NCBI GenBank assembly: GCA_000091205.1
Contig: AP006496.2
Source of the DNA: Cyanidioschyzon merolae
Lineage: Eukaryota
Strand: one strand, 5' to 3'
DNA: 64,000 bases
In this document: positions 1-64,000 of the stretch, one piece after another
How positions within the stretch are numbered: position 1 is the first letter of the stretch
Layout: the number at the start of each line of letters is the position of its first letter
The notes under the pieces: model-generated
The model's database searches: none
What the model saw: the letters and a program-made list of their open reading frames with translations, nothing else
What the model was told of the DNA's origin: nothing
Position numbers and translations under genes: made by a program

Positions 1-757
1 AGGCTGATAGATTTTCATCAGCGTTTATAGAATGTGTGCAAGTGTTGCTGCATCCGCGGTCTCCTGCGTAATGCGCTATGGGCTCGCTAACCCGGCTGCA
101 CCGGCCGTCGGAAATCACTTAGGCAATCCCCTGCTTGCTGCCGCCTTCTGAGGAGCGTCTACTGCCTAACTGGCGTCATTCCGGGAAGCTCTGGCGCAAA
201 ACCATTGTAAACACCTGAAAAGTGCTGGTGTGCGCAGGTCACGAGTTTTCCTCTGTAGGGTCATGCATAGAGAACGGATAATCCGGCAAATGTTAGCAAG
301 CTTCAGCGGCTTGGATTCCCGCCAACGCCATGCGTTACCCTCGTCACTGGATCGCAGTTCTCTTTCACTGACGCTTTCGACCCATAGACTAGCTCGGAGG
401 GTCGGCGTCGGTACTGGGGCCAAACAGGTTTCGATACGGTCGCGTCCATCGGCCGGGCGCTCCGAAGAAACAAAGGGCCCGCAACACTGCAGTCGTTTCT
501 GGTGACGACGTGCCGCTCTCGTTGTAAATGGAAGCATGAGCAGTAGGCTCCGGTGTACGCAGTAGGAGCCCGCGCACATGCTGAGCACTCACTGTGGGCT
601 CAGGTGGTGCTTTCGCAGTTGCCGGCTGCATCGCGACCCACAAAAGGATGCAGTGCGGCGCCTATACCCTAAAGTCTGCAAGGAAACACCGCAGCATGCA
701 GACGAGTATACATGGTGGAGCCTATCGTGCATCAAAGATGACTTCAGTACAAGCGTA

Positions 758-2188
758 TCAGCCTGACTGGTCGGCAAGTGAGCCTTTCTGTGGCAAATTG
801 ACAAACGGCAGCAACGTCTCGCCACCAAGGTACGGTTGCAGGACTGCCGGAACCTCCACCCCGTTCTCTCGCTGATAATTTTCCACAATACAGCATATTA
901 CTCTGGTGGTCGCGCACAGAGTGCTGTTCAGCATGTGCACAAACCTCTTTTCGCGGTCACCGCCCTTTTTCATACCGTAACGAGTGAGCAGCCTACGAGA
1001 CTGGTAATCCGTGCAGTTCGAGCAGCTGACGAGCTCGCGCCACGCCTTGCTGGCAGGGTACCAACCCTCGAGATCGTACTTTTTCGAAGCGGCGTTATTA
1101 AGCGCTCCACTGACAATGCTCACGATTCGGTATGGTATTCCCAGGGATTGGTAGAACTCTTCCGCGTTCCCCAGGAGGCGTTCGAGCATCTCCCAAGAGG
1201 CCCCGTCCAGTGGAGATGTCACCGCAAACTGTTCTATTTTCTCAAACTGATGCACTCGGAAAATTCCCAGCTGGTCGCGTCCATGAGCGCCGGCCTCTTT
1301 CCGGAAACAGGTCGAAAACCCTGCGTACAATAGTGGCAATGTCGACGGATCCAGCCACTCGTCAGTGTGGTAGGCACAAATTGGCTGCTCCGAGGTCGCG
1401 ATCAGATAGTATTTGTCGTCTTCGGCCGCGGCTGCCGTTGCATTCGTGCCGCCAGTTCCGGAGCTTTCTGGTTCGCCCGCTGCGGCTCCGCGAGAGCGAA
1501 CGGTCACCTTGTACAACTGCTCGTCAAAGTCAGAGAGCTGCGCACAGCGTGCCATCGCATCACTTGTCATAAAATATGGTGGTTGCATTTCACGAAAGCC
1601 GCGTTCTCGTAAAAAGTTCAACGCATACTGCACAAGCGCGAGGTTGAGGCGAACGCCAGGGCCTATCAGAAAGTAGCCCCGGCTTCCGGCAACGCGAGCT
1701 CCGCGCTCGTAGTCTGCAGCGCCGAGTGCCAACAGGAGCTCTACGTGGCTACGGTGTGCGTTCTTCACGCGTTCATCAGCGAGTTCTGGATAGCCCCAGA
1801 GACGCTCGACTCGATTGTCCGCCTCGTCCACAGAAACAGGCACACTTTCATGCACAAGGTTACCGATCTCACGCAGTAAAGCATCCCGCTCCTGCTCTAG
1901 AGCAGCGGCCTCTCGTTCCGCCGCTGGTATAGAACGCTTCAAGTCCGCTACAGACGAGATGAGCTCGCTCGCATCTGCACCAGACTTGATGAGGCCACTT
2001 ACCCGTTTCGAGGACTCGTTCAGTTCGCGCCTGAGCGCGTCCACCCGAAACTGGGCCTGCCTCCAGCGCTCGTCCAACTCAATGACGCGATCCACGAGCT
2101 TCACGTCCGCAAACCGACGGCGCTGCGACTCTCGAACCAGCTCGGGATTGCCACCCTGTTCCGCACGAAAAAGACGAATGTCTAACAT
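758..2188 (-). CDS. seryl-tRNA synthetase (class II aaRS), single exon
   Basis: ORF track 758..2200. Residue 1 is a GTG codon (cac at 2198-2200). The first ATG is residue 5, giving MLDIRLFRAEQGGNPELVRESQRRRFADVKLVDRVIELDERWR, the canonical SerRS N-terminal coiled-coil start. Class-II catalytic-core segments FRKEAGAHGRDQLGIFRVHQFEKIEQF and GWYPASKAWRELVSCSNCTDYQSRRL are present. Confidence 0.9.
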   Translation of the reverse strand: MLDIRLFRAEQGGNPELVRESQRRRFADVKLVDRVIELDERWRQAQFRVDALRRELNESSKRVSGLIKSGADASELISSVADLKRSIPAAEREAAALEQERDALLREIGNLVHESVPVSVDEADNRVERLWGYPELADERVKNAHRSHVELLLALGAADYERGARVAGSRGYFLIGPGVRLNLALVQYALNFLRERGFREMQPPYFMTSDAMARCAQLSDFDEQLYKVTVRSRGAAAGEPESSGTGGTNATAAAAEDDKYYLIATSEQPICAYHTDEWLDPSTLPLLYAGFSTCFRKEAGAHGRDQLGIFRVHQFEKIEQFAVTSPLDGASWEMLERLLGNAEEFYQSLGIPYRIVSIVSGALNNAASKKYDLEGWYPASKAWRELVSCSNCTDYQSRRLLTRYGMKKGGDREKRFVHMLNSTLCATTRVICCIVENYQRENGVEVPAVLQPYLGGETLLPFVNLPQKGSLADQSG

Positions 2189-2649
2189 AACACCAGCCAC
2201 AGTGACCTATACACACGCTAAACGCGCTCGTAACCGAGAGTTCAGTGTGGTGCAGCAGCGACAGTGGCAACGATGATCATCCCGAATGACTGGACTGGAG
2301 CTGGGAGCGGCGAAGCGCAGCGACGCCTCGAGTCGACGATGCGGGTGCGTTGAGGCCCTGCGGCTGGGGCTCACTCCAAAAAACAAAAAGACGACGACAC
2401 GTCCACACCGGGGGGTAGGCCTTAGTAGTGGGTGCTGGTCAGGCGTTCGGCACCGTTCCTAGATCGCTCAAGATCATTCTTTTATGGTCCTTATTTTCCA
2501 GGTGATGCTTTTCTGTGCGGTGCAATGCTGCCGATAAGTACGTGCTCTTCGTTACAGCTGGGCACAGACATTGATACCTCATCTGACTGGGATAGAGATC
2601 AGAGACGGTCACCGTAAACGGCAGTGCTTTCCTTGATATCGCTCACTGA

Positions 2650-3195
2650 GAGTCCCATAAACGCATCAAGAAAGCTTATCCTTTCAGTCGTATAGAGGTA
2701 AGCAAGCTCATTGAAAGCTCCATACAAGCTCCATAAAAGCTTATCCCTTCAATCGTATAGAGATAGGCAACCTCATTGAAAGCTCCTTCAAAGTTAATCC
2801 CTTCAATCGTATAGAGATAGGCAACCTCATTGAAAGCTCCGTAAAAGCTTATCCCTTCAATTGTATAGAGGTAAGCAAGCTCATTGAAAGCTCCATATAA
2901 GCTCCATAAAAGCTTATCCCTTCAATCGTATAGAGATAGGCAACCTCATTGAAAGCTCCTTCAAAGTTAATCCCTTCAATCGTATAGAGATAGGCAACCT
3001 CATTGAAAGCTCCGTAAAAGCTTATCCCTTCAATCTTATAGAGATTGGCAAGCTCATTGAAAGCTTATCCCTTCAGTCGTATAGAGGTAAGCAAGCTCAC
3101 TGAAAGCTTCTTCAAAGTTAATCCCTTCAATCGTATAGAGATAGGCAACCTCATTGAAAGCTCCATACAAGCTCCATAAAAGCTTATCCCTTTCG
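2650..3195. repeat. minisatellite of 58-61 bp units, about 9 copies, with a higher-order ~185-bp period (3 superunits), in the divergent SerRS/TIM50 intergenic region
   Basis: Direct reading shows the unit aagcttatcccttcaatcgtatagagataggcaacctcattgaaagctcc plus variable linkers (gtaa, ttcaaagtta, atacaagctccata). The block 2704-2893 recurs almost exactly at 2893-3082. Confidence 0.9.
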
Positions 3196-3351
3196 TTCTA
3201 CGATTTTTTTCGGCCGTCTGCGCGGGAGCGCTTCGATCCCTCCTCCACAGCAGCGACGTTCAAGGCAGGCTGCGAACGTCACCAGGTGCCTTGTTCAGAG
3301 CGTTCGCGGACCCACCCTTGTGCGGTCCACTTCGAGTGGCTTTCGGGGGAC

Positions 3352-4566
3352 ATGCTTGTAGATCGATACGCGGGTTTGCGTGCCCTACGGCCAATAGGGT
3401 CCGCGTTGCTCCGGCCTGGGCGCGTGCTCCGGTGTCTCACCTCGGGCAACGGTGGCCGCGCAGCTGGTGAAGCAGGGTCAAAGCCGACCTCGGGGCCGAT
3501 CCACCCAGAAGAGGGAGCAGCGGCAGCCTCGGATGGCGCGGCAGAGTCCAAGCGCCCACAGCACTCGCGATGGAGAGCTCTCTTTCGACCTGGACGTCTT
3601 CTCGGCTTCGTTGCGCTTGGCTCAGCCGCGACAGTGCTGACTTTCTGGGTCGTCGACCCCGAGGGAACGGTAGCACGTCTCGAGCGGCTACGGCACGAAT
3701 TGGAGTCGCGCATCCGCTATTACGTCGAGCCTAGTCGAGAAAAGCTCCTACCGGACCCAGTTGCTCCGTTTCCCGGCAGTCTGCCGCCACGAACGTTGGT
3801 CCTGGATCTCGACGAGACCCTTGTGCACTCAGACTGGACGCGATCGACGGGGTGGCGAACCTCAAAAAGGCCGGGCGTAGACGCCTTTCTGGCGTACATG
3901 GCGCAGTTCTACGAGATAGTGGTCTTCACGAGCGCCCTTCCCGGCTATGCGGATCCCATTCTAGACAGGATGGATCCAAACGGGTACATCACGCACCGCC
4001 TGTATAGGCATGAAACCAAATACCGCGACGGCCTGCACATGAAGGACCTTGCCAAGCTCAACCGCGATCTACGACGCACCATCATCATCGATAATGACCC
4101 TCGAGTATTCGCGCTGCAATCCGAGAACGGCATCGAAATCGCCCCGTGGAACGGCACTGACCCCGACGACAAGGAGTTGCTTCGTCTTACTGCATTCCTC
4201 GAATGGGTCGTTCGCAACGATGTCGCTGATGTACGACCGATCATCGCCACCGTTCGGAACTGTGATCGGACGACAAGCCGCAGCTTTGCCGAGCGGTTTG
4301 AGGCCTGTCGCCAGCAGGTCGAGTCCGTCCTTGCGTCACAGAAGCTCGCGGCAGTAGCCGGAGCGGCAACCGCGTCTTCAAGTTCCGCGGACGGTCATCT
4401 ATCGGGCAACGGTGTGCGCGCTCCTGTTCGAGGTCTGGGGATCTTCGCCATTCCACGCCGCGATCCCGCTGAGCAGTCAGCAACTACAACATCCGAGGCA
4501 TCTTCGCCAGCGGCTCCAGCGCAGCCGGTTCCTGATCAGAGTATCTGGACTCGTTTGCGACGATAG
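3352..4566 (+). CDS. mitochondrial import inner membrane translocase subunit TIM50 (FCP1/NIF phosphatase-like domain)
   Basis: Track ORF 3154..4566 begins with a TTG inside the minisatellite. The first ATG is residue 67 (MLVDRYAGLRALRP...), an Arg-rich presequence-like N-terminus followed by the TM segment LLGFVALGSAATVLTFWVV. The FCP1-homology motif LVLDLDETLVHSDW...IIIDNDPRVFALQSENGIEIAPW is typical of TIM50. Confidence 0.85.
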   Translation: MLVDRYAGLRALRPIGSALLRPGRVLRCLTSGNGGRAAGEAGSKPTSGPIHPEEGAAAASDGAAESKRPQHSRWRALFRPGRLLGFVALGSAATVLTFWVVDPEGTVARLERLRHELESRIRYYVEPSREKLLPDPVAPFPGSLPPRTLVLDLDETLVHSDWTRSTGWRTSKRPGVDAFLAYMAQFYEIVVFTSALPGYADPILDRMDPNGYITHRLYRHETKYRDGLHMKDLAKLNRDLRRTIIIDNDPRVFALQSENGIEIAPWNGTDPDDKELLRLTAFLEWVVRNDVADVRPIIATVRNCDRTTSRSFAERFEACRQQVESVLASQKLAAVAGAATASSSSADGHLSGNGVRAPVRGLGIFAIPRRDPAEQSATTTSEASSPAAPAQPVPDQSIWTRLRR

Positions 4567-5940
4567 AGCTTTCACGAACTTTCAGATCGGAAGCGAGTCA
4601 TGCGAAAAGTTTGCGCTTTGCGTCCCCGTATCGAGCTGGTGAGTTCGCTGCGGCACGCGACGCGTCTGTGTTTTTTCTCGGGGGCGCGGGGCAAGCGTCT
4701 AGGATTGTTTACACGAATAAGAGAATCCGTCGTTGTGCGATGGATATCAGCATCAAGGAGAGCAGCAGCGATCATTGCGGAATTCAGACGTCCACGTACC
4801 TCGAATCACCACTAGCCACACTCTTCATCGCGTATAATGGATCGTTCATACGGTCGCCCAGGTGCCGAGTGCGTTCTGTGAGCGTCCAGTGTGACGCCTT
4901 TAGAGCCGGTGCAGACGCCGCACGCAGATAGAGCGGCTTTTGCGTACCACTGAGGGCGTTGGCTCTAGAACTGTCATCTAGTCGAGTGCAGGTACAGCGC
5001 GCTCGTTTCTGCCGCGACGAGCGCGCTCCTTTCGGGAACTCTGTCTGCACGCTTGCAGGTGCTGCCCAGCCTACGGAAGCTAGATATCATGAAGGGACGA
5101 TTTCGCACTTGATCATCACGCTGGTGGATGAGATTTTGCGAGACTTTGCTTTCCAGCGGGCGTCGCTGTGCATCTGGGTCTGGCGCTGCCCCAAGACTTG
5201 ACGAGGCGTCACATATGGCCGTGGTAGCTCGCCGCTGGAGCATCCACGCAATAGGAGTATGCTAGGGAGATGGCGGTAAAGGCACACCTCAGCCCGAGGG
5301 GCATTGTCGAGAGGGCTCGTCCACATCCATGTCAGAGGACGTTCATGTTTGCCATTTCGTGTTTATGCCAGTGGCGGCAGAGATGCATGACTGGGCGAGT
5401 CTCTTCAAACGACAAGGTTCGCGTGGCCTGCCGTGTAACGACAAGCGCCTGATTACACGAGTCACCAGAGGTTCCGCACCTGGCGACTCCCAACACGCAC
5501 GTGCACGAGTGGTACACCCGCATCCTCCGGGCAAACAAAGCGCACAAACGCTCATTGTACCCGGGTGTGCAGGGGCAGCAGCCGCGGTCACACGCACTCG
5601 GTGCAGTGAAACAGCGCAGGTTTCCTGTACCTGAGCGATACACCCAGAGATGGCTCTTATCGTGCGAGACAAATATCTTACGAACTCCATGTGATCAGCA
5701 AAGTACGCAAGGAAACATGGGGCACCTAGGCTCCGGGCGAAGGCCACTCAGCCGCCTCAGCGGGTGTCTTTGCCGGGGCGTCTTCCCTCGACGGAACGCA
5801 GCGTCTATTCGCATTCACCGGCACGACACCCTATTGAAGAGAAGCGCTCGCGTAGGCTCCACGCCGATAACACTCGTGATAATGTCAACGGCTGCGCAGC
5901 TAATAGCCCAGTAATGTGTGCCGCACCTGGCTCCGCTGTG

Positions 5941-6615
5941 CTACCTCTTCACCTCTATCTGCCAGAGGTCGACGTCGATGTCCACGGCACGTTCCCTATG
6001 AAACACGTACGTTGCGGGGAGATCGAAACGCAAGCGAGCGTACACCTGGGCCGTACACCCGAAACGCTCCAGCCTCCTCGATAAGTAACTGCGCGTGCTC
6101 GACTTGTGCAGAGAGTACACAAATCGGCGACTCAAGTGACATGCTACATCGAGGAAGGCGATGTCGGCGGATCGTTGTCGCGTTCCAAAGGGCGGATTAA
6201 GCACAGCGACGTCGAATGACTTTGGTGCCAATGCCAACGAGTTGGGCTGGACGTCCACCGCAGCAAACTCCAAGACTGCTCCGACGGACTGGGGACACAG
6301 TTCCCAGAGCGCTGCCGCATTGGCCCGTGCCAGCTCCAGGGCCTCGCTATCGACGTCCACTCCGAGCACGTGGTTGAGTCCAGCGAGACACAGTGCAAGA
6401 GCGAGTATTCCAGTCCCGGTGCCGAGGTCCACTGCCTGCACTGACCTCCGCTCATCTTCGTCGATGCATAGGGCAACATGGTGGGCGATTCTTGCCGCCA
6501 GATGAACCGGTGTCGTGTACTGCTCCAGGTGCACACGCGGGGACTGGAACTGGCGCCACGGAAGCTGTGAAAGCAGCGTCTCGATCTCACGAACGCTCGG
6601 CACCGAGCCACGCAT
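5941..6615 (-). CDS. METTL5-like N6-adenine (rRNA m6A) methyltransferase, Rossmann fold
   Basis: Residue 1 of the track ORF is GTG; the first ATG is residue 9. The protein aligns end-to-end with METTL5-type proteins: LEQYTTPVHLAARI, the SAM motif VDLGTGTGILALA, the catalytic NPPFG, and YSLHKSSTR...DIDVDLWQIEV. Confidence 0.8.
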   Translation of the reverse strand: MRGSVPSVREIETLLSQLPWRQFQSPRVHLEQYTTPVHLAARIAHHVALCIDEDERRSVQAVDLGTGTGILALALCLAGLNHVLGVDVDSEALELARANAAALWELCPQSVGAVLEFAAVDVQPNSLALAPKSFDVAVLNPPFGTRQRSADIAFLDVACHLSRRFVYSLHKSSTRSYLSRRLERFGCTAQVYARLRFDLPATYVFHRERAVDIDVDLWQIEVKR

Positions 6616-7109
6616 CCCAGTTCGGCAGACTTTCAGCACGCTGCGATGCCGAGTACACGTCGCTCGCAGGGCCTAGCAGGTCCGCTCCTTAAAGCCTACG
6701 CAGCGCACGCTCCAACACGCTGTTCCAGCGGACCTGTGGTTGTAATTCGGGCTTGCGGGGTGTGTCGCCCCGCTGCCGACGGTCGGTCCAGCTGCTTGTA
6801 GCACCCCCGCTACCTCCGTGGAAGCTGTTTTTCCTGCCAGCGGCGGGCGTTTGAATGAATCGTCGATAAAACACTGTCCCAGGCGCGTCGCAGTGCTCCC
6901 CAGCTGACGAGCACCCGAAGCCATTTCTGTTACCCGATGCGTCGCAGCGCTTTCGTATGGACCATCGGCGCGTTTGCTTCTAAGATGAGCATAGAGCGAA
7001 TAGATAGACTCACTCACACGCTTTCCGCAGGACTTATACGAGCGGGTGCCTGCTATGGGCTTTCACTCTCATCTTGTTCACTTCGAGTCTGAGAGGCTGG
7101 CCCGGAAAG

Positions 7110-8340
7110 TTGGCTCAAACCAGCTCCTTGGGTCTTCTACTGAGCACTGTATGTCGTCTAATGTTCATAGCAGCGTTGAAGTCTGGGATCACGAACTGGA
7201 TGCGTTTATTGTCTCTTATTAAACTCACCAATGCAAGGATCCCTCGAAATGCTGCCCTCGGTGCCATTTGGTGCTCCATCACCTCTCCAAGGTTTCCTAT
7301 TCCCAAAGTGCTCCGTTGCCTTCTCTCCATCTCGACGTTATGAAGGATACACCCCAGCACATCCATTAGATTTTTTAAACACATTTCTTTATGCCCCTAG
7401 GTGACGACCTTATAGGAGCGCGTAGGACTTGCGGAAGAAAGACGTCATGTGTCTCTGTGTACCACCGTGTTCTGAACGCTTCAGTGATTCGCCTAGTGGC
7501 GCGATCTTTACTTTTCACAATAGGAAACACTTCTTCAATGTGGTTGAACCGGAAGCGTACTGACGAATGAAATGCAGCCCTACTCCGGTAGAATTGGGCA
7601 AGGCTTCAATGCGAGGGGAATGGTGAAATTCCAAAAAGTCGAACAGAAGAACACAGCCAGACGTCAGGGAATCGTCTTCAAAGATTCTACGATGTGAAAA
7701 CTGTTGTATGAGCGTTCTCTGGAGTCGAAACTGAGGCCGCAAAAGAAATCCACTGCAGCTGGAGTAGAGAAATTCTTATGTATTTTCGATATCGATTGTA
7801 TATCCAACGGGCGCCCCTCATCGCGAATACTCATATCCACTGTGACGGTTCTGTGTGGAGCAAATCTCGTGGAATGAAAAAAACAACGTTCTTGTGGCTC
7901 ATAGCCGGCGCGATGTTTCAGGGACTGTGTTCTAGTCGCCATTTCGTTCGGACATGGCTGTGAACGATCTAGGACATTTTATGTGACTGTATGCCACTGG
8001 TTTCAGGACCATACGAAAAAGCTGTAGACAAAAACAGTCACCGGTGATGGCTGCTATCGTCGCTTTTTGTTCCCGCAAAGTCGGCAACGGGTCGTGTTCT
8101 ATCACTGACCTCATGCACGCGTCGAGAATATCCGTTTCTTTTCGCGGAGTTCATCTAATTCTTTCTCTAGTGTTCCTCGACCGTTTGAGTGTTGTTCCAT
8201 GACTGACATCAAGAATCAATACAGATCTCCTTCAAATATCCAGTATATAATATATCCTACATGAAATTCGACTTCGATATATACAGTATATTACAACGTG
8301 ATTCCCATCTCTTGCTATACATCGCAGATCGTGTCGAGTA
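7110..8340 (-). mobile_element. decayed, frameshifted copy of a transposon family carrying a Fanzor/TnpB-like gene (relic copy 1)
   Basis: Minus-strand fragment VIPDFNAAMNIRRHTVLSRRPKELV (7115..7384) matches the RuvC-III region [21 protein letters not shown] of the intact gene at 23223..24395. Upstream (7470-7560, minus strand) the fragment FRFNHIEEVFPIVKSKDRATRRITEAF resembles the Tc1/mariner C-terminal motif DLNPIENVWSILK. About 70% nucleotide identity to 31870..33190 in the same order and orientation. Confidence 0.65.
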
Positions 8341-8577
8341 ACCATGGGTTGAAAGCCTAAAAGATCGCGGATCGCAATCCCACCACCACCGTTCTGCTGT
8401 CTGGATCGCCGAGTCGCGAACGCTGTGGAGCCACGCTGTTCAGGGACACGTGGCAGATATCGAATGCTGCTGCTCCTCTAGCTCACGCATAGGTTGAGGC
8501 TATTTCGTAGCGCGGGCTGCCCCCAGGCAGTTGTGCTTTTCCCACTACCAGCAACATTGGAAAGTGATCGACGCGAG

Positions 8578-8795
8578 AAGCTTGTACAGTGGGGGATTGG
8601 GGGAGCGATTGTGCGTTTTCTGTAGACAGTAACTCTGGAAGCTGCTCAGCGAAAAAGCTTGTACAGCGGGGGACTTTGCAGCGATTTTGCGTTTCTCCAG
8701 AACAACAACTGCGAATGCCGCTAAGTGAGGGAGGCTTGTACAGTGGGTTCCGCGCAGTTCGCGGCTCGTTCGGCGGATGCCTGCAATGGGTCCGG
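8578..8795. repeat. 78-80 bp degenerate tandem repeat x3 overlapping the BCAT 5' end
   Basis: Units begin with aagcttgtacag(t/c)ggggga at 8578, 8655 and 8733. Confidence 0.8.
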
Positions 8796-10154
8796 AAGTT
8801 CGCGACCGAAGTGCCGTTGTCGCCCACGATGCGGCGCGCTCTCGCGCTAGCGGAACGGACGGACGGAGCACTGTGCGGGCCCGACGCGTCCAAACTCGTA
8901 GTAGACCGGGCGCCCGTGGTCGACAGTTCCGGTCATTCGGTGCGTGCTCGGGAAGTTCTTGGGGTACACAGCTTTTACGCGCGGGGGTCGAACTTCCAGA
9001 TTCGACAACCCGCTGGCTCGCAGGAGTTTGGGGTCACGTTCACTGACCATATGCTCCTTGTTCGTTATCGCGGTGGCCACTGGATGGATCCGCTGATAAC
9101 CAGTCGTCGCCCGCTTGAGCTGGATCCGGCGAGCTCGAGCCTGCAGTACGGCTTGCAGATTTTTGAGGGTTTGAAGGCGTACCGGCCTGACCCGGTTGGG
9201 CCCGAGACCGAGGACGTTGTGCGGCTCTTCAGGCCCCAAGAGAACCTCCAGCGTATGTATCGCTCCGCAGCGCGCCTTGCACTCCCGCTTTTTGACACCG
9301 GCTCCATGCTGAGGCTAATCGAGGAGTACGTCCGCATCGAGGCGGACTGGGTACCAGTACGCGCGCCAGACGAGAACTTCAGAGCGGTGTCTTTGTACCT
9401 GCGGCCTTGCCTCATTTCAACGGACGCACGACTGGGTGTACGACGCGCGGAAGAGGCGCTCTTCTATGTGATCGCCTCTCCAAGCCTGGGCGGTTATTAT
9501 AGCGCAGCGAACAACGCTGGCGTCACCTTGCTCGCTACAGAGGAGTTCGTACGCGCATGGCCAGGCGGTGTTGGCGACACGAAATGTGGAGGCAATTACG
9601 CGCTGAGTCTCGTGGCTCAAGAGCTTGCACACGCGGAGGGATGCCACCAGGTGCTTTGGCTAGATCCAGACCGGAACGTTACAGAGGCAGGGGTAATGAA
9701 CTTTTTCGCTGTCACTTCTTCGGGGGAGGTGGTGACGGCGCCGCTGAGCAAAGGCCTCATTCTGCCTGGTGTCATGCGCAGCGCGGTGATCCAGCTCATC
9801 GAGCAGGGCCGTTTCCCACCAGGTGCGAACCATTCGAGCTGGCGGCTTGTCGAGCGCAGCCTCTCTGTCGATGAACTTGTGCAGGGGATTGAGCAGGGCC
9901 GCATTGTGGAAGCATTCGGAACAGGTACTGCGGCGATGATATGCCCCGTGGCAGCTGTCAAGTACCGGGGCCGCACTTTTCGCCTTCCGGAAGCCTCTGA
10001 TGCCAAGCGACGGCTAACTTGGCAGCTCAGCCGGGCACTCGAGCACCTATTCTTCGATCCGGATCCGCATTTCGCAGCACATCCGTGGATTCATACAGTT
10101 CACGTCAGCCGAATACCACAGCACGCAAGCGCATCGCACACCCAGTTCGGATAG
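8715..10154 (+). CDS. branched-chain amino acid aminotransferase (fold-type IV PLP enzyme), probably organelle-targeted
   Basis: Track ORF starts at GTG 8589; the first ATG is residue 43 (8715), with an alternative ATG at residue 80 (8826). BCAT segments FGVTFTDHMLLVRY, LELDPASSSLQYGLQIFEGLKAYR and VEAFGTGTAAMICPV, with a C-terminal HPWIHTV like HEWMFPV of BCATs. The choice between the two ATGs is unresolved. Confidence 0.85.
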   Translation: MPLSEGGLYSGFRAVRGSFGGCLQWVRKFATEVPLSPTMRRALALAERTDGALCGPDASKLVVDRAPVVDSSGHSVRAREVLGVHSFYARGSNFQIRQPAGSQEFGVTFTDHMLLVRYRGGHWMDPLITSRRPLELDPASSSLQYGLQIFEGLKAYRPDPVGPETEDVVRLFRPQENLQRMYRSAARLALPLFDTGSMLRLIEEYVRIEADWVPVRAPDENFRAVSLYLRPCLISTDARLGVRRAEEALFYVIASPSLGGYYSAANNAGVTLLATEEFVRAWPGGVGDTKCGGNYALSLVAQELAHAEGCHQVLWLDPDRNVTEAGVMNFFAVTSSGEVVTAPLSKGLILPGVMRSAVIQLIEQGRFPPGANHSSWRLVERSLSVDELVQGIEQGRIVEAFGTGTAAMICPVAAVKYRGRTFRLPEASDAKRRLTWQLSRALEHLFFDPDPHFAAHPWIHTVHVSRIPQHASASHTQFG

Positions 10155-11269
10155 GCACCGCTGGGGTACCGCCGGGCGAACCATTTGTGTACATAGTCTG
10201 CAAAAGTGTTCTTAAAAATGGCCTCCCGCGCCCCGCGCATGAACCGCGTCAGGTAGGAGATATTATGGACCGTAAGCAGGTGCCCAACAACTGCCGGATC
10301 CCGGTTCACGAGCACGTGTAAGTACGCTCTGGAGTAGTGGCGGCAGCACTCGCACGGGCACTGCGGCTCTATCGGTCGCGAGTCCTTGAACATGGCAGCT
10401 GACTTGATCTTGAGCATACCGGGTGCTTCTGCATCGACCAGGGCGCTCCCGAATCGAGCCGTTCTCGCGGGATACACGCAGTCGAACATGTCGACACCCA
10501 GCGCAACGCATACGAGCAAATCCTCAGGATAACCAACCCCCATGCAATAGCGCGGCTTGTCGTGCGGTAGCTCTCTCGTGCAGAGTTGCACCACCTGCCA
10601 GAACTTGTCCTTCTCTTCGCCACCTGCGAGCCCGCCTATGGCGTACCCTGGTAGCTCCCGCGCGACGAGCTCCCGCAAACAGTACCGCCGCAGCTCGGGA
10701 CTGAGCCCGCCCTGAACGATCGCAAAGAGAAGCTGCTCACTGGGCCTTGCATGGGCGCCAATGCATCGGTCTAGCCAGCGCACCGTTCGAGCAGCTGCCT
10801 CGCGAAAGCGCTCTACGTTGCTGGCTGTCGTTGGCACCACGTCGTCGAGGGCCATAATGATATCCGCTCCAATCTGGTTTTGTAGCTGAATAGATAGCTC
10901 TGGGGTCAACAGGACCTGCGACCCATCGACTGGCGACTGAAAGTGGACACCAGCTTCGGAAACTGTCGCAAGACGAAGCAGAGATACCATCTGGAACCCT
11001 CCCGAGTCGGTGAGCACGTTTCTCGGCCAGTGTGCAAACGTGTGTACGCCACCGAGCGCACTGAGAACCTCCCCGCCGGGTCGAAGTCCCAGGTGAAACG
11101 TGTTTCCCAGAATAATATCCAGATCGAGGTCAAGAAGCTGGTCCGGGGTGAGGCCCTTCACGGTTGCCTGGGTACCGACCGGCATGAACACGGGCGTCCG
11201 CGTCGTGCCGTGTCGCAGGTGGAGGACCCCGGCCCGAGCACTTCCGTCCGTTGCCTGTAAGGTAAACAT
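10100..11269 (-). CDS. queuine tRNA-ribosyltransferase catalytic subunit (tRNA-guanine transglycosylase)
   Basis: Track ORF starts at TTG 11578. Homology begins at the ATG of residue 104 (MFTLQATDGSARAGVLHLRHGTTRTPVFMPVGTQ). Catalytic DSGGFQ and the zinc site CPCECCRHYSRAYLH are present. The 3' end overlaps BCAT by 55 bp on the opposite strand. Confidence 0.9.
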   Translation of the reverse strand: MFTLQATDGSARAGVLHLRHGTTRTPVFMPVGTQATVKGLTPDQLLDLDLDIILGNTFHLGLRPGGEVLSALGGVHTFAHWPRNVLTDSGGFQMVSLLRLATVSEAGVHFQSPVDGSQVLLTPELSIQLQNQIGADIIMALDDVVPTTASNVERFREAAARTVRWLDRCIGAHARPSEQLLFAIVQGGLSPELRRYCLRELVARELPGYAIGGLAGGEEKDKFWQVVQLCTRELPHDKPRYCMGVGYPEDLLVCVALGVDMFDCVYPARTARFGSALVDAEAPGMLKIKSAAMFKDSRPIEPQCPCECCRHYSRAYLHVLVNRDPAVVGHLLTVHNISYLTRFMRGAREAIFKNTFADYVHKWFARRYPSGAYPNWVCDALACCGIRLT

Positions 11270-12308
11270 CCCGCTACAGTAGACCGAGTGCAAGAGCCCA
11301 GATCGTCCAGAGGCCTGCTGGTCCTGCACGAGCACGAACGCAAACGCCGGGTGCCCGGTACTCCACGTCTGGCTGCACGGTAGCTTGTAGCCGCTCGTCG
11401 AGGTTATCGACGTCGCTGGCTCGTGCCTCAACGCCGAACTGTTCGAGAGAGGTTCCGAAGCCACCCGACAGCGCAGCGTGCTACGTCTGACGATACGGAC
11501 ACAGTCGTTCGACACGCTCTGGAGCTCGAGAGTAGAGGTTTGTCTGCGGACCAGTTGAGGATAGTGCCCGAGCAGCAACAGGCAGTGGTTGGTGAACGCG
11601 AATCAGGAGGGTTCTGGGTCGGTTCCTCTCGACCCGAAACGTTAAGGAGGTGCTCAGGCTGCACAGACAGTCAGCGCACTGCGTATACATAACAGGATAG
11701 CTTCGTGTGCCCCAGTGACGAAGGCACCAGCTTTGTCCAAGGAGTCGTTTCGCAGACGCTGGACGCACAGAGCAGCGTGCAACTGCCTCGAACAGGGTAC
11801 TGGAGTCGTTCTTCCGGAGGGCATAAGGAAATTGGCAGGTTACGCTACTCGTAGTGACGACGGCTTCGGGGACATACACCAGCGAAGTGGGGCAGTTCTG
11901 CGGCTTTTCGCGCTGCACTGGAGACGGTCTCAACGGAGATGAATGAGAACTTCTCCTTCGAGACGGACTCGGGCGGCGTAACTGAAGGGCGCTTCGCGAT
12001 AGAGGTATTTTACGGCGTGGAGTTGAAGGATCGGACCAGCTGTAGACGCGTCCGTACTAGTAGGAGACAGAGGACAAACAAGTCTGGTCTGCAAACCGCA
12101 GATCAGTGTGCGCTAACTTCGGCAGACTAGCGGCCAACCTGGACATGTAATGAGAATCTTTTAGATGCCACGCGCTGCAGTGTGTGGGCGGCGCTGTCTC
12201 GCTTGCGACTGCCCCCGGAAGAGGCCCGGTCCAGCGAGTGAGCCTGCGGACGCAACGTGTTTGGCAACGGAGCGCTTGGAGCGGCGTGACAAGGCCAGAT
12301 GAGCGCTC

Positions 12309-12442
12309 TACGCTATGTCGACCGTTTGCAAGGTTGGCTATATGAAGCGCTCACGCTGTACCTTGATCTGCAGTTAAACTGCGGTCGACCGTTTGCAAGG
12401 CTGGCTACGGGAAGCGCTCGCGCTCTACCTTGATCTGCAGTT
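12309..12442. repeat. 67-bp tandem repeat x2
   Basis: gtcgaccgtttgcaagg(t/c)tggcta...ccttgatctgcagttaaactg is read twice. Confidence 0.8.
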
Positions 12443-12811
12443 AAACTGTATTCATAAATCACTCTCACTGGAAGATGCGCTGCGAGCCGTTTGACAGCGA
12501 CGGCTTCCACTAGCATCGACCGATGCTGTGGACGTCCCATGGCCGGCGGAATCAGGTGTCTAAAAGTGACACACAAGGGGCGCTGGTAGCCAGCGTTCTC
12601 GGGTTCACAAGTGCTCCCGATATCGCAGCGTGCATGCTGCAGTGAAGCACGCTGCTCTTCCTGGTGTGTGTGCCGCTCGCGTCGGAGACCGTGCGATAGG
12701 CGCAAGGTCGTCAGCAAATCCCACAGGAATGCCGCTTTCTGAGCGTCGCGCGGATATGCCACTTGTTTAGGTGTGGCCCCGGCTTAAAAGGCGCTACCCA
12801 TCTATTTTATA

Positions 12812-13015
12812 GTGTATAGGATAATCGGGGCTAAGATAGGATCTCCAAGAATGCATTTGAAACGCGGTATCCGTCTCAATGGTGTAGGATAATTCAAGCT
12901 AAGCTGGGATCCCCAGGTGCGCGTTTGAAACGCGGTATCCGTCTTAATGGTGTAGGACAATCGAAGCTATACTAGGATCCCCGACTACGCGCTTCAACCG
13001 CACCACCAGTGCCGT
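12812..13015. repeat. ~68-bp degenerate tandem repeat x3
   Basis: gtgtaggataat...ggatcc...tttgaaacgcggtatccgtct(c/t)aatg is read three times. Confidence 0.75.
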
Positions 13016-13398
13016 ATCGAGGGCTGCGGTCGAGGCGAATCGCTCGATGCCCGGCACGACTGGACAGCAACGTGTAGCGCGTGCTGCTCGCTCAGGCACA
13101 GTTTCGTTGACCCCGGACGTCTGCCTCACGGCTGATCGATATCGTTACGCTTTTCGCGGCGCTTTCGAACGCGTGCTGTCCGTTTCGCGATCCCTGCGAT
13201 GAGCAAGCGGTACGCGATCTTGAAGGAAATGGCACACGCTGGGATGTCGGATCGCCGGCATCGATCTGCGCACGCGCCAGCGCGCCCTGGCGCATGCGTG
13301 CGCAACGGGCGCCTGATCAGCGGAGATTCGTGTTTTTGCTTGTTCGCAGAAGTAGCCCGCGTGCGGTTGCGATATCCTGAACCTGTGTTGCGCTCAAA

Positions 13399-13911
13399 AT
13401 GCCGGAAAAAGCGAGTCATCCGAAATATCTTGATATGGTGAAAGAGGCGATACGGAAGAATTATTCTGTGAAGGGCACAAGCCGACAGAAAATCAAGTCG
13501 TTTATTGAGCAGACGTACCATATTCAGGCCCTGAACAGCATTCTGCGAGCAACACTGGAGAAGGCTGCGACAGAGGGGGTAATTGAGAAGACGAGCGACG
13601 GCTCGCGGTACCGACTCACGAGCAAAGGACGCCTTTCCATGGAGAAGAAGAAGGAGAAAAAAATCCGTAAGCCGGCGAAAGTCACCAAGTCGGCGGTGAA
13701 GAAGGCGACTACTTCGAAAGCGAAGAAGCCGCGCAAGGCGGCCGTCAAAGTTAAGAAAGTCATCAAGCCGTCTATGAAGAAGACTTCGGCTCCGAAAGCG
13801 AAAAAGCTGGCAAAGCCTTCCAAGAAAGCAAGCGGTGCTGTGACGAAGAAGAGCGCTGCGAAACCGGCGAAGAAAGTCTCCATGAAGAAGGCGCCCAAGC
13901 CGAGCAAGTGA
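13399..13911 (+). CDS. linker histone H1
   Basis: ATG start confirmed. The N-terminal winged-helix globular domain HPKYLDMVKEAIRKNYSVKGTSRQKIKSFIEQTY is followed by a long Lys/Ala/Pro-rich tail (KKPRKAAVKVKKVIKPSMKK...). Confidence 0.9.
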   Translation: MPEKASHPKYLDMVKEAIRKNYSVKGTSRQKIKSFIEQTYHIQALNSILRATLEKAATEGVIEKTSDGSRYRLTSKGRLSMEKKKEKKIRKPAKVTKSAVKKATTSKAKKPRKAAVKVKKVIKPSMKKTSAPKAKKLAKPSKKASGAVTKKSAAKPAKKVSMKKAPKPSK

Positions 13912-15438
13912 GACAACTGGGGCTCGCGACCCAGCGATTCACCTCACAGAGGCATCGACGATACAATCCCGCCGGCGTTCAGCGACCTCTCCTCAACAGT
14001 CATTTGCACTCGGACTCTCAATTTCTCACTCCGATCCATGATAAAAAAGTCCCGCGTGGGGTCCGGTTAACCTGCGAGAACTGCCCCTCTTTTCGAATTC
14101 TACCACATGGTGCTTCCACCAGCGGTTTACACGCCGCCGCAGCAGCAGCAGCAGACAGCGCCTTGCACTAGAGCTTCTTCGGCATCGCTCGAAAATCGAC
14201 TGCCGCGTTCGCGACGCTTGCTGCGGTGTGTGCTCAAGCTTGTAGATGGCGCCGCACGGCCCAGATGAGCCAGTAGTCGTCAAGAGCGAAATGCGATGCC
14301 TTTTTCAGTGCTTGGGGGACATACGTGTGGCACGATAATGGCTCCCGACGCTCTGCCGTGTTCGAGTCGCGTATGCAAACAGATCTTCGCCCCGTCTGCT
14401 GCCGGCAAAATTGTTATTCGTTCCCGCAGTGCCTCCAACTGCTCCCAGTGCAAGTCTTTTCGACTCGTGTACAGTGCTTGGGAACGCAGGCCCTGTGCTC
14501 GTCCCAAGAGCCGTTCGGATACGCTAGCAAATCATCTGCGACTGCTTGGGATACTACGTGGGGAAGTATCGTTCTGGTTTTTTCATTCGTACCCAGAGAG
14601 CGTTTTCGCAGGGTCGCTTGTGATCTAAACCGCTCGTGGATGATGTTGGGCGCAGGTTCGCACGCCAGCGCACTGTGTGTGTGTATGTGAAGATTGAGTC
14701 ATAGTCGTCAGAGCGCCCAGCGGAGCGCGTGCTTTCGGTGAAACAGATCGCTTCAAGAATTGGACGCCGTCTCGAGGCCTGCCTGGTGCCTGCTCCACGT
14801 CATCCGAAAGAAACCTTCACATACGTGTTCAGCTCGAATGCTGTATTCGTAGCGTCCTCCTTATCCAATGTCATAATTAGGCCGAAAGACTGATACGTCC
14901 GCCATCAAGTTCTGTTGCCCAGCAAAAGACGTTCCAGGTGGCAGAGCAGAATCGCTTGAGCAGAGCTTTATCGGCTCCAGTCACTGCACGCTGCAAACAG
15001 TATCGATTACGAAGTAGATACACTAAGTAAAATCGAATAATGGAACACCTGTATCGTCTACAAGTTGCCTAGGAAGACCGATTCCGGTGTATCTATACGG
15101 CGCTCCAGCATCACTGGATTGCTTAACCGCACTACACCAGTGCCTTGCTTCATGCTTGGATCCAAACGTTCCCTCCTGGCCGCTGTTTCTTCATCGCATG
15201 GCTTCCGATTTTCAGCACAATGCCCGCAATGACTACGACACGACTTTTTCGATACTTCGCTTAACACAGAGTCTTGGGCGCTGCAGAAGCACGAGACATA
15301 TTCCGGATGTTGGTCGAGGCGTTGAACTCCCGGTGGAGAAAGTGCTTTTGCCCATGACTGCTGGGAAATGCGCACCGCAGTAAACCTGTCACCATAGACT
15401 ACCTTGCCAGCTGACGTGCGGTCAGCTTCACGTCCACC

Positions 15439-16347
15439 ATGTCGTACATTCGGACCTGTTCCTCTCTGTTTCTCAAGCTGCATCATCGTGCACCTCAGCT
15501 CGTGGTGCTTTCATGTCGTCCTGAACTTGTCCAAAGGAATCCTGCACAATCGGCTCCTGCATTCGTTTTACGCTCCGAGCGAAGGAGCATGAGTCCAGCC
15601 TTTGTGTTGAACAGCACGTTCAGCGTCATAGGCCATTACCAAACGACACGACGTATCGGTTATTTCCTTTTTCAACACAGTGAGCAAATTGGTGAATGCA
15701 CGCATCTTGCGAACGTGCAACCCGAAGCGCTGACGACACCAGTACGGTATCATGAACTCCTGCTAAATCTCATTCTCATATGCAATTTTGACGCTCGCAT
15801 ACTCCCTGAATCAAGTGATGAAAGTACGCCCTCTGCACGATACGGCGCCCAGAGCGTCGGCACAGGTCCGGACGGCATTCCTCAATCTGTTGGAATGTCC
15901 CGCGGCGTCTATGATGCCCAGCTGCAGATGATACTGAACGCTGGAAACCATGAGCAGCTTCCTGTGATATCCGTTCGGATCTTTGGATCCTTCATTATGG
16001 TTTGGAGGTACGTCGACGCTCATGATATTGCTGGACCTTGGATGCACGCCCACCACGAAGAGTTTCTTATCACCTACCGTGAACAGTTGGATACGACTCG
16101 CATTGTTCGACTCATGATTCGGTTTCCGATGAATTCGATGGAGATTAAGCCTTCGTTGGTCTGCAACGTTACTGTATGCTTCGTTCCGTTTTCGCCCGGT
16201 CTAGGAGAAATCTTGAGCGAGCTCTACCAATACATTTCGCGGACTCGTTTGAACTCTTCACATTTGCTTCCGGGTGTCCGCCCTAACCCGCTGAGGAGGC
16301 CACACAACATTGTAGACACTCATCTATGGCGATGTAATGAGCATTAA
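15439..16347 (+). CDS. hypothetical protein, no recognisable domain
   Basis: A 302-aa ATG-initiated ORF lying between recognised genes. It has no motif I can name and only moderate codon bias, so it may instead be a decayed element. Confidence 0.25.
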   Translation: MSYIRTCSSLFLKLHHRAPQLVVLSCRPELVQRNPAQSAPAFVLRSERRSMSPAFVLNSTFSVIGHYQTTRRIGYFLFQHSEQIGECTHLANVQPEALTTPVRYHELLLNLILICNFDARILPESSDESTPSARYGAQSVGTGPDGIPQSVGMSRGVYDAQLQMILNAGNHEQLPVISVRIFGSFIMVWRYVDAHDIAGPWMHAHHEEFLITYREQLDTTRIVRLMIRFPMNSMEIKPSLVCNVTVCFVPFSPGLGEILSELYQYISRTRLNSSHLLPGVRPNPLRRPHNIVDTHLWRCNEH

Positions 16348-19300
16348 TGTCACACATGGAAACCACATCCAAAATAAACACCAGAGGAGACGAGGACTCT
16401 CGAATTCGGGAAGGGAGTCGACCGCGCTCTGGATGGCTCTGCTCAGGAACACGTAGTGCTTCAAGATGGAATGTAGGTAGGTAGATATCACGTCTCAATT
16501 ATACATCGGATACGACGTCCGCTGGTCCGAGGCAGAGAGCAACACGATGAGCTTGGACAGCATGAAGCGTCTCTTGCTCTCGTTAACGCATCTCTTTGAA
16601 CTTCGCGACAAACTCCATCTCGTCCGTAGCCAGCAAGCCACTTGCCTACGTCCGCACCCGAAGAATCCCTTCATGTAATCCTCACTGTTCTGAGCCTCAA
16701 TAGTGACGCTATAATGACCACAGCGTGCGCTTCATGAAGCCCCGGTCATTGGCTTGAACATGGTTTTGCTTGTTGAGGTTGTTTTGAAACTTTCTGGCAA
16801 CTGCGGCGTACATGTTCCGATGGATGATGTGTAACGGCGAGGCGTCGGGGTAGTTTTGGAAGCGTGTGTACAAATCTCTAATCCTATGAACAAGCCGAAT
16901 GGCATCTTCTATCCGAAGCATCCGTTGCTGCAAGGAGGTTTGACAGAAGATTTCCTGAGGAATGCGGACAACTGGCAGCCCAGCGTCCGCAGCGCCCCTG
17001 AGCAGTTGCTTGGCGAGGTGTGTCAAGGAGAGGTAAGCATGGCGAGCTTCCGCCGAGGTGGAAGCTGCGCGAACCTCAACGGCCAGCTGCCTCATCCTTT
17101 TTGGAAGACTCACCAGCTTGATACGTTTTCTGTGGAAAGCCTCGACAACGAGTGCAGACTGATCTATCCGCTACCACAATTTTTTCTTCTTGTCCCTCCT
17201 CGCCCACTTTTCGGAAGGATCCTTCCCCTCTTCGTCTAGTGGTTTCCTCTCCCTCTCCACAAAGCGGTGTTGGTACCGATGCGGTCGATATACTTCATAT
17301 CTGTTTTTTCTCTGGGCTGAAACAGTCTCGGCGATAGATGGCAATGAAGCTCATCTATTCTGCGTGAGTGTCGATTTCTCCTGAAGCACCTCTTTGCCAC
17401 CGTATCTGCGGGCAGCGCGCTCGCGGTGCGGGGCACGCTTTCCCCTCCCTGATGCGCTCGAGCGGAGGAGCAAACCATCAGCTCAGAGCTGGTTACCATA
17501 GAAAAACACTCGTCCGAGAACGGTCGAGCGAACGACTTCTCGACTGATCTGTGAGCATGAAAGCGGAGTCTGCCGACAGAAAATTTACCTTCAACTGTTG
17601 TGGACCGAGGAGTTCAGGCTAGCACGAAGAACAGCTCACTACCTATTGCTGCAGCATACACCCAGACCGCCTTGGATCTCTACAAAGCGACGTTGTCTAA
17701 GTGCATAACAAAAGAATACGGGATGATGAAAGCACGTGGCGTGCTCCAGCGAACGATGAGATGTAGAAAGCCCGTCTCTTTGGGGATACTAAATTGAACA
17801 CACATCTGAGTCGCCGCTGGGGCTGATCTTGTCGACATTTGCGCTAGAATCTTCTGTAAGAGTAGCTTTGGCCCCATCTTCGCGTACCCGTATGCAAAGG
17901 TGTACCATTTCATCCGAGTGAAGTCGCATTGAGTGAGACGAGCTCCCTTGCTTCCAGTACAGAGTGTTCGATTTCCAGCACGAAATGGAGAGTATACTGC
18001 ACAACAAGCTATCCTCTCTCAGAGACGCACGTTTCTCTGTTGTTTATCTACCCTTCGTCACCTTTCGCATCTAAGGTCCCAAAAATTCACATCCCGTAGC
18101 TTCTCTGGAAGCTTTTCTGAGAGAAATACGCAGTGGAACAGACTGACGAAGAGATTAACCTGTCCATAGAGTTTGTTACGTTCTGTTCTAGGCACACGAC
18201 GTATAATGCTTGTTCTCCGAGAAGGATGGTTCATCCACCTGCTGCCCTGTGAGTGACCGACGTGCTCCATTAAGGCCGCCTTTCGTAAGCTCTCCGTGAG
18301 CATAAAGAGTCTTTTCGCGACTTTTGTCCGATCTACATGATACATTCCTTGTATTGGATAAGTGCAAGAAAAACAAACAAAATCGGAAAGGGCGTGCTGT
18401 TACAGGTACGCCAGAATTTACTGCCAAAGTGCACATGCTGTTTCAGTTCGTTTTCGCCCCGGCGCGCGAGCATATCGATCTTGCAACTGTCCAACGATGT
18501 AGATGCACTCATTTTCGACGCGAAGTGCAAAGAAAATGCGTACTGTTCGGAACAAGCCAACCTACAGTGAACGTAAAGCCAACGAGGGAGCCGCTCTGAA
18601 TCACATCGTGCAGCCTCGGCGTGAAAGAAACGAGAGGGGCGACGTCCCGATTCCGTATCTTGTGCATACGATCGAACTACTCCGACGCGTGGTATACGGC
18701 TCTTCATGCTCTGTCAGTGGCCTTCGTGCAGGAGAACGAACAATCTTGAAAGAGATTAGATCGAAGTATTCTCCGGAATAGGCCCTAAACAAATCGGTAC
18801 GCAGTCTATCCGCAGCATCTATCGAGCAACGTGTGCTGTACCTGATCATCCTCTGGTGCGGCTTGTGCTGGAGATGCGCAGCACTCTCGCGGCGTCCGCC
18901 ATAAAGTTCTGCTTTGAGCGCTTCTAGATATATCCTCGACAATGGAGCACCATGCCCACCGCGCGAGTCTCAATGGCACGTGAATGCCTCTCAGCCGTAC
19001 TGAATGTCCACTGCTGCCTACCACACAAATCCACTAACCAACTTGCGAGCTAAGGCCATAGGTGAAGGCCCGCGCTTCACTGGCATGTAATGCCGTGCCG
19101 AGGCAATCATCAAAAGGGGCGCCACTCGCGCGTTCTGCCCCGCTTCAGTGCGCTCCACCGCGCCGAAAAGCAACTCAGCGAGTACACGGTCAACCGATTG
19201 CGGAGATCTCTTCGTCGGCACAAGCCAGTGCTCGTGAGGCGGAGTCTCAATTTTAGGGCCCCATTTGGGCCCATAAAACGGCGAACTCTAGATATTGGAA

Positions 19301-19417
19301 GAAACGTTCAACTTCCTCCGTTTCTCCTGCGATGCACACAGCGCAGGTCAAGAGCAAGCATCCGTAAGCATTTGTACGGCACAAGGATTCTGGCAGATTT
19401 CGCACTCCTCCACAAAT

Positions 19418-20938
19418 TCACGAAAACTCATCAGCATTCACGTGCATCTGTATGGCACAGAGATCCTCGCTCAACTCGCACACCTCGACGAGGCCAAGAA
19501 ACCCATCATCATTCACAGGGGTCGCGCGTTCCCACTGCTTTGCTCCCCCGTACTGCACCTCCGCCGCAGTCACCAAATCGTAGAGCAACGCGTCTTCTGA
19601 CCCAGAGCAGGCCTCGACGATAGTGAGCGCTTCGAGCGCAGCTCGATCAAGCGCGTCTTCAGCTCCGGTTGCACTAGCAGCTTCTGCAGCGCAGCTGGGC
19701 CCAAGCACGACAAGCGGGAGCGCATGCAGCTCGGAACGCCAGTTTGCACACTCCGGATCAAGACACTTCTGAAACATTACGCTCTGATTCAGATCAACAA
19801 CATAGATCACATGATTCGATTGGTGCTGCCGACGAACGCGTGCGCAGTAGCGATGATTCGCCATCGAAAGTAGCAGCGTGCGTGAGGAGGCGAAGTACAT
19901 CCAGTTCCGGATACGGGGCCACGTGGAGGTATCCTTCGAGCGCGCATACTCGATGACATAGTCTTCAATTGCTGGAAAAAGAGAGCGAAGACGGCCTGGT
20001 TCCAGACCAGAAACCGGCATTGGTGCACTCGGCGTATGCTTCGCAGAGTGCACGGGCGGGGCAGTGCCGCCCGTCCGCGGCAGCGGCAGCTCGAGCGAGC
20101 ACGACGTTTCATAAAATGCATTCGTCAGCATTGCAGTGCGGAGAACTTGGGCCCGCTGCTCCTCGGTGGACAAGGCACACAATATCGAGCCCATCCATCT
20201 TGCGGTCGGCTCGAAAACCTTATCGCGTCCAAACTTTTGAGAATACGGTAGTCGAAAGCACCGATTCCGCGAGTAAACACTGATATCAATGAAACCCTCT
20301 GGCAGCTCGTTCTCAAGCCGCGGAAGAACTCTGGTCCTCACAAAACAGCCAACAGCCATGTTATCATGCAGCAAAACTCCGGGAAATATCAGGTGCCGTG
20401 AGTACTTCGCCGGTATGCTAGAGTCCAGTTCCAGAACCTCGAGAAACCGACTCCCAACGTCCGCGCCTGCGCACTCTCGCACAGCCTCTCGGACAACTCG
20501 AACGAGACGCTCAACCGCAGCATCAAGCTGCTGAACAACTCGGCTGCGGTGCTCGTCCGCCCAGTCCGGGCAAAGGCGTTGTTCCAGGTCAAAGAAGAGC
20601 TTGCACGCGAAGCCCTCTCTGAGTACTTCGCTGAAGCAACGCGGAACGTAACGCCAGCTCTTGTAAAGAAACGAGTCGAGCGTGCCGACGAAGTAGTCCC
20701 GTCTGCCCGTTGCGTCTAGCTCACGAGCGAAAACAAACAGAGCCTCCGTGAGGCCAGAGTGCCGCAGCGCCCGCTCACGTTCCTCCGAAAAAGCTAGTGC
20801 GGAACTTTGCACTTCAAAGTGCCGGAAAAGTGCACGAGCGCTCCCGGTGCTCTGATTGCGCGCTTGGCTCAGGAGTCGGGCTTGGTTCGTCGGTGTGAAA
20901 TCCCTCCCATAAAACGTATACGTAGAAACGCCCGACAT
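19418..20938 (-). CDS. PrimPol-type primase-polymerase (archaeo-eukaryotic primase superfamily) with a UL52-like zinc finger
   Basis: ATG start. AEP motif I is DxE in KLFFDLEQ, motif II is SxH in YSRHLIFPGV, and motif III is IDISVYSRNRCFRLPYSQKFG. The C-terminal C-H-C-C finger reads YCARVRRQHQSNHV...FQKCLDPEC. Confidence 0.8.
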   Translation of the reverse strand: MSGVSTYTFYGRDFTPTNQARLLSQARNQSTGSARALFRHFEVQSSALAFSEERERALRHSGLTEALFVFARELDATGRRDYFVGTLDSFLYKSWRYVPRCFSEVLREGFACKLFFDLEQRLCPDWADEHRSRVVQQLDAAVERLVRVVREAVRECAGADVGSRFLEVLELDSSIPAKYSRHLIFPGVLLHDNMAVGCFVRTRVLPRLENELPEGFIDISVYSRNRCFRLPYSQKFGRDKVFEPTARWMGSILCALSTEEQRAQVLRTAMLTNAFYETSCSLELPLPRTGGTAPPVHSAKHTPSAPMPVSGLEPGRLRSLFPAIEDYVIEYARSKDTSTWPRIRNWMYFASSRTLLLSMANHRYCARVRRQHQSNHVIYVVDLNQSVMFQKCLDPECANWRSELHALPLVVLGPSCAAEAASATGAEDALDRAALEALTIVEACSGSEDALLYDLVTAAEVQYGGAKQWERATPVNDDGFLGLVEVCELSEDLCAIQMHVNADEFS

Positions 20939-21064
20939 GGGCGTTGTATTAGTCGCTTGTATCCACCCAGCGAAGCAACCGTTGGGAAGCGCGCGAAAAC
21001 AGCGCGCATGGAGATTTTTGCTAAGTCTTTATATACTGATTCGCGAATTGACTCATTCGATTTC

Positions 21065-21148
21065 GGGGGGCTGGCGCAACGGTAGCGCGTTTGACTCCAG
21101 TCCGCAGTGGCGATCAAAAGGTTATCGGTTCAAATCCGGTGTCCCTCA
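21065..21148 (+). tRNA. tRNA-Trp (anticodon CCA) with a 12-nt intron one nucleotide 3' of the anticodon
   Basis: Manual cloverleaf. Acceptor GGGGGGC (21065-21071) pairs with GTCCCTC (21141-21147, two G:U pairs). D-stem GCGC/GCGC with loop AACGGTA. Anticodon stem TTTGA (21090-94) pairs with TCAAA (21114-18), and the loop is CU-CCA-G with an intron tccgcagtggcg (21101-21112) at the canonical 37/38 position. Variable loop AGGTT. T-arm ATCGG-TTCAAAT-CCGGT. Discriminator A; no encoded CCA. Confidence 0.6.
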
Positions 21149-22678
21149 CATTTTGCAAGCTCGTGCCGCTTTGGCACTAGAGGTACTGCACTACGCAGCA
21201 AGACGCTCGGGGACACTTCCTGCGGTTCGCAGCCTCAGAGCTGTGTACCGCGCATACTGCACTCAATGGAGTTGTTAGCGGGGGCGACTAACGCTCCAGA
21301 GGTTGCTTTCGTTGCTACGGTCTAGGCTTGCTGAAACTGACCAGACTCGCTCGGGTGCGCGAACGTTACCAGCGGTCAGTTTAGAAACAGTCGTTTCGCT
21401 GCGGACGCTTGGACCTTCCGCCAGCCACGGTACTGTGAAATGCCCACGGCATAGAGGCTTGTTCGACCCAGTGAACAACCGGGAGCCAAGCTATCTTAGG
21501 CACCTGCTTCAATGTTGTTGCGTAGAGCCTGACTCCTCCGGTTGTGCGAGAGCAGCCAATAACTAGTGGAGGGAGCAGCTCTGCTCTCCAGATGCGTCTG
21601 CGTTCCAGTGGCCCAAAACTTTTCTTTCCATTGGGGCATGGTTTTCAATCGATCCAGCGGCATGTGTCCGTATAGCGCCGCGTCTACCGATACTACTTGC
21701 TCCGAGGTTGGATGCGACGCCACCACGGTGACCGCACTGGAACAGAGCAGCCCCGCCGTGCCATTGCGGGTGTCGGGCCGAAGCTCTTAAACCAAATGCC
21801 CTCGGGCAGAATCCGCAGGGCCCCTGGATCTGCAAGAATGCTGAAGGGAAACGCACTCGCGAGGCCGCTTCGACGGCAGCGCGGCAAGCGACTCGGACAT
21901 GACGTCGAGTGGCCAGCCTTCAGTGACGCGCCCTGTCCGTGGCTGGGTATCCAACGCGGCAGCGCCAACCCTGCAAACCCCGGACAGCGCTCGGGTAGCA
22001 CACGCGTCACTGTGATTCTACGTATGTATCCAAATGCGCTCGGGGTTGCCAAAACCCGCAATATCCATCCGCGCTCGGTAACACGGCTGCATCGAAACGC
22101 GCGCGTTGCCTAGTCCTGAATCTTTGAAACACCTGAACCTCGTCGCGGGCTGAGAGCTAATGAAAGCGCCGCGCAACGCCTAGGAACTTGTTCCCCATTC
22201 TGACTTTCGGTATTTAGTGTGTGCTGCTCCACCCCGGGGCCGCTGTACACAACCATCCTTTCTGTCCAGCCGAAGACGCATTGCCTTCGATGTGATCGCA
22301 ATAAAGCACTGGAATACAAAGGGAAAGCAGCAGCAGCAGCAGATGATGGTGACCGTGTTCAACGTCTAACAAAGTTTCCTCATGCCTTTACTGGAGCTTT
22401 CACTGCACACGGCGAGGGATATGTGGGCGCCCCGTCAGCGTGCCCGTCTGGCTCAGCTACTAGCCCTCGCACGGGACGCATGATACCGTTGGAGTTTAGA
22501 TCGACGCTACACCATTGCAATGCAGCAACAGCCGCTGTCTATTACACTGAAATTTACCTGGTCTCAAAACCGTATCCCACTTTCCGCACGATGGACATAT
22601 ACTACAAGCGCGTTTCTGGTAGCCGTATATTTGACAAGGGTGCTTTCCTGGCACGAAAAAAAGTAATGAACAGAGTTC

Positions 22679-23167
22679 TCAAGCTGTGCAGTTCGTTGAA
22701 CTGCCAGAGCCCGACGGATCCTCGCGCAGATGACCAACTACTTCGTATTTTTGGAGAAACTTCTCAAACCACTGGTACAGCGTCTCTTTTTCGTGCTCCG
22801 TCAAATCATCAATAGCGCCACAGACTTCGCCAGGTTCCGTGCTCATCTTTGCGAGTCCTCTGCTCGCGTTCTTCCCAGCAAAGACAAAGTACGGCCCACC
22901 GGGCCCATAAAAAGACCTCGCATCGGAGACGTCGAAAACTTCAGCCCGCGCCCCAGGCCGTGGCTGTACGGCCACGTAGATCGGCTGCCCTTTTGTTCCG
23001 TTGTACTGAGCAAGCTCTTCGCCAGTGAACGCCCTCGGTGCCGGCCGTTCATGGTGCCGTGGCGGCGGCTGCACTGCAGGGTTCTCAACGTGGTTACCCA
23101 TCAAGCGAAGCGCACCCAGCACGAATACACCGCCACCCAAAAGTAACCAGAGTCCAACTGCATCCAT
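22679..23167 (-). CDS. membrane-associated progesterone receptor component (PGRMC/Dap1)-like cytochrome b5 heme/steroid-binding domain protein
   Basis: The first ATG is residue 47 of track ORF 22679..23305 (MDAVGLWLLLGGGVFVLGALRL = N-terminal TM). The MAPR domain reads FTGEELAQYNGTKGQPIYVAV...VFDVS...FYGPGGPYFVFAGKNASRGLA. The 46 codons upstream of the ATG are translation of the transposon 3' flank. Confidence 0.8.
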   Translation of the reverse strand: MDAVGLWLLLGGGVFVLGALRLMGNHVENPAVQPPPRHHERPAPRAFTGEELAQYNGTKGQPIYVAVQPRPGARAEVFDVSDARSFYGPGGPYFVFAGKNASRGLAKMSTEPGEVCGAIDDLTEHEKETLYQWFEKFLQKYEVVGHLREDPSGSGSSTNCTA

Positions 23168-23222
23168 GATAGCGTCGAAGCGTTCACCAAACGCCGTTCT
23201 AAAGTAGAACGACGCCGACCGT

Positions 23223-24395
23223 TTACAGTAGAGGAGAGAAACCCGCCCTAGACAAGAAGTCTCCAACTGATGTGCAGACGCCTCCCGTCTTTTTCGACGG
23301 GTCACCCACTACTGCTTCCAACTTCTTCTCATATAGGTCGACTTTGAGAGGTTGTCCAATAAAGTTCATTGTTGTTGACTCTGGAGGTCTCTTCTCCAGC
23401 ACCGCACATCTCCTTACATTGATGGCGGCGTTTAAGTCCCGGTTCACGAATTCCATACGTTTCGTCCCGTTGATTGTACTTACTAATGGAAGGAGTCCAC
23501 GAACTTTCGCCCTCCTTTCCATTTGCTCCTCTGCCAGCTGTCCGTACTTTGCTATTTCCTCGGGGCTCCGTTGGCACTTTTCCATCGCCACTCTCTGAAG
23601 TGTGCAACCCAGCTCGTGGTGTGTGTACGATGTTCGAAACTCATCTATAGGTATCGTGACGAAACGCCTTGCGCACTCCTTGTACGCTCTCGTCGTTGGA
23701 GCTGGTGTACACCCTTTTTGGGTCTTCCATCGCCTTGCTCCGTACGCTACTACGAGCCCTTGACGGTCGTCCTCCTTCAAGGCGCTCAACTGGTTGAAAG
23801 AATTCGCGAACGCCCGCCGCTTACCACAATACAAATTCATTCGCAAACGAGCCCACCGGGACTTGGTATACTCATCCCACAGTGCATCCCAATGAGCAAC
23901 GCGAAATTCTATGAACTCCCGAAGAGCTTTAAAGTCCGCTCCGCGGCTCGTCACCTCGCTCAAAGTTTCCAGGCGATCCTTCATTCCTGCATTCCATGTC
24001 TCGATTTTCTTCCTTGCATTCACTATATCGGATTCTCGATAGTATATTGCTCTCGAGAATCTCAACAGATGCACGTCTTTCTGACGTAAGTTGCCGTCAG
24101 TACCATCTTCCTCACGCTTCGGTGCTACGATGGTTATGATATTGGTATTCCCAGGGTCCGCGCCAACGACAAAGTCGCTATCCCGCACTTTCTGCGTCGC
24201 AGGTTCCGCCTCCTTCTTCTCTTCATGCTTCGCCGCGTAAACGATAACGTGGTTATCCTGCACTTTCTGCGTCGCAGGATCCGCCGTCTTCTTATCTTCA
24301 TCCTTCCTCACGGACGAAGCCGAAGGCGGGACTGAACGATCTGCCTTCAACCGTCGATAGTGTACACACATGGCTACTCCATCGGGTTCGATCAT
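23223..24395 (-). CDS. TnpB/Fanzor-like RuvC-fold (OMEGA-type) nuclease, intact 390-aa copy
   Basis: Track ORF 23223..24422 starts at GTG; the first ATG is residue 10 (24393-24395). Motifs (track numbering): [16 protein letters not shown] at 84-99 is RuvC-I-like GxDxGxx[23 protein letters not shown] at 245-266 matches the TnpB bridge L.YKAE..G..V..V.P.YTSQ preceding the zinc finger. The finger itself is degenerate (HH...C...C instead of CxxC...CxxC). [16 protein letters not shown] at 326-341 is the RuvC-III hallmark D.NAA.NI. A candidate RuvC-II acidic cluster is LKEDD (215-219). Confidence 0.7.
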
Positions 24396-24477
24396 CCCAG
24401 TGAAAAACTTTTGCTTGATCACTTTGAGAGGTTTGAAATCGAATATATTCTTCCAGTACGTCTTCCGGTTCTTACCG

Positions 24478-25326
24478 GTTAACTTGCGTCAGAAAGACGT
24501 GCATCTGTTGAGATTCTCGAGAGCGATATACTATCGAGAATCCGATATAGTGAATGCAAGGAAGAAAATCGAGACATGGAATGCAGGAATGAAGGATCGC
24601 CTGGAAACTTTGAGCGAGGTGACGAGCCGCGGAGCGGACTTTAAAGCTCTTCGGGAGTTCATAGAATTTCGCGTTGCTCATTGGGATGCACTGTGGGATG
24701 AGTATACCAAGTCCCGGTGGGCTCGTTTGCGAATGAATTTGTATTGTGGTAAGCGGCGGGCGTTCGCGAATTCTTTCAACCAGTTGAGCGCCTTGAAGGA
24801 GGACGACCGTCAAGGGCTCGTAGTAGCGTACGGAGCAGGGCACTGGAAGACCCAAAAAGGGTGTACACCAGCTCCAACGACGAGAGCGTACAAGGAGTGC
24901 GCAAGGCGTTTCGTCACGATACCTATAGATGAGTTTCGAACATCGTACACACACCACGAGCTGGGTTGCACACTTCAGAGAGTGGCGATGGAAAAGTGCC
25001 AACGGAGCCCCGAGGAAATAGCAAAGTACGGACAGCTGGCAGAGGAGCAAATGGAAAGGAGGGCGAAAGTTCGTGGACTCCTTCCATTAGTAAGTACAAT
25101 CAACGGGACGAAACGTATGGAATTCGTGAACCGGGACTTAAACGCCGCCATCAATGTAAGGAGATGTGCGGTGCTGGAGAAGAGACCTCCAGAGTCAACA
25201 ACAATGAACTTTATTGGACAACCTCTCAAAGTCGACCTATATGAGAAGAAGTTGGAAGCAGTAGTGGGTGGCCGGTCCAAAAAGACGGGGAGGCGTCTGC
25301 ACGTCAGTTGGAGACTTTTTGTCTAG
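24478..25326 (+). pseudogene. 5'-truncated inverted copy of the Fanzor/TnpB-like gene
   Basis: It starts at the codon matching residue 111 ([10 protein letters not shown]) of the intact copy and lacks the RuvC-I region. There are point differences (GARRW vs GAGHW) and an indel altering the C-terminal 20 residues. The apparent N-terminus MATPSGS... (24370-24477) is antisense of the intact copy's 5' end. Confidence 0.75.
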
Positions 25327-25634
25327 GGCGGGTTTCTCGCCACTACTGTAAACGGTCGGCGTCGTCCGACTTTAGAACGGCGTTCGGTGTCGGTGGCCCT
25401 TTTACGAGGTTTCTTCCGACGCAACCTCCAGCTTTTGAACAGTTGACCGCGAACCGACACCCGCATCCGTTTTTTTACACAACACAACCTGAGCAAAAAG
25501 TTTGCAGAGAGTCTTACACGTTACGAAAGCGAAATATGTTGGTCCGAGCTACTTGTGCCCTGAAATCCTCGGATAATAAGCAAATACACCACGCATGGAA
25601 AAGTTGAATCTGCGTCTATTCGAACGCACTTTGG

Positions 25635-28343
25635 TTAGACATTTCCCGGGCGAGATTCGGAGCAGGCCCAGATGCGTCCAGTGCTGACATCCTGAAGCAG
25701 CTGTTGAACAGCATGGAGAACACGCGGACTTGTTGCGTGGGCTTGATTGGGACTACCAGCTGCAGCGGTGCTCGCCACGATACCAACCTGGCGCACGATA
25801 TGCTGCAGTCGCACATAGCGCCTCGCAGGGCATGCATCGCGTATAGGGAGCTGGAGCGTCGCAGCGCTTTCCAGAGAGGCCTCCGGTGGAAGCGCTCGCG
25901 CCTGCAGAAAGCGCCGAATCTTTCGTGCACGGGAGAGGATGGCGTCGGGCATCCCGTTCGCGCGGGCACAGGCCAGCGCGTAGGAGTCCAAGCAGGGCGC
26001 CCCTTCAGACAACTTGTACAGCGCGGTCAAGACCACGTCGTCGTTCTGATCTGGAGCATCACCGGTCTGGCGGTTTTCCTGCACGAGCACTTCAAGTTTG
26101 AAGAAGCGCAGCCGCGAGTTCGCGTGAGCTTGCGCGTAGAGTGTCCCGGTCACCTCATGGAAATGGGTCGCAAATAGCACCGTCATTTGCCCCGTGACGT
26201 TGGTTGCCAACTCTGAAAGCACCGCTGCCGCAAGTGCCCTTCCGTCTTCATCGGAAGTGCCTTTGCCGAATTCGTCAACAATAGCGAGCGACCTGGAAGT
26301 GGCGTACCTGAGCGTCTGCGCCATTTGGATGCAATCGTTCATGAATGTTGATGTCTCGCGGCCGGTGGAATCGAAACTCTTCACTCGGGCAAATATCCGG
26401 TCGGTCACGCCGATTCGGGCGCTACGCGCCGGCACGTAGGAGCCAACCTGTGCCATGTGTACAATCAACGCAACTTGGCGCAGAAGCACGCTCTTGCCGC
26501 TTGCGTTTGGCCCTGTGACGACACAGACATCCCCGCGCCTAACAGAGAGACTGTTAGGAACGAAAGAGTCCACGGTGAGCTCTTGAATCGGGTGGCGAGC
26601 GTCGATTACGTCGATGTGACAGGCTGATTCTGCCCCGAGGACTTGTGGACAAGTCCACTCATAGCGCATCGCAGAGAGGGCGAAGCTGAGCCAACAGTCG
26701 ATCTCTGCCAGCAAGTCGCATGTGCGACTAAGCACTGGTATCGTGGGTATCACGGCGGCCTCGAGATCTCGAATGATGCTCTTCTCGAGGTCGTTGATGG
26801 CCCCGGGCAGATCACCGAGCTCCTCATCGAGCTGACGCGTTCTGTCGTTCTTCACATATGCATCAGTATCGGTGTCGAGCGCGTGCTCCAGAGAGGCATC
26901 GGATTCCATCTGGGCAGCGTCTGAGCGGGAGATCTTCATCACATAGCCGAGGCGCGGATGAAACTGTACACAGATCGACCGCTCCGTGGCGGACGACCCA
27001 AAATACCTGCTCTTCTCCGATTGAGCCACGCTCTCGAGAAAACTGTCCAGAGATTCAAGGGCTAATCTCATATTATCAAGGTTTTCATCAAAGCCGGTCT
27101 TGACGGCTGGATTCCAGCCCGACTTGGATCCACTCATGTCGATACATGCCCCGATTCGTGTCGCGACGCTTGTGTACCATTCCGGGTCGAGCACGGGTGT
27201 CAACTCTTGCGCATTTTCTTGCAGAAAAGCGCTTCTCTCGCGCCAAACAGGCAACACGATTTGAACCAAGTCGGAGAATCCATTAAAGAGCCCCGCGACT
27301 GCCACGTTGCATCCGTGGAGCGCTGCCCAGTCTTCCGCAGTCGCTGCGCCCGAAACCAAGCGCCTCCAAAGATTTTGTGGATGATGCACAGCTTTCAGGA
27401 GCTTTCTGAACAATATCATGTCGATGCTGGCCAAGGCGCCGGCCAGGGCCTGAACCACTTCGAGACGCTCTCGAATGCGCGCAGGGTCACAGATTGGCTG
27501 CGTTAGAATCTCGCGGATTTTTCTCTGTCCGGGCGCCGAGGCCCCGAAGCTGCTAATGATCTGGTAAAGCGTGAGCCCGTGTTGATGGACTCGAGCGCCT
27601 GACCTAGGCGCGGAAACCTTGGCCGGTAGGACCCTCAGTTCTCGCAGAAGACTCATCGGCGATATAGCTAATTGCTCCATATAAAAGGGCTCTGCGCGTA
27701 CGGTGTGGATATCAACATCACAGCGCATCGCTAGAAACGACAGCAGCGCCCCTAGGCAGGTCTGCCCGACCGGCCCCTGATCATCCAATGGTGCTCGCCG
27801 GTCCGGAGACGAGCTCCCGCTTACATCTACGCTCAATTGATGCTGAGCGAAGGCGTCTACAGGATTTTGCCACCAGCGAATAGTTTCTTCTATGCGCTGA
27901 GGCGCGACATCATCCGCGGCGAGAAGAACCAGCGGCCCGCCGCCATCAGCGAGTTCGAGGCAATCGCCCAGTCCACCGGAAACGGCGGTGAGTCTTTCAG
28001 CGGGGAAAGCTTCGATTTGCTGGACTTCGCTGCGGTGCATGTCGCGGACAGCCTGTGACGCTACCCGCGTTAGCATCGCCCTGAACTCGTCGATGGCGTT
28101 TGCGGGGGTTAAAATAAGGTTCGGCTCGATCGCTCGAAGGGTGCGCTCGGTTTGCGAAAATGGCGCCGAGTCTCCTATCTCACAAAAGCGTATCACAAGC
28201 GATATCGTCGAGCACCATGCAATGCCAACACGCTGCTTCCGCACCGTCGTCATAAGGAAGATCTCTTCGCCTCCGTCAGTCTCATCGATCAAACTCTGAC
28301 GGGTTGGGGCTCCGCAACCCAGAGAATGCATAGTCGAGCTCAT
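25635..28343 (-). CDS. MutS homolog of the MSH4/MSH5 type (no domain-I mismatch-binding region)
   Basis: ATG start, 902 aa. Walker A is TGPNASGKSVLLRQVAL, Walker B is DEFGKGTSDEDG, the ABC signature region is STFMND, and the C-terminal segment THFHEV is present. The N-terminus begins with a connector-like segment (GIAWCSTISLVIRFCEI) rather than a mismatch-recognition domain. Confidence 0.8.
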   Translation of the reverse strand: MSSTMHSLGCGAPTRQSLIDETDGGEEIFLMTTVRKQRVGIAWCSTISLVIRFCEIGDSAPFSQTERTLRAIEPNLILTPANAIDEFRAMLTRVASQAVRDMHRSEVQQIEAFPAERLTAVSGGLGDCLELADGGGPLVLLAADDVAPQRIEETIRWWQNPVDAFAQHQLSVDVSGSSSPDRRAPLDDQGPVGQTCLGALLSFLAMRCDVDIHTVRAEPFYMEQLAISPMSLLRELRVLPAKVSAPRSGARVHQHGLTLYQIISSFGASAPGQRKIREILTQPICDPARIRERLEVVQALAGALASIDMILFRKLLKAVHHPQNLWRRLVSGAATAEDWAALHGCNVAVAGLFNGFSDLVQIVLPVWRERSAFLQENAQELTPVLDPEWYTSVATRIGACIDMSGSKSGWNPAVKTGFDENLDNMRLALESLDSFLESVAQSEKSRYFGSSATERSICVQFHPRLGYVMKISRSDAAQMESDASLEHALDTDTDAYVKNDRTRQLDEELGDLPGAINDLEKSIIRDLEAAVIPTIPVLSRTCDLLAEIDCWLSFALSAMRYEWTCPQVLGAESACHIDVIDARHPIQELTVDSFVPNSLSVRRGDVCVVTGPNASGKSVLLRQVALIVHMAQVGSYVPARSARIGVTDRIFARVKSFDSTGRETSTFMNDCIQMAQTLRYATSRSLAIVDEFGKGTSDEDGRALAAAVLSELATNVTGQMTVLFATHFHEVTGTLYAQAHANSRLRFFKLEVLVQENRQTGDAPDQNDDVVLTALYKLSEGAPCLDSYALACARANGMPDAILSRARKIRRFLQARALPPEASLESAATLQLPIRDACPARRYVRLQHIVRQVGIVASTAAAGSPNQAHATSPRVLHAVQQLLQDVSTGRIWACSESRPGNV

Positions 28344-28479
28344 CTGTTCGATTACTTACTTTGACTCGCCGCCGACAGTGATCTCGGCTGAGCAAGAACC
28401 GGTAACCCTGCACAGAACCTGGAAAATTCTCGTCACCAACCAGATCAGGGGGCTCCTCTGAGTCCAGCACAAAACGCAC

Positions 28480-29040
28480 AGAAAACACCAGAAAAAGCCA
28501 GTGCACCTTGGTGGACCGTGCGTGTCCTGTACACGGTCGACATGCACGCATATAAGCATGCGTGCATGCACGCATGCTTATATGCACATAATCGCGCATG
28601 AATATGTAGACATTCGCGCTCCTATGAATGCATCCATTCGTGCCTGTGTGCAAACTTTCCTGCTTGTACAAATGCATGCATTCGTGCCTGCATGAGTGTG
28701 AGCGTGCGTATATGCACACGTTCGTGCTTATATGCACATATTCGCGCTTCTGTGGATGAAACCCTGCATGCATCCGTGCATAAATACATCCATTCCTCCG
28801 TGCACGCACGCATCCATGTTTGCGTCCATGCGTGTACCCAGCGGACAGCACCGATCCTCGGTATGGGTTGCCTTGTCGAGGAGCGCTCAGCATCGCAGGA
28901 CACGTGTACCCGTGCGCAGATGCCCGAGCGGATGCCTCTGACGATCGACGCCCTACCGCCATAGATCCGATTGGAGCGCATGCATCGCAGGACACGTGTG
29001 CCCGTGCGCAGATGCCCCACGGGTATGATGTCGTGAAAGC
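28480..29040. repeat. GCATGC/CACGCATG-rich low-complexity block with a 38-bp perfect palindrome (28549-28586) and a duplicated 38-bp motif (28893-28930 and 28981-29018)
   Basis: gcatataagcatgcgtgcatgcacgcatgcttatatgc equals its own reverse complement. atcgcaggacacgtgt(a/g)cccgtgcgcagatgccc occurs twice, 88 bp apart. The ORFs on both strands here (MHACVHA...) are composition artefacts. Confidence 0.8.
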
Positions 29041-29888
29041 TCGCATATGTTTAGATTCCACCTTTCATACACATGGCGACACATGAAACCGAAGAATTCG
29101 ATTCAGAAACTGAACCAGGCACATTTTAGGTTGTACAGTTTCCTGGCGTTGTCGAGCAAGTCGCGCTTTTTCGAGTGAGCGTCTTTTGGGCTCGCCTGGC
29201 AGCCACTGCGCAGCCCGCGAAATCGAAACAACAGGTGATCAGCCTACATCGCTCAGCGCGTCGCTGAATCGTGCTCAACGGGCGCTGCAACAAGTCAGGG
29301 ATTCCCGATACGATCGGGCATGCGAGTCGAGCGTTGCTGTCCAGCCATCAGCGTCAGTGCACTATCAAACACGCCTCTGGAGCAGTAGCACACAAAGGCT
29401 AGAGCTGAGACGCGCAGGCTACGCAGTTCTATGATGCTCAATCTTCGGGTGCGCTGCAGACACCTCCATCCCAAAGATGGACGTGATTTCCCCACGCCGA
29501 CGGGCGAAGGGCACTCGGGATTTTTATCATAATGGGAGATCGATGACATCGACTGGAGTCGCTCCGATGCGCAGTGCTCGACATGTCAGCGAGCGCGGAA
29601 CACTAGTGCTGCACCAGGAGCGCCGCATCGGACGCCGTCTCTCCCGATCATCGCGGCGATGGAAGCGATTCCGCTACTCCTTCGTACCTCTGTGGAGTTC
29701 GGCGACGGCGCGGGTGCGATGTGCTGCTTCCTCGGAAAGTGGTCAAATGTCGAATTTTTCATGGTCCTGCGAGTCCGTACCTCCACAACATCGCGGAACA
29801 ATGCAAGAACCCGAATCGCCTGAAAAGGGACAGAGACTCCCTGTTCAGCGCTCCAGGCGAGTCAAGTCGGAGGCGGTAAGCAGCACGT

Positions 29889-31583
29889 TTACACATCCGA
29901 CAGGAGGGCAGTCCTCGAACCGTCCGCGCGAGGGCCGGGGTCGTCCGTCTGAGCAGCCGCTCGGCGTGACCGTATGCAGCGAACTATTACAGCAGCAAGG
30001 CATAACAATAGAGCCACTGCCAGAACCAGGCCAAACAGCAAGGCCGCACTGCGCGAAACATGAAATCCAAAGATAGCGATGTCCTTAGTCGAGCCAGCGC
30101 GTGGCAACATGTCGGTCGCATTCGACGAGGTGTACACAATACCGCGATCTCCGGCTGCAGGCATTCCGCAGTTCTCTGCCGCCGGCGCGAAACCGATCCG
30201 GGAGTTCTCTCGATCAAACACTGTGACATAAGCTCGCATGAATGTGTCTCCAAGAATGACCCGTCCATTGACAAGTTCCCCCGTAACGTGCTGAATGCCA
30301 AAACAACGAAATGTTCGGCCATTTTTCTGGGCACGCAGCATATACAACTCCGGAGGAACGCTCAGTTCGACACCGCCTGCCAGCCGGATATTGATCGGTG
30401 GAAGGCGCGAAACGTGCCTGTCGGTCAGCGTTGCGCATCGACCGGTTTCGAGCCAGGTTTTTTCGCCGCATAGGCCTGGTACTTGGTCACAGTACCGGGA
30501 TTGGAGGTGCTCTCGCAATGTGCCGAAGGCGCTCGTGCTTATCACGATCAGTGTTGTGCCTGAGTCGACAATGGCGGATCGGATCTCTGGGAGACCAGCG
30601 CTCTCATCGGTGCCGAAGCGAACCGACTCGACGCCAACCTCGTAGTACGTGCGAACCGCACGATTCACCATAGGTACCCAGCGGTACTCGCCCTTGCGCA
30701 TCTCCGGGCCGGCAGCACCGCCGAACACCAAAGCCCCAGATGTGTCCGTCAAACACAGCGCAAACATATCGCGCGGGACAACCCCCGTGCGTACCATCGT
30801 GTCGAAGACTGGCGGGACACATGATGGATTACACGCCAGCGACGGGTATGCGAGACCCCAGATACCGTCCACATCAACGTGCTCAAATGATGCAGAGTCC
30901 AGGAGGATCCCACCAAAGTATGCGGGATACACTGACAACCCTGTTTGCGTAAGCGTTATACGGCCAACATGGAGCGCCCCAATGGCAAAACTGCCGTCCC
31001 CGTAAATGAGTCGAAAGCCACATGCTTTGGTGTCTACTGGAGCACAGCAGGCCTTGCTCGCTTCAGAGCACGCACCACACAGGCTATTACATGTCGACGG
31101 TTTGCAAATAGACTCATTCGAGCAGGATATGCGTGTCAAGTCGGGGTTCGCTAGAGTCACCCGACGATCGCCCTTGAGGCAGTTCTTGCACTGGCTCAGA
31201 GGAAAAGCTATTGCGGAGCTTCCTGTATCAATCTGGACGTGAACTGTCTGATTATCCACCGATATAGCAACATAGTACTCACCGACGTTCACGATTCCTC
31301 CAGCGAGCGGGTTTACGGGCAGCTTATCTTCTTGAGAGGAGCCGCCCGGGACGCCACTCACCGCTGGTCGGAGAAGCGCGGCAAGCTCGCCGTGCCTCCT
31401 TGGCGCCGAATAGATCCTTTCCACTGTTCCAGGACGCTTTTCGAGAGGCAGTACAATGCCGTCGCGTCCAGCGAGCTCTGCGACAGCTGCAGGCCCCCTG
31501 CCAAGAACCATATTGTCGAGCAGGCCTACGGCGCCTGCAAGGCAGAGGACGCTCACCAGCAATACAGCAAGCGCTCGTATCAT
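29889..31583 (-). CDS. pepsin-like (A1) aspartic protease with signal peptide and C-terminal transmembrane anchor
   Basis: ATG start. Signal peptide MIRALAVLLVSVLCLAGAVG. Catalytic motifs VQIDTGSSAIAF and IVDSGTTLIV. C-terminal TM LLFGLVLAVALLLCLAAVIV plus a basic tail. The pro-region contains LPLEKR. Confidence 0.85.
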   Translation of the reverse strand: MIRALAVLLVSVLCLAGAVGLLDNMVLGRGPAAVAELAGRDGIVLPLEKRPGTVERIYSAPRRHGELAALLRPAVSGVPGGSSQEDKLPVNPLAGGIVNVGEYYVAISVDNQTVHVQIDTGSSAIAFPLSQCKNCLKGDRRVTLANPDLTRISCSNESICKPSTCNSLCGACSEASKACCAPVDTKACGFRLIYGDGSFAIGALHVGRITLTQTGLSVYPAYFGGILLDSASFEHVDVDGIWGLAYPSLACNPSCVPPVFDTMVRTGVVPRDMFALCLTDTSGALVFGGAAGPEMRKGEYRWVPMVNRAVRTYYEVGVESVRFGTDESAGLPEIRSAIVDSGTTLIVISTSAFGTLREHLQSRYCDQVPGLCGEKTWLETGRCATLTDRHVSRLPPINIRLAGGVELSVPPELYMLRAQKNGRTFRCFGIQHVTGELVNGRVILGDTFMRAYVTVFDRENSRIGFAPAAENCGMPAAGDRGIVYTSSNATDMLPRAGSTKDIAIFGFHVSRSAALLFGLVLAVALLLCLAAVIVRCIRSRRAAAQTDDPGPRADGSRTALLSDV

Positions 31584-31649
31584 CTAGGTTTTAAACTGAA
31601 GTTTCTGCACAGAGTTCTTGCCCTGGAACAGAATTAGAGTTTGGATCCT

Positions 31650-33190
31650 CCTAAGCGGACTTGAGCGGCAGCGCCTCGCTTCTATGCAGGGCTTGTAGCA
31701 GGCAAAACGCGCCAATACTTATTTTGTAAAACGAAAAATGCTTCGTGGACATGCAGGATAAACTAATACCGATGCGCAGACGCCTAAGAGCGTTTTTGGA
31801 CCAGTCGCCTGCTATCGGCTTCAGTTTCTCCTTGCACACTTCGAGCATCAGAGCCTGCCTCACAAAGTTGTATCGAGTCGGCTCCTGTGGTTTCATCTTC
31901 AGCACCGCACATCTTCTCTTATTGATGGCGGCGAAGTATCAGTTTGCGATCTCTTTGCATTCATTGACGCTGCTTGAGCTCACCGATGGAGGGATTCCAA
32001 GAACACTTGCCGTCTTTGCCACTGTACTCTCGTCATCGTCCTGTTGGGCAAACACTGTTCCTGACCCATTTCCCCTCCTCTGCTTCTTTATTTGATCTTC
32101 TCCGTTCGGCTTTAGTCGACAAGAGGATTTTTTCGTTCTTTTCCGGCAGTCGGCGATGTCGGGCCTCGAAAATCCTCGGCGTCCATGTCCATACCTTCTC
32201 CTTCGGTTTCTTATTTCTTCAAATCAACGCACTTGCTTATGCCCTTAGATGAAGACATTCCCTGCGGGAGAAGGGCTTGCGGACGGCAGACATGGTATGC
32301 CCCACTGTGTCGCCGTGTGCTGAACGCTTCAGCGATTCGCCCAGTGCAGCGATTATTGCGTTTCACGATAGAAAACACTCCTTCGATGGCATTGAAGCAC
32401 GTAGAGCACCGAGGAAGGAAAAGCAGCTCTATCCCTATAGAACCGGCAAAATCCCGAACGCAAGGGGAATGGTGAAATGTCACCTGACTTCAGGGAGAAG
32501 CCTTCAGTGATTTGGCAAAGCGAGTGTGATTGTGTGAGCCTTCTCTACGAGAAAGACTGCGGCCGCCAAAAGAATCCGCTGCATCTAGAATCGATGATGA
32601 TTTCCGAGTTATCTTCGAGTTCGATCGGATATTCAACGGGCTCGCTGCTCCTGGACTATCCGAGCACGCTCCGACCGTATCATCCAAAGGAAGTCGCATC
32701 GATTGAAGAAACAAACCGACGTCTCTCTGCTGCATATCGATACTACCTATCCAGGCACGTTGTTGTAGTTACGATTTCGGTGGAAGATGGCCGTGCGTGG
32801 AACTGGACCCCATTTTTGCGACTGTATCCCAGTATTTTTAGGACAACAGGAACAAGCTATCGAGAAACAGAGACGCCCATGGTGGCTACTTTAGTCGCTT
32901 TCGCTTTCAGTAAAGTCATCGACGAGTCATTTTCTACCATTGGCGGCAAGCACGCAATAAGAATACCCGTTTTTGGCGCGGAGCGCATATGCTTCTTTCT
33001 TTCCGTGTTCCTATATCATCTCTGTATTGTTGCATGACTGATCTGAAGGAGAAAAGTAGTCCTCCTTGAGCTGTTCAGTGCAGAATATATCCTACATGCA
33101 ATTCGTCTAGGATATATACAGTACATTCCAGCATGATTTCGATCCCATCCTATACATCGCAGCTGGGTTGGAGCGTAAATGAGTTGAGAC
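31650..33190 (-). mobile_element. decayed copy 2 of the Fanzor-carrying transposon family
   Basis: Minus-strand fragments YFAAINKRRCAVLKMKPQEPTRYNFVRQALMLEVCKEKLKPIAGDWSKN match [48 protein letters not shown] of the intact gene. ELLFLPRCSTCFNAIEGVFSIVKR (32211..32483, minus strand) resembles Tc1/mariner LPPYSPDLNPIENVWSILKR. The copy is colinear with 7110..8340. Confidence 0.65.
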
Positions 33191-33689
33191 ACTTTAGGAG
33201 GCAGTACTGACGCGCGCTTCGGTCCCTGCACTTCCCTATTTATCTAGGCTTGTTCCAGATATACAGCCTCGACACTCAACGTGCACCAGTGAGAACTTAC
33301 GGATGCGTACTTATTTTCATGATTCTCCGGCATAGTTTCGGAGTCACTTTTTCGAGGCCTTACTGCTAGAACGCTTTGCGACGCCCTCGAACAAAGATGC
33401 GTGAATTAAGCGATATCGTTAATCAGTAGGTACTTACCAGATTGTACCCCCTTCTTTCCTTACGTGTAGCACCCTCAGATGACGCATGCTCCAAGTTCAC
33501 AGTCGTTCTATTGTAAGGCAACTCGTTGGCGCAACAATGCGCGCTGCTGAATTGAAGAGGAGGAGAAATTCTCCACTTCGTCCATGGTCGAGCTCATTGC
33601 ATGCATATGCTTAGAGTTCACTGAAATATTCGTGTGAAATAATGAATCCCGTTTGAGACGCAAATCCTTTCCTCATTGCAACCATAGAC

Positions 33690-33960
33690 AAAACGGCATT
33701 CCACAATAGCGCGACGCCTCTCAACGGATATGTTCTCGGATGCTTCCGTTTCTTTTCTTTGCGTGGTAAAGGGTTCTGGACTCCGGCTTGAGTCATCGTA
33801 GCGATCGCTATTCGTGCAGAGTGCGTTTCCGCTGTATTCGAAATGTGCGTAGGGAGGAGTCGACGTTTCTTGACTTGATCTCGAGTCTAGATTTTCCTCA
33901 TGGTACGTTTTTCACCATGGACAGCATCGCGTCCCATAAACTCTCTTCTGTTCGAAAAAC
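33690..33960. repeat. dispersed repeat family R2 (second copy at 56300..56520)
   Basis: gg(g/t)tctggact(gg/cc)gcttgagtcatc(t/g)tagcgat...gagtgcgt and about 60 bp of flanking sequence align by eye at roughly 65-70% identity. Confidence 0.5.
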
Positions 33961-34394
33961 AGCAGAGAACGGAGGGTGAGTCATCATATTCAACCCCATT
34001 TATTCTGCATCTATCAAACCGATAGAGGACGTCATCGGGGCCGTGAAATGAAGCAGATGGAGAGATTTCGAATGGGACAACTGCACCTAGTTATGCTGCG
34101 GACGGATTACCCGGCGAGGGGATCGTCCAGAAGAAGCCCACGATCGAAGAGCACGACACCAGGCGTGAATACCAAGGGGCTCATCGCGAGGAGCCCTCTT
34201 TACCCGCCGAGGGCCTGTACCAAGCGATGAAGCAAGCATTCACGCGTCACGTGACGGTCCTCAGAGGAGGAGAAGGTCCAAATGATATATAGGAACACCT
34301 TAGCAGGTTCAAGGGCGCCCGTACGCGGGACGCACCGAGCCTGCACACAGAGAAGATGAAAATAGGAAGCGAAACGAAGATCGCATCTTGGGCC

Positions 34395-34672
34395 AGTCCA
34401 TTTCATCGTTCGACAGCAACTCGGAATCTAGAAATCAGATCTTGAACGCTGCCACCGATACCCTTCGACTGCTGACAACGCTGCTGGAGGGAAAGGAAAG
34501 ACCGGCGTATTTAAAGCCAAAGGTCAGCGAAGCGGAAAGGAGGCTGTCGCAGAATTATCCCCCAACGACTAATGTTCGTGGCAATGGGAAGAGACCCAAA
34601 ATTTAGTTTCTACACCCGAGTCAGCTGACTGGACCGGTTCCACTTTATTCTGAAATAGGTGTGAAGCGATGC
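34395..34672 (+). repeat. dispersed repeat family R3 (other copies 50985..51245 + and 42740..42900 -)
   Basis: Encoded peptide fragments LLTTLLEGKERPAYL, DLHIAMSILQLLITELQGSERPPYL and RNRDLHIAVNILRLL are related. Nucleotide blocks caat(a/g)ggaagaga(t/c)ccaaa and ccattttattc...gtgggtgtg are shared. Confidence 0.5.
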
Positions 34673-34859
34673 TCACTTTGGATGAAGTTTAAGGAAACTG
34701 ACCGCTCGTTGCGTCGGGGCGATGGATCTTTGTCGACGCCTTCCACGACCGAAAAACCAACCAAGCCCACAACCACTGCTTCAATGAATAGCGCAACGAA
34801 CGCTCTGCAATCAGCAATTCAAAGAACACCACACCTCATCCGTCACTACATAGAGAAAC

Positions 34860-36287
34860 TCACTGTCCACATCCCGGAACAGAGGGCGCGAAGCCTATGG
34901 ACGAATTCTCGCGATTAAAGACAGTTGTAAAACGCCGGAGGACAAGGTCGCCAATCACAACAAGTGCACCTGTGGGCGAGAGAACCTCTAGGCCCAAGCA
35001 ATAGTACAGCTCTCCAGCGAGTTCCACTCTTATTAGATATGTGTCGCGCGAGATGTTCAGCGTCGCGTCACTGTCGAATCTTATTGTTATGTCCGGGAAA
35101 CTACGGTATGCGGCATCCGAGAGGAGCGTACAGCTAGGTGCCTCCGACCAGAACCTGCTATGGCACAGGTGGGCGTCAGCTGCACAGACAACTGACTTGA
35201 TTTCCTGAATCACTTTGGTGAATGCTTCGCCACCTAACGCCATAAGCGTTGTGCCAGAGTCGAAGACCACTGGATCGGCATATGAGCGCAAGTTGGATCC
35301 ATTTGGGCCAACACGGAACTCCTTGACGCTGGCTGCATAATATGGGACAAGGCTCCGAGGAAGATACCGTACCCAAGAGTAGGGTCCCCGTCGAAAACGC
35401 GTGTCCGCCTCTGCGCCGAGAATGAGAGCGCCACCGGTATCCGATAGGCAAATACTAAAGATATTCCTCGCAACCACGCCCTCCTCGAACATGATGTCGA
35501 ACAGCGGTTTCGGGCATGATGGAGAGCATGCTGCTTCCTGGAATGCGAGCCCCCAAATGCCACCCACATTGCGCCGTTCGAACGTTGGAGAGTCATACAA
35601 AATCGCCGTGTAAAATGCTTTTCGAACGCTCAGCCCTGCACCGGGCAAACTCACAGGGCCTTGATGCAACGCTCCAAACACGTAGGAACCGTCCGCATAC
35701 GACAATATCATGCCGCAGCTTTCAGGATCAAGAAACGAGCAGCATGCTTCGTTCCTGCGAGAGCATGCTCCACAGAGCGCGCTGCAAGTCCCCGATAGAC
35801 ACACGCTGGAGTCGCTGCAGGGAACCCTGGTGGCATTCCAGTCCGATAATCGTATAATGCCGTCACTCCGCGGACAGTCTAGGCATCGTGACACTGCGAA
35901 GGCCAGGTTGGCGCTCCCCGTGTCAATCTGAACGCCAATCTCCTGACCATCTACACCCAACCGGGCGTAGTATTCACCAAGTGGAAGAAGCTCGCCGTGT
36001 AGCGGCTCAACGGCGCCAGCGCGGAATACCGCAGCCGCAGAGGCCCGCTGCACCGCTGGAGCAAAGTTCGCTCCGCCTGCACTCGAACCAAGCGCACCCT
36101 CGAGCCCGGCCCGCACGTGCTGGTACTTGAGCAAAGCGGGCCGCACTTCGGCAACTTTCTGGTGGCGTTTCTCGAGGGGTAGCACCCGTGTTGCTGCAGC
36201 GGCCGCAAGAGTCAGCGCCTCACAGAGCATCACTGCCCATAAGAGAACGGCCAACACCAGCCGCACAGCGCTACTAGTCAAGTGCAT
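34860..36287 (-). CDS. pepsin-like (A1) aspartic protease, secreted paralog without C-terminal anchor
   Basis: The first ATG is residue 60 of the track ORF (MHLTSSAVRLVLAVLLWAVMLCEALTLAAAAA = signal peptide). Catalytic motifs VQIDTGSANLAFA and VFDSGTTLMAL. The pro-region LPLEKR is shared with the 29889..31583 paralog. Confidence 0.85.
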   Translation of the reverse strand: MHLTSSAVRLVLAVLLWAVMLCEALTLAAAAATRVLPLEKRHQKVAEVRPALLKYQHVRAGLEGALGSSAGGANFAPAVQRASAAAVFRAGAVEPLHGELLPLGEYYARLGVDGQEIGVQIDTGSANLAFAVSRCLDCPRSDGIIRLSDWNATRVPCSDSSVCLSGTCSALCGACSRRNEACCSFLDPESCGMILSYADGSYVFGALHQGPVSLPGAGLSVRKAFYTAILYDSPTFERRNVGGIWGLAFQEAACSPSCPKPLFDIMFEEGVVARNIFSICLSDTGGALILGAEADTRFRRGPYSWVRYLPRSLVPYYAASVKEFRVGPNGSNLRSYADPVVFDSGTTLMALGGEAFTKVIQEIKSVVCAADAHLCHSRFWSEAPSCTLLSDAAYRSFPDITIRFDSDATLNISRDTYLIRVELAGELYYCLGLEVLSPTGALVVIGDLVLRRFTTVFNRENSSIGFAPSVPGCGQ

Positions 36288-36765
36288 GATAACTGATGCA
36301 GAGAGGCTTAAGTTCAGAAAGCTATGACGCCCAGTAACGTGAAGCGTCACGATGAAGCAATCGTATGAGAGAAAATACAGTATGCTACATCGGCGAGATG
36401 CGCTGAATCCGGCACTTGTGGCGCACACTATACGACCAGATTTGTATTGCTGCTGCAGAATCACTGTAGGCGTGCTGGTGATCCGCGGCGAGGGCGTCAG
36501 GGCATGATCACCTTTTGAGAAAACTATGTAATCAAATGTATCAAGCGGACAGGTGCAAATCGATCACAGACAGCATCCTAGGAGCCTCTAGTTTGATGCG
36601 ATTCCCTTTCTGAACATTTATGGAGTCTCCTGTACTAAACGAACCCAGCCTCAGAGCGCTCCGATCGCATTCCGAGGAGGCATTCCAGCTGACTGCGGAC
36701 GTAAAAGCAGGTATATTGCCGCACTGTATGCACATTCGTCGCTGTTTCTGACTCAGAGGCTGCGG

Positions 36766-37695
36766 ATGGGAACTGCACACGAGTCACTTGTTGTCGCAAC
36801 CTGGGAGTTCTCGCAAAGCGGAGTCGAAAGCTGTTTTGACTGCCTTCGGAAAGGTGGAAAACCGCTCGACGCAGTTGAAACTGGCATACACGTTGTAGAA
36901 CTCGAACCGACTGTGACCTCAGTCGGATACGGAGGCCTGCCGAACGCGAACGGCGAACTAGAGCTCGACGCAGCCATCACGGACGGTGCCCACTTCGGGG
37001 CTGTGTTTGCTTTGAGGGGATATCGCAGCGCGATCGGGATCGCTCGGGGAGTTCTGGAGCGCAGCGAGCATACGGCACTAGCGGGCAACGGCGCTGTGAA
37101 CTTTGCCCAGGAAGTTCTCGGTGAAGCACCCTTGCCCGATTCGGAGCTGCTAACCGAACACGCTCGACGCCGTCTGGCGGAATACCGAGCCGGCAGGTTC
37201 CAAGGACGGCCCAATGAATCGCATGACACCGTAGGGATGATAGCGGCTCAAAGCACAGGTGATATTGCCGCCGGCTGCGCCACTTCGGGATACCCGTTCA
37301 AGCGACCCGGCCGAGTGGGCGACTCACCGCTACCCGGCGGCGGACTTTTCTGTGAATCGGGGCTGGGGGCGGCGGTAGCTACTGGTGATGGTGACGACCT
37401 CATGCGTCTGTGCCCGACGCATCTCATTGTCGAACTCATGCGAAATGGACAGAGTCCCCAGCGCGCATGTGAAGAGGCCGTTCAGCGGGTCATGAGATAC
37501 CGTGAGCAGACAGGTCGAGATTGCCGTGGCGCGTTCATTGCCGTGCGCTGTGATGCCCTCGCTTGGGGTGCACATGCGACGCACGAAGGCTTCGTGGTTG
37601 CCCATGCCGATGGTCGACGCATGGATCAATCATTGCTTATACCTGTTGAGGTACCCGAAGCGAGGAACAAGCCCTGGCGACGCGTCTGTGTCTAG
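36766..37695 (+). CDS. plant-type asparaginase / isoaspartyl peptidase (Ntn-hydrolase)
   Basis: ATG start. The autoproteolytic site DTVGMIA with a Thr nucleophile and GAAVATGDGDDLMR are present. The last ~30 codons and the TAG stop lie inside the first unit of a 94-bp tandem repeat. Confidence 0.8.
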   Translation: MGTAHESLVVATWEFSQSGVESCFDCLRKGGKPLDAVETGIHVVELEPTVTSVGYGGLPNANGELELDAAITDGAHFGAVFALRGYRSAIGIARGVLERSEHTALAGNGAVNFAQEVLGEAPLPDSELLTEHARRRLAEYRAGRFQGRPNESHDTVGMIAAQSTGDIAAGCATSGYPFKRPGRVGDSPLPGGGLFCESGLGAAVATGDGDDLMRLCPTHLIVELMRNGQSPQRACEEAVQRVMRYREQTGRDCRGAFIAVRCDALAWGAHATHEGFVVAHADGRRMDQSLLIPVEVPEARNKPWRRVCV

Positions 37696-37885
37696 GCTTG
37701 CCGATGGTCGACACATGAATCCTGCATTGCTTGTATCTGTTAAAGTACCCGAGGCGAGGAACAAGCCCTGGCGACGCGTCTGTGTCTGGGCTTGCGGATG
37801 GTCGACACGTGAATCATGCATTGCTTGTACCTGTTGAAGTACCCGAGGCGAGGAACAAGCCCTGGCGACGCATTTGTGTCTAGGT
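37606..37885. repeat. 94-bp tandem repeat x3 spanning the asparaginase stop codon
   Basis: ccgatggtcgac(g/a)c(a)tg(g/a)atca...gttgaggtacccgaagcgaggaacaagccctggcgacgcgtctgtgtctaggcttg is read three times. The stop TAG is tag in units 1 and 3 and tgg in unit 2. Confidence 0.9.
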
Positions 37886-38785
37886 TTGAGCCGCGTAATG
37901 TGGGGTCAGTATCTTTCATGGTGCAAGATCGATGCATCAAACCTGAATCCTAAGCTGCATGAGAATTATCTGCAACCGAAAACAGGAGCTCCGTTCATGT
38001 ATGTATGCTTCCACGTTGCGCACGCAGCAAAGCAGTCGTACAGCTCGGAACAGAGAATGGGTCCGTCCAGAGATCATTCCGGTGCGTCTGCAAGCGTAGG
38101 TGCTCACTGCACCGCCGGAAACACGAACGATGCTGTCGCGTTTTAGAGACAGAACGGCCTTTCGTCGCCATGACGGGCGTCGACTCAAAGCATGTGGCGT
38201 CGATGCATCTGTGACGCAATGCTGCCGCATACAATCATTCTCTCGAGGGTTCCGTGCTTTGCTGTGTGCTTCCTTCTGTAAAGCGTTCAGAATATGCATG
38301 GCATCTCGCGATATACCGGTGGACTTTTTCAGCAACACTTCGAGAGCGCCGTTCCGCCTGATGGAGCGGCAGCTCACAATTTGCACACGGGACGCTCACA
38401 CGAGAATTACGACGTTCATGAACTCAGAAGCGCGAGCATCCGATCAACCGCGAAAACCCTACGTTTACAAGCGCGTTGTTCCCTAAGGAATTGATCCGCT
38501 GAGTTTGGCACAGATGGCTCCGCCAAAGTTTATTCATCGCTTCTACGGACTAGCCTCTGCGAGTGTGTTATATTAAAAGGCTAGGTGGCGTGATTTATGA
38601 TCCAAATGCGTCACAGGAACGTCCTGTAATGAGGACGACTCTGCATCCTGTGCGGAAACGCGGCACGCGCTTCTGCATGAGGCACTATTCGTGCACGTTG
38701 CCCGCGCACGTGTCGTCTCGAAAAGGCCACCCTGACGCTGAGACGAGCATGTGGCAACGGCGGGAGCGGCACGCACCACCCATCC

Positions 38786-39412
38786 TCATACCTTGCGCAG
38801 AATGGATGACGGATATCCCGACGGAGCTTTCAATACTGCTCGAGCGTAGAGCGCTCCACTGAGAACGGTGGTGGACCCCACGACCCAGCAGAGCGCCTGC
38901 AGAACAGGGTCGTCATCACCGGTACCCATTGCTGCTCCCAAACTCGCATACGAGATGGTGCAGAACTGCCCGAAAGTATTCAGCTTGCTGATAAACAGCG
39001 GCGCTACTCGATATGGCCAGGCGTCGCTGCTCTGCGAACGCGCAGGTTGCCCAACTGCGGCGTCCCGACGACGCGCTTCACGATAGAGCTTCACTGCAAA
39101 GTAGGCTCCACCCAGGATGAGGAGCGAGTCTCGAGCCAGAAACACACCGACAAGCCCAAGCGGGAGGACACCCTTCGCACTCAGGGCAGCAGCCGTTGCA
39201 TTGATCACTACTTTGTCCGCCACGGGGTCGAGTATGGACCCCAGCGTCGTCACCTTTTGGTACTTTCTGGCCAAGTATCCGTCCAGAACGTCGCTAACAC
39301 CTGCTGCTGCTACGGCCAAGGCAGCTATACTATAGTAATCGTTTACTATTAGGCCCCCAATAACAGGCGCCGTCACAAGTCGAGCCAGAGAAACCAGGTT
39401 TGCGGCGTGCAT
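38786..39412 (-). CDS. CDP-alcohol phosphatidyltransferase (cardiolipin synthase / PGP synthase-like)
   Basis: ATG start. The family motif D-x2-DG-x2-AR...G...D-x3-D reads SDVLDGYLARKYQKVTTLGSILDPVADKV. The protein is multi-pass hydrophobic. Confidence 0.75.
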   Translation of the reverse strand: MHAANLVSLARLVTAPVIGGLIVNDYYSIAALAVAAAGVSDVLDGYLARKYQKVTTLGSILDPVADKVVINATAAALSAKGVLPLGLVGVFLARDSLLILGGAYFAVKLYREARRRDAAVGQPARSQSSDAWPYRVAPLFISKLNTFGQFCTISYASLGAAMGTGDDDPVLQALCWVVGSTTVLSGALYARAVLKAPSGYPSSILRKV

Positions 39413-39439
39413 GGCAAGAGCTTCGAACGATAGCTATCC

Positions 39440-39900
39440 GCGTTCGGGATCGCACGTGGAATAGAAATGCCGTGTAGATGCTTCGATAATAGGCGATACT
39501 TTGGAGGATCCGTTGTCGATGCATCGATAATGAGCGATGCTTTGAAGGATGCCGTGTAGGTGCTTCGATAATAGGCGATACTTTGGAGGATCCGTTGTCG
39601 ATGCATCGATAATGAGCGATGCTTTGAAGGATGCCGTGTAGGTGCTTCGATAATAGGCGATACTTTGGAGGATCCGTTGTCGATGCATCGATTATGAGCG
39701 ATGCTTTGAAGGATGCAGTATAGATGCTTCGATAATAGGCGATACTTTGGAGGATCCGTTGTCGATGCATCGATAATGAGCGATGCTTTGAAGGATGCAG
39801 TATAGATGCTTCGATAATAGGCGATACTTTGGAGGATCCGTTGTCGATGCATCGATAATGAGCGATGCTTTGAAGGATGCTGGAATCTGGAGGGAAACAG
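39440..39900. repeat. 82-bp tandem repeat (two ~41-bp subrepeats) x~5.5 immediately upstream of the phosphatidyltransferase ATG
   Basis: atgcttcgataataggcgatactttggaggatccgttgtcg plus atgcatcgataatgagcgatgctttgaaggatgccgtgtag is reiterated. The block is stop-free in all three minus-strand frames, which produces the artefactual 241/188/116-aa ORFs. Confidence 0.9.
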
Positions 39901-42739
39901 CTTGCTCTGCCGTGCTTGGTGCCCACAGAAGTTCCGCATGGAACAGAACTGCCGTGCCGATACATCGATTGCGAGCGACGCTTTGAGGGATTATGTGCGG
40001 TTTTATGGTGTAATGTCGATGCATCGAAACAAGCATATCCAAAAGTCCTGTTCAAGGGCTGGAAGCATCAGACTCCAGCAGCGAGGTCGCTACAGCAGCA
40101 ACGAGCGTTATCTCTTTGGCAATATCGCAGAGAGAGCAGGGTGTTACCTAGTATGTTCTCCTCAGCAAAAGGTGTGGCCAACTGTTGCTGGGCTCTATAT
40201 AATGCCCTGAGCACATGGTGAACTCGCGTCTCGCCACAGGAGGCACTTTCTTGAATGTCTTGGTTTTCGTATGACACGTTAAGGCTGGCAAGTTTCGCTG
40301 TAGTACATCAACTTTCGACCCCCTTTAGTCTCCACGCGAGCGTTCCGAGTCCACCATAGGGAGCTACGATGCGAATAGGTCGTACGACTCCTGTCCAATG
40401 CTGTAGGATGGAGGGACCTCTGTTAGAACGCCGCCGAAGACTCCCATACGACCTCTTAACAAGGGACGTTGACAGCACCGTGGTTGGAGCGCGACGACTG
40501 TCAGAGCACCAACGGTGTTCTTCATTGAGAAGTTGCAGAACAAGTTCAGCACCGCAGTATTCACAGAGAGTGCTCGACGAGCTCTGTCAAGGACGCTTCT
40601 CCACTCGGAACTGATGCACTGGGCTGGCCGCCGCTAGCACGGTCCGAGCGGCACGGGCATCTGTGCAAGCCGCTCGATCCAACAATCCTACACTACAAAA
40701 CATGCAATCTGTACGCTTACGTCATCCGTAGAAGGCACCAGACCGCGCCTTGAAATGCTGTCCTATGTGGTGACTCACTCGCACATTTTGCCAGCAACAA
40801 GGCGGCTCCGATGCATGTAGTGAATCCGCTCAATGAGGACACTTCGATGGTGTTCGCTGGCCCTTGTATGCAGGTAAGCGTGCAGCTCGAAATGGAAGCC
40901 TTTCCCTGCCGGTCTGTGAACATGATAGCTCAATGCATACGCCATCGATTTCAGGAGGATATTGCAAATCGGCTACAGGAACGGCATCGCGAACCCAAGG
41001 AGCAACAGGCGGGTCAGTATGACCGGAAACAGCAGCGCACGTCCATGGCCCTCCTCCCGGGAGCGCTGGACTGTTTAGAGGTGGGATTTTCGCCTCGCGT
41101 TTATTCTGCCGTGGGTCTTTCCAATAGTTGTGCCGCTATCTTGTCTTTACCGCGCAGTATAGAGCGAAACTATGCGCGCCCGGCAGGGTTACTATACAGG
41201 TTGGGTCGTTCGCACTCACCTGGGTATGCGTTGCCTACACAAAGTACGGAGCGCATCCACGAGTGTCTCCGAAGCGGGTGCCGCAGTTCGTTTTTTTCGA
41301 ACGGCATTGCAAGTATCCTGTGCTTCATCCGATCGAAAGCACCATCCGCGAACACCTTGTGATACTGGTCTCTATCACTCAACCGATCAGTTCCATACGG
41401 AAGCGCTGTATAAAAATCAGCGCGAACAGCGTCTGGGGTTCAAAGTCGTTAAAGGGTCGGCCCCTCTCAAAAATTCACTGAATGACTGCAGCTCAATGAA
41501 TCTGACTGAGTTTTCAGTTGCCTACGACCAGAGCGCAAGCAGGTCTTTCACAGTGACGAGCGTGCTGTTTCCAAAACCATCAAGGATCATCTTGTGGATT
41601 CTTTCTTCCCCGGGAGGCCGTCGAGCGGAAACTGTGGAGCGTTGCTTTAGCGATGCGTGGGTATTCCCAAAGGAACACGTACCACCATACCAGAATAAGC
41701 ACTGATGTGATTATCGCTGAGTATGGACGGAATGGTAACAGGCACCAAGAAAATGTGATGCAAGCTTCACCAAAAAGCAAAATAGTCCACGGCTGGCACC
41801 AGGGAGGTTTCAGTGCTCGGTAAACTTGCAGAGCATCCTGAGCAGCTGCACGAACTGTGCGACGCCGGAGCGGAGGTTCACGTAGCTGCAAATGTAGGTG
41901 GGTAGAGCCCCGTGACTTGCCACGGCACCTCAGAGACAGCCGCTTTACAGGACATCTCAGCCGTTTTAGGCGGGCACAAGCCTTTGGAACATATGAGGTT
42001 CGGTGAGCCGCACAGTCTGCAACAGCGAACCCGAAAAACAGCGTCCACGGCATGCTTTCACAGCGCACTATCTGGCTGCCTTCCGGAGCGAATGGAAGCC
42101 CTGAGTACTCAATTCGAGTACTGTTCCCACTTCTGTTCCCAGCTTGTCTGACAAAGCCAAGAACGCCTCCTGTAACGCATTCAACGAGCAAGGTAAATGC
42201 TCCAACGCTTCGGAGCGAGGCAGGACGTGCTCCTCAAACGCTTTTTTTCACCTAAAGCTAGTGGAGCTCGTCGAGTGAAATTATGCTCTACAGCGGCAGC
42301 GTCTACGCCGCTGTAAACCTTAAAATAAACCGACCTCTGTGGTTAACAGGTTTCGCTTACGTAAAGATGCACAGGCAAGCGCAGCGTCCCGAAGCAAAAA
42401 CGTTCCAGAACTCTAATATATGCTCAGCAGTTGTTGGTATCGGATGGATCCTGCCGTAGTGCAAGCAGTCCGCACTTTGGGATTCTTTGATCGCGGCCTC
42501 AGTGTCCGAAGTGACGCTGGACCGAATCTTTTCTCTTCAAGCAGCACATAATCGAGTAGTGAACATGTTCCATAGCTAGTCTGTCTGCAGCCGCGCTGTC
42601 TGCATTCGACACGACTCGGGCAGAAAGCCTCTACACCTATGTCAGAGTACAACAGAACAAGCCCACTCATCTATCTCGGGTGTCTACACTAGAATATGGG
42701 TCTTCCGACCGCCATCAACATTAGCCTCTGCAGTTTTTT

Positions 42740-42900
42740 TCTGTGACAGCTTCCTTTTCCATTCTTGTCTCCGGCTTCAAACGCACAGGTCTTTCGCTTC
42801 TCTACAGCTCGGTTCACAGCAGCCGAAGGATGTTTACGGCAATGTGCAAGTCCCGATTTCGCCGTTTCAGGTCGCTGTCTAGGCCTTTCATCAACAGACC
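42740..42900 (-). repeat. R3 family copy, inverted orientation
   Basis: The reverse complement aligns with 51020..51110 (aaccgagctg(c/t)ag...agcga(g/a)agacc). Confidence 0.45.
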
Positions 42901-44105
42901 GAAGTTGCTAACTACACATTGCTTGTCACTTTGATCTTCTTCGTATACTACCTTGGTGTGCACTTTTCTGTGGCGACGCGTGGCTGTCGTCAGGTGTTCC
43001 CATTTGTCCACCATAGCTTCTCATCCAAGGGCCGCTCTGTAGCACGTGAACGCCTGCTCGATGTCTCGGTACATGCCGTTGTGAGGTACACAGAGATCGA
43101 CACGATGCATTTCTCCGTTTCCGCGCATGGTACCGCACTTAACGATACAAGGCTTCTTCTGTACGATCCTTCAGCGAGGGACTTGTGCGCTACACATGCG
43201 GAAGCGCACGCAGTGCCATTCTGTTGAGGTTTCGTGGAACGCGATGTTGTCTATGGCGAAACACGGACCGTAACGAAAATCCAGGCTAGAGAAGGAGTCG
43301 AGGACCTTCGATCTGTGTACACTCCTTTCGTGCAAAGCGGTGAAGCGTTCTCCACTATAATTGATCGCTGCGACAACTCAAGTCCGAGTCCAAGCCCCTT
43401 TTTCATGCAAACAGAAGAGAAAGGGGCCCCTGGGAGCATATCCCGTAAGTGCTATCATGCTGTTGATGTCGAATGCCGTTTCTTCGATGGCTACATGGAA
43501 AGTAGGATACGTCTTTCGAAGGAAGTCGATTATTTGGCATGAGAAATTTAGTGAACGGTCCGCATTAGCTTGTGAACAAGTTGTCAAGGGACAACGTCGA
43601 GTTCGTTTCATCGTCAATCCAGCGACCCGCATTGCTGCGCTTTCAGTCTGCTTTGAAACAGAAATAGAACGGTTTGAGAATCCGTAATTTGAACATGCTT
43701 CGCGTAAGAACAGGGAAAGAGTGTAGGCTCATGCGTATGAGTTTGATATGATATCGTTCATGTTTACGAATCCTTCTTCAAGGGCATCGCAACGTATCTT
43801 ATTTCCGGTGACGTAAAGAATTCAAGCGGCAGAGCCTCGGAGCCGTTCCAGAAGGACGACCGAGAATCCTGAAACTACGTTTGCATCCGTAAACCCTTAT
43901 TGATGCTCTTCAATTATAGAGGCTTTTGCATCTACGAAAAGTTTGAGAAAAATCGAAAGAGAACAATAAAGCGTGCCGTTCTTTATTCCATCTCAATTTA
44001 ACCGAAGTCCAGTGGCTGCGGGCTTGCAAGTAGCGTCGTGCGTTTGTCCAGCCTCGGTTACGCTGTTCGTCGCTGCAGTGCGTTTGGTTGGTGAGTGTTT
44101 TTTCC

Positions 44106-45344
44106 ATGCCGACGCTAGAAACCGTCAGTACAGAGGCGTTGGTGCAGCGCGGCATCACGCTCTTTCGAAAGTGCTTTCCAAACTCTGGGGAACCAACTGT
44201 CGCGAGCGCCGCACCGGGCCGTGTGAACCTCATTGGCGAGCACACGGACTACAACGAGGGCTTCGTGCTACCTATGGCACTCGAGGACCGTGAAACCGTT
44301 TTTGTGGGAACCTCTTTCCTGGACTCAGGCTTTGGGTCCCTTCCAAGGGCACGCCTGGTTTCCGAGCTTTGTCCTGACCAGCCTGTGGAGTTCGCGCTTC
44401 GAAACATATCTCCAGGAGAGGCGTACGCTGGCCCGGCCTGGGCAAACTATATTCGAGGAATGGTCGCTCAGTTTCTGGAGCGATCTGTGCGGGTGCCGTC
44501 TTTTGACGCAGTCGTGGTGTCGGAGGTGCCGCTCGGAGGTGGAGTCTCGTCGTCCGCTGCGCTAGAGATGGCGTGCGCGGTTTTTCTCCAGGAGATAACA
44601 GGTGTTTCCCTCGACCCAGTGGAGCGTGCTCGCATGGGTCAGCGGGTAGAGCATTTATATGCCGGTGTGCCCAGCGGTATCATGGATCAGCTGATCTCCG
44701 CTGCAGGCGTCGCAGGTTCGGCGCTCCTGATCGACTGCCGGACCTTGGAAACACGAGCGATCCCTCTGGATGACCCAGAGATGGTTATTGTTGTTGTGAA
44801 TAGCAACGTGAAGCATTCTCTAGCGGACGGGGAGTATGGGCGAAGGCGAAGAACATGCGAGCAGGCGGCAGCGGCCTTGAATGTCGCTTCACTGCGCGAT
44901 GCGACTAGAGAGCAGCTCGAGGCGAGTCGGACGCGAGGTATTTTGGGTCCACCCGAAGAGAAAGTCTACGAGCGAGCGCTCCACGTGATTGAGGAAAACA
45001 ACAGGGTCCTGCATGCTGTGAGCGCTCTCCAGGAGCGCGACTACGTGCGCTTCGGAAAACTCATGTACGAGAGTCACGAGTCGCTTCGGACCAACTACCA
45101 AGTGAGTTGCGATGAAATCGATGCTCTTGTGGAGATAGCTCGCCAAGTGCCCGGAGTCTACGGCAGCCGCATGACGGGAGGCGGTTTTGGCGGATGCACG
45201 GTGACGCTTGTACGTGCGGACGCGGTAGCGATGCTCCTTGAACGTATTGAGGCACTTTATCCGAAGCGCACTGGAAAGCATCCGACTAGCTTCATAAGCA
45301 AACCCGGTCCTGGTTCACGGCCGCTGGCGATTGAACACTCCTAG
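44106..45344 (+). CDS. galactokinase (GHMP kinase)
   Basis: Track start is TTG 44088; the first ATG is residue 7. The galactokinase signature GEHTDYNEGFVLPMALE, the ATP motif PLGGGVSSSAALEMA and the C-terminal GGGFGGCTVTLV are present. Confidence 0.9.
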   Translation: MPTLETVSTEALVQRGITLFRKCFPNSGEPTVASAAPGRVNLIGEHTDYNEGFVLPMALEDRETVFVGTSFLDSGFGSLPRARLVSELCPDQPVEFALRNISPGEAYAGPAWANYIRGMVAQFLERSVRVPSFDAVVVSEVPLGGGVSSSAALEMACAVFLQEITGVSLDPVERARMGQRVEHLYAGVPSGIMDQLISAAGVAGSALLIDCRTLETRAIPLDDPEMVIVVVNSNVKHSLADGEYGRRRRTCEQAAAALNVASLRDATREQLEASRTRGILGPPEEKVYERALHVIEENNRVLHAVSALQERDYVRFGKLMYESHESLRTNYQVSCDEIDALVEIARQVPGVYGSRMTGGGFGGCTVTLVRADAVAMLLERIEALYPKRTGKHPTSFISKPGPGSRPLAIEHS

Positions 45345-45374
45345 GAACGTAAGGCGAGCTATACGCTTCGTCGT

Positions 45375-48300
45375 TTACCAGACATCCCCAAAGCGCCCGA
45401 GAATAGTTTGCGCTTCGGTGATGTCCTTCTGGACTTTTCGCCGCCGGTAAAATATCGGACAGTCGCCGTTACTGCAGAGCACGTCCTGGATACAAGAACC
45501 CATACACTCCTGGCACTGTGTCCATAGCGCGCTGAACAGCTGCTCGAGCTCTGCTGTCTGCTTGAGATGACGCAGATACGTCTCCGCCTCAAAGTCCCTG
45601 CAGTGTTCGCAGAGGGCACTTCCTTTGAGGCCTCGTTTCTGTAACTCGGCCTCATTGATGCCGGCGCGGCAGCGGACACACTGGAGGCGGAACTTTGCAA
45701 ACTTCATAATGCCGCTTCCGGTTCTCGGCGTTGCGACTTGGATACTGCGAGTATGCGCGCCGCTGAAGAGCGTCTCTGGTCTTTTCATGACCGCAGAAAA
45801 AATGCGCTCAAGGGGTTTTCGCAGCATATTTTCTAGGTAGTAGTGAGCATCGATGGGGATGCTGTTCTCGAGAACGTATATCGGGTCCTCAGCACGGGTG
45901 TAGGCCTTTTCGTTCTTTGTTGCTCCCTTGATAATGACGTACGGAACCCGATCGCCCAAGGACGGGGCAGAGCCTGAGTCGCGTTTCCGCAACTTCTCCA
46001 CCAGGAAAACGTGCGCCTGCTTGGCTTCGTAGTCAGTTGTGGCTCGAGTCAGCGTCTTGGAGACAACCAGCAGGGAGAGATCGATACGGTTTTGCAGCAA
46101 ATCGGACACGATCTTCTTCACAAACTCGATCGCTCCGTCCACATCCTGCTCAATAAGCAACTTCTGTAGCACGGTGTCCACCACGTTCGCGACAAGCCGG
46201 CAATTGTCGCGCCGCACGGACTCGATGCCTTTGCAGTCCATCTTATCGTGCCGCTCGAGTCTCGTCCAGTAGAGACCAGCGTAGCGTTTCTTTGAAATCA
46301 GCAGATACGGATAGTACACTTTTTCGAACTCCAGTCTAACAGGAGGCGGAAAGATGTTTGTCAGCTGCTTTGCGGCTTCGCGGCCGAGCTCCATCACCTG
46401 TTCCAGAGTCGCGTGATCGTTGAATTTGACCATCACTGAGTCCGTATCGCCATAGATCACCTCGGCACCCGGATAGAGCCGCTCGACCGTGCTCCTCGTT
46501 AGTTCAATCATATTGCGGCCGTACGACGTGACAGAGGCTGAAATCTCCATGCAGGGCAGCTTACCCACGGAGGCTCCCGTGAACCCGTATACAGCGTTTG
46601 CCGATATTTTCAACGCAAGTTGGCGGCCATTCAGAACCTCTCGGAGAAACGGATCCGTCGCGTTTTGCATGTCCCTCTTTGCTGCCTTCCGCGATGCCAG
46701 AAACTCCTCGAGCATCTCACTGAGAATGCCCTTACGTACGGACGGTTTCACAAAGCAGTGGCCCAGAGGCGTGCGGATGTAGTCGTCAGGTTTCAGCTTC
46801 GGGACATCCGACTCGTGCACGAGTGTCGAATAGCAGAGATTGTAAGCCATCATGATGGAGGGATACAGCGAGGCGAAGTCCATGGTGGCTATTGGTGTTC
46901 GGTAGAAGCCCTTCTTTGGCTCGATCACCGTGGCGCCCTCGTACTGCGGACCGCCGTCGCCACTGCGCCCCCCAGCTTCCGTGCGGGGCAGGTCAGGGAC
47001 GAGCAGGTCAGCTTCGTGCGCCTTGCGGTGCAGGAGCGACACAACTTTCACCATGTGACCCCGGCTGAGCAACCAGTCCAGCGGAACACCAGTCACACGA
47101 GCGAGCTCCATATAGTTCGTCAACGACATGAGCTTGTCCATCAGCCGCAGCGGTAGATAGGCATCTTTGAGGCAATAAACCGCAAGACGTCGCCGCGTAT
47201 GCTCGTTACCTGCCTGCAAATCGGTGATGATAGAGTAATGGACGTCCTCCTTCTGTTCGTTGAGGAACTCTGATGACACCGAGTTCAGCGAATACGAGCG
47301 CAGCTTGTGATCGCGAATGATCACCTGCAGCATGTCCATGATGACTCGACCCTCAATGGAGAACGTCATGCTCTCGTGCGTACCAAAAGCGCTCGATGAA
47401 AGACGCGTCCGACGCATGGTTGTGCGTTCGCGACATATACGTCCCAGGTAGGGGAAGCGACTCGCACCAATTGCAGACGCTCTATTCAAAAGGTAGGGTA
47501 GATCAAAATTCACAATATTGTATCCTGTAATGATATCTGGATCGGCAGCAACCAGAAAGTTCCGAAAGCTCTGCAAAAGCTCCTGTTCGCGGTTGAGGGA
47601 AATCACCTGCACACCGGCGACTGGTGCACAGGAGCCGAGCGTGAAGATAGCGCGCACGAGAGGCTCCGTCTTCCCGTACTCCCCGAGGTGACAGCCTATT
47701 TGGATGACGCTGTCATTTTCGGGTTCTGGGAAGATTCCTTTTCTTCCAGCGCACTCGATGTCGAACGAGAGTATTCTAAACGCAGCCGTTCGCAGCCACT
47801 CCCCGCTGGGTGGGTGGCACACCACTGATTGCCAGTGTGCTTCGGCAACGATCTGCGCATAACTCGGGCTCAGCGCATTCGAGACCACTGTATAGGAACC
47901 AGCAGGTACTTCGATCCACGAGCAGCCCATCATTTTGGTATCGATCATGAAGCGCAGCACGAAGTCGACTGATGACTCGAACACATCGAACACGCGACCC
48001 AAGACAGAGCCCTGACTGAGCAGTCCTGCCGCCACGCGCACCAGGTCTGGAGTACGCACGGTAATGCGCAGGAACTCGCTATCGTCTTCGCCCGGCTTGT
48101 AGTACAAGACGGAGCGGCGTCGAACCCGCTCGACACCCAGGATACAATCCCCGGAGCAGTCGGCAACGCGGCCCATTGTTCGGCACTTGTGCTCCAGTTC
48201 GGCTCGAAGTTCGCCAAGAGCGCCGTCCCCGAAACCCTTCGGCGCCGATGCATAGAAGTACGGAGCAAAGCCCTGCACACACAGGAGCACAGACTCGCCA

Positions 48301-48629
48301 CTCAGCGTAACACCGTAGACACGAACCGTTGTGTGCGGCTCAGCAGCGCGATGCCGCTCTACCACATAGTCGCATGTCACCTGGTTAAATAAAAGCGATT
48401 CGGAGGCACTCAGGAGGCTCGTCCGAGCAGCAGGGCGACCGCAAAGCCGCCTGAAGAACTCGATAGACTCTTGGTCCGTCTCGTGACCCGAGAGCGCGCC
48501 CCCGGTCGTTTCCAACACAGGCTCACAATTCGTAAGGTAAGCCGCCTCATCGACGTCTACCTCAAAGCTGTCATCATCGAGAGCATCGTTCGGTTCGTAG
48601 GGATCCGGCGAGAACTGCTGCGGCACCAT
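45375..48629 (-). CDS. DNA polymerase delta catalytic subunit (family B), single exon
   Basis: ATG start, 1084 aa. Exo I is FDIECAG. Pol motif A is DFASLYPSIMMAYNLCYSTL, motif B is NAVYGFTGA and motif C is YGDTDSVMV. The C-terminal CysA/CysB zinc modules read CVRCRAG...CEHCR and CQECMGS...CSNGDC. Confidence 0.95.
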   Translation of the reverse strand: MVPQQFSPDPYEPNDALDDDSFEVDVDEAAYLTNCEPVLETTGGALSGHETDQESIEFFRRLCGRPAARTSLLSASESLLFNQVTCDYVVERHRAAEPHTTVRVYGVTLSGESVLLCVQGFAPYFYASAPKGFGDGALGELRAELEHKCRTMGRVADCSGDCILGVERVRRRSVLYYKPGEDDSEFLRITVRTPDLVRVAAGLLSQGSVLGRVFDVFESSVDFVLRFMIDTKMMGCSWIEVPAGSYTVVSNALSPSYAQIVAEAHWQSVVCHPPSGEWLRTAAFRILSFDIECAGRKGIFPEPENDSVIQIGCHLGEYGKTEPLVRAIFTLGSCAPVAGVQVISLNREQELLQSFRNFLVAADPDIITGYNIVNFDLPYLLNRASAIGASRFPYLGRICRERTTMRRTRLSSSAFGTHESMTFSIEGRVIMDMLQVIIRDHKLRSYSLNSVSSEFLNEQKEDVHYSIITDLQAGNEHTRRRLAVYCLKDAYLPLRLMDKLMSLTNYMELARVTGVPLDWLLSRGHMVKVVSLLHRKAHEADLLVPDLPRTEAGGRSGDGGPQYEGATVIEPKKGFYRTPIATMDFASLYPSIMMAYNLCYSTLVHESDVPKLKPDDYIRTPLGHCFVKPSVRKGILSEMLEEFLASRKAAKRDMQNATDPFLREVLNGRQLALKISANAVYGFTGASVGKLPCMEISASVTSYGRNMIELTRSTVERLYPGAEVIYGDTDSVMVKFNDHATLEQVMELGREAAKQLTNIFPPPVRLEFEKVYYPYLLISKKRYAGLYWTRLERHDKMDCKGIESVRRDNCRLVANVVDTVLQKLLIEQDVDGAIEFVKKIVSDLLQNRIDLSLLVVSKTLTRATTDYEAKQAHVFLVEKLRKRDSGSAPSLGDRVPYVIIKGATKNEKAYTRAEDPIYVLENSIPIDAHYYLENMLRKPLERIFSAVMKRPETLFSGAHTRSIQVATPRTGSGIMKFAKFRLQCVRCRAGINEAELQKRGLKGSALCEHCRDFEAETYLRHLKQTAELEQLFSALWTQCQECMGSCIQDVLCSNGDCPIFYRRRKVQKDITEAQTILGRFGDVW

Positions 48630-50984
48630 AGCTGGACGGCAGCAACGAGGCTTTTCAAAAAGATGCCGGTGGCGGCGCTCGTTCCGCTGCTGCGCAATGG
48701 CTTGGCGGCAGTGGCGGCTATACTCGTGTCAGATGAAAATAGAATACGAAAATACTTGCTTTGTTCTTAACTTTCGATTTTTCTTCCGGACTTTCTAGAT
48801 CCACAGACTCGGCATACGAATCACAGCAATAGGGGCTTCCGGATAAACATCTGCTTTTAGAAGTCTGGTTCTTCTTCCCGGAGTGGCTCATTCGACTCTT
48901 TGGCGCTGGAACTCGTTACATTACCGGAATCAAACTGATTCGCGACGCCCTCTAAAAAGGGTTTCTAAATAACCGATATCATGATCGAATTTTTACGTAA
49001 AAAACTCCACGCTTCTCGATTCTTTAGGAATGGCGTGCTCAAATCAGACTTTACTCAAGTTTTCCGCTTTCTGTATCAAGGAAACTTGATGGTGCAGCGA
49101 TGCGCGCTGCTGGATAGGTCAGGAAACGTAATCGGCATCGTCACTCGACGATTTCTTCGCAAGCTCCTGCAGAAAGTTCATCGAAATCCTCATATCAAGC
49201 AACGGATTCCGTTCGCACGACGAAGCCTCCTCGTATCGTTGTTCGCAACGAAACGGCATTTGTCAGCAGCCTGATACCCCTCACGTGATATGCTCCCTGA
49301 GGTTGCGCTTTCTTTTGTCTGCACAGAAAAGCACCACAGACTCGTGCCTAAGTCATTCTAGCGACGGCCCCCAGTACAAAGTGTTTCACCGCTTTGCCAA
49401 GGGAGCATAGACTGATAGAAATCCTCGACTTCTTCGCCGGGGAGGTCTATGAGCGGAAAAGTACGCATTGCGACTCTGAACCATCTCAGCGTCATCTCTC
49501 TCGGCGCGTGATTGAGTCGTTGACGTAAAAGTGAATGCACGAGGACGTAGTCATCAGCCTGGACGACGTGAAGGTTCTCTCTGTGACAGGTGCTTCTTCG
49601 CAGATCATAGGCTCGTCGGATGAAAAGACAGTGAGAAGCCTCAGTCGAGTACCTCCCAAAGGAGACGATGGCGAGAAGATGATGGATCTGGCGCCTTCGA
49701 GTAACCCGCCAACGAGAGCGATTCTACACTTTCGCATCTGAATTGATGCTCCGCAGCTCCCGTAGGGGAGAGATCTTCTCCAGTTTTGAACGCACTTACG
49801 GGTCGCTGCTACGACAACCTCGATTCGCGACTTTTTCGCTTCATTGTGGAGATGAATGCCTGTGCAAAGGCGGCGTAGATGCGTTCGAGGCTCTAAAAGT
49901 AGCGTGGAAGAAGAATAGTAGCTGATTGATAGCATGGAGTTCATGAAGCGGATCGCGTACACGTCGTCCAAAGATTCGGCGGAACTCTTGAGTCGCTGCA
50001 GGAAAGCCAAGCGACGGAAGGCAGAGAAAACTGCGAATGGGAAGAGAAGGGGACGAACGAGACGGCCTCGGTGCGACGAAGAGGCGCGGTGTCCTTCCTC
50101 GAGATTGATGGTGTGGGAGTAGGCATCATGATCAATAGCGAACGTCTTGCAACCGTCCGACCTGAGACGAGCCCCTGATCCCAAGAGGAATCACGCCGTG
50201 GAGCAAGGAGGTATACAGAAGTGTGGCCTCGCGAACTTGGCCTCCATAGCGATTTGCATCGGTCTGGACCCAGAGAGAGCGAACCTCCACACCTGTGCTT
50301 TCATGAGTTTCGAAGAAAAACCCGATTCACCTGGGATAATCGACGACTTACTGGAAGCTCGAATTCCGTCCTATTCGTGTTTCAACTACAATCTTAGGTC
50401 CTAAGCGTGTGCCTAGCATCTTCGTCTCAGCAAACGGGAGCAAACTAGAAAATAGTTCGACCAGCAGGCAAGTGATACGGAAGGGCGTCACAGGCTCCTT
50501 AGCCGCAATGTCGCAATTGAGTGGACCATGTGGAAACTGTGCCCATGACTGTATATATTTCTTCAATGACCGTTACCCTGGTAGGCACGTTTTGTGGGGA
50601 GGGCACTCAGGAACCAAACAGCATGCAGGGACGCCGACTGTGAGCTATTGAATGGACCAGCGTGTGCTTGCACCTGCTGCGGACGGAGTGCTCTAGGATG
50701 GGACCTTTCAAAAGAAGTACCTGATCGTAGAGTACGGTTGTGGGCACGAAACTGGCAGAGGGCATCGAAGAAAGCCCTTTGTAGCCATGAGGAACGCGTC
50801 TCGAGCGGTGAAACAAGCGCTCATGCATTACAGGACGGCTCGCAGCGATGGAGCTGTTGTGTAGAGGTGTGAAAAACTGGCCACAGCCAATTTTCAACGC
50901 CGCCAAGGCCACAACTATGCTATTTACAAATATGATGGAAATGACAAGCGGAGCGGAAATTGCAGCTTCCTTCTGTGCATGAAG

Positions 50985-51245
50985 TACGTCGAAAACAAGC
51001 GCAAGCAGCGAAATCCTGACCTTCATATTGCTATGAGCATCCTCCAACTGCTCATAACCGAGCTGCAGGGCAGCGAGAGACCGCCATATTTGACGTTCGC
51101 AGAAGAGCGAGAGGAAAAGGAATCTTTCGCTAAAATGTCCCGTAAATGCTCTTGTCAATGACAATAGGAAGAGATCCAAACTTAAGAGTGGACGGCTATG
51201 CTCTGAGATCTGTCCCATTTTATTCGAACGTGGGTGTGGGCTTTG
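50985..51245 (+). repeat. R3 family copy just upstream of the OTU1 gene
   Basis: See the 34395..34672 entry. Confidence 0.5.
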
Positions 51246-51328
51246 AAAACGGCGCTGGCAACAGTGCTACCGGGAGAAGCATCTGCCGCGCTAAGTAAGA
51301 GCTTTTGGCGGGTTCACTTGAGGCCGGC

Positions 51329-52360
51329 ATGGTGTCGGTAACTGTGCGCCTGCGGGACCCCCGGGGAACCAGGGTCTTGCAGATCGATGAGAACCAAACT
51401 GTGGAAGGATTGAAGGCGCTTCTCAAGGAGCAGACCGGTTTGAAGTCGTTCCGGATACTGCGGGGCTTTCCACCAAACCTGCTGATCGCAGCGCCTGAGG
51501 AGCGAGTCGGCAACGTGTTGGAAAGCGGTGACCTTCTTACTATCGAGGCCGCACAGCAGCAGGAGCAGGACGTTTATAGCGCCGCCAGTGGTAGCGGTAG
51601 TGCCGGCAGTAGTGGTTTTGGTGCCTATGGCGCTGATCGTAGTATACACGACCCGGCTTGCCAGGAAGCGTCCACGCAGGCCGGCCCCAGCCCGGTACGT
51701 TCAGCAGTCGCGTCACCACACAGGCCGCTTGCAGCGACAGCGCCGAGCTTTGAACGCGTCGTGGTCCCCGATGACAACAGTTGCCTCTTTCGGGCGGTCG
51801 CGTTTGTGTTGAAACAGCTGCTGGGAGGCATCGAATTGTTACCGGAAGAGCTCCGAGAGCTGGTCGCCCAGGCAGTTGCGGCCGATCCTTGGACCTACAA
51901 TGATGCTGTTCTTGGTAAAACGAATGAGGAATATCAGGACTGGATTAAGCGCCCAACGAGCTGGGGCGGAGCTATCGAGCTTGGCATATTTGCGAATCAT
52001 TTTGGAGTACAGATAGCGAGTTTTGATGTTCGGACAACTCGAATGGATGTTTTCGGCGAAGCTGCAGCGTATCCATCCCGCGTATATCTCTGCTACGACG
52101 GCATCCACTACGATCCTCTGGCGCTGCGGTCCCACCCAGACGAGTCCACAGACGACCTTTTAACCGTATTTCCCAGTAGTGACGGCGAATCAGAGGCGCT
52201 AGCAGCCGAGCTGATTCAAACGCTGCACGCGAGCCGTTCCTTCACAGACACAGCAAACTTTCTCGTCACATGTCGAGAATGCGGAGCCCAGCTTCGCGGT
52301 GAGGCGGGAGCTCTCGAACATGCACGCAGCACTGGACACGCAGGCTTCATCGAGCAATGA
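51329..52360 (+). CDS. OTU1/YOD1-type deubiquitinase (UBX-like N-domain, OTU domain, C-terminal C2H2 finger)
   Basis: The first ATG is residue 9 of the track ORF. The catalytic Cys box is DDNSCLFRAV and the His box is YDGIHYD. The UBX-like N-terminal segment is VRLRDPRGTRVLQIDENQTVEGLK. The C-terminal finger reads CRECGAQLRGEAGALEHARSTGH. Confidence 0.85.
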   Translation: MVSVTVRLRDPRGTRVLQIDENQTVEGLKALLKEQTGLKSFRILRGFPPNLLIAAPEERVGNVLESGDLLTIEAAQQQEQDVYSAASGSGSAGSSGFGAYGADRSIHDPACQEASTQAGPSPVRSAVASPHRPLAATAPSFERVVVPDDNSCLFRAVAFVLKQLLGGIELLPEELRELVAQAVAADPWTYNDAVLGKTNEEYQDWIKRPTSWGGAIELGIFANHFGVQIASFDVRTTRMDVFGEAAAYPSRVYLCYDGIHYDPLALRSHPDESTDDLLTVFPSSDGESEALAAELIQTLHASRSFTDTANFLVTCRECGAQLRGEAGALEHARSTGHAGFIEQ

Positions 52361-52651
52361 GTGAAGGGCGCGGCGGCGCATATGCGCCCTTTCAGCGATC
52401 ACCGTCGTATAGCGAGACCAAATCCACAAATTTTCCTGCAGCAGTACAAGGCAGCGATTCACAAGAATCAGTATTGTGGACATACTCGATCGCTCACCCC
52501 GCAGAGATATTGGGTCGCGCTCAGTCGAGTGGCGAGCGCGTTCTTCCCGTCTGCGACCTCGTTGTAGACAGGTACCGCCGCTGGGGCAAGCACCCGCGTG
52601 ATTCTGGTTCTGGATTCGTGATTCTTTTTCCAGCGCAGAGGTAGATTGGAG

Positions 52652-53803
52652 TCAAGCTCGGAAGTCGAGACCCATTTGGCGATAGAGCACAGGGTTTTCG
52701 TCCCATTTGCGGCACTTGATCAAGGTCAGAAGATGAACACGCCTGCCGAGAAGACGCTCCAGCTCCATTCGTGCCTTGACACCGATGGATTTTATGCGAA
52801 CTCCACCAGCGCCGGTGACTATAGCCTTCTGGCTCTGACGTTTGACGTAAATAACGCATCCAATGACCACGGAGCCGTCTTCTTTTGATTCCCACCGCTC
52901 CGTTTCTACCGCGCACTCGTACGGCAGCTCCTGGCGCAGCTGCAGGTACAGTTGTTCGCGCACCACCTCCGCTGCTAGCAGGCGCTCGGGTATATCGGTG
53001 AGTTGCTCACGATCGTAGTGCCATGGCCCCAATGGTGCTAGCTCCGCGATGCGCCTGCGTAGTTCGAAGACGCCCTCTCCAGTCCGGGCGGAGATCTGGT
53101 GGACTTCACGGATCCGTTCAGGGCCTCCCATTTCATGTAGAAGACCATCGCGGACGGCATCCAAGTCTTTACGGGGGATCAGATCGATCTTGTTCACAGC
53201 AAGAAGGATAGGCGTTTTCGCTAGCTCTTCTTTGTCGATCCTGGAAAGCCTCTCAGCGATGCTCGTTTCAGCATGACTCAGCTTGCGGAAATGATGATAG
53301 CGGTTCCCATCGAGCATGACAAGCACAATGTCGGCGCCTCTGCTCGCTTCCCAGGCACTTTTTACCATAGCTTGGTCAAACTTCCGCTTCGGCAGAAATA
53401 CGCCAGGGGTGTCGATAAACACAATCTGTGCATGGAGCGTTTCCTCGATGGCAATGCCCCTTACCTGGAACCTCGTCGTCTGCACCTTCGGCGACACAAT
53501 TGCCACCTTGCTGCCCACCATGGCGTTCACCAAGGTCGACTTCCCGGTATTCGACGGACCAAGAATCGACACGAAGCAGCAGCGCGATTCTGGAGCGACG
53601 CTGAGGTCCCCCCGACGGGTTTCGCTCGCCTCCAGGTCCGACCTCCCTTCGCCTCGGACTTTAAGGACGCCTCCAGGGTGTCGCTGCGGTCGTAGGAACC
53701 GACTCCCCCGCACCGGCACAACTCGTGAAATGCAAAGAAACTTGTTTTTCGATTGCCGATACGGGAACCCGAGAAGCAGTCCGGACGCTTGCAGAAACAT
53801 CAT
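52652..53803 (-). CDS. Era-type GTPase with C-terminal KH domain, probably organellar
   Basis: Track start is TTG; the first ATG is residue 54. G1 is GPSNTGKST, G3 is DTPG and G4 is NKID. The KH motif GAGGVRIKSIG is present, and the long N-terminus is presequence-like. Confidence 0.8.
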   Translation of the reverse strand: MMFLQASGLLLGFPYRQSKNKFLCISRVVPVRGSRFLRPQRHPGGVLKVRGEGRSDLEASETRRGDLSVAPESRCCFVSILGPSNTGKSTLVNAMVGSKVAIVSPKVQTTRFQVRGIAIEETLHAQIVFIDTPGVFLPKRKFDQAMVKSAWEASRGADIVLVMLDGNRYHHFRKLSHAETSIAERLSRIDKEELAKTPILLAVNKIDLIPRKDLDAVRDGLLHEMGGPERIREVHQISARTGEGVFELRRRIAELAPLGPWHYDREQLTDIPERLLAAEVVREQLYLQLRQELPYECAVETERWESKEDGSVVIGCVIYVKRQSQKAIVTGAGGVRIKSIGVKARMELERLLGRRVHLLTLIKCRKWDENPVLYRQMGLDFRA

Positions 53804-53842
53804 AGAGGTCAGAAGGCTAAATGTGCTGGGCGCCGTACACGC

Positions 53843-55159
53843 ATGAGCGATCGGCTTCGGACAATGCGAACGCGTCAAGGCCCTAGCATCCACTTGGCTC
53901 AGCTGCTGGCTAGTTGTATGTTCATCGTTTCCGCAACATGTTGCTCCTTGGGGAAGAGACAAGCACGCTCCTTTCTAGGACGCTGTTGGAAGGGGACTGG
54001 TGCCGGATGTGCGTTCCGCAGTGGGAACTGCGGCCTCAGAGCTGCGACAGGGTGCTCGTTGCGGGCCTGCAGCTCCGAGTTGGATGCCAGCTCCGACGCA
54101 GTCAGGGCTGGGGACAACTTCGGGCAACGAGCCAGCGACGCTGATCAGGGCCGCCCTGTGCACCAAGTAGGCCGTCAAACGGAAGGCGAGCGCTTCGCGG
54201 TCCGCCGTGCACTGCGCGTTTTTCTCAAGTTCACTCGCCCGCATACGATGTTAGGAAGTGCGGTTTCCATCTGCTCGCTTTCCTTGATGGGAAGCGTATC
54301 TGCCGGGCAGGCTCTAGGTGCAGCCACTTTACCACTTTGGACTCAACTTTTTCCAGTCCTTCTTGTGGGTCTCGTGCCAGCGCTCTTGATGAACATTTAT
54401 ATCGTCGGTCTGAATCAACTGTGTGATATTCCAGTTGACCGTGTGAACAAGCCTTACTTGCCCCTAGCAAGCGGAGAGCTATCGGTTCCCGCTGCAGTTT
54501 CCCTCGTAGGTATGTGTCTTCTGGGATCGTTTAGCCTAGGCTTCTGGCTTCCACAGAGCACCGCGGCCCTACGTTTTGCACTTGTCGCAAGCTGCATCCT
54601 AGGGACGTTATACTCGTTGCCACCGATTCGGTTGAAGCGTTTCCCACTGCTGGCGTCGCTCTGCATTCTAGTCGTAAGAGGTGCGGTCGTGAACATTGGT
54701 TTTTACTTGCACGCGCGCTCAGCTGTCATGTCGCTGAGAGGCCCATGGCTAGCAGAACTTTCCCCACTGATCAAGTTCACGACGGTGTTCTTTGCTGCGT
54801 ACGGGATCGTGATTGCGTTAATGAAAGATATTCCCGATGCGAAAGGTGATAACCAGCATCAACTCAGCAGTTTCACGCTTCAGTTCGGAGAACGGAACAT
54901 CTTCCGCTTTTGCGTCACGATGTTGATCTTCATGTTCATCGCTGGCGGTATATTTTGCATGTCGTCGGCGCTCGCGACGGTCCCGCGGCATCGAGCATTT
55001 GCGGCAGGCGGTTTTCACTTCGTTGCTGCTGCTTGGCTGCGGTGGAGATCGAGAGCCTCCATGATGGAAGCGCATCGTAGCGAGGTGGTGTACAACTTTT
55101 ACATGGACATTTGGAAGCTCTTTTATCTCGAATATGTAGTTCTACCTCTACTGCTTTAA
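53843..55159 (+). CDS. UbiA-family aromatic prenyltransferase of the homogentisate phytyl/solanesyl-transferase type
   Basis: Track start is TTG 53753; the first ATG is residue 31. The motif NQLCDIPVDRVNKPYLPLASGELS matches the HPT/HST signature NQxxDxxxDxxNKPxLPLASGE. The second motif is KDIPDAKGD. Eight or nine TM helices are predicted by eye. Confidence 0.7.
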   Translation: MSDRLRTMRTRQGPSIHLAQLLASCMFIVSATCCSLGKRQARSFLGRCWKGTGAGCAFRSGNCGLRAATGCSLRACSSELDASSDAVRAGDNFGQRASDADQGRPVHQVGRQTEGERFAVRRALRVFLKFTRPHTMLGSAVSICSLSLMGSVSAGQALGAATLPLWTQLFPVLLVGLVPALLMNIYIVGLNQLCDIPVDRVNKPYLPLASGELSVPAAVSLVGMCLLGSFSLGFWLPQSTAALRFALVASCILGTLYSLPPIRLKRFPLLASLCILVVRGAVVNIGFYLHARSAVMSLRGPWLAELSPLIKFTTVFFAAYGIVIALMKDIPDAKGDNQHQLSSFTLQFGERNIFRFCVTMLIFMFIAGGIFCMSSALATVPRHRAFAAGGFHFVAAAWLRWRSRASMMEAHRSEVVYNFYMDIWKLFYLEYVVLPLLL

Positions 55160-56299
55160 GCTCCGCGGGCCGCGTGCTTTCCGTACTGGAGCCAGTGCCT
55201 CCTAAGAAGATCGCACTAGTTGATCGAACCCTCGGAAGCGCACATGCTATCTAGGGAAGCATCGGTCCATCTTATAAAGCCTAGAATCAAAGCCTTCTCT
55301 GCGAGTCATGCATGCAGACGAATTTGAAAATTTCAGCCAAATCCAATTGGTGCGCGAGACGCAACGCGAAAGGCTAACATCGCTAATTCGACCAAAACTT
55401 TGAAAATGAAATCCTGACAGGGGCGCTTCATAGGGTAGACGGAGAGCCGCCGGTGCCTGCCACAAACTGTACGGGGATTCCAGTCTCATTCTGCGCGTTT
55501 TTCATAATCTCGCCACGAGCATTCCGTTTTCCACTAGCTCCTGGCTGGCGGGGCACCAGAATGCAGGTTACCCACCGCGCGTTACCATATTCCAGTAACT
55601 GCTCGCTCAGATATTGTAGTGTGTGGCTGTTCGTCAAGCAGTCGCAGGCCAAATGCCCCCTGGTCACGTTCCTTCACTGCTCAGTATGTGAACGATAGCG
55701 CGTATGGTTCGAGTCGAGAATATTCATGCGATCCTGCGTGGCGCGTTGCAACACTACTTTCGGGTCAGGCTGACATTGTTTAATAACATGCACGCTCTGT
55801 TTCTGCCTTTCGATTGCTTTTCCAAATTTTTTCAGATACTTAGGCTCGGCATTCGAATTGCCGTCATAGGGCTTATGGATTCAGGTTTCGTTTTAGGATT
55901 CTTCGTCGTCTTTTCAGTGCGGCTCCTTCGGAGATTTGCGAATGGAGCTTGCGTTTTCATAGGAATCAAGATGATTCGCGACGAATCCGAATTGCAGTTC
56001 GTAAAAAACCGACACGATCTCCAATTGATACCAACATGTCTCCATTGTTCTCCTGCCCTTACGTGTAGCATGGGCAAGTCAGGCATTCTTCTCGTTTTCG
56101 ATGTTTCTGTTTCACGGCAAATTGTGGGCGCAACGATTCGCACCGGCGGAGTGGCGAGGAAAAATACTTGACGTCTTCCCTTGACTAATGGTACACAGGC
56201 TCATGCCAAAGGTTCACTGAACTTGTAACGTCAAACATTTGACTCTCTTCGAGAGACAAATCCATCTCTCGAAGTGACCGCGAAGATGCAGTATTCCAG

Positions 56300-56520
56300 C
56301 GCAGCAAATTACATTCACGGGATACGATCCCATAGGCTCCTGTCTCATTTGTTTGAATCGGTAAGGGTCTTGGACTGGGCTTGAGTCATCTTAGCGATTG
56401 GCTCCAGTGGAGAGTGCGTAACCATTTTGCGCGAAGGAAGCGGGATTGGATCGAAGCATGTCGACTTGATCTCCAGCCTTTTTGATCCTTCCAGTTCGAG
56501 TTGCGTCATGCCCAACATCG
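56300..56520. repeat. R2 family copy
   Basis: Aligns with 33690..33960. Confidence 0.5.
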
Positions 56521-58991
56521 CATCCGACAAATCCTCATTGGAACGGAAAGGCGTGCACTTGGGCGTGCAGCAGTCAGAGTGCTCGCAAAGTGGACGAGAA
56601 AGAATCCCGTGCTCGTAGGGTACGGTACTAGTTGCGGAAAGAGAGGGAGGCATCGAAGTGGACATCCTGTACTCGTCAAGGGCATGCACCGAAAGTCGAC
56701 GTAGACGCTCACACTCCACTAAGCGACACTCGGAGGCGGATTCGTGGTGAAACAGTGGAGAATCCTGACCACAGCCATGTTTCACCTGTTCGGAAGGTGC
56801 AACAATGCTGGATTCAAATACGATGAATGTGCCAAGCGAAGCGGGGACCGTAGCTTGCACATGTGATAAAAATGAGGCGAAAACAGCTGGAAAATCTATA
56901 TCGTTGCCTGAGCGCAAGTGTGGAAACACTTCGACTGCTCGTAACAGAGCTCGGGAAAAAGGAAAGCATTGCGAATTTAAAGCCTGAGATGAGAATGAGA
57001 GAAAATGGAAGCAGCCGCAGGAATGGTTCCCAACAAAGCTGACTTTGATGACAGTGGGAAGATATCCATACTTTATTGTGTGAGTCTTCTAAGTATAAAA
57101 GACTGGTTCGATTGTATTCTGGTATAGGTGTTGTACTGCTGCGCGGTCGGGCGTGGCGTGCAGAAATCGAATTTCGCTTGCTGTTCCGGAATCCGCGATT
57201 GGCGAAATAACTCAGGACGAATTTCGATTTCTTGAAATTCAATTTTGACGCATGCCGCGCGACCGCGAAACCGGCCTCCGCTTAGTCGGGCAGTGGTTCG
57301 ATCCGCGTGTCGCGGCTTCGGATGTCTAGTTGCCCGTGTACGGCGCCCTCGCTCCAACACTGATGCAGCCCGGTGCTTGTAAATGGTTGCGCAGTCCTTC
57401 GAATGCATCCGTGCCACTGCCCGGAATCCGCTTAGCGCATGGGTGCTAGTTTGCAATCTGGTATCGGTGTGTCAACGCAGGTCGCAGCGCTGGAATTGGT
57501 AGTTTTGCGCCTGCTTCTGTACATGCAGATGTCCTTAACGAGTAGAGCGAACTCTTGTTTCAGAAGTTCTACTTTCTAAAGGCGAATGCCTTGCGCGGAT
57601 CGGCGCTCCCAAACTTAAATCTCCGTCCTAAATTCCCTGGAAAACTCATATTTTCAAGTAAAGAGTTTCCCGTATAGAGATTTCATGTAATATGCCACGC
57701 GTCGTGTGGGTTGAAGGTACGGCGACTATCCCCATTGTTGCTCGATGAGCTGCGCTTCGGTTTCCTTCTATCTGTTATACTAAGATTCAGTATGTTTCAT
57801 GCTCCAAGGGCGCAGCGGACTCCGAGGAACGCAGTTGGAGCGTTGGAGAGTAGAGATCGAGCTCTTCGTGTCATGGGGGCCGTATGAGTCGCGGGTTTCA
57901 CATGCACGGCGCTCGCTGTACTGCGTAGTAGCTGCACCTTACCAACCAACGCATTAATCGGTCGAATTCGGGGGCAGCGGGATGCTTTATGGTTGGGAAT
58001 CGATGAGACTAAGCAGAGATTTCGTGGAAACGCGTTTGTAAACTGAGCCCAGGGAAGCAACCACCTGAGCACCTCGCCAAATACTCAACGTTCCACTGTT
58101 TCTAGACAAGAAATCGCCTCGGGATTGGACGCTTGATCTATCCAGCGACTATCCGAGAGCCAAGCCTAACACTGGTTGTTGGAGCGATGCTGGATGATGT
58201 GCCGCAGCCTCGGTCGCCACGCACAGAGACAGAAAGGCCCCACAGCGCCTCTACGGTTCTCGACGGGATACAGCCACACCGAAACGAGACGCAACGGTCT
58301 GATTTCCTTAAGCCGGCGATGCATGTTCTCAGAAAAAGCGGGAGAATCGGAACATTAATCGTAGAGCATTCATTGCATTCTTTCCATTGCTTCCTTGATT
58401 CTTCCCTGACTGCATGCCGTCTTCTACTGAGACGCAGAAAGTCTATCGGTTATTGCGTCTCCGGCCATTTCTGATTCTGCACGGCGCGGTCTCCGAAGGA
58501 AAGCGACTCCATAGTATGCAAGGAACTCGACGCATTCATGGATCCCCGAAGAGAGAGAAACTGAGTCTTTGAATCTAAAACTGACACGGTATCGGCGTAC
58601 TATAAAGAAAGAGATTCCGGTTGCCGAACCCGGGGAGCCGCTGAGCTGCTGAGCTGCTTCGACTTTTTGCTCGCAGCATCCGCGCACTATCGTGGTTACT
58701 GAATGAAGACTTTTAGGCGCTTGATAACGAAAAGATTCGATACATCGATGCTTATGAGTACTATGTGCGCCTGTACTTTAAACACTTGTTTTCGTAGCAC
58801 GCTTTCCTGGCGTTCAGAGACTTCAGCCGTTTACAAGTGCGCCAGCAATGCGTTCGAAACCGTTACAACACAAAAAAAACAGAAAGCAACGCCGATATTG
58901 ATCTCTCGCCCGACGGATACTCTGCGCGGATGCCGTACGAGACATGCGTCCGTCGACACCGTTCGATTGCCGCGGCGCACACTTTCATTCA

Positions 58992-59954
58992 TCAGCCAAT
59001 TATAATCTTGCCATCATCTGTGAATGAATATGTTGGAACTTCAAGATTCAACGGAGCTGGACCTTTCCGCACTCGCCCGCTAACGTCGTAATGACTGCCA
59101 TGGCACGGGCAGAAGAATCCACCCCAGTCGCCAGCGTTTGCGATTGGAACGCATCCCAGATGGGTGCACACGCCAACTACCACGAGCCACTCCGGGTTGA
59201 TGGCTCTTGAGGCGTCGGTCTCGGGGTCCCGCAGCGGAGCATTATCATCACGTCGAGCAGCCTCGATCTCCTCTGGTGTGCGATGCCGAATCATCACAGG
59301 TTTCCCGCGCCATTTGATCGTCGCGGTTTGGCCCAACGGGACAGCCGACAGGTCGACTTCGACCGTACCAAGCGCAAGCACATCCGCAGAGGCGCTCATG
59401 GTGTAGATAAACTTTAAGAGCAGAACACGCACAGCTGAAGCAGCGACAAGCTTCGCCGACCCAAGCATCATATATGTGAAAGCCCGCCTGGTCGGATCGC
59501 CACGAGGTAACAAGTGAGGCTCTCGAAAGTACTCGTCCGCGTACCCAACAGGCAAAGCGGTCGACTGCGGTGCGCGACTGGCGACGGCCCCGTCGCCAGC
59601 CAGGGGCGCGACGCTATCCGAGCTTGAACTCGTGAGCGCCGCGCGCTGTGACTTTCGCAGCGCCTCAGCCGCCAGAAGTGCACCATTCTGCACCGAACTC
59701 AGATGAGATGATGAAGTTTCCGGGCTGCTTAACCGCAAACCTGCGCATGTTACCGAACTTGACAGCAACCTCGCTGTCGCTGCTGCCTCGTAGAGGAGTC
59801 GGCGTTCTGGACCACAGCGCACTGGCTCGTTTGCAGCGCGGGGCGCCTCCACAGCGCAGAGCCCCACGCAGCCTAAGAACCCAGAGCGAGAAAGGATGTG
59901 CGTAGTTTGTACGCTTCGTCGAAAGGCTCTTAGAAGCGCAGCTGTCGTCTGCAT
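58992..59954 (-). CDS. mitochondrial Rieske iron-sulfur protein of the cytochrome bc1 complex
   Basis: ATG start. The cluster boxes are CTHLGC and CPCHGSHYD. It has a long presequence and the TM segment [18 protein letters not shown]. Confidence 0.9.
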
Positions 59955-60053
59955 TAGTGAACTGCTTCTAAAACGCTGACAAGAAACGCGACGCTGTGCG
60001 TTGCTCGCGCGAACGGATCGCCGCCGACGGCGCAGAACGGCTTGGGATATGCT

Positions 60054-60470
60054 ATGACGACCTCGAACGCACTGAGCGGTGGGAAGCCGTCACGGCCATC
60101 CCCGCCTGAGAAGGGCTCTTTTCCGCTAGACCGCGAAGGGCTATGTGCAGACTTTGCCCGGGCTGTGATTCGGTGCCTGCGGGAGCGCGAGGGCCGGACA
60201 GCGGCGTGCCGCGGTGAAGAGCTGGCCTATCTCGAGTGTCGCATGAATCACGGTTTAATGACCCCGGAGAGCCCGGCAGATCTTGGCTTCGATGAAGAAA
60301 ACGACAGAGCACTGTCTGCTGTTAATGAGCGTGATGATGGTAAGGAGCAACTGAAAGTCTCAGACGGGGCATACGTCGCTGGCTTGCGGTACCATCGCAG
60401 CAGGCGGCGCCATCGAGAGCAGGAGGGTCAGCGGCCGGGTTCGTCTAGAGAAGAGTCCCCCGAGGGATAG
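60054..60470 (+). CDS. COX19-like twin Cx9C (CHCH) protein
   Basis: Track start is TTG; the first ATG is residue 5. [25 protein letters not shown]...[18 protein letters not shown] carries two Cx9C pairs and matches COX19 (PERGSFPLDHxGECKxFKEKFMKCL...CRxESKEYLECRMER). Confidence 0.75.
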
Positions 60471-60623
60471 GAGGTCCTCGTGTTTGGCCTTTTCTGGCCC
60501 AATACGGGTAGGTGAACAGCCGCGACGAACCGCGGAGACGGGTAATGGCGTTCGCCCGGTGATAAATGTCCGCCGAACAGGGTTCGCAGGGTACCTCGCG
60601 TCTGGAGGTGCGCTCTATGGCTT

Positions 60624-62693
60624 TTATGGCACATATACCATATTCGAGGCGTTTCCGCTGGTGTATCCATCGTTTGTGAAGTTGCTCTCACTAGCCTGGA
60701 CTCCGTATAAGAGCGATCGCAGCAAGCTGTCTGTGCTGGCTTGTGCATCGTCGAGTGTTCGCTGCCCAGCAGTTTGAATTGAAGTCGAGCCTACACCGTC
60801 GCGACCCTCTCGGTGAACATCGTTACGCCCCCACTGTTGATTGTTTTCTCTGCTGCTCATTTCAAGTTTTGCTCCGGTTTCCACCGCATCCTGCGGAAAT
60901 CGTGGCGGAGTGCAACTTGTGCACACGGCGGGCGGCTTTGAATACGCGACGCATGCTGCATCGCATGCATTGGCAACTGCAGTCCGAGGCTCAAACGATT
61001 CTGGAGCAAGTGCTGATTCGCTGTCACCGCAGGCACTTATCCATGCATATTGGAGGCGGATGTGGCTCGGTGAACCGCACAACCGATGGATTTCTGACAC
61101 GAGGAGCTGCTCACCTTCGTCGCTCCTACGCATCCAATGTCCGAGTCCGTTTGCCCGCGCCATGCGGCATGCATTCGCGTTCCAGAGCTCGTCAAATTCA
61201 GCTGTTCCGGTCCGGTAAGCCTCGTCGGTACACACCCGTAGGCGGAGCAAATGGGCAGGCGGTAGTTGTTCCCGCATCTCATTTGAGGTTTGCACAGAAG
61301 ATGCGATACAGGATGCCCATTTTTCTGCGAGATGGTCGAACACTGCAGCGAATCTTTTCTTCAAGCGAAGCGTGAGGAGGATGCGAGGGTTGCGGTTCCA
61401 CTGCTCAAGTTTGATTTCTTCAGGACTCCTTGGCAACGGCACGATTTGCAGACTGACTTCCATGTTCAAATTTTTGCCATCGCGAGTATTCGTGAGCGCC
61501 TTGCGAAGTATGCGATCTGGTTCGATATCAACCATGTGCCCAGGCTCCGTATGATGGCTATCTCTTTCGCGGAGCGCGGCGTAGGCCCCGGCACCGGCGC
61601 GGTTCAGCCATGCAGCGCTTGATTCCGGCCTGGCGCTGGCTGCCGTTTCTGCTGTAGGTTCTTGTCGCAGTAGGCTCAAAAGCGCAGCGGCCCAGCTGCA
61701 GGCATCGGACGTCGACGCGCACTTACCGAATGCGGTGGCGGTTTGGTCAGCGATGGAACGGACGCCGTCCTTGTTTTGGATGCCTCTGGTTTCCAGCTGC
61801 CTAGCGGCGAGTAGAGTGCGAATTTGCAGATCCGGCTGTAAAACGCGGTCGAATAAGTGCATGGATTCGGCTATTTCTGCTATCTCCGGGCTAATCATAG
61901 CTGCTCGTTTGACTGGATCGATTGCCCTCCGAAGACATCGATGAAAAACTCCTGTCACCTGGGATGCTGATCTTGTACGAATGATGCGAGCCATAGCCTG
62001 GAAGTCGCGCCCCACCTGCAGAAGCGCTTTGTAAAACATTTCTATTTCATGCTCGCTCCAGACGCCGATGTTAACGGATGGCGCCCCGTCCGTCTTTGGC
62101 AGATGTTTCGTGCCATCCGATGCAAGCTCGGAGGCCGTAGTGGCGGCTCGTGCCGCTGCTGGAGACCTGTGCGCAGCAGTGACTTCCTGGCGCTTTAGGC
62201 CCGCTCCTCGCCACCGCATCCATCCGGCCGATCTCTTCCACGTGCTTCCAGCGGTTCCAGCACCTTGCATATCCGGTCTCAGTGAAGAACCGGTCCCAAA
62301 ATTGGCATTGTTGCTGTTCTCTGTGCGCGGAAGGGCAGCGACTCTGGTTAATCCTGGCGCAGGGTGATCTCTGCTTGTCCCCTCTATCGCAAGACACCAG
62401 TCCGTGCCAGTATCAGAGCCTAGCTTCTGCACTGCTCCGCCTGTTTGGGTATGCCCGAGCAGCGTACTGCTTCCGAAAAGCAGCGAGGGCAACTGATGGA
62501 GGCTCAAACCTTTATCGAGCCCTAGACCAAACAGACTTCCATTGGAGTTCCCGAGCTGCGCTACCCATGGCGAGAGTGACACTGTTCCGAGTTCCTCCGC
62601 AGCCCGCGTGCCAGTTTCGAGCTCGGGAATATTTCTCCCAGCTTCAGCGAGATACGTCTGTGTACCTCTGCGTCCCAAGGCAGTTGAGTCCAT
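60624..62693 (-). CDS. SANT/Myb-like domain protein of unknown function
   Basis: ATG start, 689 aa. SANT: WSEHEIEMFYKALLQVGRDFQAMARIIRTRSASQV. Confidence 0.55.
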   Translation of the reverse strand: MDSTALGRRGTQTYLAEAGRNIPELETGTRAAEELGTVSLSPWVAQLGNSNGSLFGLGLDKGLSLHQLPSLLFGSSTLLGHTQTGGAVQKLGSDTGTDWCLAIEGTSRDHPAPGLTRVAALPRTENSNNANFGTGSSLRPDMQGAGTAGSTWKRSAGWMRWRGAGLKRQEVTAAHRSPAAARAATTASELASDGTKHLPKTDGAPSVNIGVWSEHEIEMFYKALLQVGRDFQAMARIIRTRSASQVTGVFHRCLRRAIDPVKRAAMISPEIAEIAESMHLFDRVLQPDLQIRTLLAARQLETRGIQNKDGVRSIADQTATAFGKCASTSDACSWAAALLSLLRQEPTAETAASARPESSAAWLNRAGAGAYAALRERDSHHTEPGHMVDIEPDRILRKALTNTRDGKNLNMEVSLQIVPLPRSPEEIKLEQWNRNPRILLTLRLKKRFAAVFDHLAEKWASCIASSVQTSNEMREQLPPAHLLRLRVCTDEAYRTGTAEFDELWNANACRMARANGLGHWMRRSDEGEQLLVSEIHRLCGSPSHIRLQYAWISACGDSESALAPESFEPRTAVANACDAACVAYSKPPAVCTSCTPPRFPQDAVETGAKLEMSSRENNQQWGRNDVHREGRDGVGSTSIQTAGQRTLDDAQASTDSLLRSLLYGVQASESNFTNDGYTSGNASNMVYVP

Positions 62694-63295
62694 TTCAAGC
62701 GTGATCCTCAGTCTGTGCTAAACCGCAAAAGACAGTCTTCGCACTTGAGTGCGTGTCGAAGTACAGAGCACCCTATGACACCCCGTCGACCAAGACACAG
62801 AACTGCGAATACGATTCACAAACAACAGATCCAGAAACAAAACCCCCGACACCCAAACGAGCAACAACCAAGCAAGTTCCAACTACAGGGGTGTTGAATG
62901 CGAAGCGCCGCCCCTACTACCGCACACCGACACGCTTGAACGGCTCATCGAGCGTATGGCGCGCAGTCGACGCCTGCAGGCACCGAAGGCGCGCCAACTG
63001 CGCCTGATGCATCGGAAGCCCCATGAGGCAGTGCCCTCTGGCGGTAGCGGCATCGACGCCATGCCCCAGATGCAGCGCATCGCCGCCTGCGGCCAAATGG
63101 AAGCCGTTGCACGCATGCATTCACGCACGCACGCACGCATGCACGGTACGCCATGCGTGCCGTCCGGATTTCGAATTCGATTCCCGCCATGCTGCCATGT
63201 CCGAAGCGCTTACGTCACGCGGCAGCATTCTATCTGGGTACCTTTACAGCGCTTTGACTGGTTGCAGCGGGTGACCTGTTTGTTCCTTGCGGAAC

Positions 63296-64000
63296 ATGGC
63301 TTGTGTTCAAGGCACGTTTGGTTACCGTTCCGGAACGAATGAGGGATCCGCGGCGAGCGAGCAGATCTGCTGTTTTGCCGGAGAGGCGGCTGTTGTGCTC
63401 AGCGCGCTGCAGCAGGCGCTGCGCGATCGGCTGCTGAGACAGGCTGAAACGATAACGGACTCGGGGCCGCAGGCTGCAGGCGTCGGTGCTAGTGCGGTGC
63501 CGGAAGGGCTCGGGCACGACGTTGCTGGTCGAGTAGCTGCGCAGCTTGACCTTGGTGATCTCGATCCTGAGCAGCGGCGTTTGTTTTTGGAACGTTTGGT
63601 GGAGCACCAGCGGCGGTTTGTGCAGTATGCGCAAAGAGAGTTAAGCGAGAAAGTTGCGAAGATTCAGTCAGTCTATCCTTACCTATGCCACGAGGAGTGT
63701 GTTGCTGCGATGAACCTGATATCTGAAGAGCGCAGGGAGCTTGACGACAACATTGCCGTGCTCGGCGTGGAGGATGAGGCCGTGACTCGTCTTGCGGATC
63801 GCGGTTTCGAGTTGGTGGTGCGACAGGAGGTCGCTTTCCGGTATATGAAGGAGGTCTCCGCTGCGGCAGCGAGTGGAGGTGCCCTAGCACCAGGACCACC
63901 TCTCGATGCGAGAGCCGGCGGGAGCGGTATGAGGCGCAAGCCGTCCAACCGGGGAACATCGAGGAAGTCGAACAGCGAGCTCATGCTCGAAGGGGTTCGC
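63296..64000 (+). CDS. 5' part of an unidentified protein-coding gene running off the right edge
   Basis: An ATG at 63296 follows an in-frame TGA at 63272, then at least 234 stop-free codons with GC3-rich codon usage (LQQALRDRLLRQAE...FLERLVEHQRRFVQYAQRELSEKVAK...). It is not in the ORF track because no stop lies inside the window. The track's minus-strand ORFs 63489..63959 and 63679..63984 are antisense artefacts of this frame. Confidence 0.45.
   Translation, partial: MACVQGTFGYRSGTNEGSAASEQICCFAGEAAVVLSALQQALRDRLLRQAETITDSGPQAAGVGASAVPEGLGHDVAGRVAAQLDLGDLDPEQRRLFLERLVEHQRRFVQYAQRELSEKVAKIQSVYPYLCHEECVAAMNLISEERRELDDNIAVLGVEDEAVTRLADRGFELVVRQEVAFRYMKEVSAAAASGGALAPGPPLDARAGGSGMRRKPSNRGTSRKSNSELMLEGVR

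What the first reader, a model, noticed from the sequence alone, without database searches (positions are those of the whole stretch)
2650..3195. Higher-order minisatellite fills the bidirectional promoter between SerRS and TIM50
About nine 58-61 bp units are organised into three ~185-bp superunits. They occupy almost the whole ~1.16-kb interval between two divergently transcribed essential genes. The repeat is stop-free in the TIM50 frame, which is why the ORF caller started TIM50 inside it.

The array may act as a length-variable regulatory module, possibly repeated transcription-factor sites, or a nucleosome-positioning array.
Basis: seen in the sequence. Interest (0 to 1): 0.5.

Follow-up and report, generated by a model that had tools for sequence, protein, structure and literature searches.

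The report
Variable minisatellite upstream of algal TIM50
The repeat is a real, three-level tandem repeat (minisatellite) in the gap between the seryl-tRNA synthetase and TIM50 genes of the red alga Cyanidioschyzon merolae, but it is species-specific, differs between strains and shows no sign of a specific function, so it is an ordinary piece of fast-evolving spacer DNA.

Summary
The window is Cyanidioschyzon merolae 10D; both flanking proteins match NCBI entries exactly.

- **Array:** window 2671-3195 holds nine full units of 65/54/54/65/54/54/43/54/65 bp plus a 17-bp stub. It is nested: an 11-nt sub-repeat, a 43-nt core with 0-2 spacer modules, and a 173-bp three-unit superunit. Superunits 1 and 2 differ at 4 of 173 positions.
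- **Errors in the finding:** the array fills 45% of the 1163-bp spacer, not nearly all. It has 16 stops in the TIM50 frame. Only its last ~50 bp are open, which is why mechanical ORF calls start at TTG 3154. The real start is ATG 3352.
- **Specificity:** the unit occurs nowhere else in the window or in the public collections scanned.
- **Comparative evidence:** four related Cyanidiophyceae keep the gene order but lack the array. One carries an unrelated 72-bp x3.5 array in the same spacer.
- **Population evidence:** environmental C. merolae-like assemblies carry 1 to 9 units with different unit variants.
- **Negative tests:** no helical periodicity, RNA structure, Rfam match or shared motif was found.

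Best reading: a locally born, near-neutral VNTR upstream of TIM50. A possible transcript across it is unresolved. Interest is low.

The parts
2641..2670 (+). Degenerate partial unit at the left edge of the array. It is a trace of the local sequence from which the array grew.
   Evidence: Window 2641-2663 aligns to the unit's 3' part with 17 of 23 identities; 24 of 500 shuffles score as well.
2671..2843 (+). Superunit 1 (173 bp), made of units 1-3: type A 65 bp (2671-2735), type B 54 bp (2736-2789), type C 54 bp (2790-2843).
   Evidence: TRF period 173; unit table.
2844..3016 (+). Superunit 2 (173 bp), made of units 4-6 (65/54/54 bp). It is a recent duplicate of superunit 1.
   Evidence: It differs from superunit 1 at 4 of 173 positions, and units 5 and 6 are identical to units 2 and 3. 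Six-unit versions lacking exactly one superunit occur in L014, L015/L029 and L028.
3017..3178 (+). Rearranged third block (162 bp). Unit 7 is the 43-bp core alone, unit 8 is an A-type core with a B-like spacer (54 bp), and unit 9 is a C-type core with an A-type double spacer (65 bp).
   Evidence: Unit table and mismatch matrix.
3179..3195 (+). Truncated tenth unit (AAAGCTTATCCCTTTCG) that merges into unique DNA.
   Evidence: Its first 14 nt are identical to a unit head; 1 of 500 shuffles scores as well.
2189..2640 (.). Unique part of the spacer on the SerRS side. The SerRS promoter is presumed to lie here.
   Evidence: No repeat found. SerRS-bearing environmental contigs end at 2253-2358 in one series of assemblies.
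3196..3351 (+). Unique 156 bp between the array and the TIM50 start codon. It is the presumed core promoter or 5' leader.
   Evidence: It is identical between strain 10D and L027 and contains no ATG.
3154..3351 (+). Spurious N-terminal extension of the TIM50 ORF, running from TTG 3154 inside unit 9.
   Evidence: ORF list; 470-aa gene calls in JGI and ENA data; no counterpart in orthologues; in-frame TAG at 3142.
758..2188 (-). Cytosolic seryl-tRNA synthetase gene, 476 aa.
   Evidence: Exact match to BAM81283.1 / XP_005537319.1; Pfam Seryl_tRNA_N and tRNA-synt_2b; best match among solved structures is the chain 6gir_A, 'Serine--tRNA ligase, cytoplasmic', E = 1.8e-174.
3352..4566 (+). TIM50 gene, 404 aa.
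   Evidence: Exact match to BAM81284.1 / XP_005537320.1, named 'mitochondrial presequence translocase subunit Tim50'; Pfam NIF.

Best explanation
The feature is a locus-specific, AT-rich minisatellite (VNTR) in Cyanidioschyzon merolae.

**How it formed (inferred from the anatomy).** It arose where it sits by successive rounds of replication slippage and unequal exchange or gene conversion.
1. An 11-nt motif (AAGCTCCATAN) multiplied.
2. A 43-nt core carrying 0, 1 or 2 copies of that motif multiplied, giving units of 43, 54 and 65 bp.
3. A three-unit block of 173 bp was duplicated.

**Where it sits (shown).** It ends 156 bp upstream of the TIM50 start codon and begins 482 bp upstream of the SerRS start codon.

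**What it does (inferred).** Its sequence is not under long-term constraint, and its length and unit content differ between closely related strains. The most likely effect is none, or at most a small, non-specific one: extra low-GC spacer DNA between the promoters of two housekeeping genes. It is not an array of specific binding sites.

The anatomy, uniqueness, lack of conservation and between-strain differences are shown. The mutational mechanism and near-neutrality are inferred.
For: **Anatomy**
- Three nested periods of 11, 54 and 173 bp.
- Superunits 1 and 2 differ at 4 of 173 positions. Neighbouring cores are 89.2% identical; cores three units apart are 95.0% identical.
- Both edges fade into degenerate partial units, which indicates local origin rather than insertion.

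**Uniqueness**
- The unit is found only at this site in the window.
- A 29-nt core pattern hit only this same locus in the metagenome collection.
- It hit nothing in the viral or prokaryotic collections.

**No conservation**
- The gene order ArgRS-SerRS-TIM50-methyltransferase-aminotransferase-TGT is kept in Cyanidiococcus, Cyanidium caldarium and two unnamed relatives.
- Their SerRS-TIM50 spacers are 739, 447, 1145 and 438 bp and lack this repeat.
- The spacers share no more 9-mers with the C. merolae spacer than shuffled sequence does.
- Without the array the C. merolae spacer would be 638 bp, within the range of its relatives.

**Turnover**
- Other minisatellites sit in other spacers of the same window: 12317-12448, 12856-12982, 37605-37888 and 39467-39880.
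- Relatives have them too: L011 11244-11473, L012 2976-3195 and 5749-5999, and L039 2572-2901 with its own nested 11-nt sub-repeat.

**Polymorphism**
- Spanning contigs carry 9 units (L027; the same nine-unit layout is seen in L013, whose contig starts inside the first unit), 6 (L014, L015/L029, L028), 5, 4, 3 or 1 unit. Some unit variants are absent from strain 10D.
- L027 differs from 10D at 1.7% of array positions, with 8 of the 9 differences clustered in units 1-2 like a conversion patch. Adjacent unique DNA differs at 0-1.0%.

**Negative tests for specific function**
- No 10-11-bp A/T periodicity.
- RNA folding z-scores of -0.96 and -1.23.
- No Rfam match above chance.
- No open frame.
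- No enriched unit-derived words and no similarity to other arrays.
Against: - Neutrality is inferred from lack of conservation and from variability. No expression, chromatin or fitness data were available.
- Rapidly evolving promoter repeats can still tune expression.
- The copy numbers come from short-read metagenome or metatranscriptome assemblies, which can collapse repeats, so they are lower bounds.
- All versions keep at least one unit and the same two boundary units.
- The plus strand has no ATG for 826 nt up to the TIM50 start in 10D, and none in any environmental version. This would fit a long 5' leader under selection against upstream start codons. Because 525 nt are copies of one unit, the effective length is only about 380 nt, and the test is weak.
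- Some contigs that are probably RNA-derived run through the array.
Confidence: 0.62

Rival explanations
1. Length-dependent regulatory module. Each unit carries one or more binding sites, for example the TTATCC / GATAAG-like and AGATAG words. Copy number then tunes transcription of TIM50 and/or SerRS, as described for unstable promoter repeats in yeast and for human promoter VNTRs.
For: - The array ends 156 bp upstream of the TIM50 ATG in a divergent spacer.
- It is the lowest-GC stretch of the window, 39.4% against 54.5% overall.
- Copy number appears variable.
- Four of the five intergenic arrays with period 40 bp or more in the window lie in divergent spacers, which hold 35% of intergenic bases. 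The binomial probability is about 0.05, worked out by hand from the counts.
Against: - No unit-derived 6- to 8-mer stands out in the other 28 kb of intergenic DNA.
- There is no significant similarity to the other arrays. The best case, against the 12856-12982 array, was matched by 16 of 300 shuffles, before correction for five comparisons.
- The AGATAG word is lost in A-type units, which read AGGTAAG.
- Nothing is conserved in the same spacer of four relatives.
- A one-unit version exists, if it is real.
- No TF-site library was available, so motif identity rests on recall only.
Confidence: 0.2
2. The array is transcribed and acts as RNA. It would be either part of a long TIM50 5' leader free of upstream ATGs, or the body of a polyadenylated upstream antisense RNA that starts near the TIM50 promoter and ends at about 2467.
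For: - In one series of environmental assemblies, probably JGI metatranscriptomes of the Lemonade Creek study (PMC11662350), SerRS contigs stop in unique DNA at 2253-2358. TIM50 contigs start at 2362-2467 and run through the array.
- L005 begins with ten non-templated T's joined at window 2467. An AATAAG word lies about 20-25 nt upstream on the minus strand. This looks like a poly(A) site.
- The longest ATG-free run on either strand of the window (826 nt) ends exactly at the TIM50 ATG. CAT occurs 17 times in the same stretch.
- No environmental version has an ATG there.
Against: - The RNA origin of those contigs could not be verified. Their identifiers were not found in the paper's supplements.
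- The T-run evidence comes from a single contig.
- The two lines of evidence point to opposite strands.
- The ATG-free run is largely one unit copied. Its effective length is about 380 nt, against 418 nt upstream of another gene in the window.
- No RNA structure and no Rfam family was found.
- Being transcribed would not by itself show function.
Confidence: 0.1
3. Chromatin element: a nucleosome-positioning or nucleosome-excluding array, a boundary between the two promoters, or a centromere or replication origin.
For: - The 173-bp superunit is near typical nucleosome repeat lengths.
- It is the lowest-GC spot in the window.
- C. merolae centromeres are described only as low-GC regions without a sequence pattern (bioRxiv 10.1101/096016, citing Kanesaki 2015).
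Against: - A/T content shows no 10-11-bp periodicity. The power at 10.8 bp is 0.39 against a shuffle mean of 13.2, and the dominant period is 5.4 bp.
- Only two full 173-bp copies exist, and the other arrays in the window have periods of 82 and 94 bp.
- Reported centromeres are 2-3 kb at about 48% GC, one per chromosome. This array is 0.5 kb inside a 1.16-kb spacer between two expressed housekeeping genes.
Confidence: 0.05
4. Assembly artefact or coding repeat. Either the array is mis-assembled, or it encodes a repetitive N-terminal extension of TIM50.
For: - Mechanical ORF calling and some database gene calls start TIM50 at TTG 3154 inside the array.
Against: - The same nine-unit layout appears in two independent assemblies from other sources, L013 and L027.
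- There are 16 in-frame stops, and the 43- and 65-bp units shift the reading frame.
- Orthologues lack the extension.
Confidence: 0.01

Closest known systems
Unstable tandem repeats in yeast promoters (Vinces et al. 2009, Science; cited from my own knowledge, not read here)
   Same: Tandem repeats sit upstream of genes, are AT-rich relative to the genome, differ in copy number between strains and turn over fast between species.
   Different: In yeast, effects on nucleosome occupancy and expression were measured. Here nothing functional is shown. The units here are longer (43-65 bp) and are organised in three nested levels.
Human promoter minisatellites such as the INS VNTR and the MAOA upstream VNTR (from my own knowledge)
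   Same: A minisatellite lies a few hundred bp upstream of a start codon, with length alleles.
   Different: Those have short 14-30-bp units, and their alleles are associated with expression differences. This array has no known phenotype and sits between two housekeeping genes of a haploid unicellular alga.
Higher-order repeats of satellite DNA (alpha-satellite type)
   Same: Copies of a multi-unit block are more alike (97.7%) than neighbouring units (about 89%). The block length of 173 bp happens to be near the 171-bp alpha-satellite monomer.
   Different: There are only three blocks and 0.5 kb in total, at a single euchromatic site, not at a centromere. The length match concerns the block here and the monomer there, so I take it as coincidence.
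Regional centromeres of C. merolae (Kanesaki 2015 and Maruyama 2008, as summarised in bioRxiv 10.1101/096016)
   Same: GC content is lower than the genome average, and there is no conserved sequence.
   Different: Centromeres are 2-3 kb at about 48% GC, one per chromosome, and bound by CENH3. This is a 0.5-kb repeat at 39% GC in a 1.16-kb spacer.

Membership tests
Minisatellite / VNTR | Head-to-tail tandem copies of a 10-100-bp unit | tested here: met
   TRF finds period 54 x8.1 and period 173 x2.3. There are nine in-register units of 43-65 bp.
Minisatellite / VNTR | Array sequence differs between individuals or strains | tested here: met
   Environmental contigs are about 99.2-99.8% identical to the window over their long aligned stretches, yet carry unit variants absent from 10D (for example AACGTTAATCC and CTTATCTCTTCAG) and different unit orders.
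Minisatellite / VNTR | Copy number differs between individuals or strains | tested here: inconclusive
   Spanning contigs carry 1, 3, 4, 5, 6 or 9 units. The nine-unit layout appears in three sources (one truncated in its first unit) and the 6-unit form in three contigs. All but 10D are short-read assemblies that can collapse repeats.
Higher-order repeat | Units n apart are more alike than neighbouring units | tested here: met
   Cores three units apart are 95.0% identical; neighbouring cores are 89.2% identical. Superunit 1 differs from superunit 2 at 4 of 173 positions.
Expression-tuning promoter repeat (yeast type) | Lies within the promoter or nucleosome-depleted region of a gene | not testable with these tools
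   Only the position relative to start codons is known: 156 bp from TIM50 and 482 bp from SerRS. No transcription-start or chromatin data were available.
Expression-tuning promoter repeat (yeast type) | Copy number changes expression | not testable with these tools
   No expression data per allele were available.
Bidirectional promoter | Divergent genes with transcription starts less than about 1 kb apart that share one regulatory region | tested here: inconclusive
   Divergent orientation is met. ATG-to-ATG is 1163 bp and the starts are unmapped. Contig ends hint at SerRS 5' ends near 2253-2358.
Cluster of transcription-factor sites | The unit carries a motif that recurs in other promoters or is conserved in orthologous promoters | tested here: not met
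   No enriched unit-derived word in the window's intergenic DNA. No conservation in four orthologous spacers. Power is limited to 64 kb, and no site library was available.
Nucleosome-positioning sequence | 10-11-bp periodicity of A/T-rich dinucleotides | tested here: not met
   The 10.8-bp harmonic of the unit is 0.39 against a shuffle mean of 13.2. The dominant period is 5.4 bp.
Coding repeat / N-terminal extension of TIM50 | Open reading frame through the array, continuous with TIM50 | tested here: not met
   There are 16 stops in the TIM50 frame and all six frames are closed. The extension is absent from orthologues.
Structured RNA gene | Rfam match, or folding energy clearly below that of shuffled sequence | tested here: not met
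   No Rfam match over the array. Folding z-scores are -0.96 and -1.23.
Dispersed repeat / mobile-element remnant | Copies at other loci | tested here: not met
   The unit occurs only at this locus in the window and in metagenome contigs, and not at all in viral or prokaryotic collections. The rest of the C. merolae genome could not be searched directly.
C. merolae centromere | A 2-3-kb low-GC region, one per chromosome, bound by CENH3 | tested here: not met
   Size is not met: a 0.5-kb array in a 1.16-kb spacer (for the published description). CENH3 binding is not testable here.

The most novel reading that the evidence does not exclude
Promoter-proximal minisatellites may be a general, recombination-driven feature of intergenic spacers in Cyanidiophyceae, especially divergent ones. 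They would be born and lost quickly at sites of frequent DNA breakage or exchange. The natural heterozygous diploids and sexual cycle recently reported for this group (PMC13353863) would provide the opportunity. This particular array would then be transcribed as an ATG-free TIM50 leader or an upstream antisense RNA, so that its length tunes TIM50 output.
Probability: 0.1. Interest if true: 0.5.

Novelty: new member of a known kind. Interest (0 to 1): 0.2.

Why it matters
- **Biological weight:** little, if the best explanation holds. It is one more promoter-region VNTR.
- **Strain typing:** the array is a ready-made length and sequence marker for telling C. merolae strains and natural populations apart. 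Strain 10D and the Yellowstone-type contigs differ here far more than in the flanking DNA.
- **Gene calling:** the array makes prokaryote-style gene callers add a false 66-residue N-terminus to TIM50 in metagenome data.
- **Assembly:** it is a place where short-read assemblies of this alga break or may collapse.
- **If copy number did affect TIM50 expression:** C. merolae has efficient homologous recombination, so it would be a convenient system for testing how promoter repeats tune essential genes.

Tried and rejected
1. **Coding repeat or TIM50 extension.** Rejected: 16 in-frame stops, all six frames closed, and no counterpart in orthologues.
2. **Structured RNA.** No Rfam hit at gathering score in the window other than a tRNA. 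Only a chance-level snoRNA hit lies next to the array. Folding is no better than for shuffles.
3. **Inverted repeats or cruciform in the array.** None found beyond a 9-nt pair in the left flank.
4. **Nucleosome or curvature signal.** No 10-11-bp periodicity.
5. **Motif shared with other arrays in the window or with the unrelated array at the orthologous site.** Not significant.
6. **Enrichment of unit words in other intergenic DNA.** None.
7. **Phylogenetic footprinting of the spacer.** The spacers are not alignable, and shared 9-mers are at shuffle level.
8. **Dispersed copies or a viral or prokaryotic origin.** None.
9. **Centromere.** Size and composition do not fit the published description.
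10. **Whether the Ga05065xx-66xx contigs are RNA-derived.**
    - The sample identifiers were not found in the paper's supplements.
    - No gene with an apparent intron was noticed in the window that could serve as a test.
    - A 38-bp gap in L007 and L010 is a microhomology-flanked deletion, not an intron.
11. **Polymorphism of the second large array (39467-39880).** The only contig found breaks at the array edge.
12. **Literature.** Searches for C. merolae minisatellites, promoter repeats or transcription-start maps found nothing specific.

Full report
**Source of the window.** The 404-aa protein encoded at 3352-4566 is identical to BAM81284.1 / XP_005537320.1, 'mitochondrial presequence translocase subunit Tim50 [Cyanidioschyzon merolae strain 10D]'. 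The 476-aa protein encoded at 758-2188 on the minus strand is identical to BAM81283.1 / XP_005537319.1, 'serine--tRNA ligase, cytoplasmic'. Both lie on an 852,727-bp NCBI record. Pfam and the Protein Data Bank comparison agree with these names. The window is therefore nuclear DNA of the finished genome of this thermoacidophilic red alga. Its GC content is 54.5%.

**Checking the observation.** Tandem Repeats Finder reports overlapping arrays over 2671-3195:
- period 173 x2.3, 95% matches, score 734
- period 54 x8.1, score 527
- three 11-nt micro-arrays of AAAGCTCCATA

A 23-nt core matches nine times with 3 or fewer mismatches, where shuffles give none. The nine units run 2671-2735 (65 bp), 2736-2789 (54), 2790-2843 (54), 2844-2908 (65), 2909-2962 (54), 2963-3016 (54), 3017-3059 (43), 3060-3113 (54) and 3114-3178 (65). 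A 17-nt stub follows at 3179-3195.

Each unit is a 43-nt core plus 0, 1 or 2 copies of an 11-nt spacer module. Units 1-3 and 4-6 form two 173-bp superunits that differ at 4 of 173 positions. Units 7-9 form a rearranged 162-bp block. Neighbouring cores are 89.2% identical and cores three units apart are 95.0% identical, so this is a genuine higher-order structure. Both edges fade into degenerate partial copies: 2641-2663 matches the unit at 17 of 23 positions, and 3179-3192 is identical to a unit head. This indicates growth from local sequence rather than insertion.

- Unit and superunit sizes are 43-65 bp and 173/173/162 bp, not 58-61 bp and about 185 bp.
- The array is 525 bp of a 1163-bp ATG-to-ATG spacer (45%). 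Unique DNA lies on both sides: 482 bp towards SerRS and 156 bp towards TIM50.
- The array is not open in the TIM50 frame. That frame has 16 stops within it, and every frame on both strands is closed.
- Only the last ~50 bp are open, after TAG at 3142. That is why the mechanical ORF starts at TTG 3154 and why 470-aa versions of the protein exist among JGI and ENA gene calls.
- The 66-residue extension has no counterpart in five orthologues, all of which begin near the ATG at 3352.

**Is the unit found elsewhere?** No. It occurs only here in the window. A 29-nt degenerate core pattern scanned against the metagenome collection hit three contigs, all of them this same locus. Scans of the viral and prokaryotic collections found nothing.

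**Comparison with related species.** The gene order ArgRS(-), SerRS(-), TIM50(+), methyltransferase(-), aminotransferase(+), TGT(-) is kept in Cyanidiococcus yangmingshanensis (L011), Cyanidium caldarium (L038) and two unnamed relatives (L012, L039).

| Lineage | SerRS-TIM50 spacer | Repeat content |
|---|---|---|
| C. merolae 10D | 1163 bp | this 525-bp array |
| Cyanidiococcus (L011) | 739 bp | two 30-nt direct repeats 77 bp apart, seen by eye |
| L012 | 1145 bp | unrelated 72-bp x3.5 array at 5749-5999, next to SerRS rather than TIM50 |
| Cyanidium caldarium (L038) | 447 bp | a (TC)17 run |
| L039 | 438 bp | none |

None of the relatives contains this repeat. The spacers share no more 9-mers with the C. 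merolae spacer than shuffled sequence does. Without the array the C. merolae spacer would be 638 bp.

**Minisatellites are common in these genomes.**
- The window also has arrays at 12317-12448, 12856-12982, 37605-37888 and 39467-39880.
- The last of these is a higher-order array of similar strength: 82 bp x5 built from 41-bp halves, score 779.
- Relatives have arrays in other spacers. L039 has a 109-bp x3 array with its own nested 11-nt sub-repeat.
- This array is the most AT-rich of them, at 39.4% GC.

**Population data.** The exact TIM50 protein, or close variants of it and of SerRS, are encoded on many environmental contigs. Over their long aligned stretches these are about 99.2-99.8% identical to the window. 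A study of Lemonade Creek, Yellowstone, describes a 'C. merolae 10D-like isolate' there, with metagenomes and poly-A and RiboMinus metatranscriptomes sequenced at JGI (PMC11662350).

| Units | Contigs that cross the spacer |
|---|---|
| 9 | L027 (same 65-54-54-65-54-54-43-54-65 layout); L013 shows the same layout but starts inside unit 1 |
| 6 | L014, L015/L029, L028 (exactly one 173-bp superunit fewer) |
| 5 | L005 |
| 4 | L002 |
| 3 | L003, L009, L010, L037 |
| 1 | L006 |

Several carry unit variants that 10D lacks. L027 differs from 10D at 9 of 525 array positions. Eight of these cluster in units 1-2, where a B-type core is replaced by an A-type core, which looks like a conversion patch. 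Adjacent unique DNA differs at 0-1.0%. Sequence polymorphism is therefore certain. Copy-number polymorphism is probable, but all these assemblies are short-read and could collapse repeats.

**Tests of specific functions.**
- **Nucleosome positioning or curvature:** the A/T pattern of the unit has almost no power at 10.8 bp (0.39 against a shuffle mean of 13.2). The dominant period is 5.4 bp.
- **Structured RNA:** folding z-scores are -0.96 and -1.23, and there is no Rfam family.
- **Repeated factor sites:** no unit-derived 6- to 8-mer is prominent in the other 28 kb of intergenic DNA, and there is no significant similarity to the other arrays. A site library was not available.
- **Centromere:** published C. 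merolae centromeres are 2-3 kb at about 48% GC with no pattern, which does not fit a 0.5-kb repeat in a 1.16-kb spacer.

**An unresolved lead: is the array transcribed?**
- Contigs of the Ga0504770-77 series (which include 20-kb contigs) end at 2539 or at the array's left border and start at its right border (L019 ends at 2691; L021 and L022 end at 2539; L001, L031 and L032 start at about 3071).
- Several contigs of the Ga05065xx-66xx and Ga0556xxx series (many small assemblies, probably metatranscriptomes, though I could not verify this) break in unique DNA instead.
- In that series, SerRS contigs end at 2253-2358. TIM50 contigs start at 2362-2467 and run through the array. Others of the series start inside the array.
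- L005 starts with ten T's that are not in the genome, joined at 2467. An AATAAG word lies about 20-25 nt upstream on the minus strand, as at a poly(A) site.
- The plus strand has no ATG from 2526 to 3351. These 826 nt are the longest ATG-free run on either strand of the window, and the run ends exactly at the TIM50 start. CAT occurs 17 times in the same stretch.
- No environmental version has an ATG there.
- Because 525 nt are copies of one unit, the effective length is about 380 nt. That is comparable to the 418 nt upstream of the TGT gene, so this is suggestive only.
- The two hints point to opposite strands. Transcription would not in itself show function.

**Conclusion.** The array is a real, hierarchically organised, locus- and species-specific minisatellite. 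It was generated in place by slippage and unequal exchange or conversion, it varies between strains, and it has no detectable signature of a specific function. I commit to 'near-neutral VNTR upstream of TIM50' at about 0.62. A copy-number-dependent regulatory effect stands at about 0.2, and a functional transcript at about 0.1. It is a new example of a well-known kind of sequence. It is useful as a strain marker and as a warning for gene calling and assembly, but it is not surprising.

Noticed in passing
window 39467-39880: A second higher-order minisatellite: 82 bp x5 at 98% matches, built from 41-bp halves, TRF score 779. It starts 55 bp upstream of the ATG (39412) of a minus-strand CDP-alcohol phosphatidyltransferase gene, in a 1.4-kb divergent spacer. 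The mechanical ORF 39330-39965 (minus strand) over it has no Pfam hit and is probably spurious. The one environmental contig found (L026) breaks at the array edge.
   Followed up: partly
window 37605-37888: A 94-bp x3 array whose first copy overlaps the last ~90 nt of the asparaginase gene (36766-37695, plus strand). The repeat therefore duplicates the 3' end of a coding sequence.
   Followed up: no
window 12317-12448 and 12856-12982: Two separate two-copy repeats (67 and 68 bp) in the 2.1-kb divergent spacer between the TGT gene and a linker-histone gene. L001 aligns across both, and L014 across the first, without a length change, so unlike the SerRS-TIM50 array they look stable. The second shares a 20-nt stretch (TATCCGTCTCAATGGTGTAG) loosely with the TIM50 array core; 16 of 300 shuffles score as well.
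   Followed up: partly
L012 5749-5999; L039 2572-2901; L011 11244-11473: Related Cyanidiophyceae carry their own, unrelated minisatellites in spacers of this syntenic block. L012 has a 72-bp x3.5 array in the same SerRS-TIM50 spacer, 123 bp from the SerRS ATG. L039 has a 109-bp x3 array (100% matches) with a nested 11-nt sub-repeat between ArgRS and SerRS.
   Followed up: partly
window 2496-2592 (+): A C/D-box-snoRNA-like arrangement just left of the array: UUCCAG-GUGAUGC ... CUGA-CUGGGA with a 6-bp terminal stem. The Rfam sR9 hit is at chance level (19 bits, E = 0.78). My box scan finds only this candidate with a 6-bp stem in the window, against 0.4 expected from shuffles, so it is weak. A second, weaker candidate lies at 17723-17826 (+).
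   Followed up: partly
L005 1-10, joined at window 2467: Ten non-templated T's at a contig end, with an AATAAG word about 20-25 nt upstream on the minus strand. This may be a poly(A) site of a minus-strand RNA that runs through the array and ends about 280 bp before the SerRS ATG. It is a single contig, and its RNA origin is unverified.
   Followed up: partly
window 2526-3351 (+): The longest ATG-free run on either strand of the 64-kb window (826 nt) ends exactly at the TIM50 start codon. It is also ATG-free in all environmental versions. Across 31 predicted genes the median distance to the nearest upstream ATG is about 110 nt, against about 66 nt expected from ATG density.
   Followed up: yes
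window 5348-5385: A 38-bp deletion polymorphism in L007 and L010 in the TIM50-methyltransferase spacer. It is flanked by CATG microhomology and is not a GT-AG intron.
   Followed up: partly
window 21065-21149 (+): A tRNA-Trp (CCA) gene of 85 nt that matches the full 71-position Rfam tRNA model. The extra ~13 nt suggest an intron or insertion.
   Followed up: no
window 25635-28343 (-) and 28282-29046 (-): A MutS-family gene with domains III, IV and V but no N-terminal domains I and II, the pattern of the meiotic MSH4/MSH5 type. It is preceded by a 254-aa ORF in another frame that has no Pfam hit and overlaps low-complexity repeats at 28479-28749.
   Followed up: no
window 6616-8714: A 2.1-kb divergent spacer containing the second-lowest GC stretch of the window (41.7% at 7501-8401). 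Probable RNA-derived contigs end at 6770-7490 within it. By size it is closer than the TIM50 array to the published description of C. merolae centromeres, but nothing else points that way.
   Followed up: no

What the first reader, a model, noticed from the sequence alone, without database searches (positions are those of the whole stretch)
6615..7200. All three Fanzor 3' ends point into, and sit within ~60-300 bp of, the start codon of a same-strand gene
Three cases. The intact copy lies immediately before the PGRMC-like ATG (23167). Relic 2 (stop-equivalent ~31651) lies before the aspartic protease 1 ATG (31583). Relic 1 (~7117 plus ~250 bp of C-terminus and flank) lies before the METTL5-like ATG (6615).

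Three out of three in one orientation suggests insertion preference for 5' leaders or promoters, or guide-directed homing next to a motif. Alternatively the element 3' region is co-opted as promoter sequence. In relic 1 the intervening ORF 6673..7017 is in the same frame as the METTL5-like gene, separated by a single TAG.
Basis: inference. Interest (0 to 1): 0.5.

Follow-up and report, generated by a model that had tools for sequence, protein, structure and literature searches.

The report
Fanzor elements abut host gene starts
In the red alga Cyanidioschyzon, copies of a known Fanzor-carrying mobile element sit far more often than chance allows with their tail end pointing into, and within about 100 bases of, the start codon of a host gene, so that these genes must be transcribed from or through the element.

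Summary
The window is Cyanidioschyzon merolae 10D. The elements are the published Fanzor1 family CMe-1A and relatives.

The three cases exist but are mis-described:
- The "intact" copy is only the 3' 1.3 kb of a roughly 3.3 kb element, fused to an inverted partial duplicate.
- The two "relics" belong to a short related family.
- Two further Fanzor-derived 3' ends in the window face gene 3' ends. The window therefore gives 3 of 5, which is not significant.

The idea nevertheless generalises. I examined 45 independent CMe-1A copies from Cyanidioschyzon metagenome contigs:
- The element has a sharp, hairpin-forming 3' terminus about 66 nt past the stop codon.
- In 33 of 42 copies the next gene is on the same strand, start-first (null 41%).
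- In 22 of 42 its ATG lies within 110 nt (null 4.4%; p about 3e-19).
- Of 20 near-ATG start codons checked, 15 have the length of an annotated 10D protein.

Upstream genes are mostly divergent. The three syntenic loci tested in the sister genus Cyanidiococcus lack the element. I found no shared target motif in the flank.

Best reading: insertion into promoter regions, plus survival only of copies whose 3' end supplies or permits transcription into the gene. No transcript mapping or reporter evidence was obtained. The only hint is the junction positions of a few chimeric contigs.

The parts
23223..24422 (-). Copy A. A Fanzor1 ORF of 399 aa that is 5'-truncated (it corresponds to about residue 209 onward of the 593-aa relative P0025). 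The RuvC motifs GADPG, DEFRTS and NRDLNAA are present.
23185..23250 (-). Conserved 3' tail of copy A. This is the last ~66 nt of the element, and the canonical stop lies 66 nt from the end in other copies. It contains the GCCACTACTGTA box and the terminal hairpin CGTCGTTCTA-CTT-TAGAACGGCG. It is a candidate omega-RNA scaffold and/or core promoter. Homology to other copies ends at about 23185.
23168..23184 (-). The 17-nt spacer AACGCTTCGACGCTATC between the element end and the PGRMC-like ATG. If the element makes an omega-RNA as SpuFz1 does, this is where the guide would lie.
22679..23167 (-). PGRMC-like cytochrome b5-domain gene (BAM81291). It is the host gene immediately downstream of copy A.
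24481..25389 (+). Copy B. An inverted partial duplicate of copy A (98-99% identical, element positions ~2378 to the end). Its 3' end at 25389 faces the 3' end of MSH5 (stop at 25635).
7030..8352 (-). Relic 1. A member of a short ~1.2-1.5 kb family. Only its 3' part (7441..7058, equivalent to aa 238-370) is Fanzor-like. It lies in the divergent spacer between BCAT (ATG 8715, +) and the METTL5-like gene.
6616..7029 (-). Gap between detectable relic-1 homology and the METTL5-like ATG at 6615. The extrapolated element end is about 6930. The gap contains the low-coding-potential ORF 7017..6673, which is in frame with METTL5 and separated from it by TAG 6675-6673.
5941..6615 (-). METTL5-like rRNA methyltransferase gene (BAM81285).
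31627..33187 (-). Relic 2. The same short family as relic 1. The Fanzor-like 3' part is 32005..31764, and a degenerate tail remnant (GGCGCGTTTTGCCTGCTACAAG) lies at about 31700. It ends about 45-100 nt before the pepsin ATG.
29889..31583 (-). Aspartic protease (pepsin-like) gene (BAM81293), downstream of relic 2.
15058..16173 (-). Fifth Fanzor-like remnant, from a divergent family (30% aa identity to copy A). Its 3' end points toward the 3' end of the H1-like gene at 13399-13911 (+).

Best explanation
WHAT IS SHOWN

- The repeats are the published Fanzor1 element family CMe-1A of Cyanidioschyzon merolae, plus a short derivative family and a second, divergent family.
- CMe-1A has a sharply defined 3' terminus about 66 nt past the Fanzor stop codon. 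The terminus ends in a conserved, thermodynamically stable hairpin.
- Its 5' ends are heterogeneous.
- Copies are non-randomly placed:
  - They lie in promoter-bearing intergenic regions, mostly divergent 5'-5' ones.
  - The 3' terminus points into a host gene on the same strand.
  - In half of the copies it lies within 110 nt of that gene's annotated ATG.
  - The 5' side usually keeps a gap of hundreds of nt to the upstream gene.
- The three syntenic loci tested in the sister genus Cyanidiococcus are empty.

WHAT IS INFERRED

1. The element integrates preferentially in promoter or transcription-start regions.
2. Only sense-oriented copies survive this close to a start codon. In that orientation, transcription initiating in or reading out of the element's 3' region continues into the host gene. 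This is the same region that, by analogy with SpuFz1, would produce an omega-RNA running into the flank. The host gene therefore stays expressed.
3. The displaced native promoter then becomes dispensable and is lost in this streamlined genome. That loss locks the element's 3' part in place as the gene's promoter and 5' leader.

Antisense insertions at the same sites would silence the gene and be purged.
For: Identity of the element:
- The window's proteins are exact matches to C. merolae 10D entries.
- Bao & Jurka 2013 (PMC3627910) describe CMe-1A: about 150 copies, about 3 kb, no terminal inverted repeats or target-site duplications.
- A profile of 65 relatives that includes copy A hits solved Fanzor1 structures 9CF0 (2.8e-21), 8GKH (1.4e-12) and 9CER (2.7e-7), with the RuvC motifs aligned.

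The 3' terminus:
- The boundary of repeated sequence coincides with the inferred end in almost every locus.
- The terminal 50 nt fold with a mean z-score of -1.9, against +0.24 for a coding control and +0.05 for the flank.
- Two subfamilies keep a hairpin with different stem sequences.

The census:
- 33 same-strand, 9 convergent and 3 with no gene, of 45 copies. In 22 of 42 the ATG is within 110 nt.
- Analytic null: 47% and 3.6%.
- Pipeline-matched random-position null: 41% and 4.4%, giving p about 1e-6 and 3e-19.
- 15 of the 20 near-ATG ORFs tested have exactly the length of an annotated 10D protein. These include RPL37A, ATP synthase beta, TFB5, phosphoglucomutase and GGPP synthase, on many chromosomes.

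Asymmetry between the two sides:
- 18 of 20 upstream genes are divergent.
- The gap on the 5' side has a median of about 340 nt even with lenient homology criteria.

Promoter located by elimination:
- The MSH5-PGRMC spacer is 2467 nt, of which 2205 nt are Fanzor-derived.
- The orthologous regions in Cyanidiococcus carry no Fanzor homology: the 1263-nt MSH5-PGRMC spacer, the 1.5-kb region upstream of RPL37A, and the BCAT-METTL5 spacer.

Hint of transcript 5' ends near the element end:
- Three independent chimeric contigs join foreign or self sequence to RPL37A 19-25 nt before its ATG. Two of them join at the same base, -25. These joins lie about 9-15 nt past the inferred element end.
- Two chimeric contigs join to PGRMC inside the tail.

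Architecture precedent: the SpuFz1 omega-RNA spans the element's 3' end and extends 14-15 nt into the flank (PMC10432273).
Against: - There is no transcript mapping, CAGE or reporter evidence. Promoter activity of the 3' region is inferred, not shown.
- The chimeric-contig junctions are not all at one position. For one gene they lie at -21 and +18. The sample type (metatranscriptome or metagenome) was not verified.
- The non-coding tail is less conserved than the adjacent coding sequence (pairwise identity 67% against 81%). That does not look like strong selection on a shared promoter.
- In 9 of 42 copies the 3' end faces a gene's 3' end, twice within 35 nt. Proximity therefore also arises without promoter donation.
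- The census uses the best 80 of 461 matches from environmental Cyanidioschyzon contigs, not the 10D genome itself. Gene calls rest on a codon-usage heuristic.
- The window's relics belong to a short family. In 5 extra copies of that family I saw no clear bias.
Confidence: 0.5

Rival explanations
1. Chance in a compact genome. Any surviving insertion must lie between genes and so sits near some gene end, and three of three is a small-sample accident.
For: Within the window the true count is 3 of 5 Fanzor-derived 3' ends facing a gene start. With a null of 41-47% per copy that is unremarkable.
Against: The census of 42 independent copies gives 79% same-strand and 52% within 110 nt, against 41% and 4.4% expected. 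No copy with both flanks readable lies in a convergent spacer, although such spacers make up 31% of intergenic bases.
Confidence: 0.03
2. Intrinsic, strand-specific targeting by the transposition machinery. The element is inserted at transcription start regions in a fixed orientation relative to transcription, for example by using single-stranded DNA of the transcription bubble or an R-loop, much as HUH-type 'peel-and-paste' elements use one strand. No selection on promoter function is needed.
For: The element has a sharp 3' terminus with a terminal hairpin, heterogeneous 5' ends, and no terminal inverted repeats or target-site duplications. These features recall elements that use single-stranded intermediates. 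The placement is tightly coupled to gene starts.
Against: No transposase partner was identified. Distances to the ATG vary from about 0 to 108 nt and there is no junction motif. In 9 of 42 copies the end faces a gene's 3' end. All copies seen are old (about 80% identity) and fixed in the strains sampled, so insertion preference cannot be separated from survival.
Confidence: 0.2
3. RNA-guided retention or homing anchored on gene starts. The omega-RNA guide is the first ~15-20 nt of the flank, which here is the host gene's 5' leader or start codon. An empty allele would be cut there. Error-prone repair would damage an important gene, so only homology-directed re-copying of the element survives. 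Copies at such sites are therefore the ones that persist.
For: The Fanzor1 guide lies immediately 3' of the conserved scaffold. In 8 copies the ATG is within 21 nt of the element end, so the guide would cover it. The RuvC catalytic residues are conserved across the family. Many downstream genes are housekeeping genes.
Against: Most copies have broken ORFs and copy A lacks its N-terminal third. No omega-RNA, target-adjacent motif or cleavage data exist. This model does not by itself explain why the 5' end avoids gene starts, or why the copies are oriented as they are.
Confidence: 0.12
4. The primary constraint is on the element's 5' side. Fanzor needs a host bidirectional promoter to be expressed, so persisting copies diverge from an upstream gene. 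The short 3' gap is then secondary, produced by deletion of non-essential DNA in a streamlined genome.
For: 18 of 20 upstream genes are divergent from the element. That is an even stronger bias than on the 3' side in the same subset. Two convergent-type copies also have gaps of 13 and 34 nt, which shows that gaps can shrink in any context.
Against: If the downstream gene's own promoter lay in the gap, deleting it would be harmful. Yet RPL37A, TFB5 and ATP synthase beta have gaps of 12-92 nt. Most copies are pseudogenes, so selection for Fanzor expression cannot maintain them now.
Confidence: 0.15

Closest known systems
CMe-1A, the Fanzor1-encoding repeat of C. merolae (Bao & Jurka 2013, PMC3627910)
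   Same: It is the same organism and the same protein family. The size (about 3 kb), the divergence (about 80% to consensus), the lack of terminal inverted repeats or target-site duplications, and the occasional intact ORFs all match.
   Different: The paper could not define the termini and says nothing about position relative to genes. New here are the sharp hairpin-ending 3' terminus, the short derivative family, and the start-codon-abutting, orientation-biased placement.
Spizellomyces punctatus Fanzor1 (SpuFz1) locus and omega-RNA (Saito et al. 2023, PMC10432273; PDB 8GKH)
   Same: The protein family profile is homologous, with the RuvC motifs aligned. [quoted passage not shown]
   Different: SpuFz1 elements have 30-nt inverted repeats, and their omega-RNA was demonstrated by RNA sequencing. 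CMe-1A has no inverted repeats and its RNA is untested. No bias toward gene starts is mentioned in the passages I read of that paper or of Jiang et al. 2023.
Promoter-targeting transposons such as Tf1 of Schizosaccharomyces pombe, the P element of Drosophila and Mutator of maize (from my own knowledge, not checked here)
   Same: Insertions are enriched in nucleosome-poor promoter or 5' leader regions of RNA polymerase II genes, sometimes with effects on the neighbouring gene's expression.
   Different: Those preferences were shown with de novo insertions and, as I recall, are largely independent of orientation. Here only old, fixed copies are seen, the bias is strongly orientation-dependent, and the element end sits within tens of nt of the ATG.
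TnpB homing in IS200/IS605 elements and the TnpB-derived RNA-guided repressors TldR (PMC10705468; mechanism from my own knowledge)
   Same: Both involve an RNA-guided TnpB-family protein whose guide derives from, or targets, sequence next to the element or at a promoter.
   Different: No nuclease, guide or repression activity is shown for CMe-1A. TldR proteins are nuclease-dead, whereas this family keeps the RuvC triad.
Helitrons (from my own knowledge; Bao & Jurka report that Fanzor1 is often carried by them)
   Same: No terminal inverted repeats, no target-site duplications, a hairpin near the 3' end, and variable 5' regions.
   Different: The 3' end is not CTRR (it reads ...GGCGTTTGGTG or ...GACGTTTG), the hairpin reaches the terminus, and no Rep/helicase partner was seen.

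Membership tests
Fanzor1 (eukaryotic TnpB-like RNA-guided nuclease) | Sequence homology to experimentally characterised Fanzor1 proteins | tested here: met
   A profile of 65 relatives including window copy A hits Parasitella Fz1 9CF0 (E=2.8e-21), Spizellomyces Fz1 8GKH (1.4e-12) and Guillardia Fz1 9CER (2.7e-7). Copy A alone, and a shallow profile, gave no Pfam, NCBIfam or PDB hit.
Fanzor1 (eukaryotic TnpB-like RNA-guided nuclease) | RuvC catalytic triad: D in DPG, E in DEFRT, D in NRDxNAA | tested here: met
   The D and E columns are invariant and the third D is at least 90% conserved, both in 17 close homologues and in 65 diverse ones. All three are present in copy A.
Fanzor1 (eukaryotic TnpB-like RNA-guided nuclease) | C4 zinc-ribbon (TNB / OrfB_Zn_ribbon) between RuvC-II and RuvC-III | tested here: inconclusive
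   Copy A has THHELGC...EKC instead of two CxxC pairs. PF07282 is not detected in it. It is detected only weakly (E=0.0023, below the cut-off) in one distant relative.
Fanzor1 (eukaryotic TnpB-like RNA-guided nuclease) | Complete protein with N-terminal REC/WED region | tested here: not met
   This applies to the window's copy A. It aligns to the 593-aa relative P0025 only from residue 209, and to a full element only from about nt 1913 of 3288. Most other copies also have broken ORFs.
Fanzor1 (eukaryotic TnpB-like RNA-guided nuclease) | Omega-RNA encoded at the element's 3' end, with the guide in the flank | tested here: inconclusive
   A conserved 66-nt tail has two hairpins. The terminal 50 nt fold with a mean z-score of -1.9 against about 0 in controls. 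There is no Rfam match, RNAalifold recovered only the small first hairpin, and there are no RNA data.
CMe-1A repeat family (Repbase, Bao & Jurka 2013) | A ~3 kb C. merolae repeat encoding Fanzor1, ~80% identity among copies, no terminal inverted repeats or target-site duplications | tested here: met
   The organism is confirmed. Element spans are 2.1-3.7 kb. Pairwise identity is 81% in the coding 3' part. I noticed no inverted termini, and there are at least 3 types of 5' end. The Repbase consensus itself was not available for direct alignment.
Promoter-targeting transposon (Tf1 / P element / Mutator type) | De novo insertions preferentially enter promoter or 5' leader DNA | not testable with these tools
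   Only old, fixed copies were available, and they are identical in arrangement in all strains sampled. The distribution is compatible with such targeting, but it confounds insertion with survival.
Transposon-derived host promoter (exaptation) | Host gene transcription initiates inside element-derived sequence | not testable with these tools
   Indirect evidence only. Just 17 + 246 nt of the MSH5-PGRMC spacer are not element-derived. The orthologous loci in Cyanidiococcus are empty. Chimeric-contig junctions cluster within about 55 nt of the element end.
Helitron | 5'-TC...CTRR-3' termini with a hairpin ~10 nt before the 3' end, inserted between A and T | tested here: not met
   The 3' ends read ...GGCGTTTGGTG or ...GACGTTTG. 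The hairpin's 3' arm reaches the terminus. The first flank base is rarely A or T-specific.

The most novel reading that the evidence does not exclude
CMe-1A Fanzor1 elements may be promoter-replacing cassettes that dock at transcription start sites. On this reading their outward-firing 3' end both drives the host gene and produces an omega-RNA whose guide is that gene's own 5' leader or start codon. The element would then be anchored like a resistance-proof homing drive on important genes. Alternatively, the Fanzor ribonucleoprotein would act in RNA-guided control of the genes the element sits on. Either would be a new biological role for eukaryotic OMEGA systems.
Probability: 0.15. Interest if true: 0.85.

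Novelty: new variant of a known kind. Interest (0 to 1): 0.62.

Why it matters
Fanzor nucleases are well studied as editing tools, but little is established about what they do in their own genomes.

If a Fanzor element family systematically sits tail-first on host start codons, three things follow:
1. It gives a concrete, testable natural context for omega-RNA guides, which would here be host 5' leaders.
2. It suggests that dozens of housekeeping genes in a minimal eukaryotic genome, including RPL37A, ATP synthase beta and TFB5, run on transposon-derived promoters.
3. It would explain why these elements persist in a genome that has shed almost all other repeats.

C. merolae has efficient homologous recombination. 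Deleting or swapping single copies would test this directly.

Tried and rejected
- Direct annotation of the Fanzor ORF. Pfam and NCBIfam gave nothing for copy A or its close homologues. A shallow profile against the PDB gave only noise. Homology appeared only with a profile of diverse relatives.
- AlphaFold2 on a 38-sequence alignment. The model was unusable (mean pLDDT 37.8), so no fold search was run.
- RNAalifold on the tail. It recovered only the small first hairpin. The two subfamilies place the terminal hairpin in different alignment registers, so column-wise covariation could not be counted. I used per-copy folding z-scores instead.
- Rfam. No match around copies A and B.
- Search for empty alleles within Cyanidioschyzon. 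Every contig carrying the METTL5, pepsin or PGRMC genes had the same arrangement as the window.
- Contigs L009 and L010. They looked like empty sites but are chimeras with unrelated sequence of different GC content.
- Using more contig look-ups to find transcript-like short contigs for TFB5 and the PEP translocator. The tool returned only long metagenome contigs.
- The 10D RPL37A protein was not on record for a locus look-up.
- Defining the element's 5' end and a target-adjacent motif. This failed because at least three types of 5' end exist.
- Contig start points about 10-25 nt after a TATA-like CTATATGAG. I rejected these as evidence for start sites, because that segment is the most conserved part of the repeat and would break assemblies anyway.
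- The in-frame ORF 7017..6673. Rejected as meaningful.
Full report
**1. Where the window comes from**

Five window proteins are exact matches to Cyanidioschyzon merolae 10D entries on an 852,727-bp chromosome:
- METTL5-like, BAM81285
- PrimPol, BAM81290
- PGRMC-like, BAM81291
- MSH5, BAM81292
- pepsin, BAM81293

Pfam confirms the domain assignments. The METTL5 assignment is backed by hundreds of homologues annotated as METTL5.

**2. What the repeats are**

Bao & Jurka 2013 (PMC3627910) described CMe-1A in this alga. It is a Fanzor1-encoding repeat of about 3 kb with about 150 copies, each about 80% identical to the consensus. It has no terminal inverted repeats or target-site duplications, and its class is unknown.

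The window's ORF 24422..23223 gave no Pfam, NCBIfam or PDB hit on its own. It does have 261 close homologues, almost all from hot-spring metagenomes. A full HMMER scan found 1,420 representative relatives.

A profile of 65 diverse relatives that includes the window copy matches solved Fanzor1 structures:

| Structure | Organism | E-value |
|---|---|---|
| 9CF0 | Parasitella | 2.8e-21 |
| 8GKH | Spizellomyces | 1.4e-12 |
| 9CER | Guillardia | 2.7e-7 |

The DPG, DEFRT and NRDxNAA motifs are aligned and conserved. The Fanzor1 label is therefore correct.

**3. Anatomy in the window**

Translated and nucleotide searches find five Fanzor-derived pieces, not three.

Copy A (24484..23185, -):
- It is only the 3' ~1.3 kb of a ~3.3 kb element.
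- The 593-aa relative P0025 aligns to it only from residue 209.

Copy B (24481..25389, +):
- It is a 98-99% identical inverted partial duplicate that abuts A head-to-head.
- Its 3' end faces the MSH5 stop codon, 246 nt away.

Relics 1 and 2:
- They are colinear with each other (66% over about 1.2 kb).
- Similar ~1.2-1.5 kb copies occur in the flanks of several metagenome loci.
- Little beyond their last ~250 nt is homologous to CMe-1A.
- They are therefore members of a short derivative family, not copies that decayed in place.

The fifth piece (16173..~15058, -):
- It is 30% identical to copy A at the protein level.
- It points toward the 3' end of an H1-like gene.

So within the window 3 of 5 ends face a gene start, which is not significant.

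**4. The element's 3' end**

I fetched 80 metagenome loci carrying relatives. De-duplicating by flank left 45 independent copies.

- Their sequences stay alignable through a tail of about 66 nt after the canonical stop. The consensus is GGGCGGGTTTCTCGCCACTACTGTACACCGTTGGCGTCGTTCGACTTTCGAACGGCGTTTGGTG. Similarity then stops abruptly.
- The boundary of repeated sequence coincides with this point in almost every locus. Left boundaries give element spans of 2.1-3.7 kb and fall into at least three types.
- The last 50 nt fold much better than shuffled controls. The mean z-score is -1.9, against +0.24 for coding sequence and +0.05 for flank.
- A second subfamily keeps a terminal hairpin with a different stem: CGTTTTTC-TTTT-GAAAGACG instead of CGTCGTTCGA-CTT-TCGAACGGCG.

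In SpuFz1, the conserved RNA scaffold occupies this same position and the guide is the next 14-15 nt of flank. By that analogy the guide of copy A would be the 17-nt spacer plus the PGRMC ATG.

There is no Rfam match and there are no RNA data.

**5. Census**

*Method.* For each of the 45 copies I called the nearest downstream gene, using a codon-usage score trained on long ORFs. The score recovers the annotated window genes.

*Result.*

| Nearest downstream gene | Copies |
|---|---|
| Same strand, start-facing | 33 |
| Convergent | 9 |
| No gene called | 3 |

In 22 of the 42 copies with a called gene, the ATG lies within 110 nt of the element end.

*Expected by chance.*

| Null model | Same strand | Same strand and ≤110 nt |
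|---|---|---|
| Analytic, from intergenic classes in the same DNA | 47% | 3.6% |
| Same pipeline at 1,500 random intergenic positions | 41% | 4.4% |

Against the pipeline-matched null, p is about 1e-6 for orientation and about 3e-19 for proximity.

*Check of start codons.* Of the 20 near-ATG ORFs I looked up, 15 fall in 90% clusters with annotated C. merolae 10D proteins of identical length. Some are identical in sequence. They lie on many chromosomes. Examples, with the distance from element end to ATG:

| Gene | Distance (nt) |
|---|---|
| RPL37A | 34 |
| ATP synthase beta | 92 |
| TFB5 | 12 |
| PEP translocator | 13 |
| MLO2-like | 39 |
| phosphoglucomutase | 108 |
| GGPP synthase | 77 |
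| propionyl-CoA carboxylase beta | 10 |

**6. The other side of the element**

- In 18 of the 20 loci with a callable upstream gene, that gene is divergent from the element.
- The gap to it has a median of about 340 nt, even when homology to a single other copy is accepted.
- Intergenic class for the 18 loci with genes called on both sides: 11 divergent, 2 tandem-sense, 5 tandem-antisense, 0 convergent.
- By base count, divergent spacers are 25% and convergent spacers 31% of intergenic DNA.

The placement is therefore in promoter-bearing spacers, and it is asymmetric. The 3' end abuts a start codon and the 5' end does not.

**7. Comparison with the sister genus**

In Cyanidiococcus yangmingshanensis the syntenic loci contain no Fanzor homology:
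- The RPL37A locus.
- The pepsin-MSH5-PGRMC-PrimPol-H1-TGT block.
- In a Cyanidiococcus-like contig, the TGT-BCAT-METTL5 block.

Its MSH5-PGRMC spacer is 1263 nt. In the window the same spacer is 2467 nt, of which 2205 nt are Fanzor-derived. That leaves 17 nt next to the PGRMC ATG and 246 nt next to the MSH5 stop.

Upstream of RPL37A, the two species become similar only from a shared CAAGTC about 25-30 nt before the ATG. In Cyanidioschyzon everything upstream of that point is the Fanzor tail.

**8. Hints of transcript ends**

Several short contigs join unrelated or self sequence to these genes at recurring points:
- RPL37A: three contigs from three samples join 19-25 nt before the ATG. Two of them join at exactly -25.
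- PGRMC: two contigs join 71 nt before the ATG, inside the tail.
- Another gene: junctions at -21 and +18.

Such junctions are what reverse-transcriptase template switching at RNA 5' ends would give. The Lemonade Creek study did produce many JGI metatranscriptomes (PMC11662350). I could not verify the sample types, however, and the positions are not unique. I treat this only as a hint that transcripts begin near the element end.

**9. Interpretation**

Shown:
- The identity of the element.
- Its sharp, structured 3' terminus.
- The strong bias in orientation and proximity.
- The empty orthologous sites.

Inferred:
- Integration into promoter or start-site regions.
- Survival only of sense copies, because transcription from or through the 3' region keeps the host gene expressed.
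- Subsequent loss of the displaced native promoter, so the element's 3' part becomes fixed as the promoter and 5' leader.

Against a simple promoter reading:
- The tail is less conserved than the adjacent coding sequence (67% against 81% pairwise identity).
- In 9 of 42 copies the end faces a gene's 3' end.
- There is no expression evidence.

There is no shared motif in the flank, so homing to a motif is not supported. Most copies have broken ORFs, which limits any role for the protein at present. The remaining rivals are listed with their tests: strand-specific targeting, guide-anchored retention on important genes, and dependence on a divergent host promoter combined with deletion.

**10. 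Novelty**

The element family is known. In the passages I retrieved from the Fanzor papers, and in the two literature searches aimed at this question, nothing mentions its placement relative to gene starts.

Transposons that favour promoters, and transposon-derived promoters, are known kinds. New here is a Fanzor element whose omega-RNA end systematically abuts host start codons in one orientation. That placement puts the presumptive guide in the host gene's 5' leader.

Noticed in passing
window 23185-24092 and 24481-25389: Copies A and B form a near-perfect inverted duplication (809 nt at 99% plus 102 nt at 93%) around a 388-nt unique centre. This is a palindrome-like structure filling the MSH5-PGRMC spacer. 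The same arrangement is present in metagenome contigs L001 and L002, and other contigs break at it.
   Followed up: partly
window 24158-24231 and 24233-24306: A 75-nt tandem repeat lies inside the Fanzor ORF. It encodes ~25-aa [16 protein letters not shown] units. Homologues carry from about 2 to 7 or more such units (for example P0001 and P0006), which accounts for part of the length variation of the element.
   Followed up: partly
window 15058-16173 (-): A second, divergent Fanzor1 family remnant (30% aa identity to copy A) lies between PrimPol and the H1-like gene. It is absent from the syntenic Cyanidiococcus region. The long + strand ORF 15439..16347 is antisense to it and is probably spurious.
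   Followed up: partly
L009 2398, L010 1628, L111, L112, L117 (about 19-25 nt before the RPL37A ATG): Chimeric contigs join unrelated sequence (a kinesin-like gene at 61% GC, an AT-rich sequence, or the gene's own coding region) to Cyanidioschyzon genes at recurring positions near the Fanzor tail end. These may be template-switch artefacts marking RNA 5' ends. The sample type was not verified.
   Followed up: partly
L122-L130, about 800 nt downstream of the PEP translocator gene (e.g. L123 3381-3797): A 138-aa ORF with a Pfam DDE_3 (Tc1/mariner-type transposase) hit lies near one CMe-1A locus. It may be a remnant of a DNA transposase in a genome where the mobilising enzyme of CMe-1A is unknown.
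   Followed up: no
window 4911-4965 (+): A 55-nt match (76%) to the 5' region of a full-length CMe-1A copy lies in the convergent spacer next to the METTL5 3' end. It may be a fragment of the TE-N2_CMe-like 5' module.
   Followed up: no
window 39385-39880; 2671-3167; 12814-13017; 12317-12448; 37594-37888: Several tandem-repeat arrays unrelated to the finding: period 41 nt (nine overlapping in-register copies reported), periods ~54-65 nt, 68 nt x3, 67 nt x2, and 94 nt x3. Some lie inside ORFs.
   Followed up: no
L045 939-1325 and L024 1789-2175: Two otherwise independent CMe-1A loci share the same 128-aa minus-strand ORF 255-256 nt upstream of the element's detectable 5' boundary. This suggests a longer element variant or a duplicated segment.
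   Followed up: no
P0006, P0009 and other homologues; L136: Precomputed Pfam PF26935 (DUF8286) marks many family members, mostly the longer ones, but was not recovered by my own hmmscan. The Fanzor family thus seems to be covered in Pfam only as a domain of unknown function.
   Followed up: no

What the first reader, a model, noticed from the sequence alone, without database searches (positions are those of the whole stretch)
7110..8340. Decayed non-autonomous relatives of the Fanzor element share an internal deletion, implying a Tc1/mariner-like carrier that propagated after decay
Both relics (7110-8340 and 31650-33190) retain the Fanzor C-terminus: NAA(M/I)N(I/K)RR..RP..E plus, in copy 2, the following ~40 residues. 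In both, only ~300 bp upstream of that sits a fragment resembling the extreme C-terminus of Tc1/mariner/IS630 DDE transposases (LPxxSxx(L/F)NxIExV(W/F)SI(L/V)K). In copy 2 the catalytic Asp is replaced by Cys.

The same ~1-kb Fanzor body is missing from both. They are therefore copies of an already-deleted derivative, arising by non-autonomous transposition or segmental duplication, rather than two independent decays.

This fits the reported association of Fanzor1 genes with Tc1/mariner-type transposons.
Basis: partly seen in the sequence, partly recalled or inferred. Interest (0 to 1): 0.6.

Follow-up and report, generated by a model that had tools for sequence, protein, structure and literature searches.

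The report
Decayed mariner-type transposons that lost Fanzor
Both intervals are dead copies of a Tc1/mariner-type jumping gene of the red alga Cyanidioschyzon merolae that once carried a Fanzor (RNA-guided nuclease) gene and lost most of it, by two different internal deletions rather than one shared deletion; this is ordinary transposon decay.

Summary
The two intervals are colinear over about 1.4 kb. Each carries a Fanzor C-terminal remnant downstream of a DDE_3 (Tc1/IS630-type) transposase remnant.

Each relic holds the whole transposase pseudogene, about 311 codons, plus a left end homologous to the inverted repeats of intact relatives. True spans are 6945-8359 and 31718-33195, both on the minus strand.

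Thirteen further diverged copies were found in metagenomes. A 15-copy consensus restores an intact DD34E transposase (Pfam DDE_3, 72 bits).

Intact carriers exist in other metagenomes: TIR, transposase, full Fanzor, TIR, about 3.1 kb. A decayed full-length carrier also lies in the window at 15276-18345.

The "same deletion" claim fails. Relic 1 joins the spacer just before the Fanzor start codon to Fanzor codon 611. Relic 2 keeps the start codon and about 63 codons, then resumes near codon 636. Each junction type is shared by seven copies, so propagation after deletion is right, but as two derivatives.

These derivatives carried a complete transposase, so they were probably autonomous. The "Asp to Cys" residue is not catalytic.

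The host is C. merolae 10D, and its Fanzor family is the published CMe-1A. CMe-1A looks like the reciprocal, transposase-deleted derivative. This is a new member of a known kind, of moderate interest.

The parts
8328..8359 (-). Relic 1: left end of the element (TAGGCTTTCAACCC...), homologous to the terminal inverted repeat of intact carriers
   Evidence: The family's 5' homology boundary lies here in all copies. The consensus left end aligns 19/30 (counted by eye) with the 30-nt TIR of L042 reported. TA precedes this end in 6 of 10 copies, although relic 1 itself has TT.
7378..8291 (-). Relic 1: transposase pseudogene (DDE_3, DD34E type), with frameshifts and stops; D147 is lost, D220 and E254 are kept
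   Evidence: tblastn of the 311-aa consensus transposase covers residues 1-105, 137-210, 211-258 and 251-307, E 3e-59. Pfam DDE_3 on the raw fragment gives E 1.2e-3.
7375..7377 (-). Relic 1: stop codon (TAA) in the transposase reading frame, a few bases upstream of the subfamily-1 junction at about 7362
   Evidence: Frame translation, junction alignment and coordinates.
7058..7362 (-). Relic 1: Fanzor remnant, corresponding to codons ~611-715 of CMe-1 (ELGC...NAAMNIRR...); the RuvC-III Asp is kept, RuvC-I and RuvC-II are deleted
   Evidence: tblastn with P0001 residues 362-462 gives 47.5% identity, E 1.4e-21. CMe-1A 2737-3020 aligns with 7362-7082 at 70%, E 3.5e-29.
6945..7057 (-). Relic 1: Fanzor 3' tail, 3' UTR and degenerate right end; the exact terminus is uncertain
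   Evidence: 3'-end alignment of 11 composite copies and 6 CMe-1A copies, with coordinates.
33160..33195 (-). Relic 2: left end of the element (AAGTGTCTCAACTC...), preceded by TA
32214..33126 (-). Relic 2: transposase pseudogene covering residues 1-311 of the consensus, with one frameshift, three stops and an 8-codon deletion that removes D220; D147 and E254 are kept
   Evidence: tblastn of the consensus transposase gives 62-70% identity, E 3e-101. Pfam DDE_3 gives E 5e-6. phmmer of 32214-32489 finds 58 relatives, including intact DDE_3 proteins of about 300 aa.
32211..32213 (-). Relic 2: natural transposase stop codon (TAA after ...KCVDLKK)
   Evidence: The stop is conserved in 5 of 7 subfamily-2 copies.
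32040..32192 (-). Relic 2: Fanzor start codon (ATG at 32192) and remnants of its first ~50-63 codons; this segment is absent from relic 1
   Evidence: CMe-1A 869-969 aligns with 32234-32129 at 75.7%, E 1.9e-13. The subfamily-2 consensus versus CMe-1A 869-969 gives 82%, E 7e-26. The same segment matches the 5' region of solo Fanzor loci L001, L002, L021 and L023.
31771..32039 (-). Relic 2: Fanzor remnant from about codon 636 to the end (the junction is near 32040); the RuvC-III Asp is lost
   Evidence: tblastn with P0001 residues 422-477 gives E 2e-9. CMe-1A 2833-3092 aligns with 32021-31768 at 68%, E 3e-17. Junction alignment.
31718..31770 (-). Relic 2: 3' UTR and degenerate right end (…CATTTTTCGTTTTACAAAATAAG)
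15276..18345 (-). Related feature: decayed full-length carrier of a more distant lineage, with a transposase remnant at 18345-17500 followed by a near full-length Fanzor remnant at 16819-15276
   Evidence: tblastn with P0143 residues 1-286 gives E 3e-12. tblastn with P0017 residues 22-576 gives E values from 1e-26 to 0.006.
23185..25389 (.).
   Evidence: Self-BLAST gives 98% identity over 909 bp in inverted orientation. The copies are 87-88% identical to the CMe-1A consensus.

Best explanation
Both intervals are dead copies of a cut-and-paste DNA transposon of the Tc1/mariner/IS630 superfamily (DD34E transposase, Pfam DDE_3) in Cyanidioschyzon merolae.

**The ancestor.** It was a carrier of about 3.3 kb. 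Its order was: left inverted repeat, transposase of about 311 aa, a spacer of about 20 bp, a Fanzor1 gene of about 734 aa, a short 3' UTR, and a right inverted repeat.

**The deletions.** Internal deletions, of the kind DNA transposons commonly suffer, removed most of the Fanzor gene and left the transposase gene whole. At least two such derivatives arose from essentially the same master sequence.
- Subfamily 1 (relic 1) joins the spacer just upstream of the Fanzor ATG to Fanzor codon 611.
- Subfamily 2 (relic 2) keeps the ATG and about 63 codons, then resumes near codon 636.

**Spread and decay.** Both derivatives then spread by transposition into TA sites in one burst. All copies afterwards decayed neutrally, to about 17% divergence from the consensus. 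Neither relic can now make a transposase or a nuclease.

**Shown:** the anatomy, the two junction types, the multi-copy dispersal, the intact consensus ORF, and the existence of intact carriers elsewhere.

**Inferred:** the deletion mechanism, that the derivatives mobilised themselves, and the order of events.
For: **The two relics**
- They are colinear.
- Their flanks are unrelated.

**The wider family**
- There are 15 distinct copies (13 from metagenomes plus the two relics), 65-71% identical pairwise.
- Their phylogeny is star-like, with pairwise p of 0.29-0.36.
- The consensus gives one frame with a 311-aa ORF.
- That ORF scores DDE_3 at 72 bits, E 6e-20. The motifs are SDETVG, LLDNVAFHHS and NPIEG, with 34 residues between the second Asp and the Glu.

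**The two junction types**
- Junctions split 7 versus 7.
- Mapped on CMe-1A, subfamily 1 resumes at 2737. Subfamily 2 keeps 869-969 and resumes at about 2810-2840.
- No diagnostic substitutions separate the subfamilies outside the junction: 0 observed against 0.8 in random partitions.

**Ends and target site**
- TA precedes the left end in 6 of 10 copies.

**Intact carriers**
- L042 has 30-nt TIRs at 90% complementarity, at 634-663 and 3712-3741. Its transposase is at 707-1591 and its Fanzor at 1649-3508.
- L050, L058 and L065 have TIRs of 31-34 nt.
- The consensus transposase is 41% identical to the L042 transposase (E 3.5e-68). CMe-1 is 31% identical to the L042 Fanzor (E 1.7e-96).
- A decayed full-length carrier lies in the window itself.

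**Host**
- A window protein is 100% identical to a C. merolae 10D protein.
Against: - No intact full-length carrier of this particular lineage was recovered from C. merolae or from the related metagenomes. The ancestor is reconstructed from its derivatives.
- The right terminus and its target-site duplication could not be resolved.
- The inverted repeats of the relic family are degenerate. They are recognised mainly by homology to the TIRs of intact relatives.
- A shared first deletion followed by two secondary deletions (three events instead of two) cannot be excluded. The two right breakpoints lie only about 75 bp apart.
- I could not scan the C. merolae genome itself for a census.
Confidence: 0.8

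Rival explanations
1. One reading: both relics descend from one already-deleted, non-autonomous derivative, so they share the same internal deletion.
For: - Both lack the body of Fanzor and are colinear elsewhere.
- The right breakpoints are only about 75 bp apart.
- No substitutions distinguish the two subfamilies outside the junction.
Against: - The junctions differ on both sides.
  - Relic 2 and six other copies keep the Fanzor ATG plus about 63 codons, which relic 1 and its six relatives lack.
  - Relic 1's group keeps codons 611-636, which relic 2's group lacks.
- Neither form can be derived from the other by a further simple deletion.
- The consensus transposase ORF is complete, so "non-autonomous" is not indicated.
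Confidence: 0.05
2. There was one first deletion, from about codon 63 to codon 611. Two secondary deletions next to the junction then gave the two subfamilies.
For: - The right breakpoints are close together: 2737 versus about 2810 of 3169.
- The masters were identical outside the junction.
Against: - This needs three events instead of two.
- None of the 15 copies has the intermediate structure.
Confidence: 0.12
3. The transposase and the Fanzor C-terminus form a functional fusion gene, that is, a transposase that captured a Fanzor domain.
For: Two metagenomic copies are called as single ORFs reading from the DDE domain into the Fanzor C-terminus: P0130 in L006 and P0127 in L007/L014.
Against: - Only 2 of 7 subfamily-1 copies are in frame, which is about the 1-in-3 chance expectation.
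- The spacer lengths are 20, 22, 24, 24, 25, 25 and 32 nt (counted from the alignment).
- The transposase's TAA stop is conserved in 5 of 7 subfamily-2 copies.
- The retained Fanzor part lacks RuvC-I and RuvC-II.
Confidence: 0.03
4. A Tc1-like element inserted into a Fanzor (CMe-1A) copy, and the nested composite was later duplicated. There was no carrier and no deletion.
For: Nested insertions are common. CMe-1A copies are abundant in this genome (PMC3627910).
Against: - No inverted repeat lies between the transposase stop and the Fanzor sequence.
- In subfamily 2 the transposase stop is followed after about 20 bp by the Fanzor start codon. This is the arrangement of intact carriers, where L042 has 57 bp.
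- CMe-1A itself retains the carrier's left-end motif and the last transposase codons upstream of its ATG.
- No Fanzor N-terminal half lies on the other side of the transposase.
Confidence: 0.02

Closest known systems
Fanzor1-carrying Mariner/Tc1 elements (PUl-1, PUl-2 and PGv-1 of Bao & Jurka 2013, PMC3627910; "Mariner/Tc1 autonomous" associations in Jiang et al. 2023, PMC10530073)
   Same: - A DDE transposase gene is followed by a Fanzor1 gene between inverted repeats, with TA target sites.
- The consensus transposase of the relic family is detectably homologous to the PUl-1 Mariner transposase (32% over 113 aa, E 2e-10).
- PUl-4 in that paper is a Fanzor-only element with Mariner TIRs, a parallel to the transposase-deleted form.
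   Different: The relics are the opposite kind of derivative: the transposase is kept and Fanzor is deleted. They belong to a different transposase lineage, closest to the roughly 300-aa DDE_3 proteins of uncultured freshwater or brine organisms (41% identity to L042).
CMe-1A, the Fanzor1 family of Cyanidioschyzon merolae (Bao & Jurka 2013)
   Same: - It has the same host.
- The Fanzor remnants of the relics are homologous to its 3' 355-433 bp (68-70% for the relics, 77-80% consensus to consensus).
- The window's Fanzor ORFs are CMe-1A copies, 87-88% identical to the consensus.
- CMe-1A carries the same left-end motif (26/32) and the last transposase codons upstream of its start codon.
   Different: - CMe-1A has no transposase gene and was published as lacking TIRs and unclassified.
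- Its copies begin about 145 bp, or 785 bp with TE-N2_CMe, upstream of the left-end motif.
- The relics have the transposase and lack about 85% of Fanzor.
Internally deleted derivatives of cut-and-paste DNA transposons (for example deleted P, Ac/Ds and mariner elements)
   Same: They keep the ends and lose internal sequence. Several independent deletion derivatives arise from one master, and they amplify after the deletion.
   Different: Here the deletions spare the transposase and remove the passenger gene, so the derivatives need not have been non-autonomous.

Membership tests
Tc1/mariner/IS630 superfamily DNA transposon | DDE/D catalytic domain of the Tc1/IS630 type (Pfam DDE_3) | tested here: met
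   - The 15-copy consensus scores 72 bits, E 6e-20, against a gathering score of 28.6.
- The raw relic fragments give E 5e-6 and E 1.2e-3, just below the gathering score.
- Relatives found by phmmer score 80-95 bits.
Tc1/mariner/IS630 superfamily DNA transposon | Catalytic triad with fixed spacing (here D, D, then 34 residues, then E) | tested here: met
   The consensus has D147 (SDETVG), D220 (LLDNVAFHHS) and E254 (NPIEG). Each relic has lost one Asp.
Tc1/mariner/IS630 superfamily DNA transposon | N-terminal helix-turn-helix DNA-binding region | tested here: inconclusive
   - The consensus gives HTH_Tnp_Tc3_2 at E 8e-4, HTH_33 at E 3e-3 and HTH_Tnp_IS630 at E 0.03. All are below the gathering scores.
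- The intact L042 transposase gives HTH_Tnp_Tc3_2 at 30.6 bits against a cut-off of 31.5.
Tc1/mariner/IS630 superfamily DNA transposon | Terminal inverted repeats | tested here: inconclusive
   - Intact relatives have clear TIRs of 30-34 nt at 71-91% complementarity.
- In the relic family the left end aligns 19/30 with the L042 TIR.
- The right end keeps only a core (ACATTTTT.G...CACTG), and its terminus is unresolved.
Tc1/mariner/IS630 superfamily DNA transposon | TA target-site duplication | tested here: inconclusive
   - TA precedes the left end in 6 of 10 copies, and the other four are each one substitution away.
- The right flank is not resolved.
- Intact carriers end in TA...TA.
Fanzor1 (eukaryotic TnpB homologue) | Homology to established Fanzor1 proteins | tested here: met
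   - The window's Fanzor copies are 87-88% identical to the published CMe-1A consensus (PMC3627910 supplement).
- The relic remnants match CMe-1A at E 3.5e-29 and E 3e-17.
- A family profile hits Spizellomyces punctatus Fanzor (PDB 8GKH) as its only PDB match, E 0.006.
- The L050 Fanzor passes Pfam PF07282 at 26.8 bits against a cut-off of 26.3.
Fanzor1 (eukaryotic TnpB homologue) | Complete split RuvC domain (D...E...D) and zinc-finger region | tested here: not met
   - In the relics only the last RuvC segment is left: DFNAAMN in relic 1, and YFAAIN with the Asp lost in relic 2.
- RuvC-I and RuvC-II lie in the deleted part.
- The relics are Fanzor remnants, not Fanzor genes.
Fanzor1 (eukaryotic TnpB homologue) | Associated guide (omega) RNA at the 3' end of the gene | not tested
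   No RNA analysis was done. The retained 355-433 bp would be the expected location.

The most novel reading that the evidence does not exclude
The Cyanidioschyzon Fanzor elements and the relics may be reciprocal halves of one kind of Tc1/IS630-type carrier. The published CMe-1A family has about 150 copies and was left unclassified, with "no TIRs". On this reading it is the transposase-deleted derivative, because it still holds the carrier's left-end motif and the last transposase codons just upstream of its start codon. The relic family is the Fanzor-deleted derivative. Both Fanzor-deleted lineages kept the same 355-433 bp Fanzor 3' module. That could mean the module is needed in cis, either as subterminal transposase sites or as the guide-RNA gene. 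If so, transposase-only and Fanzor-only elements could have served each other in trans.
Probability: 0.35. Interest if true: 0.5.

Novelty: new member of a known kind. Interest (0 to 1): 0.35.

Why it matters
- It gives a concrete, reconstructable example of how a Fanzor-carrying transposon falls apart. The passenger nuclease gene was lost at least twice while the transposase stayed whole, and these Fanzor-less forms still amplified. This argues that Fanzor was dispensable for the spread of this carrier.
- It offers a classification for CMe-1A, the long-known but unclassified Fanzor1 family of C. merolae, as a derivative of a Tc1/IS630-type carrier.
- It points to intact carriers with clean inverted repeats in environmental contigs, which could be used experimentally.
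- For genome annotation, the practical message is that these stretches are transposon pseudogenes, not genes.

Tried and rejected
- **Pfam on raw three-frame translations of both relics.** Only the DDE_3 C-terminal part was seen. The N-terminal two thirds became visible only through the multi-copy consensus.
- **Word-indexed protein search with the two relic fragments.** It found only P0121, the 98.9%-identical orthologue of relic 1 in a metagenome.
- **Inverted-repeat search within the relics.** It found no terminal repeats. The ends were recognised only by comparison with intact carriers.
- **tblastx of the transposase part against the rest of the window.** It found nothing. The more distant DDE_3 relics appeared only with intact protein queries.
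- **Exact look-up of a window protein to name the host.** It failed. A homology search then gave C. merolae 10D.
- **Single-sequence PDB search with the Fanzor ORF.** It gave nothing meaningful. A family profile was needed.
- **Inverted repeats around the full-length relic at 15276-18345.** None were convincing.
- **Fusion-protein idea.** Rejected on frame statistics and on the conserved stop codon.
- **My early assignment of the first catalytic Asp to "IIIDSRCSGF".** This was wrong and was corrected by the consensus alignment.
Full report
**1. What is at the coordinates**

The window is nuclear DNA of the red alga Cyanidioschyzon merolae. The protein encoded at 36766-37692 is 100% identical to an annotated protein of strain 10D.

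A self-comparison of the window aligns 7378-8327 with 32226-33162 at 66% identity over 966 bp, E 1e-63. A global alignment shows the two units are colinear from end to end. The DNA on either side is unrelated. Both units read on the minus strand.

The Fanzor similarity is real.
- The window's own 399-aa Fanzor ORF (23223-24422, minus) matches 7441-7058 (E 2e-22) and 31932-31795 (E 1.5e-8).
- The published CMe-1A consensus matches 7362-7082 (70%, E 3.5e-29) and 32021-31768 (68%, E 3e-17).

The transposase similarity is also real.
- The raw fragments hit Pfam DDE_3 at E 5e-6 and E 1.2e-3, just below the curated cut-off.
- An exhaustive phmmer search with the 92-aa fragment of relic 2 found 58 relatives.
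- Among them are intact proteins of about 300 aa that score 80-95 bits on DDE_3 and carry helix-turn-helix regions.

**2. The relics belong to a multi-copy family, and the whole transposase gene is there**

Two of the phmmer hits, P0127 and P0130, are metagenomic ORFs that run from the DDE domain straight into the Fanzor C-terminus. They therefore cross the same junction as the relics.

Fetching their contigs, plus a pattern scan of metagenome contigs, gave 13 further distinct copies. All are 65-71% identical to each other and to the two relics. Each lies in a different genomic context. One locus (L004/L005) is the 98.9%-identical orthologue of relic 1.

The copies form a star phylogeny, with pairwise p of 0.29-0.36.

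A majority consensus of the 15 copies restores a single reading frame with a 311-aa protein, MYRIDRRRIACRIYS...KCVHFKK.
- It scores 72 bits, E 6e-20, on DDE_3. It also gives weak Tc3/IS630-type helix-turn-helix hits.
- Its catalytic residues are D147, D220 and E254. There are 34 residues between the last two, so it is a DD34E transposase.

Mapped back on the window:
- Relic 2 covers residues 1-311 (33126-32214, 62-70% identity).
- Relic 1 covers residues 1-105 and 137-307 (8291-7378).

So each relic contains a complete transposase pseudogene, not only its extreme C-terminus. Relic 1 has lost D147. Relic 2 has lost D220 through an 8-codon deletion. Both keep E254.

**3. Intact carriers exist**

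The same scan returned contigs from unrelated freshwater and brine metagenomes. In these, a full DDE_3 ORF is followed on the same strand by a full-length Fanzor homologue.

L042 is an example:

| Feature | Coordinates in L042 |
|---|---|
| Left TIR (30 nt, 90% complementary) | 634-663 |
| Transposase (294 aa) | 707-1591 |
| Fanzor (619 aa) | 1649-3508 |
| Right TIR | 3712-3741 |

- The repeats begin with TA.
- L050, L058 and L065 have TIRs of 31-34 nt.
- The C. merolae consensus transposase is 41% identical to that of L042 (E 3.5e-68).
- CMe-1 is 31% identical to the L042 Fanzor over 684 aa (E 1.7e-96).
- The transposase is also related to the Mariner transposase of PUl-1, a published Fanzor1 carrier (E 2e-10).

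The Fanzor identity of the family is supported in three ways.
- The published classification of CMe-1 (PMC3627910).
- A family profile whose only PDB match is Spizellomyces Fanzor, 8GKH, E 0.006.
- A PF07282 hit above the cut-off in L050.

The window itself also holds a decayed full-length carrier of a more distant lineage. Its transposase remnant lies at 18345-17500 and its Fanzor remnant at 16819-15276.

**4. The ends**

In all copies homology starts at TAGTCTTTCAACTCAATTCTGTTCCACC. This is 8359 in relic 1 and about 33193-33195 in relic 2.
- This sequence aligns 19/30 with the L042 TIR.
- A TA precedes it in 6 of 10 copies. The other four are each one substitution away. That fraction is what about 17% decay per site would leave.

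At the 3' side homology continues about 100 bp past the Fanzor stop. It reaches ...GGGACATTTTTCGTTTCACTG, which contains the inverted core of the TIR. The exact terminus and its flanking dinucleotide could not be fixed.

The relics therefore span about 6945-8359 and 31718-33195.

**5. The deletions are not the same**

Aligning the junction region of all copies splits them cleanly, seven against seven. Positions below are on CMe-1A, whose ATG is at 906 and whose ORF has 734 codons.

| | Subfamily 1 | Subfamily 2 |
|---|---|---|
| Copies | relic 1, L006, L014, L020, L025, L028, L033 | relic 2, L008, L009, L021, L032, L034, L062 |
| Left side of the junction | spacer a few bases before the Fanzor start codon | keeps the transposase TAA stop, a ~20-bp spacer, the Fanzor ATG and about 63 codons |
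| Resumes at | codon 611 (H-ELGC) | about codon 636 |
| Deleted | about 899-2737 | about 1095-2810 |
| Evidence | | E 1.9e-13 for relic 2, E 7e-26 for the subfamily consensus |

Neither form can be turned into the other by a further deletion.

Outside the junction there is not one substitution that distinguishes the two subfamilies. Zero were observed, against 0.8 on average for random partitions. Both therefore arose from essentially the same master, and both amplified in the same burst.

Two independent deletions is the most economical reading. A shared first deletion followed by two secondary ones is possible, because the right breakpoints are only about 75 bp apart. However, no intermediate copy was seen.

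The single ORFs across the junction in two copies are accidental. Only 2 of 7 subfamily-1 copies are in frame, and the transposase stop is conserved in subfamily 2.

**6. How it worked**

Established knowledge of Tc1/mariner elements says that a DDE transposase binds the inverted repeats, excises the element and inserts it at TA.

The consensus ORF is complete and each junction type is found at seven unrelated sites. So the Fanzor-deleted derivatives most likely moved by this mechanism, using their own transposase. After the burst all copies decayed. No relative with an intact ORF closer than 50% identity was found among 1.84 billion representative proteins.

The deletion mechanism itself, for example interrupted repair after excision, is inference.

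**7. Relation to what is known**

Fanzor1 genes inside Mariner/Tc1 elements are established (PMC3627910; PMC10530073). So are Fanzor-only elements with Mariner ends.

C. merolae's Fanzor family CMe-1A was described in 2013 with about 150 copies, each about 80% identical to a 3.2-kb consensus. It was reported to have no TIRs and was left unclassified.
- The window's Fanzor ORFs are CMe-1A copies.
- CMe-1A positions 786-817 match the left end of the relic family: 26/32, alignment score 34 against 15.2 ± 2.1 for shuffles.
- CMe-1A positions 869-897 match the last transposase codons and the stop: score 40 against 15.0 ± 2.2.

CMe-1A therefore looks like the reciprocal, transposase-deleted derivative of a related carrier. 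The shared Fanzor 3' part is about 77-80% identical between the consensuses.

One thing does not fit neatly. CMe-1A copies share another 145 bp upstream of that left-end motif, or 785 bp including TE-N2_CMe. So it is unclear from which end they were mobilised.

I found no paper in the searchable library that describes the transposase-bearing family or this link. Repbase could not be checked.

**8. Verdict**

- It is wrong in three particulars: the deletion is not shared, the derivatives were probably not non-autonomous, and no catalytic Asp-to-Cys change exists.
- This is a new, well-documented member of a known kind, of moderate interest to transposon and Fanzor specialists.

Noticed in passing
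window 15276-18345 (minus strand): Decayed full-length carrier of a more distant lineage. A DDE_3 transposase remnant lies at 18345-17500 (P0143 residues 1-286, 26% identity, E 3e-12). It is followed by a near full-length Fanzor remnant at 16819-15276 (P0017 residues 22-576, 25-33% identity, with many stops). No terminal repeats were found.
   Followed up: partly
window 23185-25389: Two 5'-truncated CMe-1A Fanzor copies lie head to head. The arms are 98% identical over 909 bp, with a 388-bp unique centre that holds the first 110 codons of one copy. The "intact" 399-aa ORF itself lacks about 335 N-terminal codons of the 734-aa CMe-1.
   Followed up: partly
window 33529-33936, 43202-43972, 48758-49435, 55794-56560: Another old repeat family, 64-67% identical pairwise. 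It shows weak DDE_3 transposase similarity (P0166 residues 86-228 at 43668-43228; P0151 residues 207-268 at 33863-34048). These are probably further Tc1/IS630-type relics without a detectable Fanzor part.
   Followed up: no
window 4864-4968: A short match (72%, E 1e-9) to positions 153-255 of CMe-1A, which is the part published as the separate element TE-N2_CMe.
   Followed up: no
CMe-1A consensus positions 640-905; loci L001 5020-5670, L002 3410-3660, L021 777-1030, L023 934-1190: CMe-1A carries the carrier's left-end motif (786-817) and the last transposase codons plus the stop (869-897) upstream of its Fanzor ATG. However, its copies share a further ~145 bp upstream of that motif, so its real 5' end and its mode of mobilisation are unclear.
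   Followed up: partly
L042, L050, L058, L065 (also L038, L041, L047-L052, L054, L059, L061, L064): Apparently intact elements of about 3.0-3.2 kb in freshwater and brine metagenome contigs. They have 30-34-nt inverted repeats starting TACAC..., a 294-297-aa DDE_3 transposase, and a 587-619-aa Fanzor 57 bp downstream. Their host organisms are unknown.
   Followed up: partly
L021 1443-3351 and 5074-6192; L034 with L023: In two metagenomic loci a composite (Fanzor-deleted) copy lies within 1-2 kb of a full-length CMe-1A-type Fanzor copy.
   Followed up: no
L043, L044, L045, L053: One composite copy stops inside the transposase gene, at about consensus position 870. It continues with TE-N2_CMe-like sequence that also lies upstream of CMe-1A in L001 and L021.
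   Followed up: no
window 2641-3192, 37605-37888, 39467-39880, 12317-12448, 12814-13001: Tandem repeats seen in the self-comparison, with units of about 54-170 bp at 78-98% identity. At least the 39467-39880 array lies inside a long ORF with a repetitive translation.
   Followed up: no
L004, L005, L007 (proteins P0121, P0127): Metagenome gene calls over these decayed copies do not translate to the recorded protein under the standard code. The recorded proteins have Trp where the closely related window copy (P0121) or the contig DNA (P0127) has TGA. The callers apparently used a TGA=Trp code, which created spurious ORFs over pseudogenes.
   Followed up: no

Follow-up and report, generated by a model that had tools for sequence, protein, structure and literature searches.

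Between two host genes of Cyanidioschyzon merolae, two nearly identical stretches of Fanzor-like sequence face each other in opposite orientation. What these sequences are, whether either still works, and how they came to lie head to head are the questions that this locus raises. The locus was analyzed within a window of 64,000 nucleotides, by which we mean the whole stretch of DNA considered here, and this window comes from C. merolae 10D, with six window proteins matching 10D proteins BAM81290-81305 exactly.

A palindrome in the MAPR-MSH5 interval

A repeat search and blastn (E = 0) recovered inverted arms at 23185-24092 (minus strand) and 24481-25389 (plus strand), which align over 909 nt (98.24% identity; 15 mismatches, 1 gap) around a spacer of 388 nt (24093-24480, minus strand). 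The first-pass annotation had described near-identical inverted arms at 23175-24092 and 24478-25395 with a spacer of 385 nt, and two Fanzor-type gene copies arranged head to head. The alignment agrees on both counts and places the boundaries within 3-10 nt of those positions. The whole palindrome is ~2.2 kb long and fills the intergenic region between a MAPR/cytochrome-b5-like host gene (BAM81291, 22679..23167, minus strand), which has its ATG 17 nt outside the left arm, and the host gene MSH5 (BAM81292, 25635..28343, minus strand), which ends in a stop codon 245 nt outside the right arm. In one distant relative with conserved synteny, the MSH5-MAPR spacer contained no Fanzor sequence.

The left arm carries RuvC-II, RuvC-III, the ORF tail, and the 3' untranslated end of a first element copy, copy A. 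The right arm is copy B: it holds 909 nt from the 3' end of the same element and corresponds to positions 5089-5997 of the full-length family copy L002. The spacer is the part of copy A that is absent from copy B, and it encodes the last WED-like strands, two copies of a 25-aa acidic/lysine repeat, and the RuvC-I strand VVGADPGN, for which it is the sole site, as had been claimed for the GADPG strand. At the DNA level, the 25-aa repeat is a tandem duplication of 75 nt (24158..24306, minus strand, 84% identical) just upstream of RuvC-I, and its copy number differs between relatives. Family-homologous sequence extends through the spacer up to the junction at ~24478. The palindrome ACCGGT (24474..24479) is found at this inner breakpoint of copy A, in a position where family copies have the 12-nt palindrome TTCACCGGTGAA.

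Inverted duplications are a known class of artefact, and arms of 909 nt exceed the length of Sanger or Illumina reads, which would allow the palindrome to be read as a collapsed second full copy or as a fold-back chimeric clone or read. However, the reference is a finished 10D chromosome, and the truncated junction 24480|24481 was recovered in the independent related-strain assemblies L001, L092, and L093, as was the arm-to-spacer junction 24092|24093 in L001, L097, and L101. Both junctions, together with strain-specific substitutions, are present in 4-5 independent metagenome contigs from different samples, and the 16 inter-arm differences include arm-specific alleles that are stable across strains. 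Since both junctions are found in independent assemblies, a chimeric read is excluded, as is assembly collapse, a concern already attached to the original claim, and we consider an artefact extremely improbable. When 83 family loci were searched for the same palindrome, the inverted pairs that turned up were no more than 71-85% identical, which shows that the architecture is not family-wide.

A Fanzor1 element of the CMe-1A type

A profile of 40 diverse relatives matches the Fanzor1 of Parasitella (9cf0, E = 1.6e-21) as well as those of Spizellomyces (8gkh, 1.2e-9) and Guillardia (9cer, 2.9e-5), and the D, E, and D columns of the RuvC site are invariant across these 40 sequences. Only this broad profile succeeded; a narrow family profile found no match in the PDB. 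Pfam scans of the window ORFs and six close relatives returned no family, the sole precomputed domain match was to DUF8286, and a weak Cas12f1-like_TNB match was seen in 5/40 relatives. An AlphaFold model of the full-length relative P0017 (pLDDT 82) has Fanzor structures as all seven of its best PDB matches (E = 5e-12, TM up to 0.61), followed by weak matches to TnpB and Cas12. An earlier structure prediction from a 7-sequence alignment was uninformative (pLDDT 37). By homology, the coding sequence is identified as that of a Fanzor1, and the P0017 model supports the Fanzor fold for this full-length relative. A C4 zinc finger between RuvC-II and RuvC-III is absent: this interval holds only C273, C283, and HH268-269, and CxxC pairs are missing from it in the family consensus too.

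CMe-1A has been described from C. merolae as a family of ~150 copies with ~80% identity to the consensus, ~3 kb in length and lacking TIRs (Bao & Jurka 2013, PMC3627910), with a single Fanzor1 ORF, no transposase, and variable 5' modules (PMC3627910). The copies of the family found here are 78-86% identical to the arm, with a core of 2.6 kb and 5' ends that vary by subfamily, and its 83 loci contain no TIR-like inverted repeats apart from separate inverted copies. Judged by the published description, the locus fits CMe-1A in host, length, ~80% inter-copy identity, lack of TIRs, and possession of one ORF. Relics of 70% identity had also been reported elsewhere in the window, a figure that does not hold up: the other Fanzor-like fragments, at 15267-17227, 7091-7438, and 31864-31938, reach only 30-50% protein identity.

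Truncation and decay of the two copies

Copy A (23185..24478, minus strand) is 5'-truncated and consists of 1294 nt from the 3' end of a CMe-1A-type Fanzor1 element. In blastn, L002 4704-5997 aligns to window 24478-23190 at 83%, and since the core element occupies L002 3395-5998 (~2.6 kb), ~1.3 kb of the core is missing from copy A. Its ORF of 399 codons (23223..24422, minus strand) starts with GTG, has its first ATG at codon 10, and begins at P0017 residue ~230; at least 229 N-terminal residues are missing from copy A, and full-length relatives are 600-740 aa long. Fanzor homology is in frame only as far as the arm junction at ~24478. This ORF has the RuvC triad as D89 (GADPG), E261 (IDEFRTS), and D329 (NRDLNAA) and lacks the WED/REC lobes; its C-terminal tail is frameshifted by a 1-nt deletion, whereas copy B retains this tail in its consensus form GGRSKKTGRRLHVSWRL. 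Between strains, dN/dS of the ORF is 0.5-3.7, about 1, with no sign of purifying selection. The left gene had been called intact, which these defects contradict. The 5' truncation and RuvC-I loss claimed for the right copy, on the other hand, are borne out: the ORF of copy B (318 codons, 24370..25326, plus strand) has antisense spacer as its first 37 codons and Fanzor homology from 24481, and it lacks RuvC-I and hence the first D of the triad.

A block specific to the left arm (23232..23302, minus strand) departs from the right arm at 8 positions, one of them a 1-nt deletion. Relative to 65 family copies, at least 5 of the 8 changes are derived, and the block is located 65-135 nt upstream of the MAPR ATG.

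Could copy A nevertheless be a live, compact nuclease gene of Fanzor/TnpB size, with a guide RNA encoded at its 3' end? Its D-E-D triad is present, its 399 aa match bacterial TnpB in size, the reading frame stays open in all strains, and the 3' 220 nt are conserved in the family. However, only 88 residues precede RuvC-I, as opposed to ~320-370 in full-length relatives and solved Fanzor1, so the RNA- and DNA-binding lobes are missing. The ORF also lacks an ATG at its start and has a frameshifted tail in 10D, left-arm mutations fall at the conserved 3' positions 23235 and 23232, and dN/dS of ~1 or higher is not that of a gene under constraint. An exact-protein look-up of the 399-aa ORF returned no record, and copy A is unannotated in 10D, where the flanking genes carry consecutive accessions. 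We regard a live gene as highly improbable. The evolution of the copies between strains is pseudogene-like, and judged from their reading frames both are dead, 5'-truncated copies, neither of which would be able to make a working RNA-guided nuclease.

The 3' terminus of the element

The conserved family terminus ...CGTCGTTCGACTTTCGAACGGCGTT(N)GGTG marks the end of each arm. A terminal hairpin is found in the left arm at 23192..23214 (minus strand, CGTCGTTC / GAACGGCG), where it is weakened by a G-to-T change at 23206, and in the right arm at 25360..25382 (plus strand, CGTCGTCC-GACTTTA-GAACGGCG). Between subfamilies, one compensatory G-C to U-A change in this hairpin was noticed by eye. G/T-rich sequence follows the terminus in many family copies. 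The 3' 220 nt of the element have 83% column identity within the family. In a hand-drawn 5-helix structure of the 3' end, 85.8% of cells pair, with covariation no better than in shuffles, and RNAalifold on the 3' end gave little structure and no significant covariation.

Gene conversion between the arms

The 16 differences between the arms are clustered, with 11 in the outer 118 nt versus 5 in the inner 790 nt (Fisher p = 3e-7). For strains other than 10D, the comparison uses short-read metagenome contigs, which never hold both arms fully assembled on one contig and whose inner arm parts may be consensus or chimeric; read with this in mind, the inner 693 nt differ at 3 sites between the left and right arms of 10D, at 18 between the 10D left arm and the orthologous left arm L085 (Fisher p = 0.001), and at 10 between the 10D right arm and the L092 right arm, a non-significant result (Fisher p = 0.09). 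Sites 23371, 23464, 23539, 24023, and 24070 have one base in both 10D arms and another in both arms of other strains. In clade B2, 5 left-arm sites lying within 71 nt of sequence show the haplotype of the right arm (p = 7e-5), and the flank of this clade differs from that of clade B1 at only 5/1285 sites. At the tips, the haplotypes TT and CG are each present in both arms. The conversion signal covers the inner 790 nt and the terminal 25 nt, and block 23232-23302 escapes it in clade A.

These patterns show that the arms undergo concerted evolution, apparently by arm-to-arm gene conversion, which would be intrachromosomal and proceed in both directions with short tracts. Arm-to-arm conversion also homogenizes Y-chromosome palindromes and plastid inverted repeats. 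Repeated conversion of this kind would explain why the arms are ~99% identical when ordinary family copies are 78-86% identical. Conversion alone is insufficient to explain why inner-arm divergence between near-identical strains exceeds flank divergence.

Two further features of the strain contigs were considered and rejected. Contigs L092, L100, and L102 visibly switch to other paralogues at their ends, and their divergent ends were not accepted as ancestral states because they resemble chimeric joins to paralogues. The flipped spacer of L001 was not accepted as proof of flip-flop inversion, since the two arms share an identical stretch of 427 nt, and a de Bruijn walk through it yields the same contig.

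The palindrome is common to strain clades whose flanks diverge by 0.5-2.5%, in keeping with the earlier statement that the duplication is not brand new, and every strain contig that extends to the locus has kept it. The configuration had been called fragile or recombinogenic; the arms do exchange sequence by gene conversion, but a structure kept in all of these contigs does not appear fragile.

It had also been suggested that the palindrome is a source of siRNA, that is, a functional hairpin RNA silencing the CMe-1A family. Read-through transcription would yield a double-stranded stem of ~0.9 kb, and the fact that strains conserve the structure might suggest that it is being maintained. However, C. 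merolae is reported to be without Argonaute and Dicer, and RNAi is reported not to work there (PMC11376382), so the siRNA idea is unsupported. An Rfam search of the region gave no match, and gene conversion accounts for the arm identity without selection. A silencing function at this locus thus seems most improbable.

Origin of the palindrome

The locus is very probably a head-to-head pair of dead, 5'-truncated CMe-1A Fanzor1 copies in the MAPR-MSH5 interval, homogenized by conversion. Both copies keep their 3' terminus, pointing outward, and their broken 5' ends abut, such that the homology common to both copies forms arms of 909 nt and the 388 nt present in the longer copy alone form the spacer. 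The most likely origin is a single local event, in which a 3' fragment of a resident copy would have been re-inserted or duplicated in inverted orientation at that copy's own broken 5' side, with the loss of the 5' half included in the same event. The arms would therefore have been identical from the start. A search of the junctions for a target-site duplication or clear microhomology found only weak 3-4-nt matches.

The palindrome might instead have arisen from two independent 5'-truncated insertions, back to back in opposite orientation and later homogenized by conversion over the stretch they have in common. Under this scenario, the arm boundaries would fall automatically at the breakpoint of the shorter copy and at the element terminus. 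Conversion is demonstrably active, 5'-truncated copies with intact 3' ends occur elsewhere (L053, L044, and L061), and the window holds several other Fanzor relics, which suggests that insertions cluster. However, copies that are 78-86% identical would be a poor substrate for conversion unless both had inserted in the youth of the family, only 0-2 nt separate the two copies, and the sequence beyond copy B does not contain the 5' half that copy A lacks. The left-arm block also consists mostly of derived, unique changes rather than the alleles of another subfamily, and in that block the clade B2 left arm is identical to the right-arm type. We therefore regard two independent insertions as unlikely.

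Two other readings, which are compatible, appear quite unlikely when taken jointly. The first is that the palindrome is the footprint of a one-ended, 3'-primed insertion on both sides of one chromosomal break: both ends of the break would have been extended, with the element copied inward from its hairpin-bearing 3' terminus and the incomplete copies joined at the short palindrome. Such a two-sided insertion would explain the two exact 3' ends facing outward, the two 5' truncations, and the direct junction, and if true, the palindrome would be a trace of how transposase-less Fanzor1 elements such as CMe-1A move. The second is that MAPR may have recruited the 3' end of the left arm as its promoter or 5'UTR, in which case selection on MAPR function would shield the arm-specific 71-nt block from conversion. 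With the MAPR start 17 nt from the transposon end, promoter replacement is open to testing here.

Significance

The locus is a tidy, ordinary instance of transposon decay, not a working gene or a silencing device. It contains no intact compact Fanzor gene and no siRNA trigger and is therefore not a candidate editor or silencing locus. Its value is as a small, well-bounded natural case of inverted repeats evolving in concert within a tiny genome, for which hot-spring metagenomes offer a ready-made strain series. C. merolae is reported to be genetically tractable and has efficient targeted homologous recombination, so the length and direction of conversion tracts should be experimentally measurable. 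For the copying of CMe-1A-type Fanzor1 elements, the locus supplies a few constraints in its exact 3' ends, its 5' truncations, and its terminal hairpin.

Comparison with known systems

The closest known system is CMe-1A itself (PMC3627910), which has the same host organism, a single Fanzor1 ORF, no transposase, a length of ~2.6-3.2 kb, no TIRs, and copies at ~80% identity. The locus differs in being two 5'-truncated fragments head to head rather than a complete element, and the CMe-1A paper makes no mention of such a palindrome or of concerted evolution (PMC3627910). At the family level, the fold and the RuvC D-E-D site resemble those of the solved Fanzor1 proteins (SpuFz 8gkh/9cey, PpFz 9cf0, and GtFz 9cer), and the conserved 3' region of the element is positioned where Fanzor omega-RNA scaffolds are encoded. 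Unlike these proteins, the window copies lack the N-terminal WED/REC half and the classic C4 zinc finger.

The Chlamydomonas families CRe-1/2/3 are Fanzor1 families described as non-autonomous Helitron2 with "one-ended transposition" (PMC3627910). They resemble the present element in their Fanzor1 cargo, in frequent 5' truncation with intact 3' ends, and in a 3'-terminal hairpin. In contrast, no Helitron termini (5'-TC / CTRR-3'), ATIRs, or TSDs were found at the locus; the element does have a hairpin, but its termini, which read ...GGCGTT(N)GGTG, are not those of Helitron or Helitron2. Fold-back priming, template switching, and L1 twin priming likewise produce an inverted copy joined at a truncated internal point, here with a breakpoint at ACCGGT. 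Fold-back copying, however, would be expected to continue past the element end into MAPR, whereas both arms stop at the element terminus, and L1-type twin priming acts on another, 5' segment, which it inverts instead of making a second copy of the 3' end, and its hallmarks, poly(A) and TSDs, are both absent here.

Compared with primate Y palindromes, the locus is ~1000-fold smaller, is made of transposon pseudogenes with no functional genes, and has an outer block that escaped conversion in one clade. What it shares with these palindromes and with plastid inverted repeats is the arrangement of inverted arms around a unique spacer, arms that are closer to each other within a genome than positional orthologues are between genomes, and derived alleles that move from arm to arm.

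Anatomy and genomic setting of the palindrome

A repeat search resolved the inverted arms as 23284-24092/24481-25289 (809 nt, 99% identical) plus 23185-23286/25288-25389 (102 nt, 93%), while blastn returned a single 909-nt arm alignment at 98.24% identity (15 mismatches, one gap); between the arms lies a spacer of 388 nt (24093-24480). The inverted repeat is real and chance is far exceeded. The inverted copies proposed in the first-pass annotation are thus borne out by both searches, and its coordinates for the palindrome were right to within a few bases. The 16 differences between the arms are unevenly distributed, with 11 in the outer 118 nt versus 5 in the inner 790 nt (Fisher p = 3e-7). 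Metagenome contigs, which are independent assemblies 98.5-99.7% identical to the window, contain the same junctions together with substitutions of their own. The truncated junction (24480|24481) is found in L001, L092, and L093, and the arm-to-spacer junction (24092|24093) in L001, L097, and L101. Because both junctions occur in independent contigs, and because the alleles specific to each arm are stable from strain to strain, an assembly artifact is ruled out.

Six ORFs in the window match C. merolae 10D proteins exactly (range BAM81290-BAM81305). The palindrome is intergenic, with MAPR, a cytochrome-b5-like gene (BAM81291; 22679-23167, minus strand; Pfam Cyt-b5), on one side and MSH5 (BAM81292; 25635-28343, minus strand; MutS III/IV/V) on the other, and the left arm ends 17 nt from the MAPR ATG. 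Since these accessions are consecutive, no gene is annotated between them. In a distant relative whose MSH5 is 53% identical, the pepsin-MSH5-MAPR-primase synteny is kept, and the 1281-nt MSH5-MAPR spacer contains no Fanzor sequence or inverted repeat, so the element was inserted within the C. merolae lineage. The locus shows no target-site duplication. A 198-codon ORF antisense to MAPR (22219-22815, plus strand), a gene call in several metagenome annotations, has no family match and is probably spurious.

Two truncated copies of a Fanzor1 element

The left copy (copy A, 23185-24478, minus strand) contains a 399-codon ORF with 261 close relatives, about 70% identical and all unnamed or DUF8286; neither Pfam nor a narrow profile linked it to known families. 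An exhaustive profile search recovered 1347 relatives, mostly 600-740 aa, and when 40 of them were aligned, D, E, and D were invariant at GxDPG, DEFRT, and NRDxNAA. Among solved Fanzor1 proteins, the profile built from this alignment matched those of Parasitella (E = 1.6e-21), Spizellomyces (1.2e-9), and Guillardia (2.9e-5). An AlphaFold model of a 586-aa relative, P0017 (pLDDT 82), had Fanzor structures as its best seven matches in the PDB (E down to 5e-12, TM 0.61), followed by weak matches to TnpB and Cas12. C. merolae has a published element, CMe-1A, with approximately 150 copies at about 80% identity to consensus, a length of about 3 kb, no TIRs, and class unknown (PMC3627910). Compared by description, the family of the window element fits CMe-1A. 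Its copies share a core of about 2.6 kb (3395-5998 in the full-length copy L002), with 5' modules that differ by subfamily.

Neither copy in the palindrome is intact. Copy A corresponds to L002 4704-5997 and the right copy (copy B, 24481-25389, plus strand) to L002 5089-5997. The first-pass annotation had described the left gene as intact, but on the N-terminal side P0017 extends at least 229 residues beyond the window ORF, which has 88 residues before RuvC-I versus about 320-370 in full-length relatives, and in-frame homology upstream of the GTG "start" reaches the junction and no farther. A 1-nt deletion in copy A replaces the consensus tail GGRSKKTGRRLHVSWRL, retained in copy B, with unrelated residues. 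Between strains, dN/dS is 0.5-3.7, consistent with the expectation for pseudogenes. The first-pass reading that the sole RuvC-I strand lies within the spacer, and that copy B lacks it, was correct. Immediately ahead of RuvC-I, a 75-nt tandem duplication (24158-24306) codes for a 25-aa acidic/lysine-rich repeat. Family members in the narrow alignment (A1) have between 1 and at least 6 copies of this repeat, and the AlphaFold model assigns the region low confidence, with pLDDT below 50, as would fit a disordered linker.

At least 5 Fanzor1-derived pieces are present in the window. A diverged relic of a different subfamily (15267-17227, minus strand) retains a near-full protein in three fragments, covering residues 27-194, 416-612, and 618-666 of a relative's protein, P0124, at 31-44% amino acid identity. 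Short C-terminal fragments occur at 7091-7438 (minus strand, 45% amino acid identity to P0017) and 31864-31938 (minus strand, 64%). None of these is at the 70% identity previously attributed to relics elsewhere in the window.

Some family members have other features. A reverse-transcriptase repeat (Pfam RVT_1; L002 814-2710, minus strand) adjoins several CMe-1A copies and is also found in L073, L074, L081, L049, L011, and L012; in L011 and L012 the 5' end of the Fanzor element directly borders a 400-nt fragment of this repeat. Short variants (L071 2093-3081, L068 2094-3082, L023 291-1258) share a different 5' module (...CCATGGGATATATAATCCCCACGAGG), attached immediately upstream of RuvC-I, which would fit amplification of a deletion derivative better than random truncation.

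Element ends and origin of the palindrome

Alignment of 62 family 3' ends defined a conserved terminus, ...ACTGTACAC..GG-CGTCGTTC-GACTTTC-GAACGGCG-TT(N)GGTG, beyond which flanks diverge. The arm ends at 23185 and 25389 coincide with this apparent 3' terminus. A tandem TCGGTG-TCGGTG (25384-25395) closes the right arm, and the CGGTGTCGG that follows this arm recurs in one other family copy (the secondary copy in L066), which likewise continues ...GCGTT-CGGTGTCGG. In many family copies, G/T-rich sequence (GGTG, GATGGTG) follows the 3' end. An 8-bp terminal hairpin differs in a second subfamily by a G-C to U-A change that is compensatory, as judged by eye. Covariation at the 3' end was not significant in the alignment tested; a putative omega-RNA scaffold there would be plausible. 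The palindrome region matches no Rfam family.

On its inner side, copy A breaks off at ACCGGT, within a 12-nt palindrome of family copies (TTCACCGGTGAA), and microhomology at the junction is weak. We favor a single local event, in which a 3' fragment of the resident copy would have been placed, inverted, at its broken 5' side, because the arms are 98-99% identical to each other versus 78-86% between the arm and family copies at 80 related loci, because they abut directly, and because copy A's missing 5' half is not found in the vicinity. A less likely history is that of two truncated insertions, early and independent, which were homogenized later; it would explain the arm boundaries automatically, and truncated copies with intact 3' ends do exist elsewhere. 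Simple fold-back replication fails to account for the second arm stopping at the element terminus.

Gene conversion between the arms

Trees on 1285 nt of MAPR flank placed 10D, L001, and L085-88 in clade A (0-10 differences), L096/97/101 in clade B1, and L098-100/102 in clade B2, with B1 and B2 20-32 differences from clade A. Within 10D, the arms differ from each other at 3 sites of the inner 693 nt, versus 18 between the left arms of 10D and a clade-A strain (Fisher p = 0.001) and 10 between the right arms of 10D and another strain (Fisher p = 0.09), although inner arm sequence may be mixed in short-read contigs. Three contigs have ends that switch to paralogues, and between strains the inner arms diverge more than the flanks do (p = 2e-4). 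At 23371, 23464, 23539, 24023, and 24070, one base is common to both 10D arms and another to both arms elsewhere. Left arms in the outer block (23232-23302) read ACG-ACTT in clade A, ACGGGTTT in B1, and GGCGGTGA in B2, the last being the right-arm type of every strain. Since B1 and B2 flanks differ at 5/1285 sites (p = 7e-5), one conversion from the right arm accounts for B2 better than five mutations. At the tip (23189-23208), haplotypes TT and CG each occur in left and right arms. Together, the likeness of the 10D arms, the shared bases, the B2 outer block, and the tip haplotypes indicate that gene conversion has been recurrent, short-tract, and bidirectional.

In L001 the spacer is flipped relative to the MAPR flank (L001 1-503 versus window 23978-24480), while its orientation is mutually consistent in the finished 10D sequence, L092, L093, L097, and L101. 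The arms share an identical 427-nt stretch, and a graph walk through it would yield L001. L001 is therefore either a real inversion isomer or such a walk, and flip-flop inversion is possible.

Functional implications

The palindrome had been proposed as an siRNA source, which is unsupported: according to a published report (PMC11376382), C. merolae has neither Argonaute nor Dicer, and RNAi is non-functional in it. It had also been called fragile or recombinogenic; arm conversion agrees with the latter, but the structure is present in all strains that reach it and shows no visible fragility.

Eight left-arm-specific changes, including the frameshifting 1-nt deletion, fall within 71 nt (23232-23302), and this block sits 65-135 nt before the MAPR ATG. 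In comparison with 65 family copies, at least 5 of the changes are derived, two being unique, and the block is fixed in clade A, partial in B1, and absent in B2. The insertion displaced the sequence upstream of MAPR, so the promoter or 5'UTR of this gene would now lie in or beyond the left arm. Selection on this region could explain both why the changes cluster and why, in clade A, they resist conversion, and the transposon end may have been co-opted as the MAPR promoter or 5'UTR.

The palindrome at this locus is real and stable; it consists of two pseudogene fragments from a known Fanzor1 family, homogenized by gene conversion, and as such it is a new instance of kinds of things already known.
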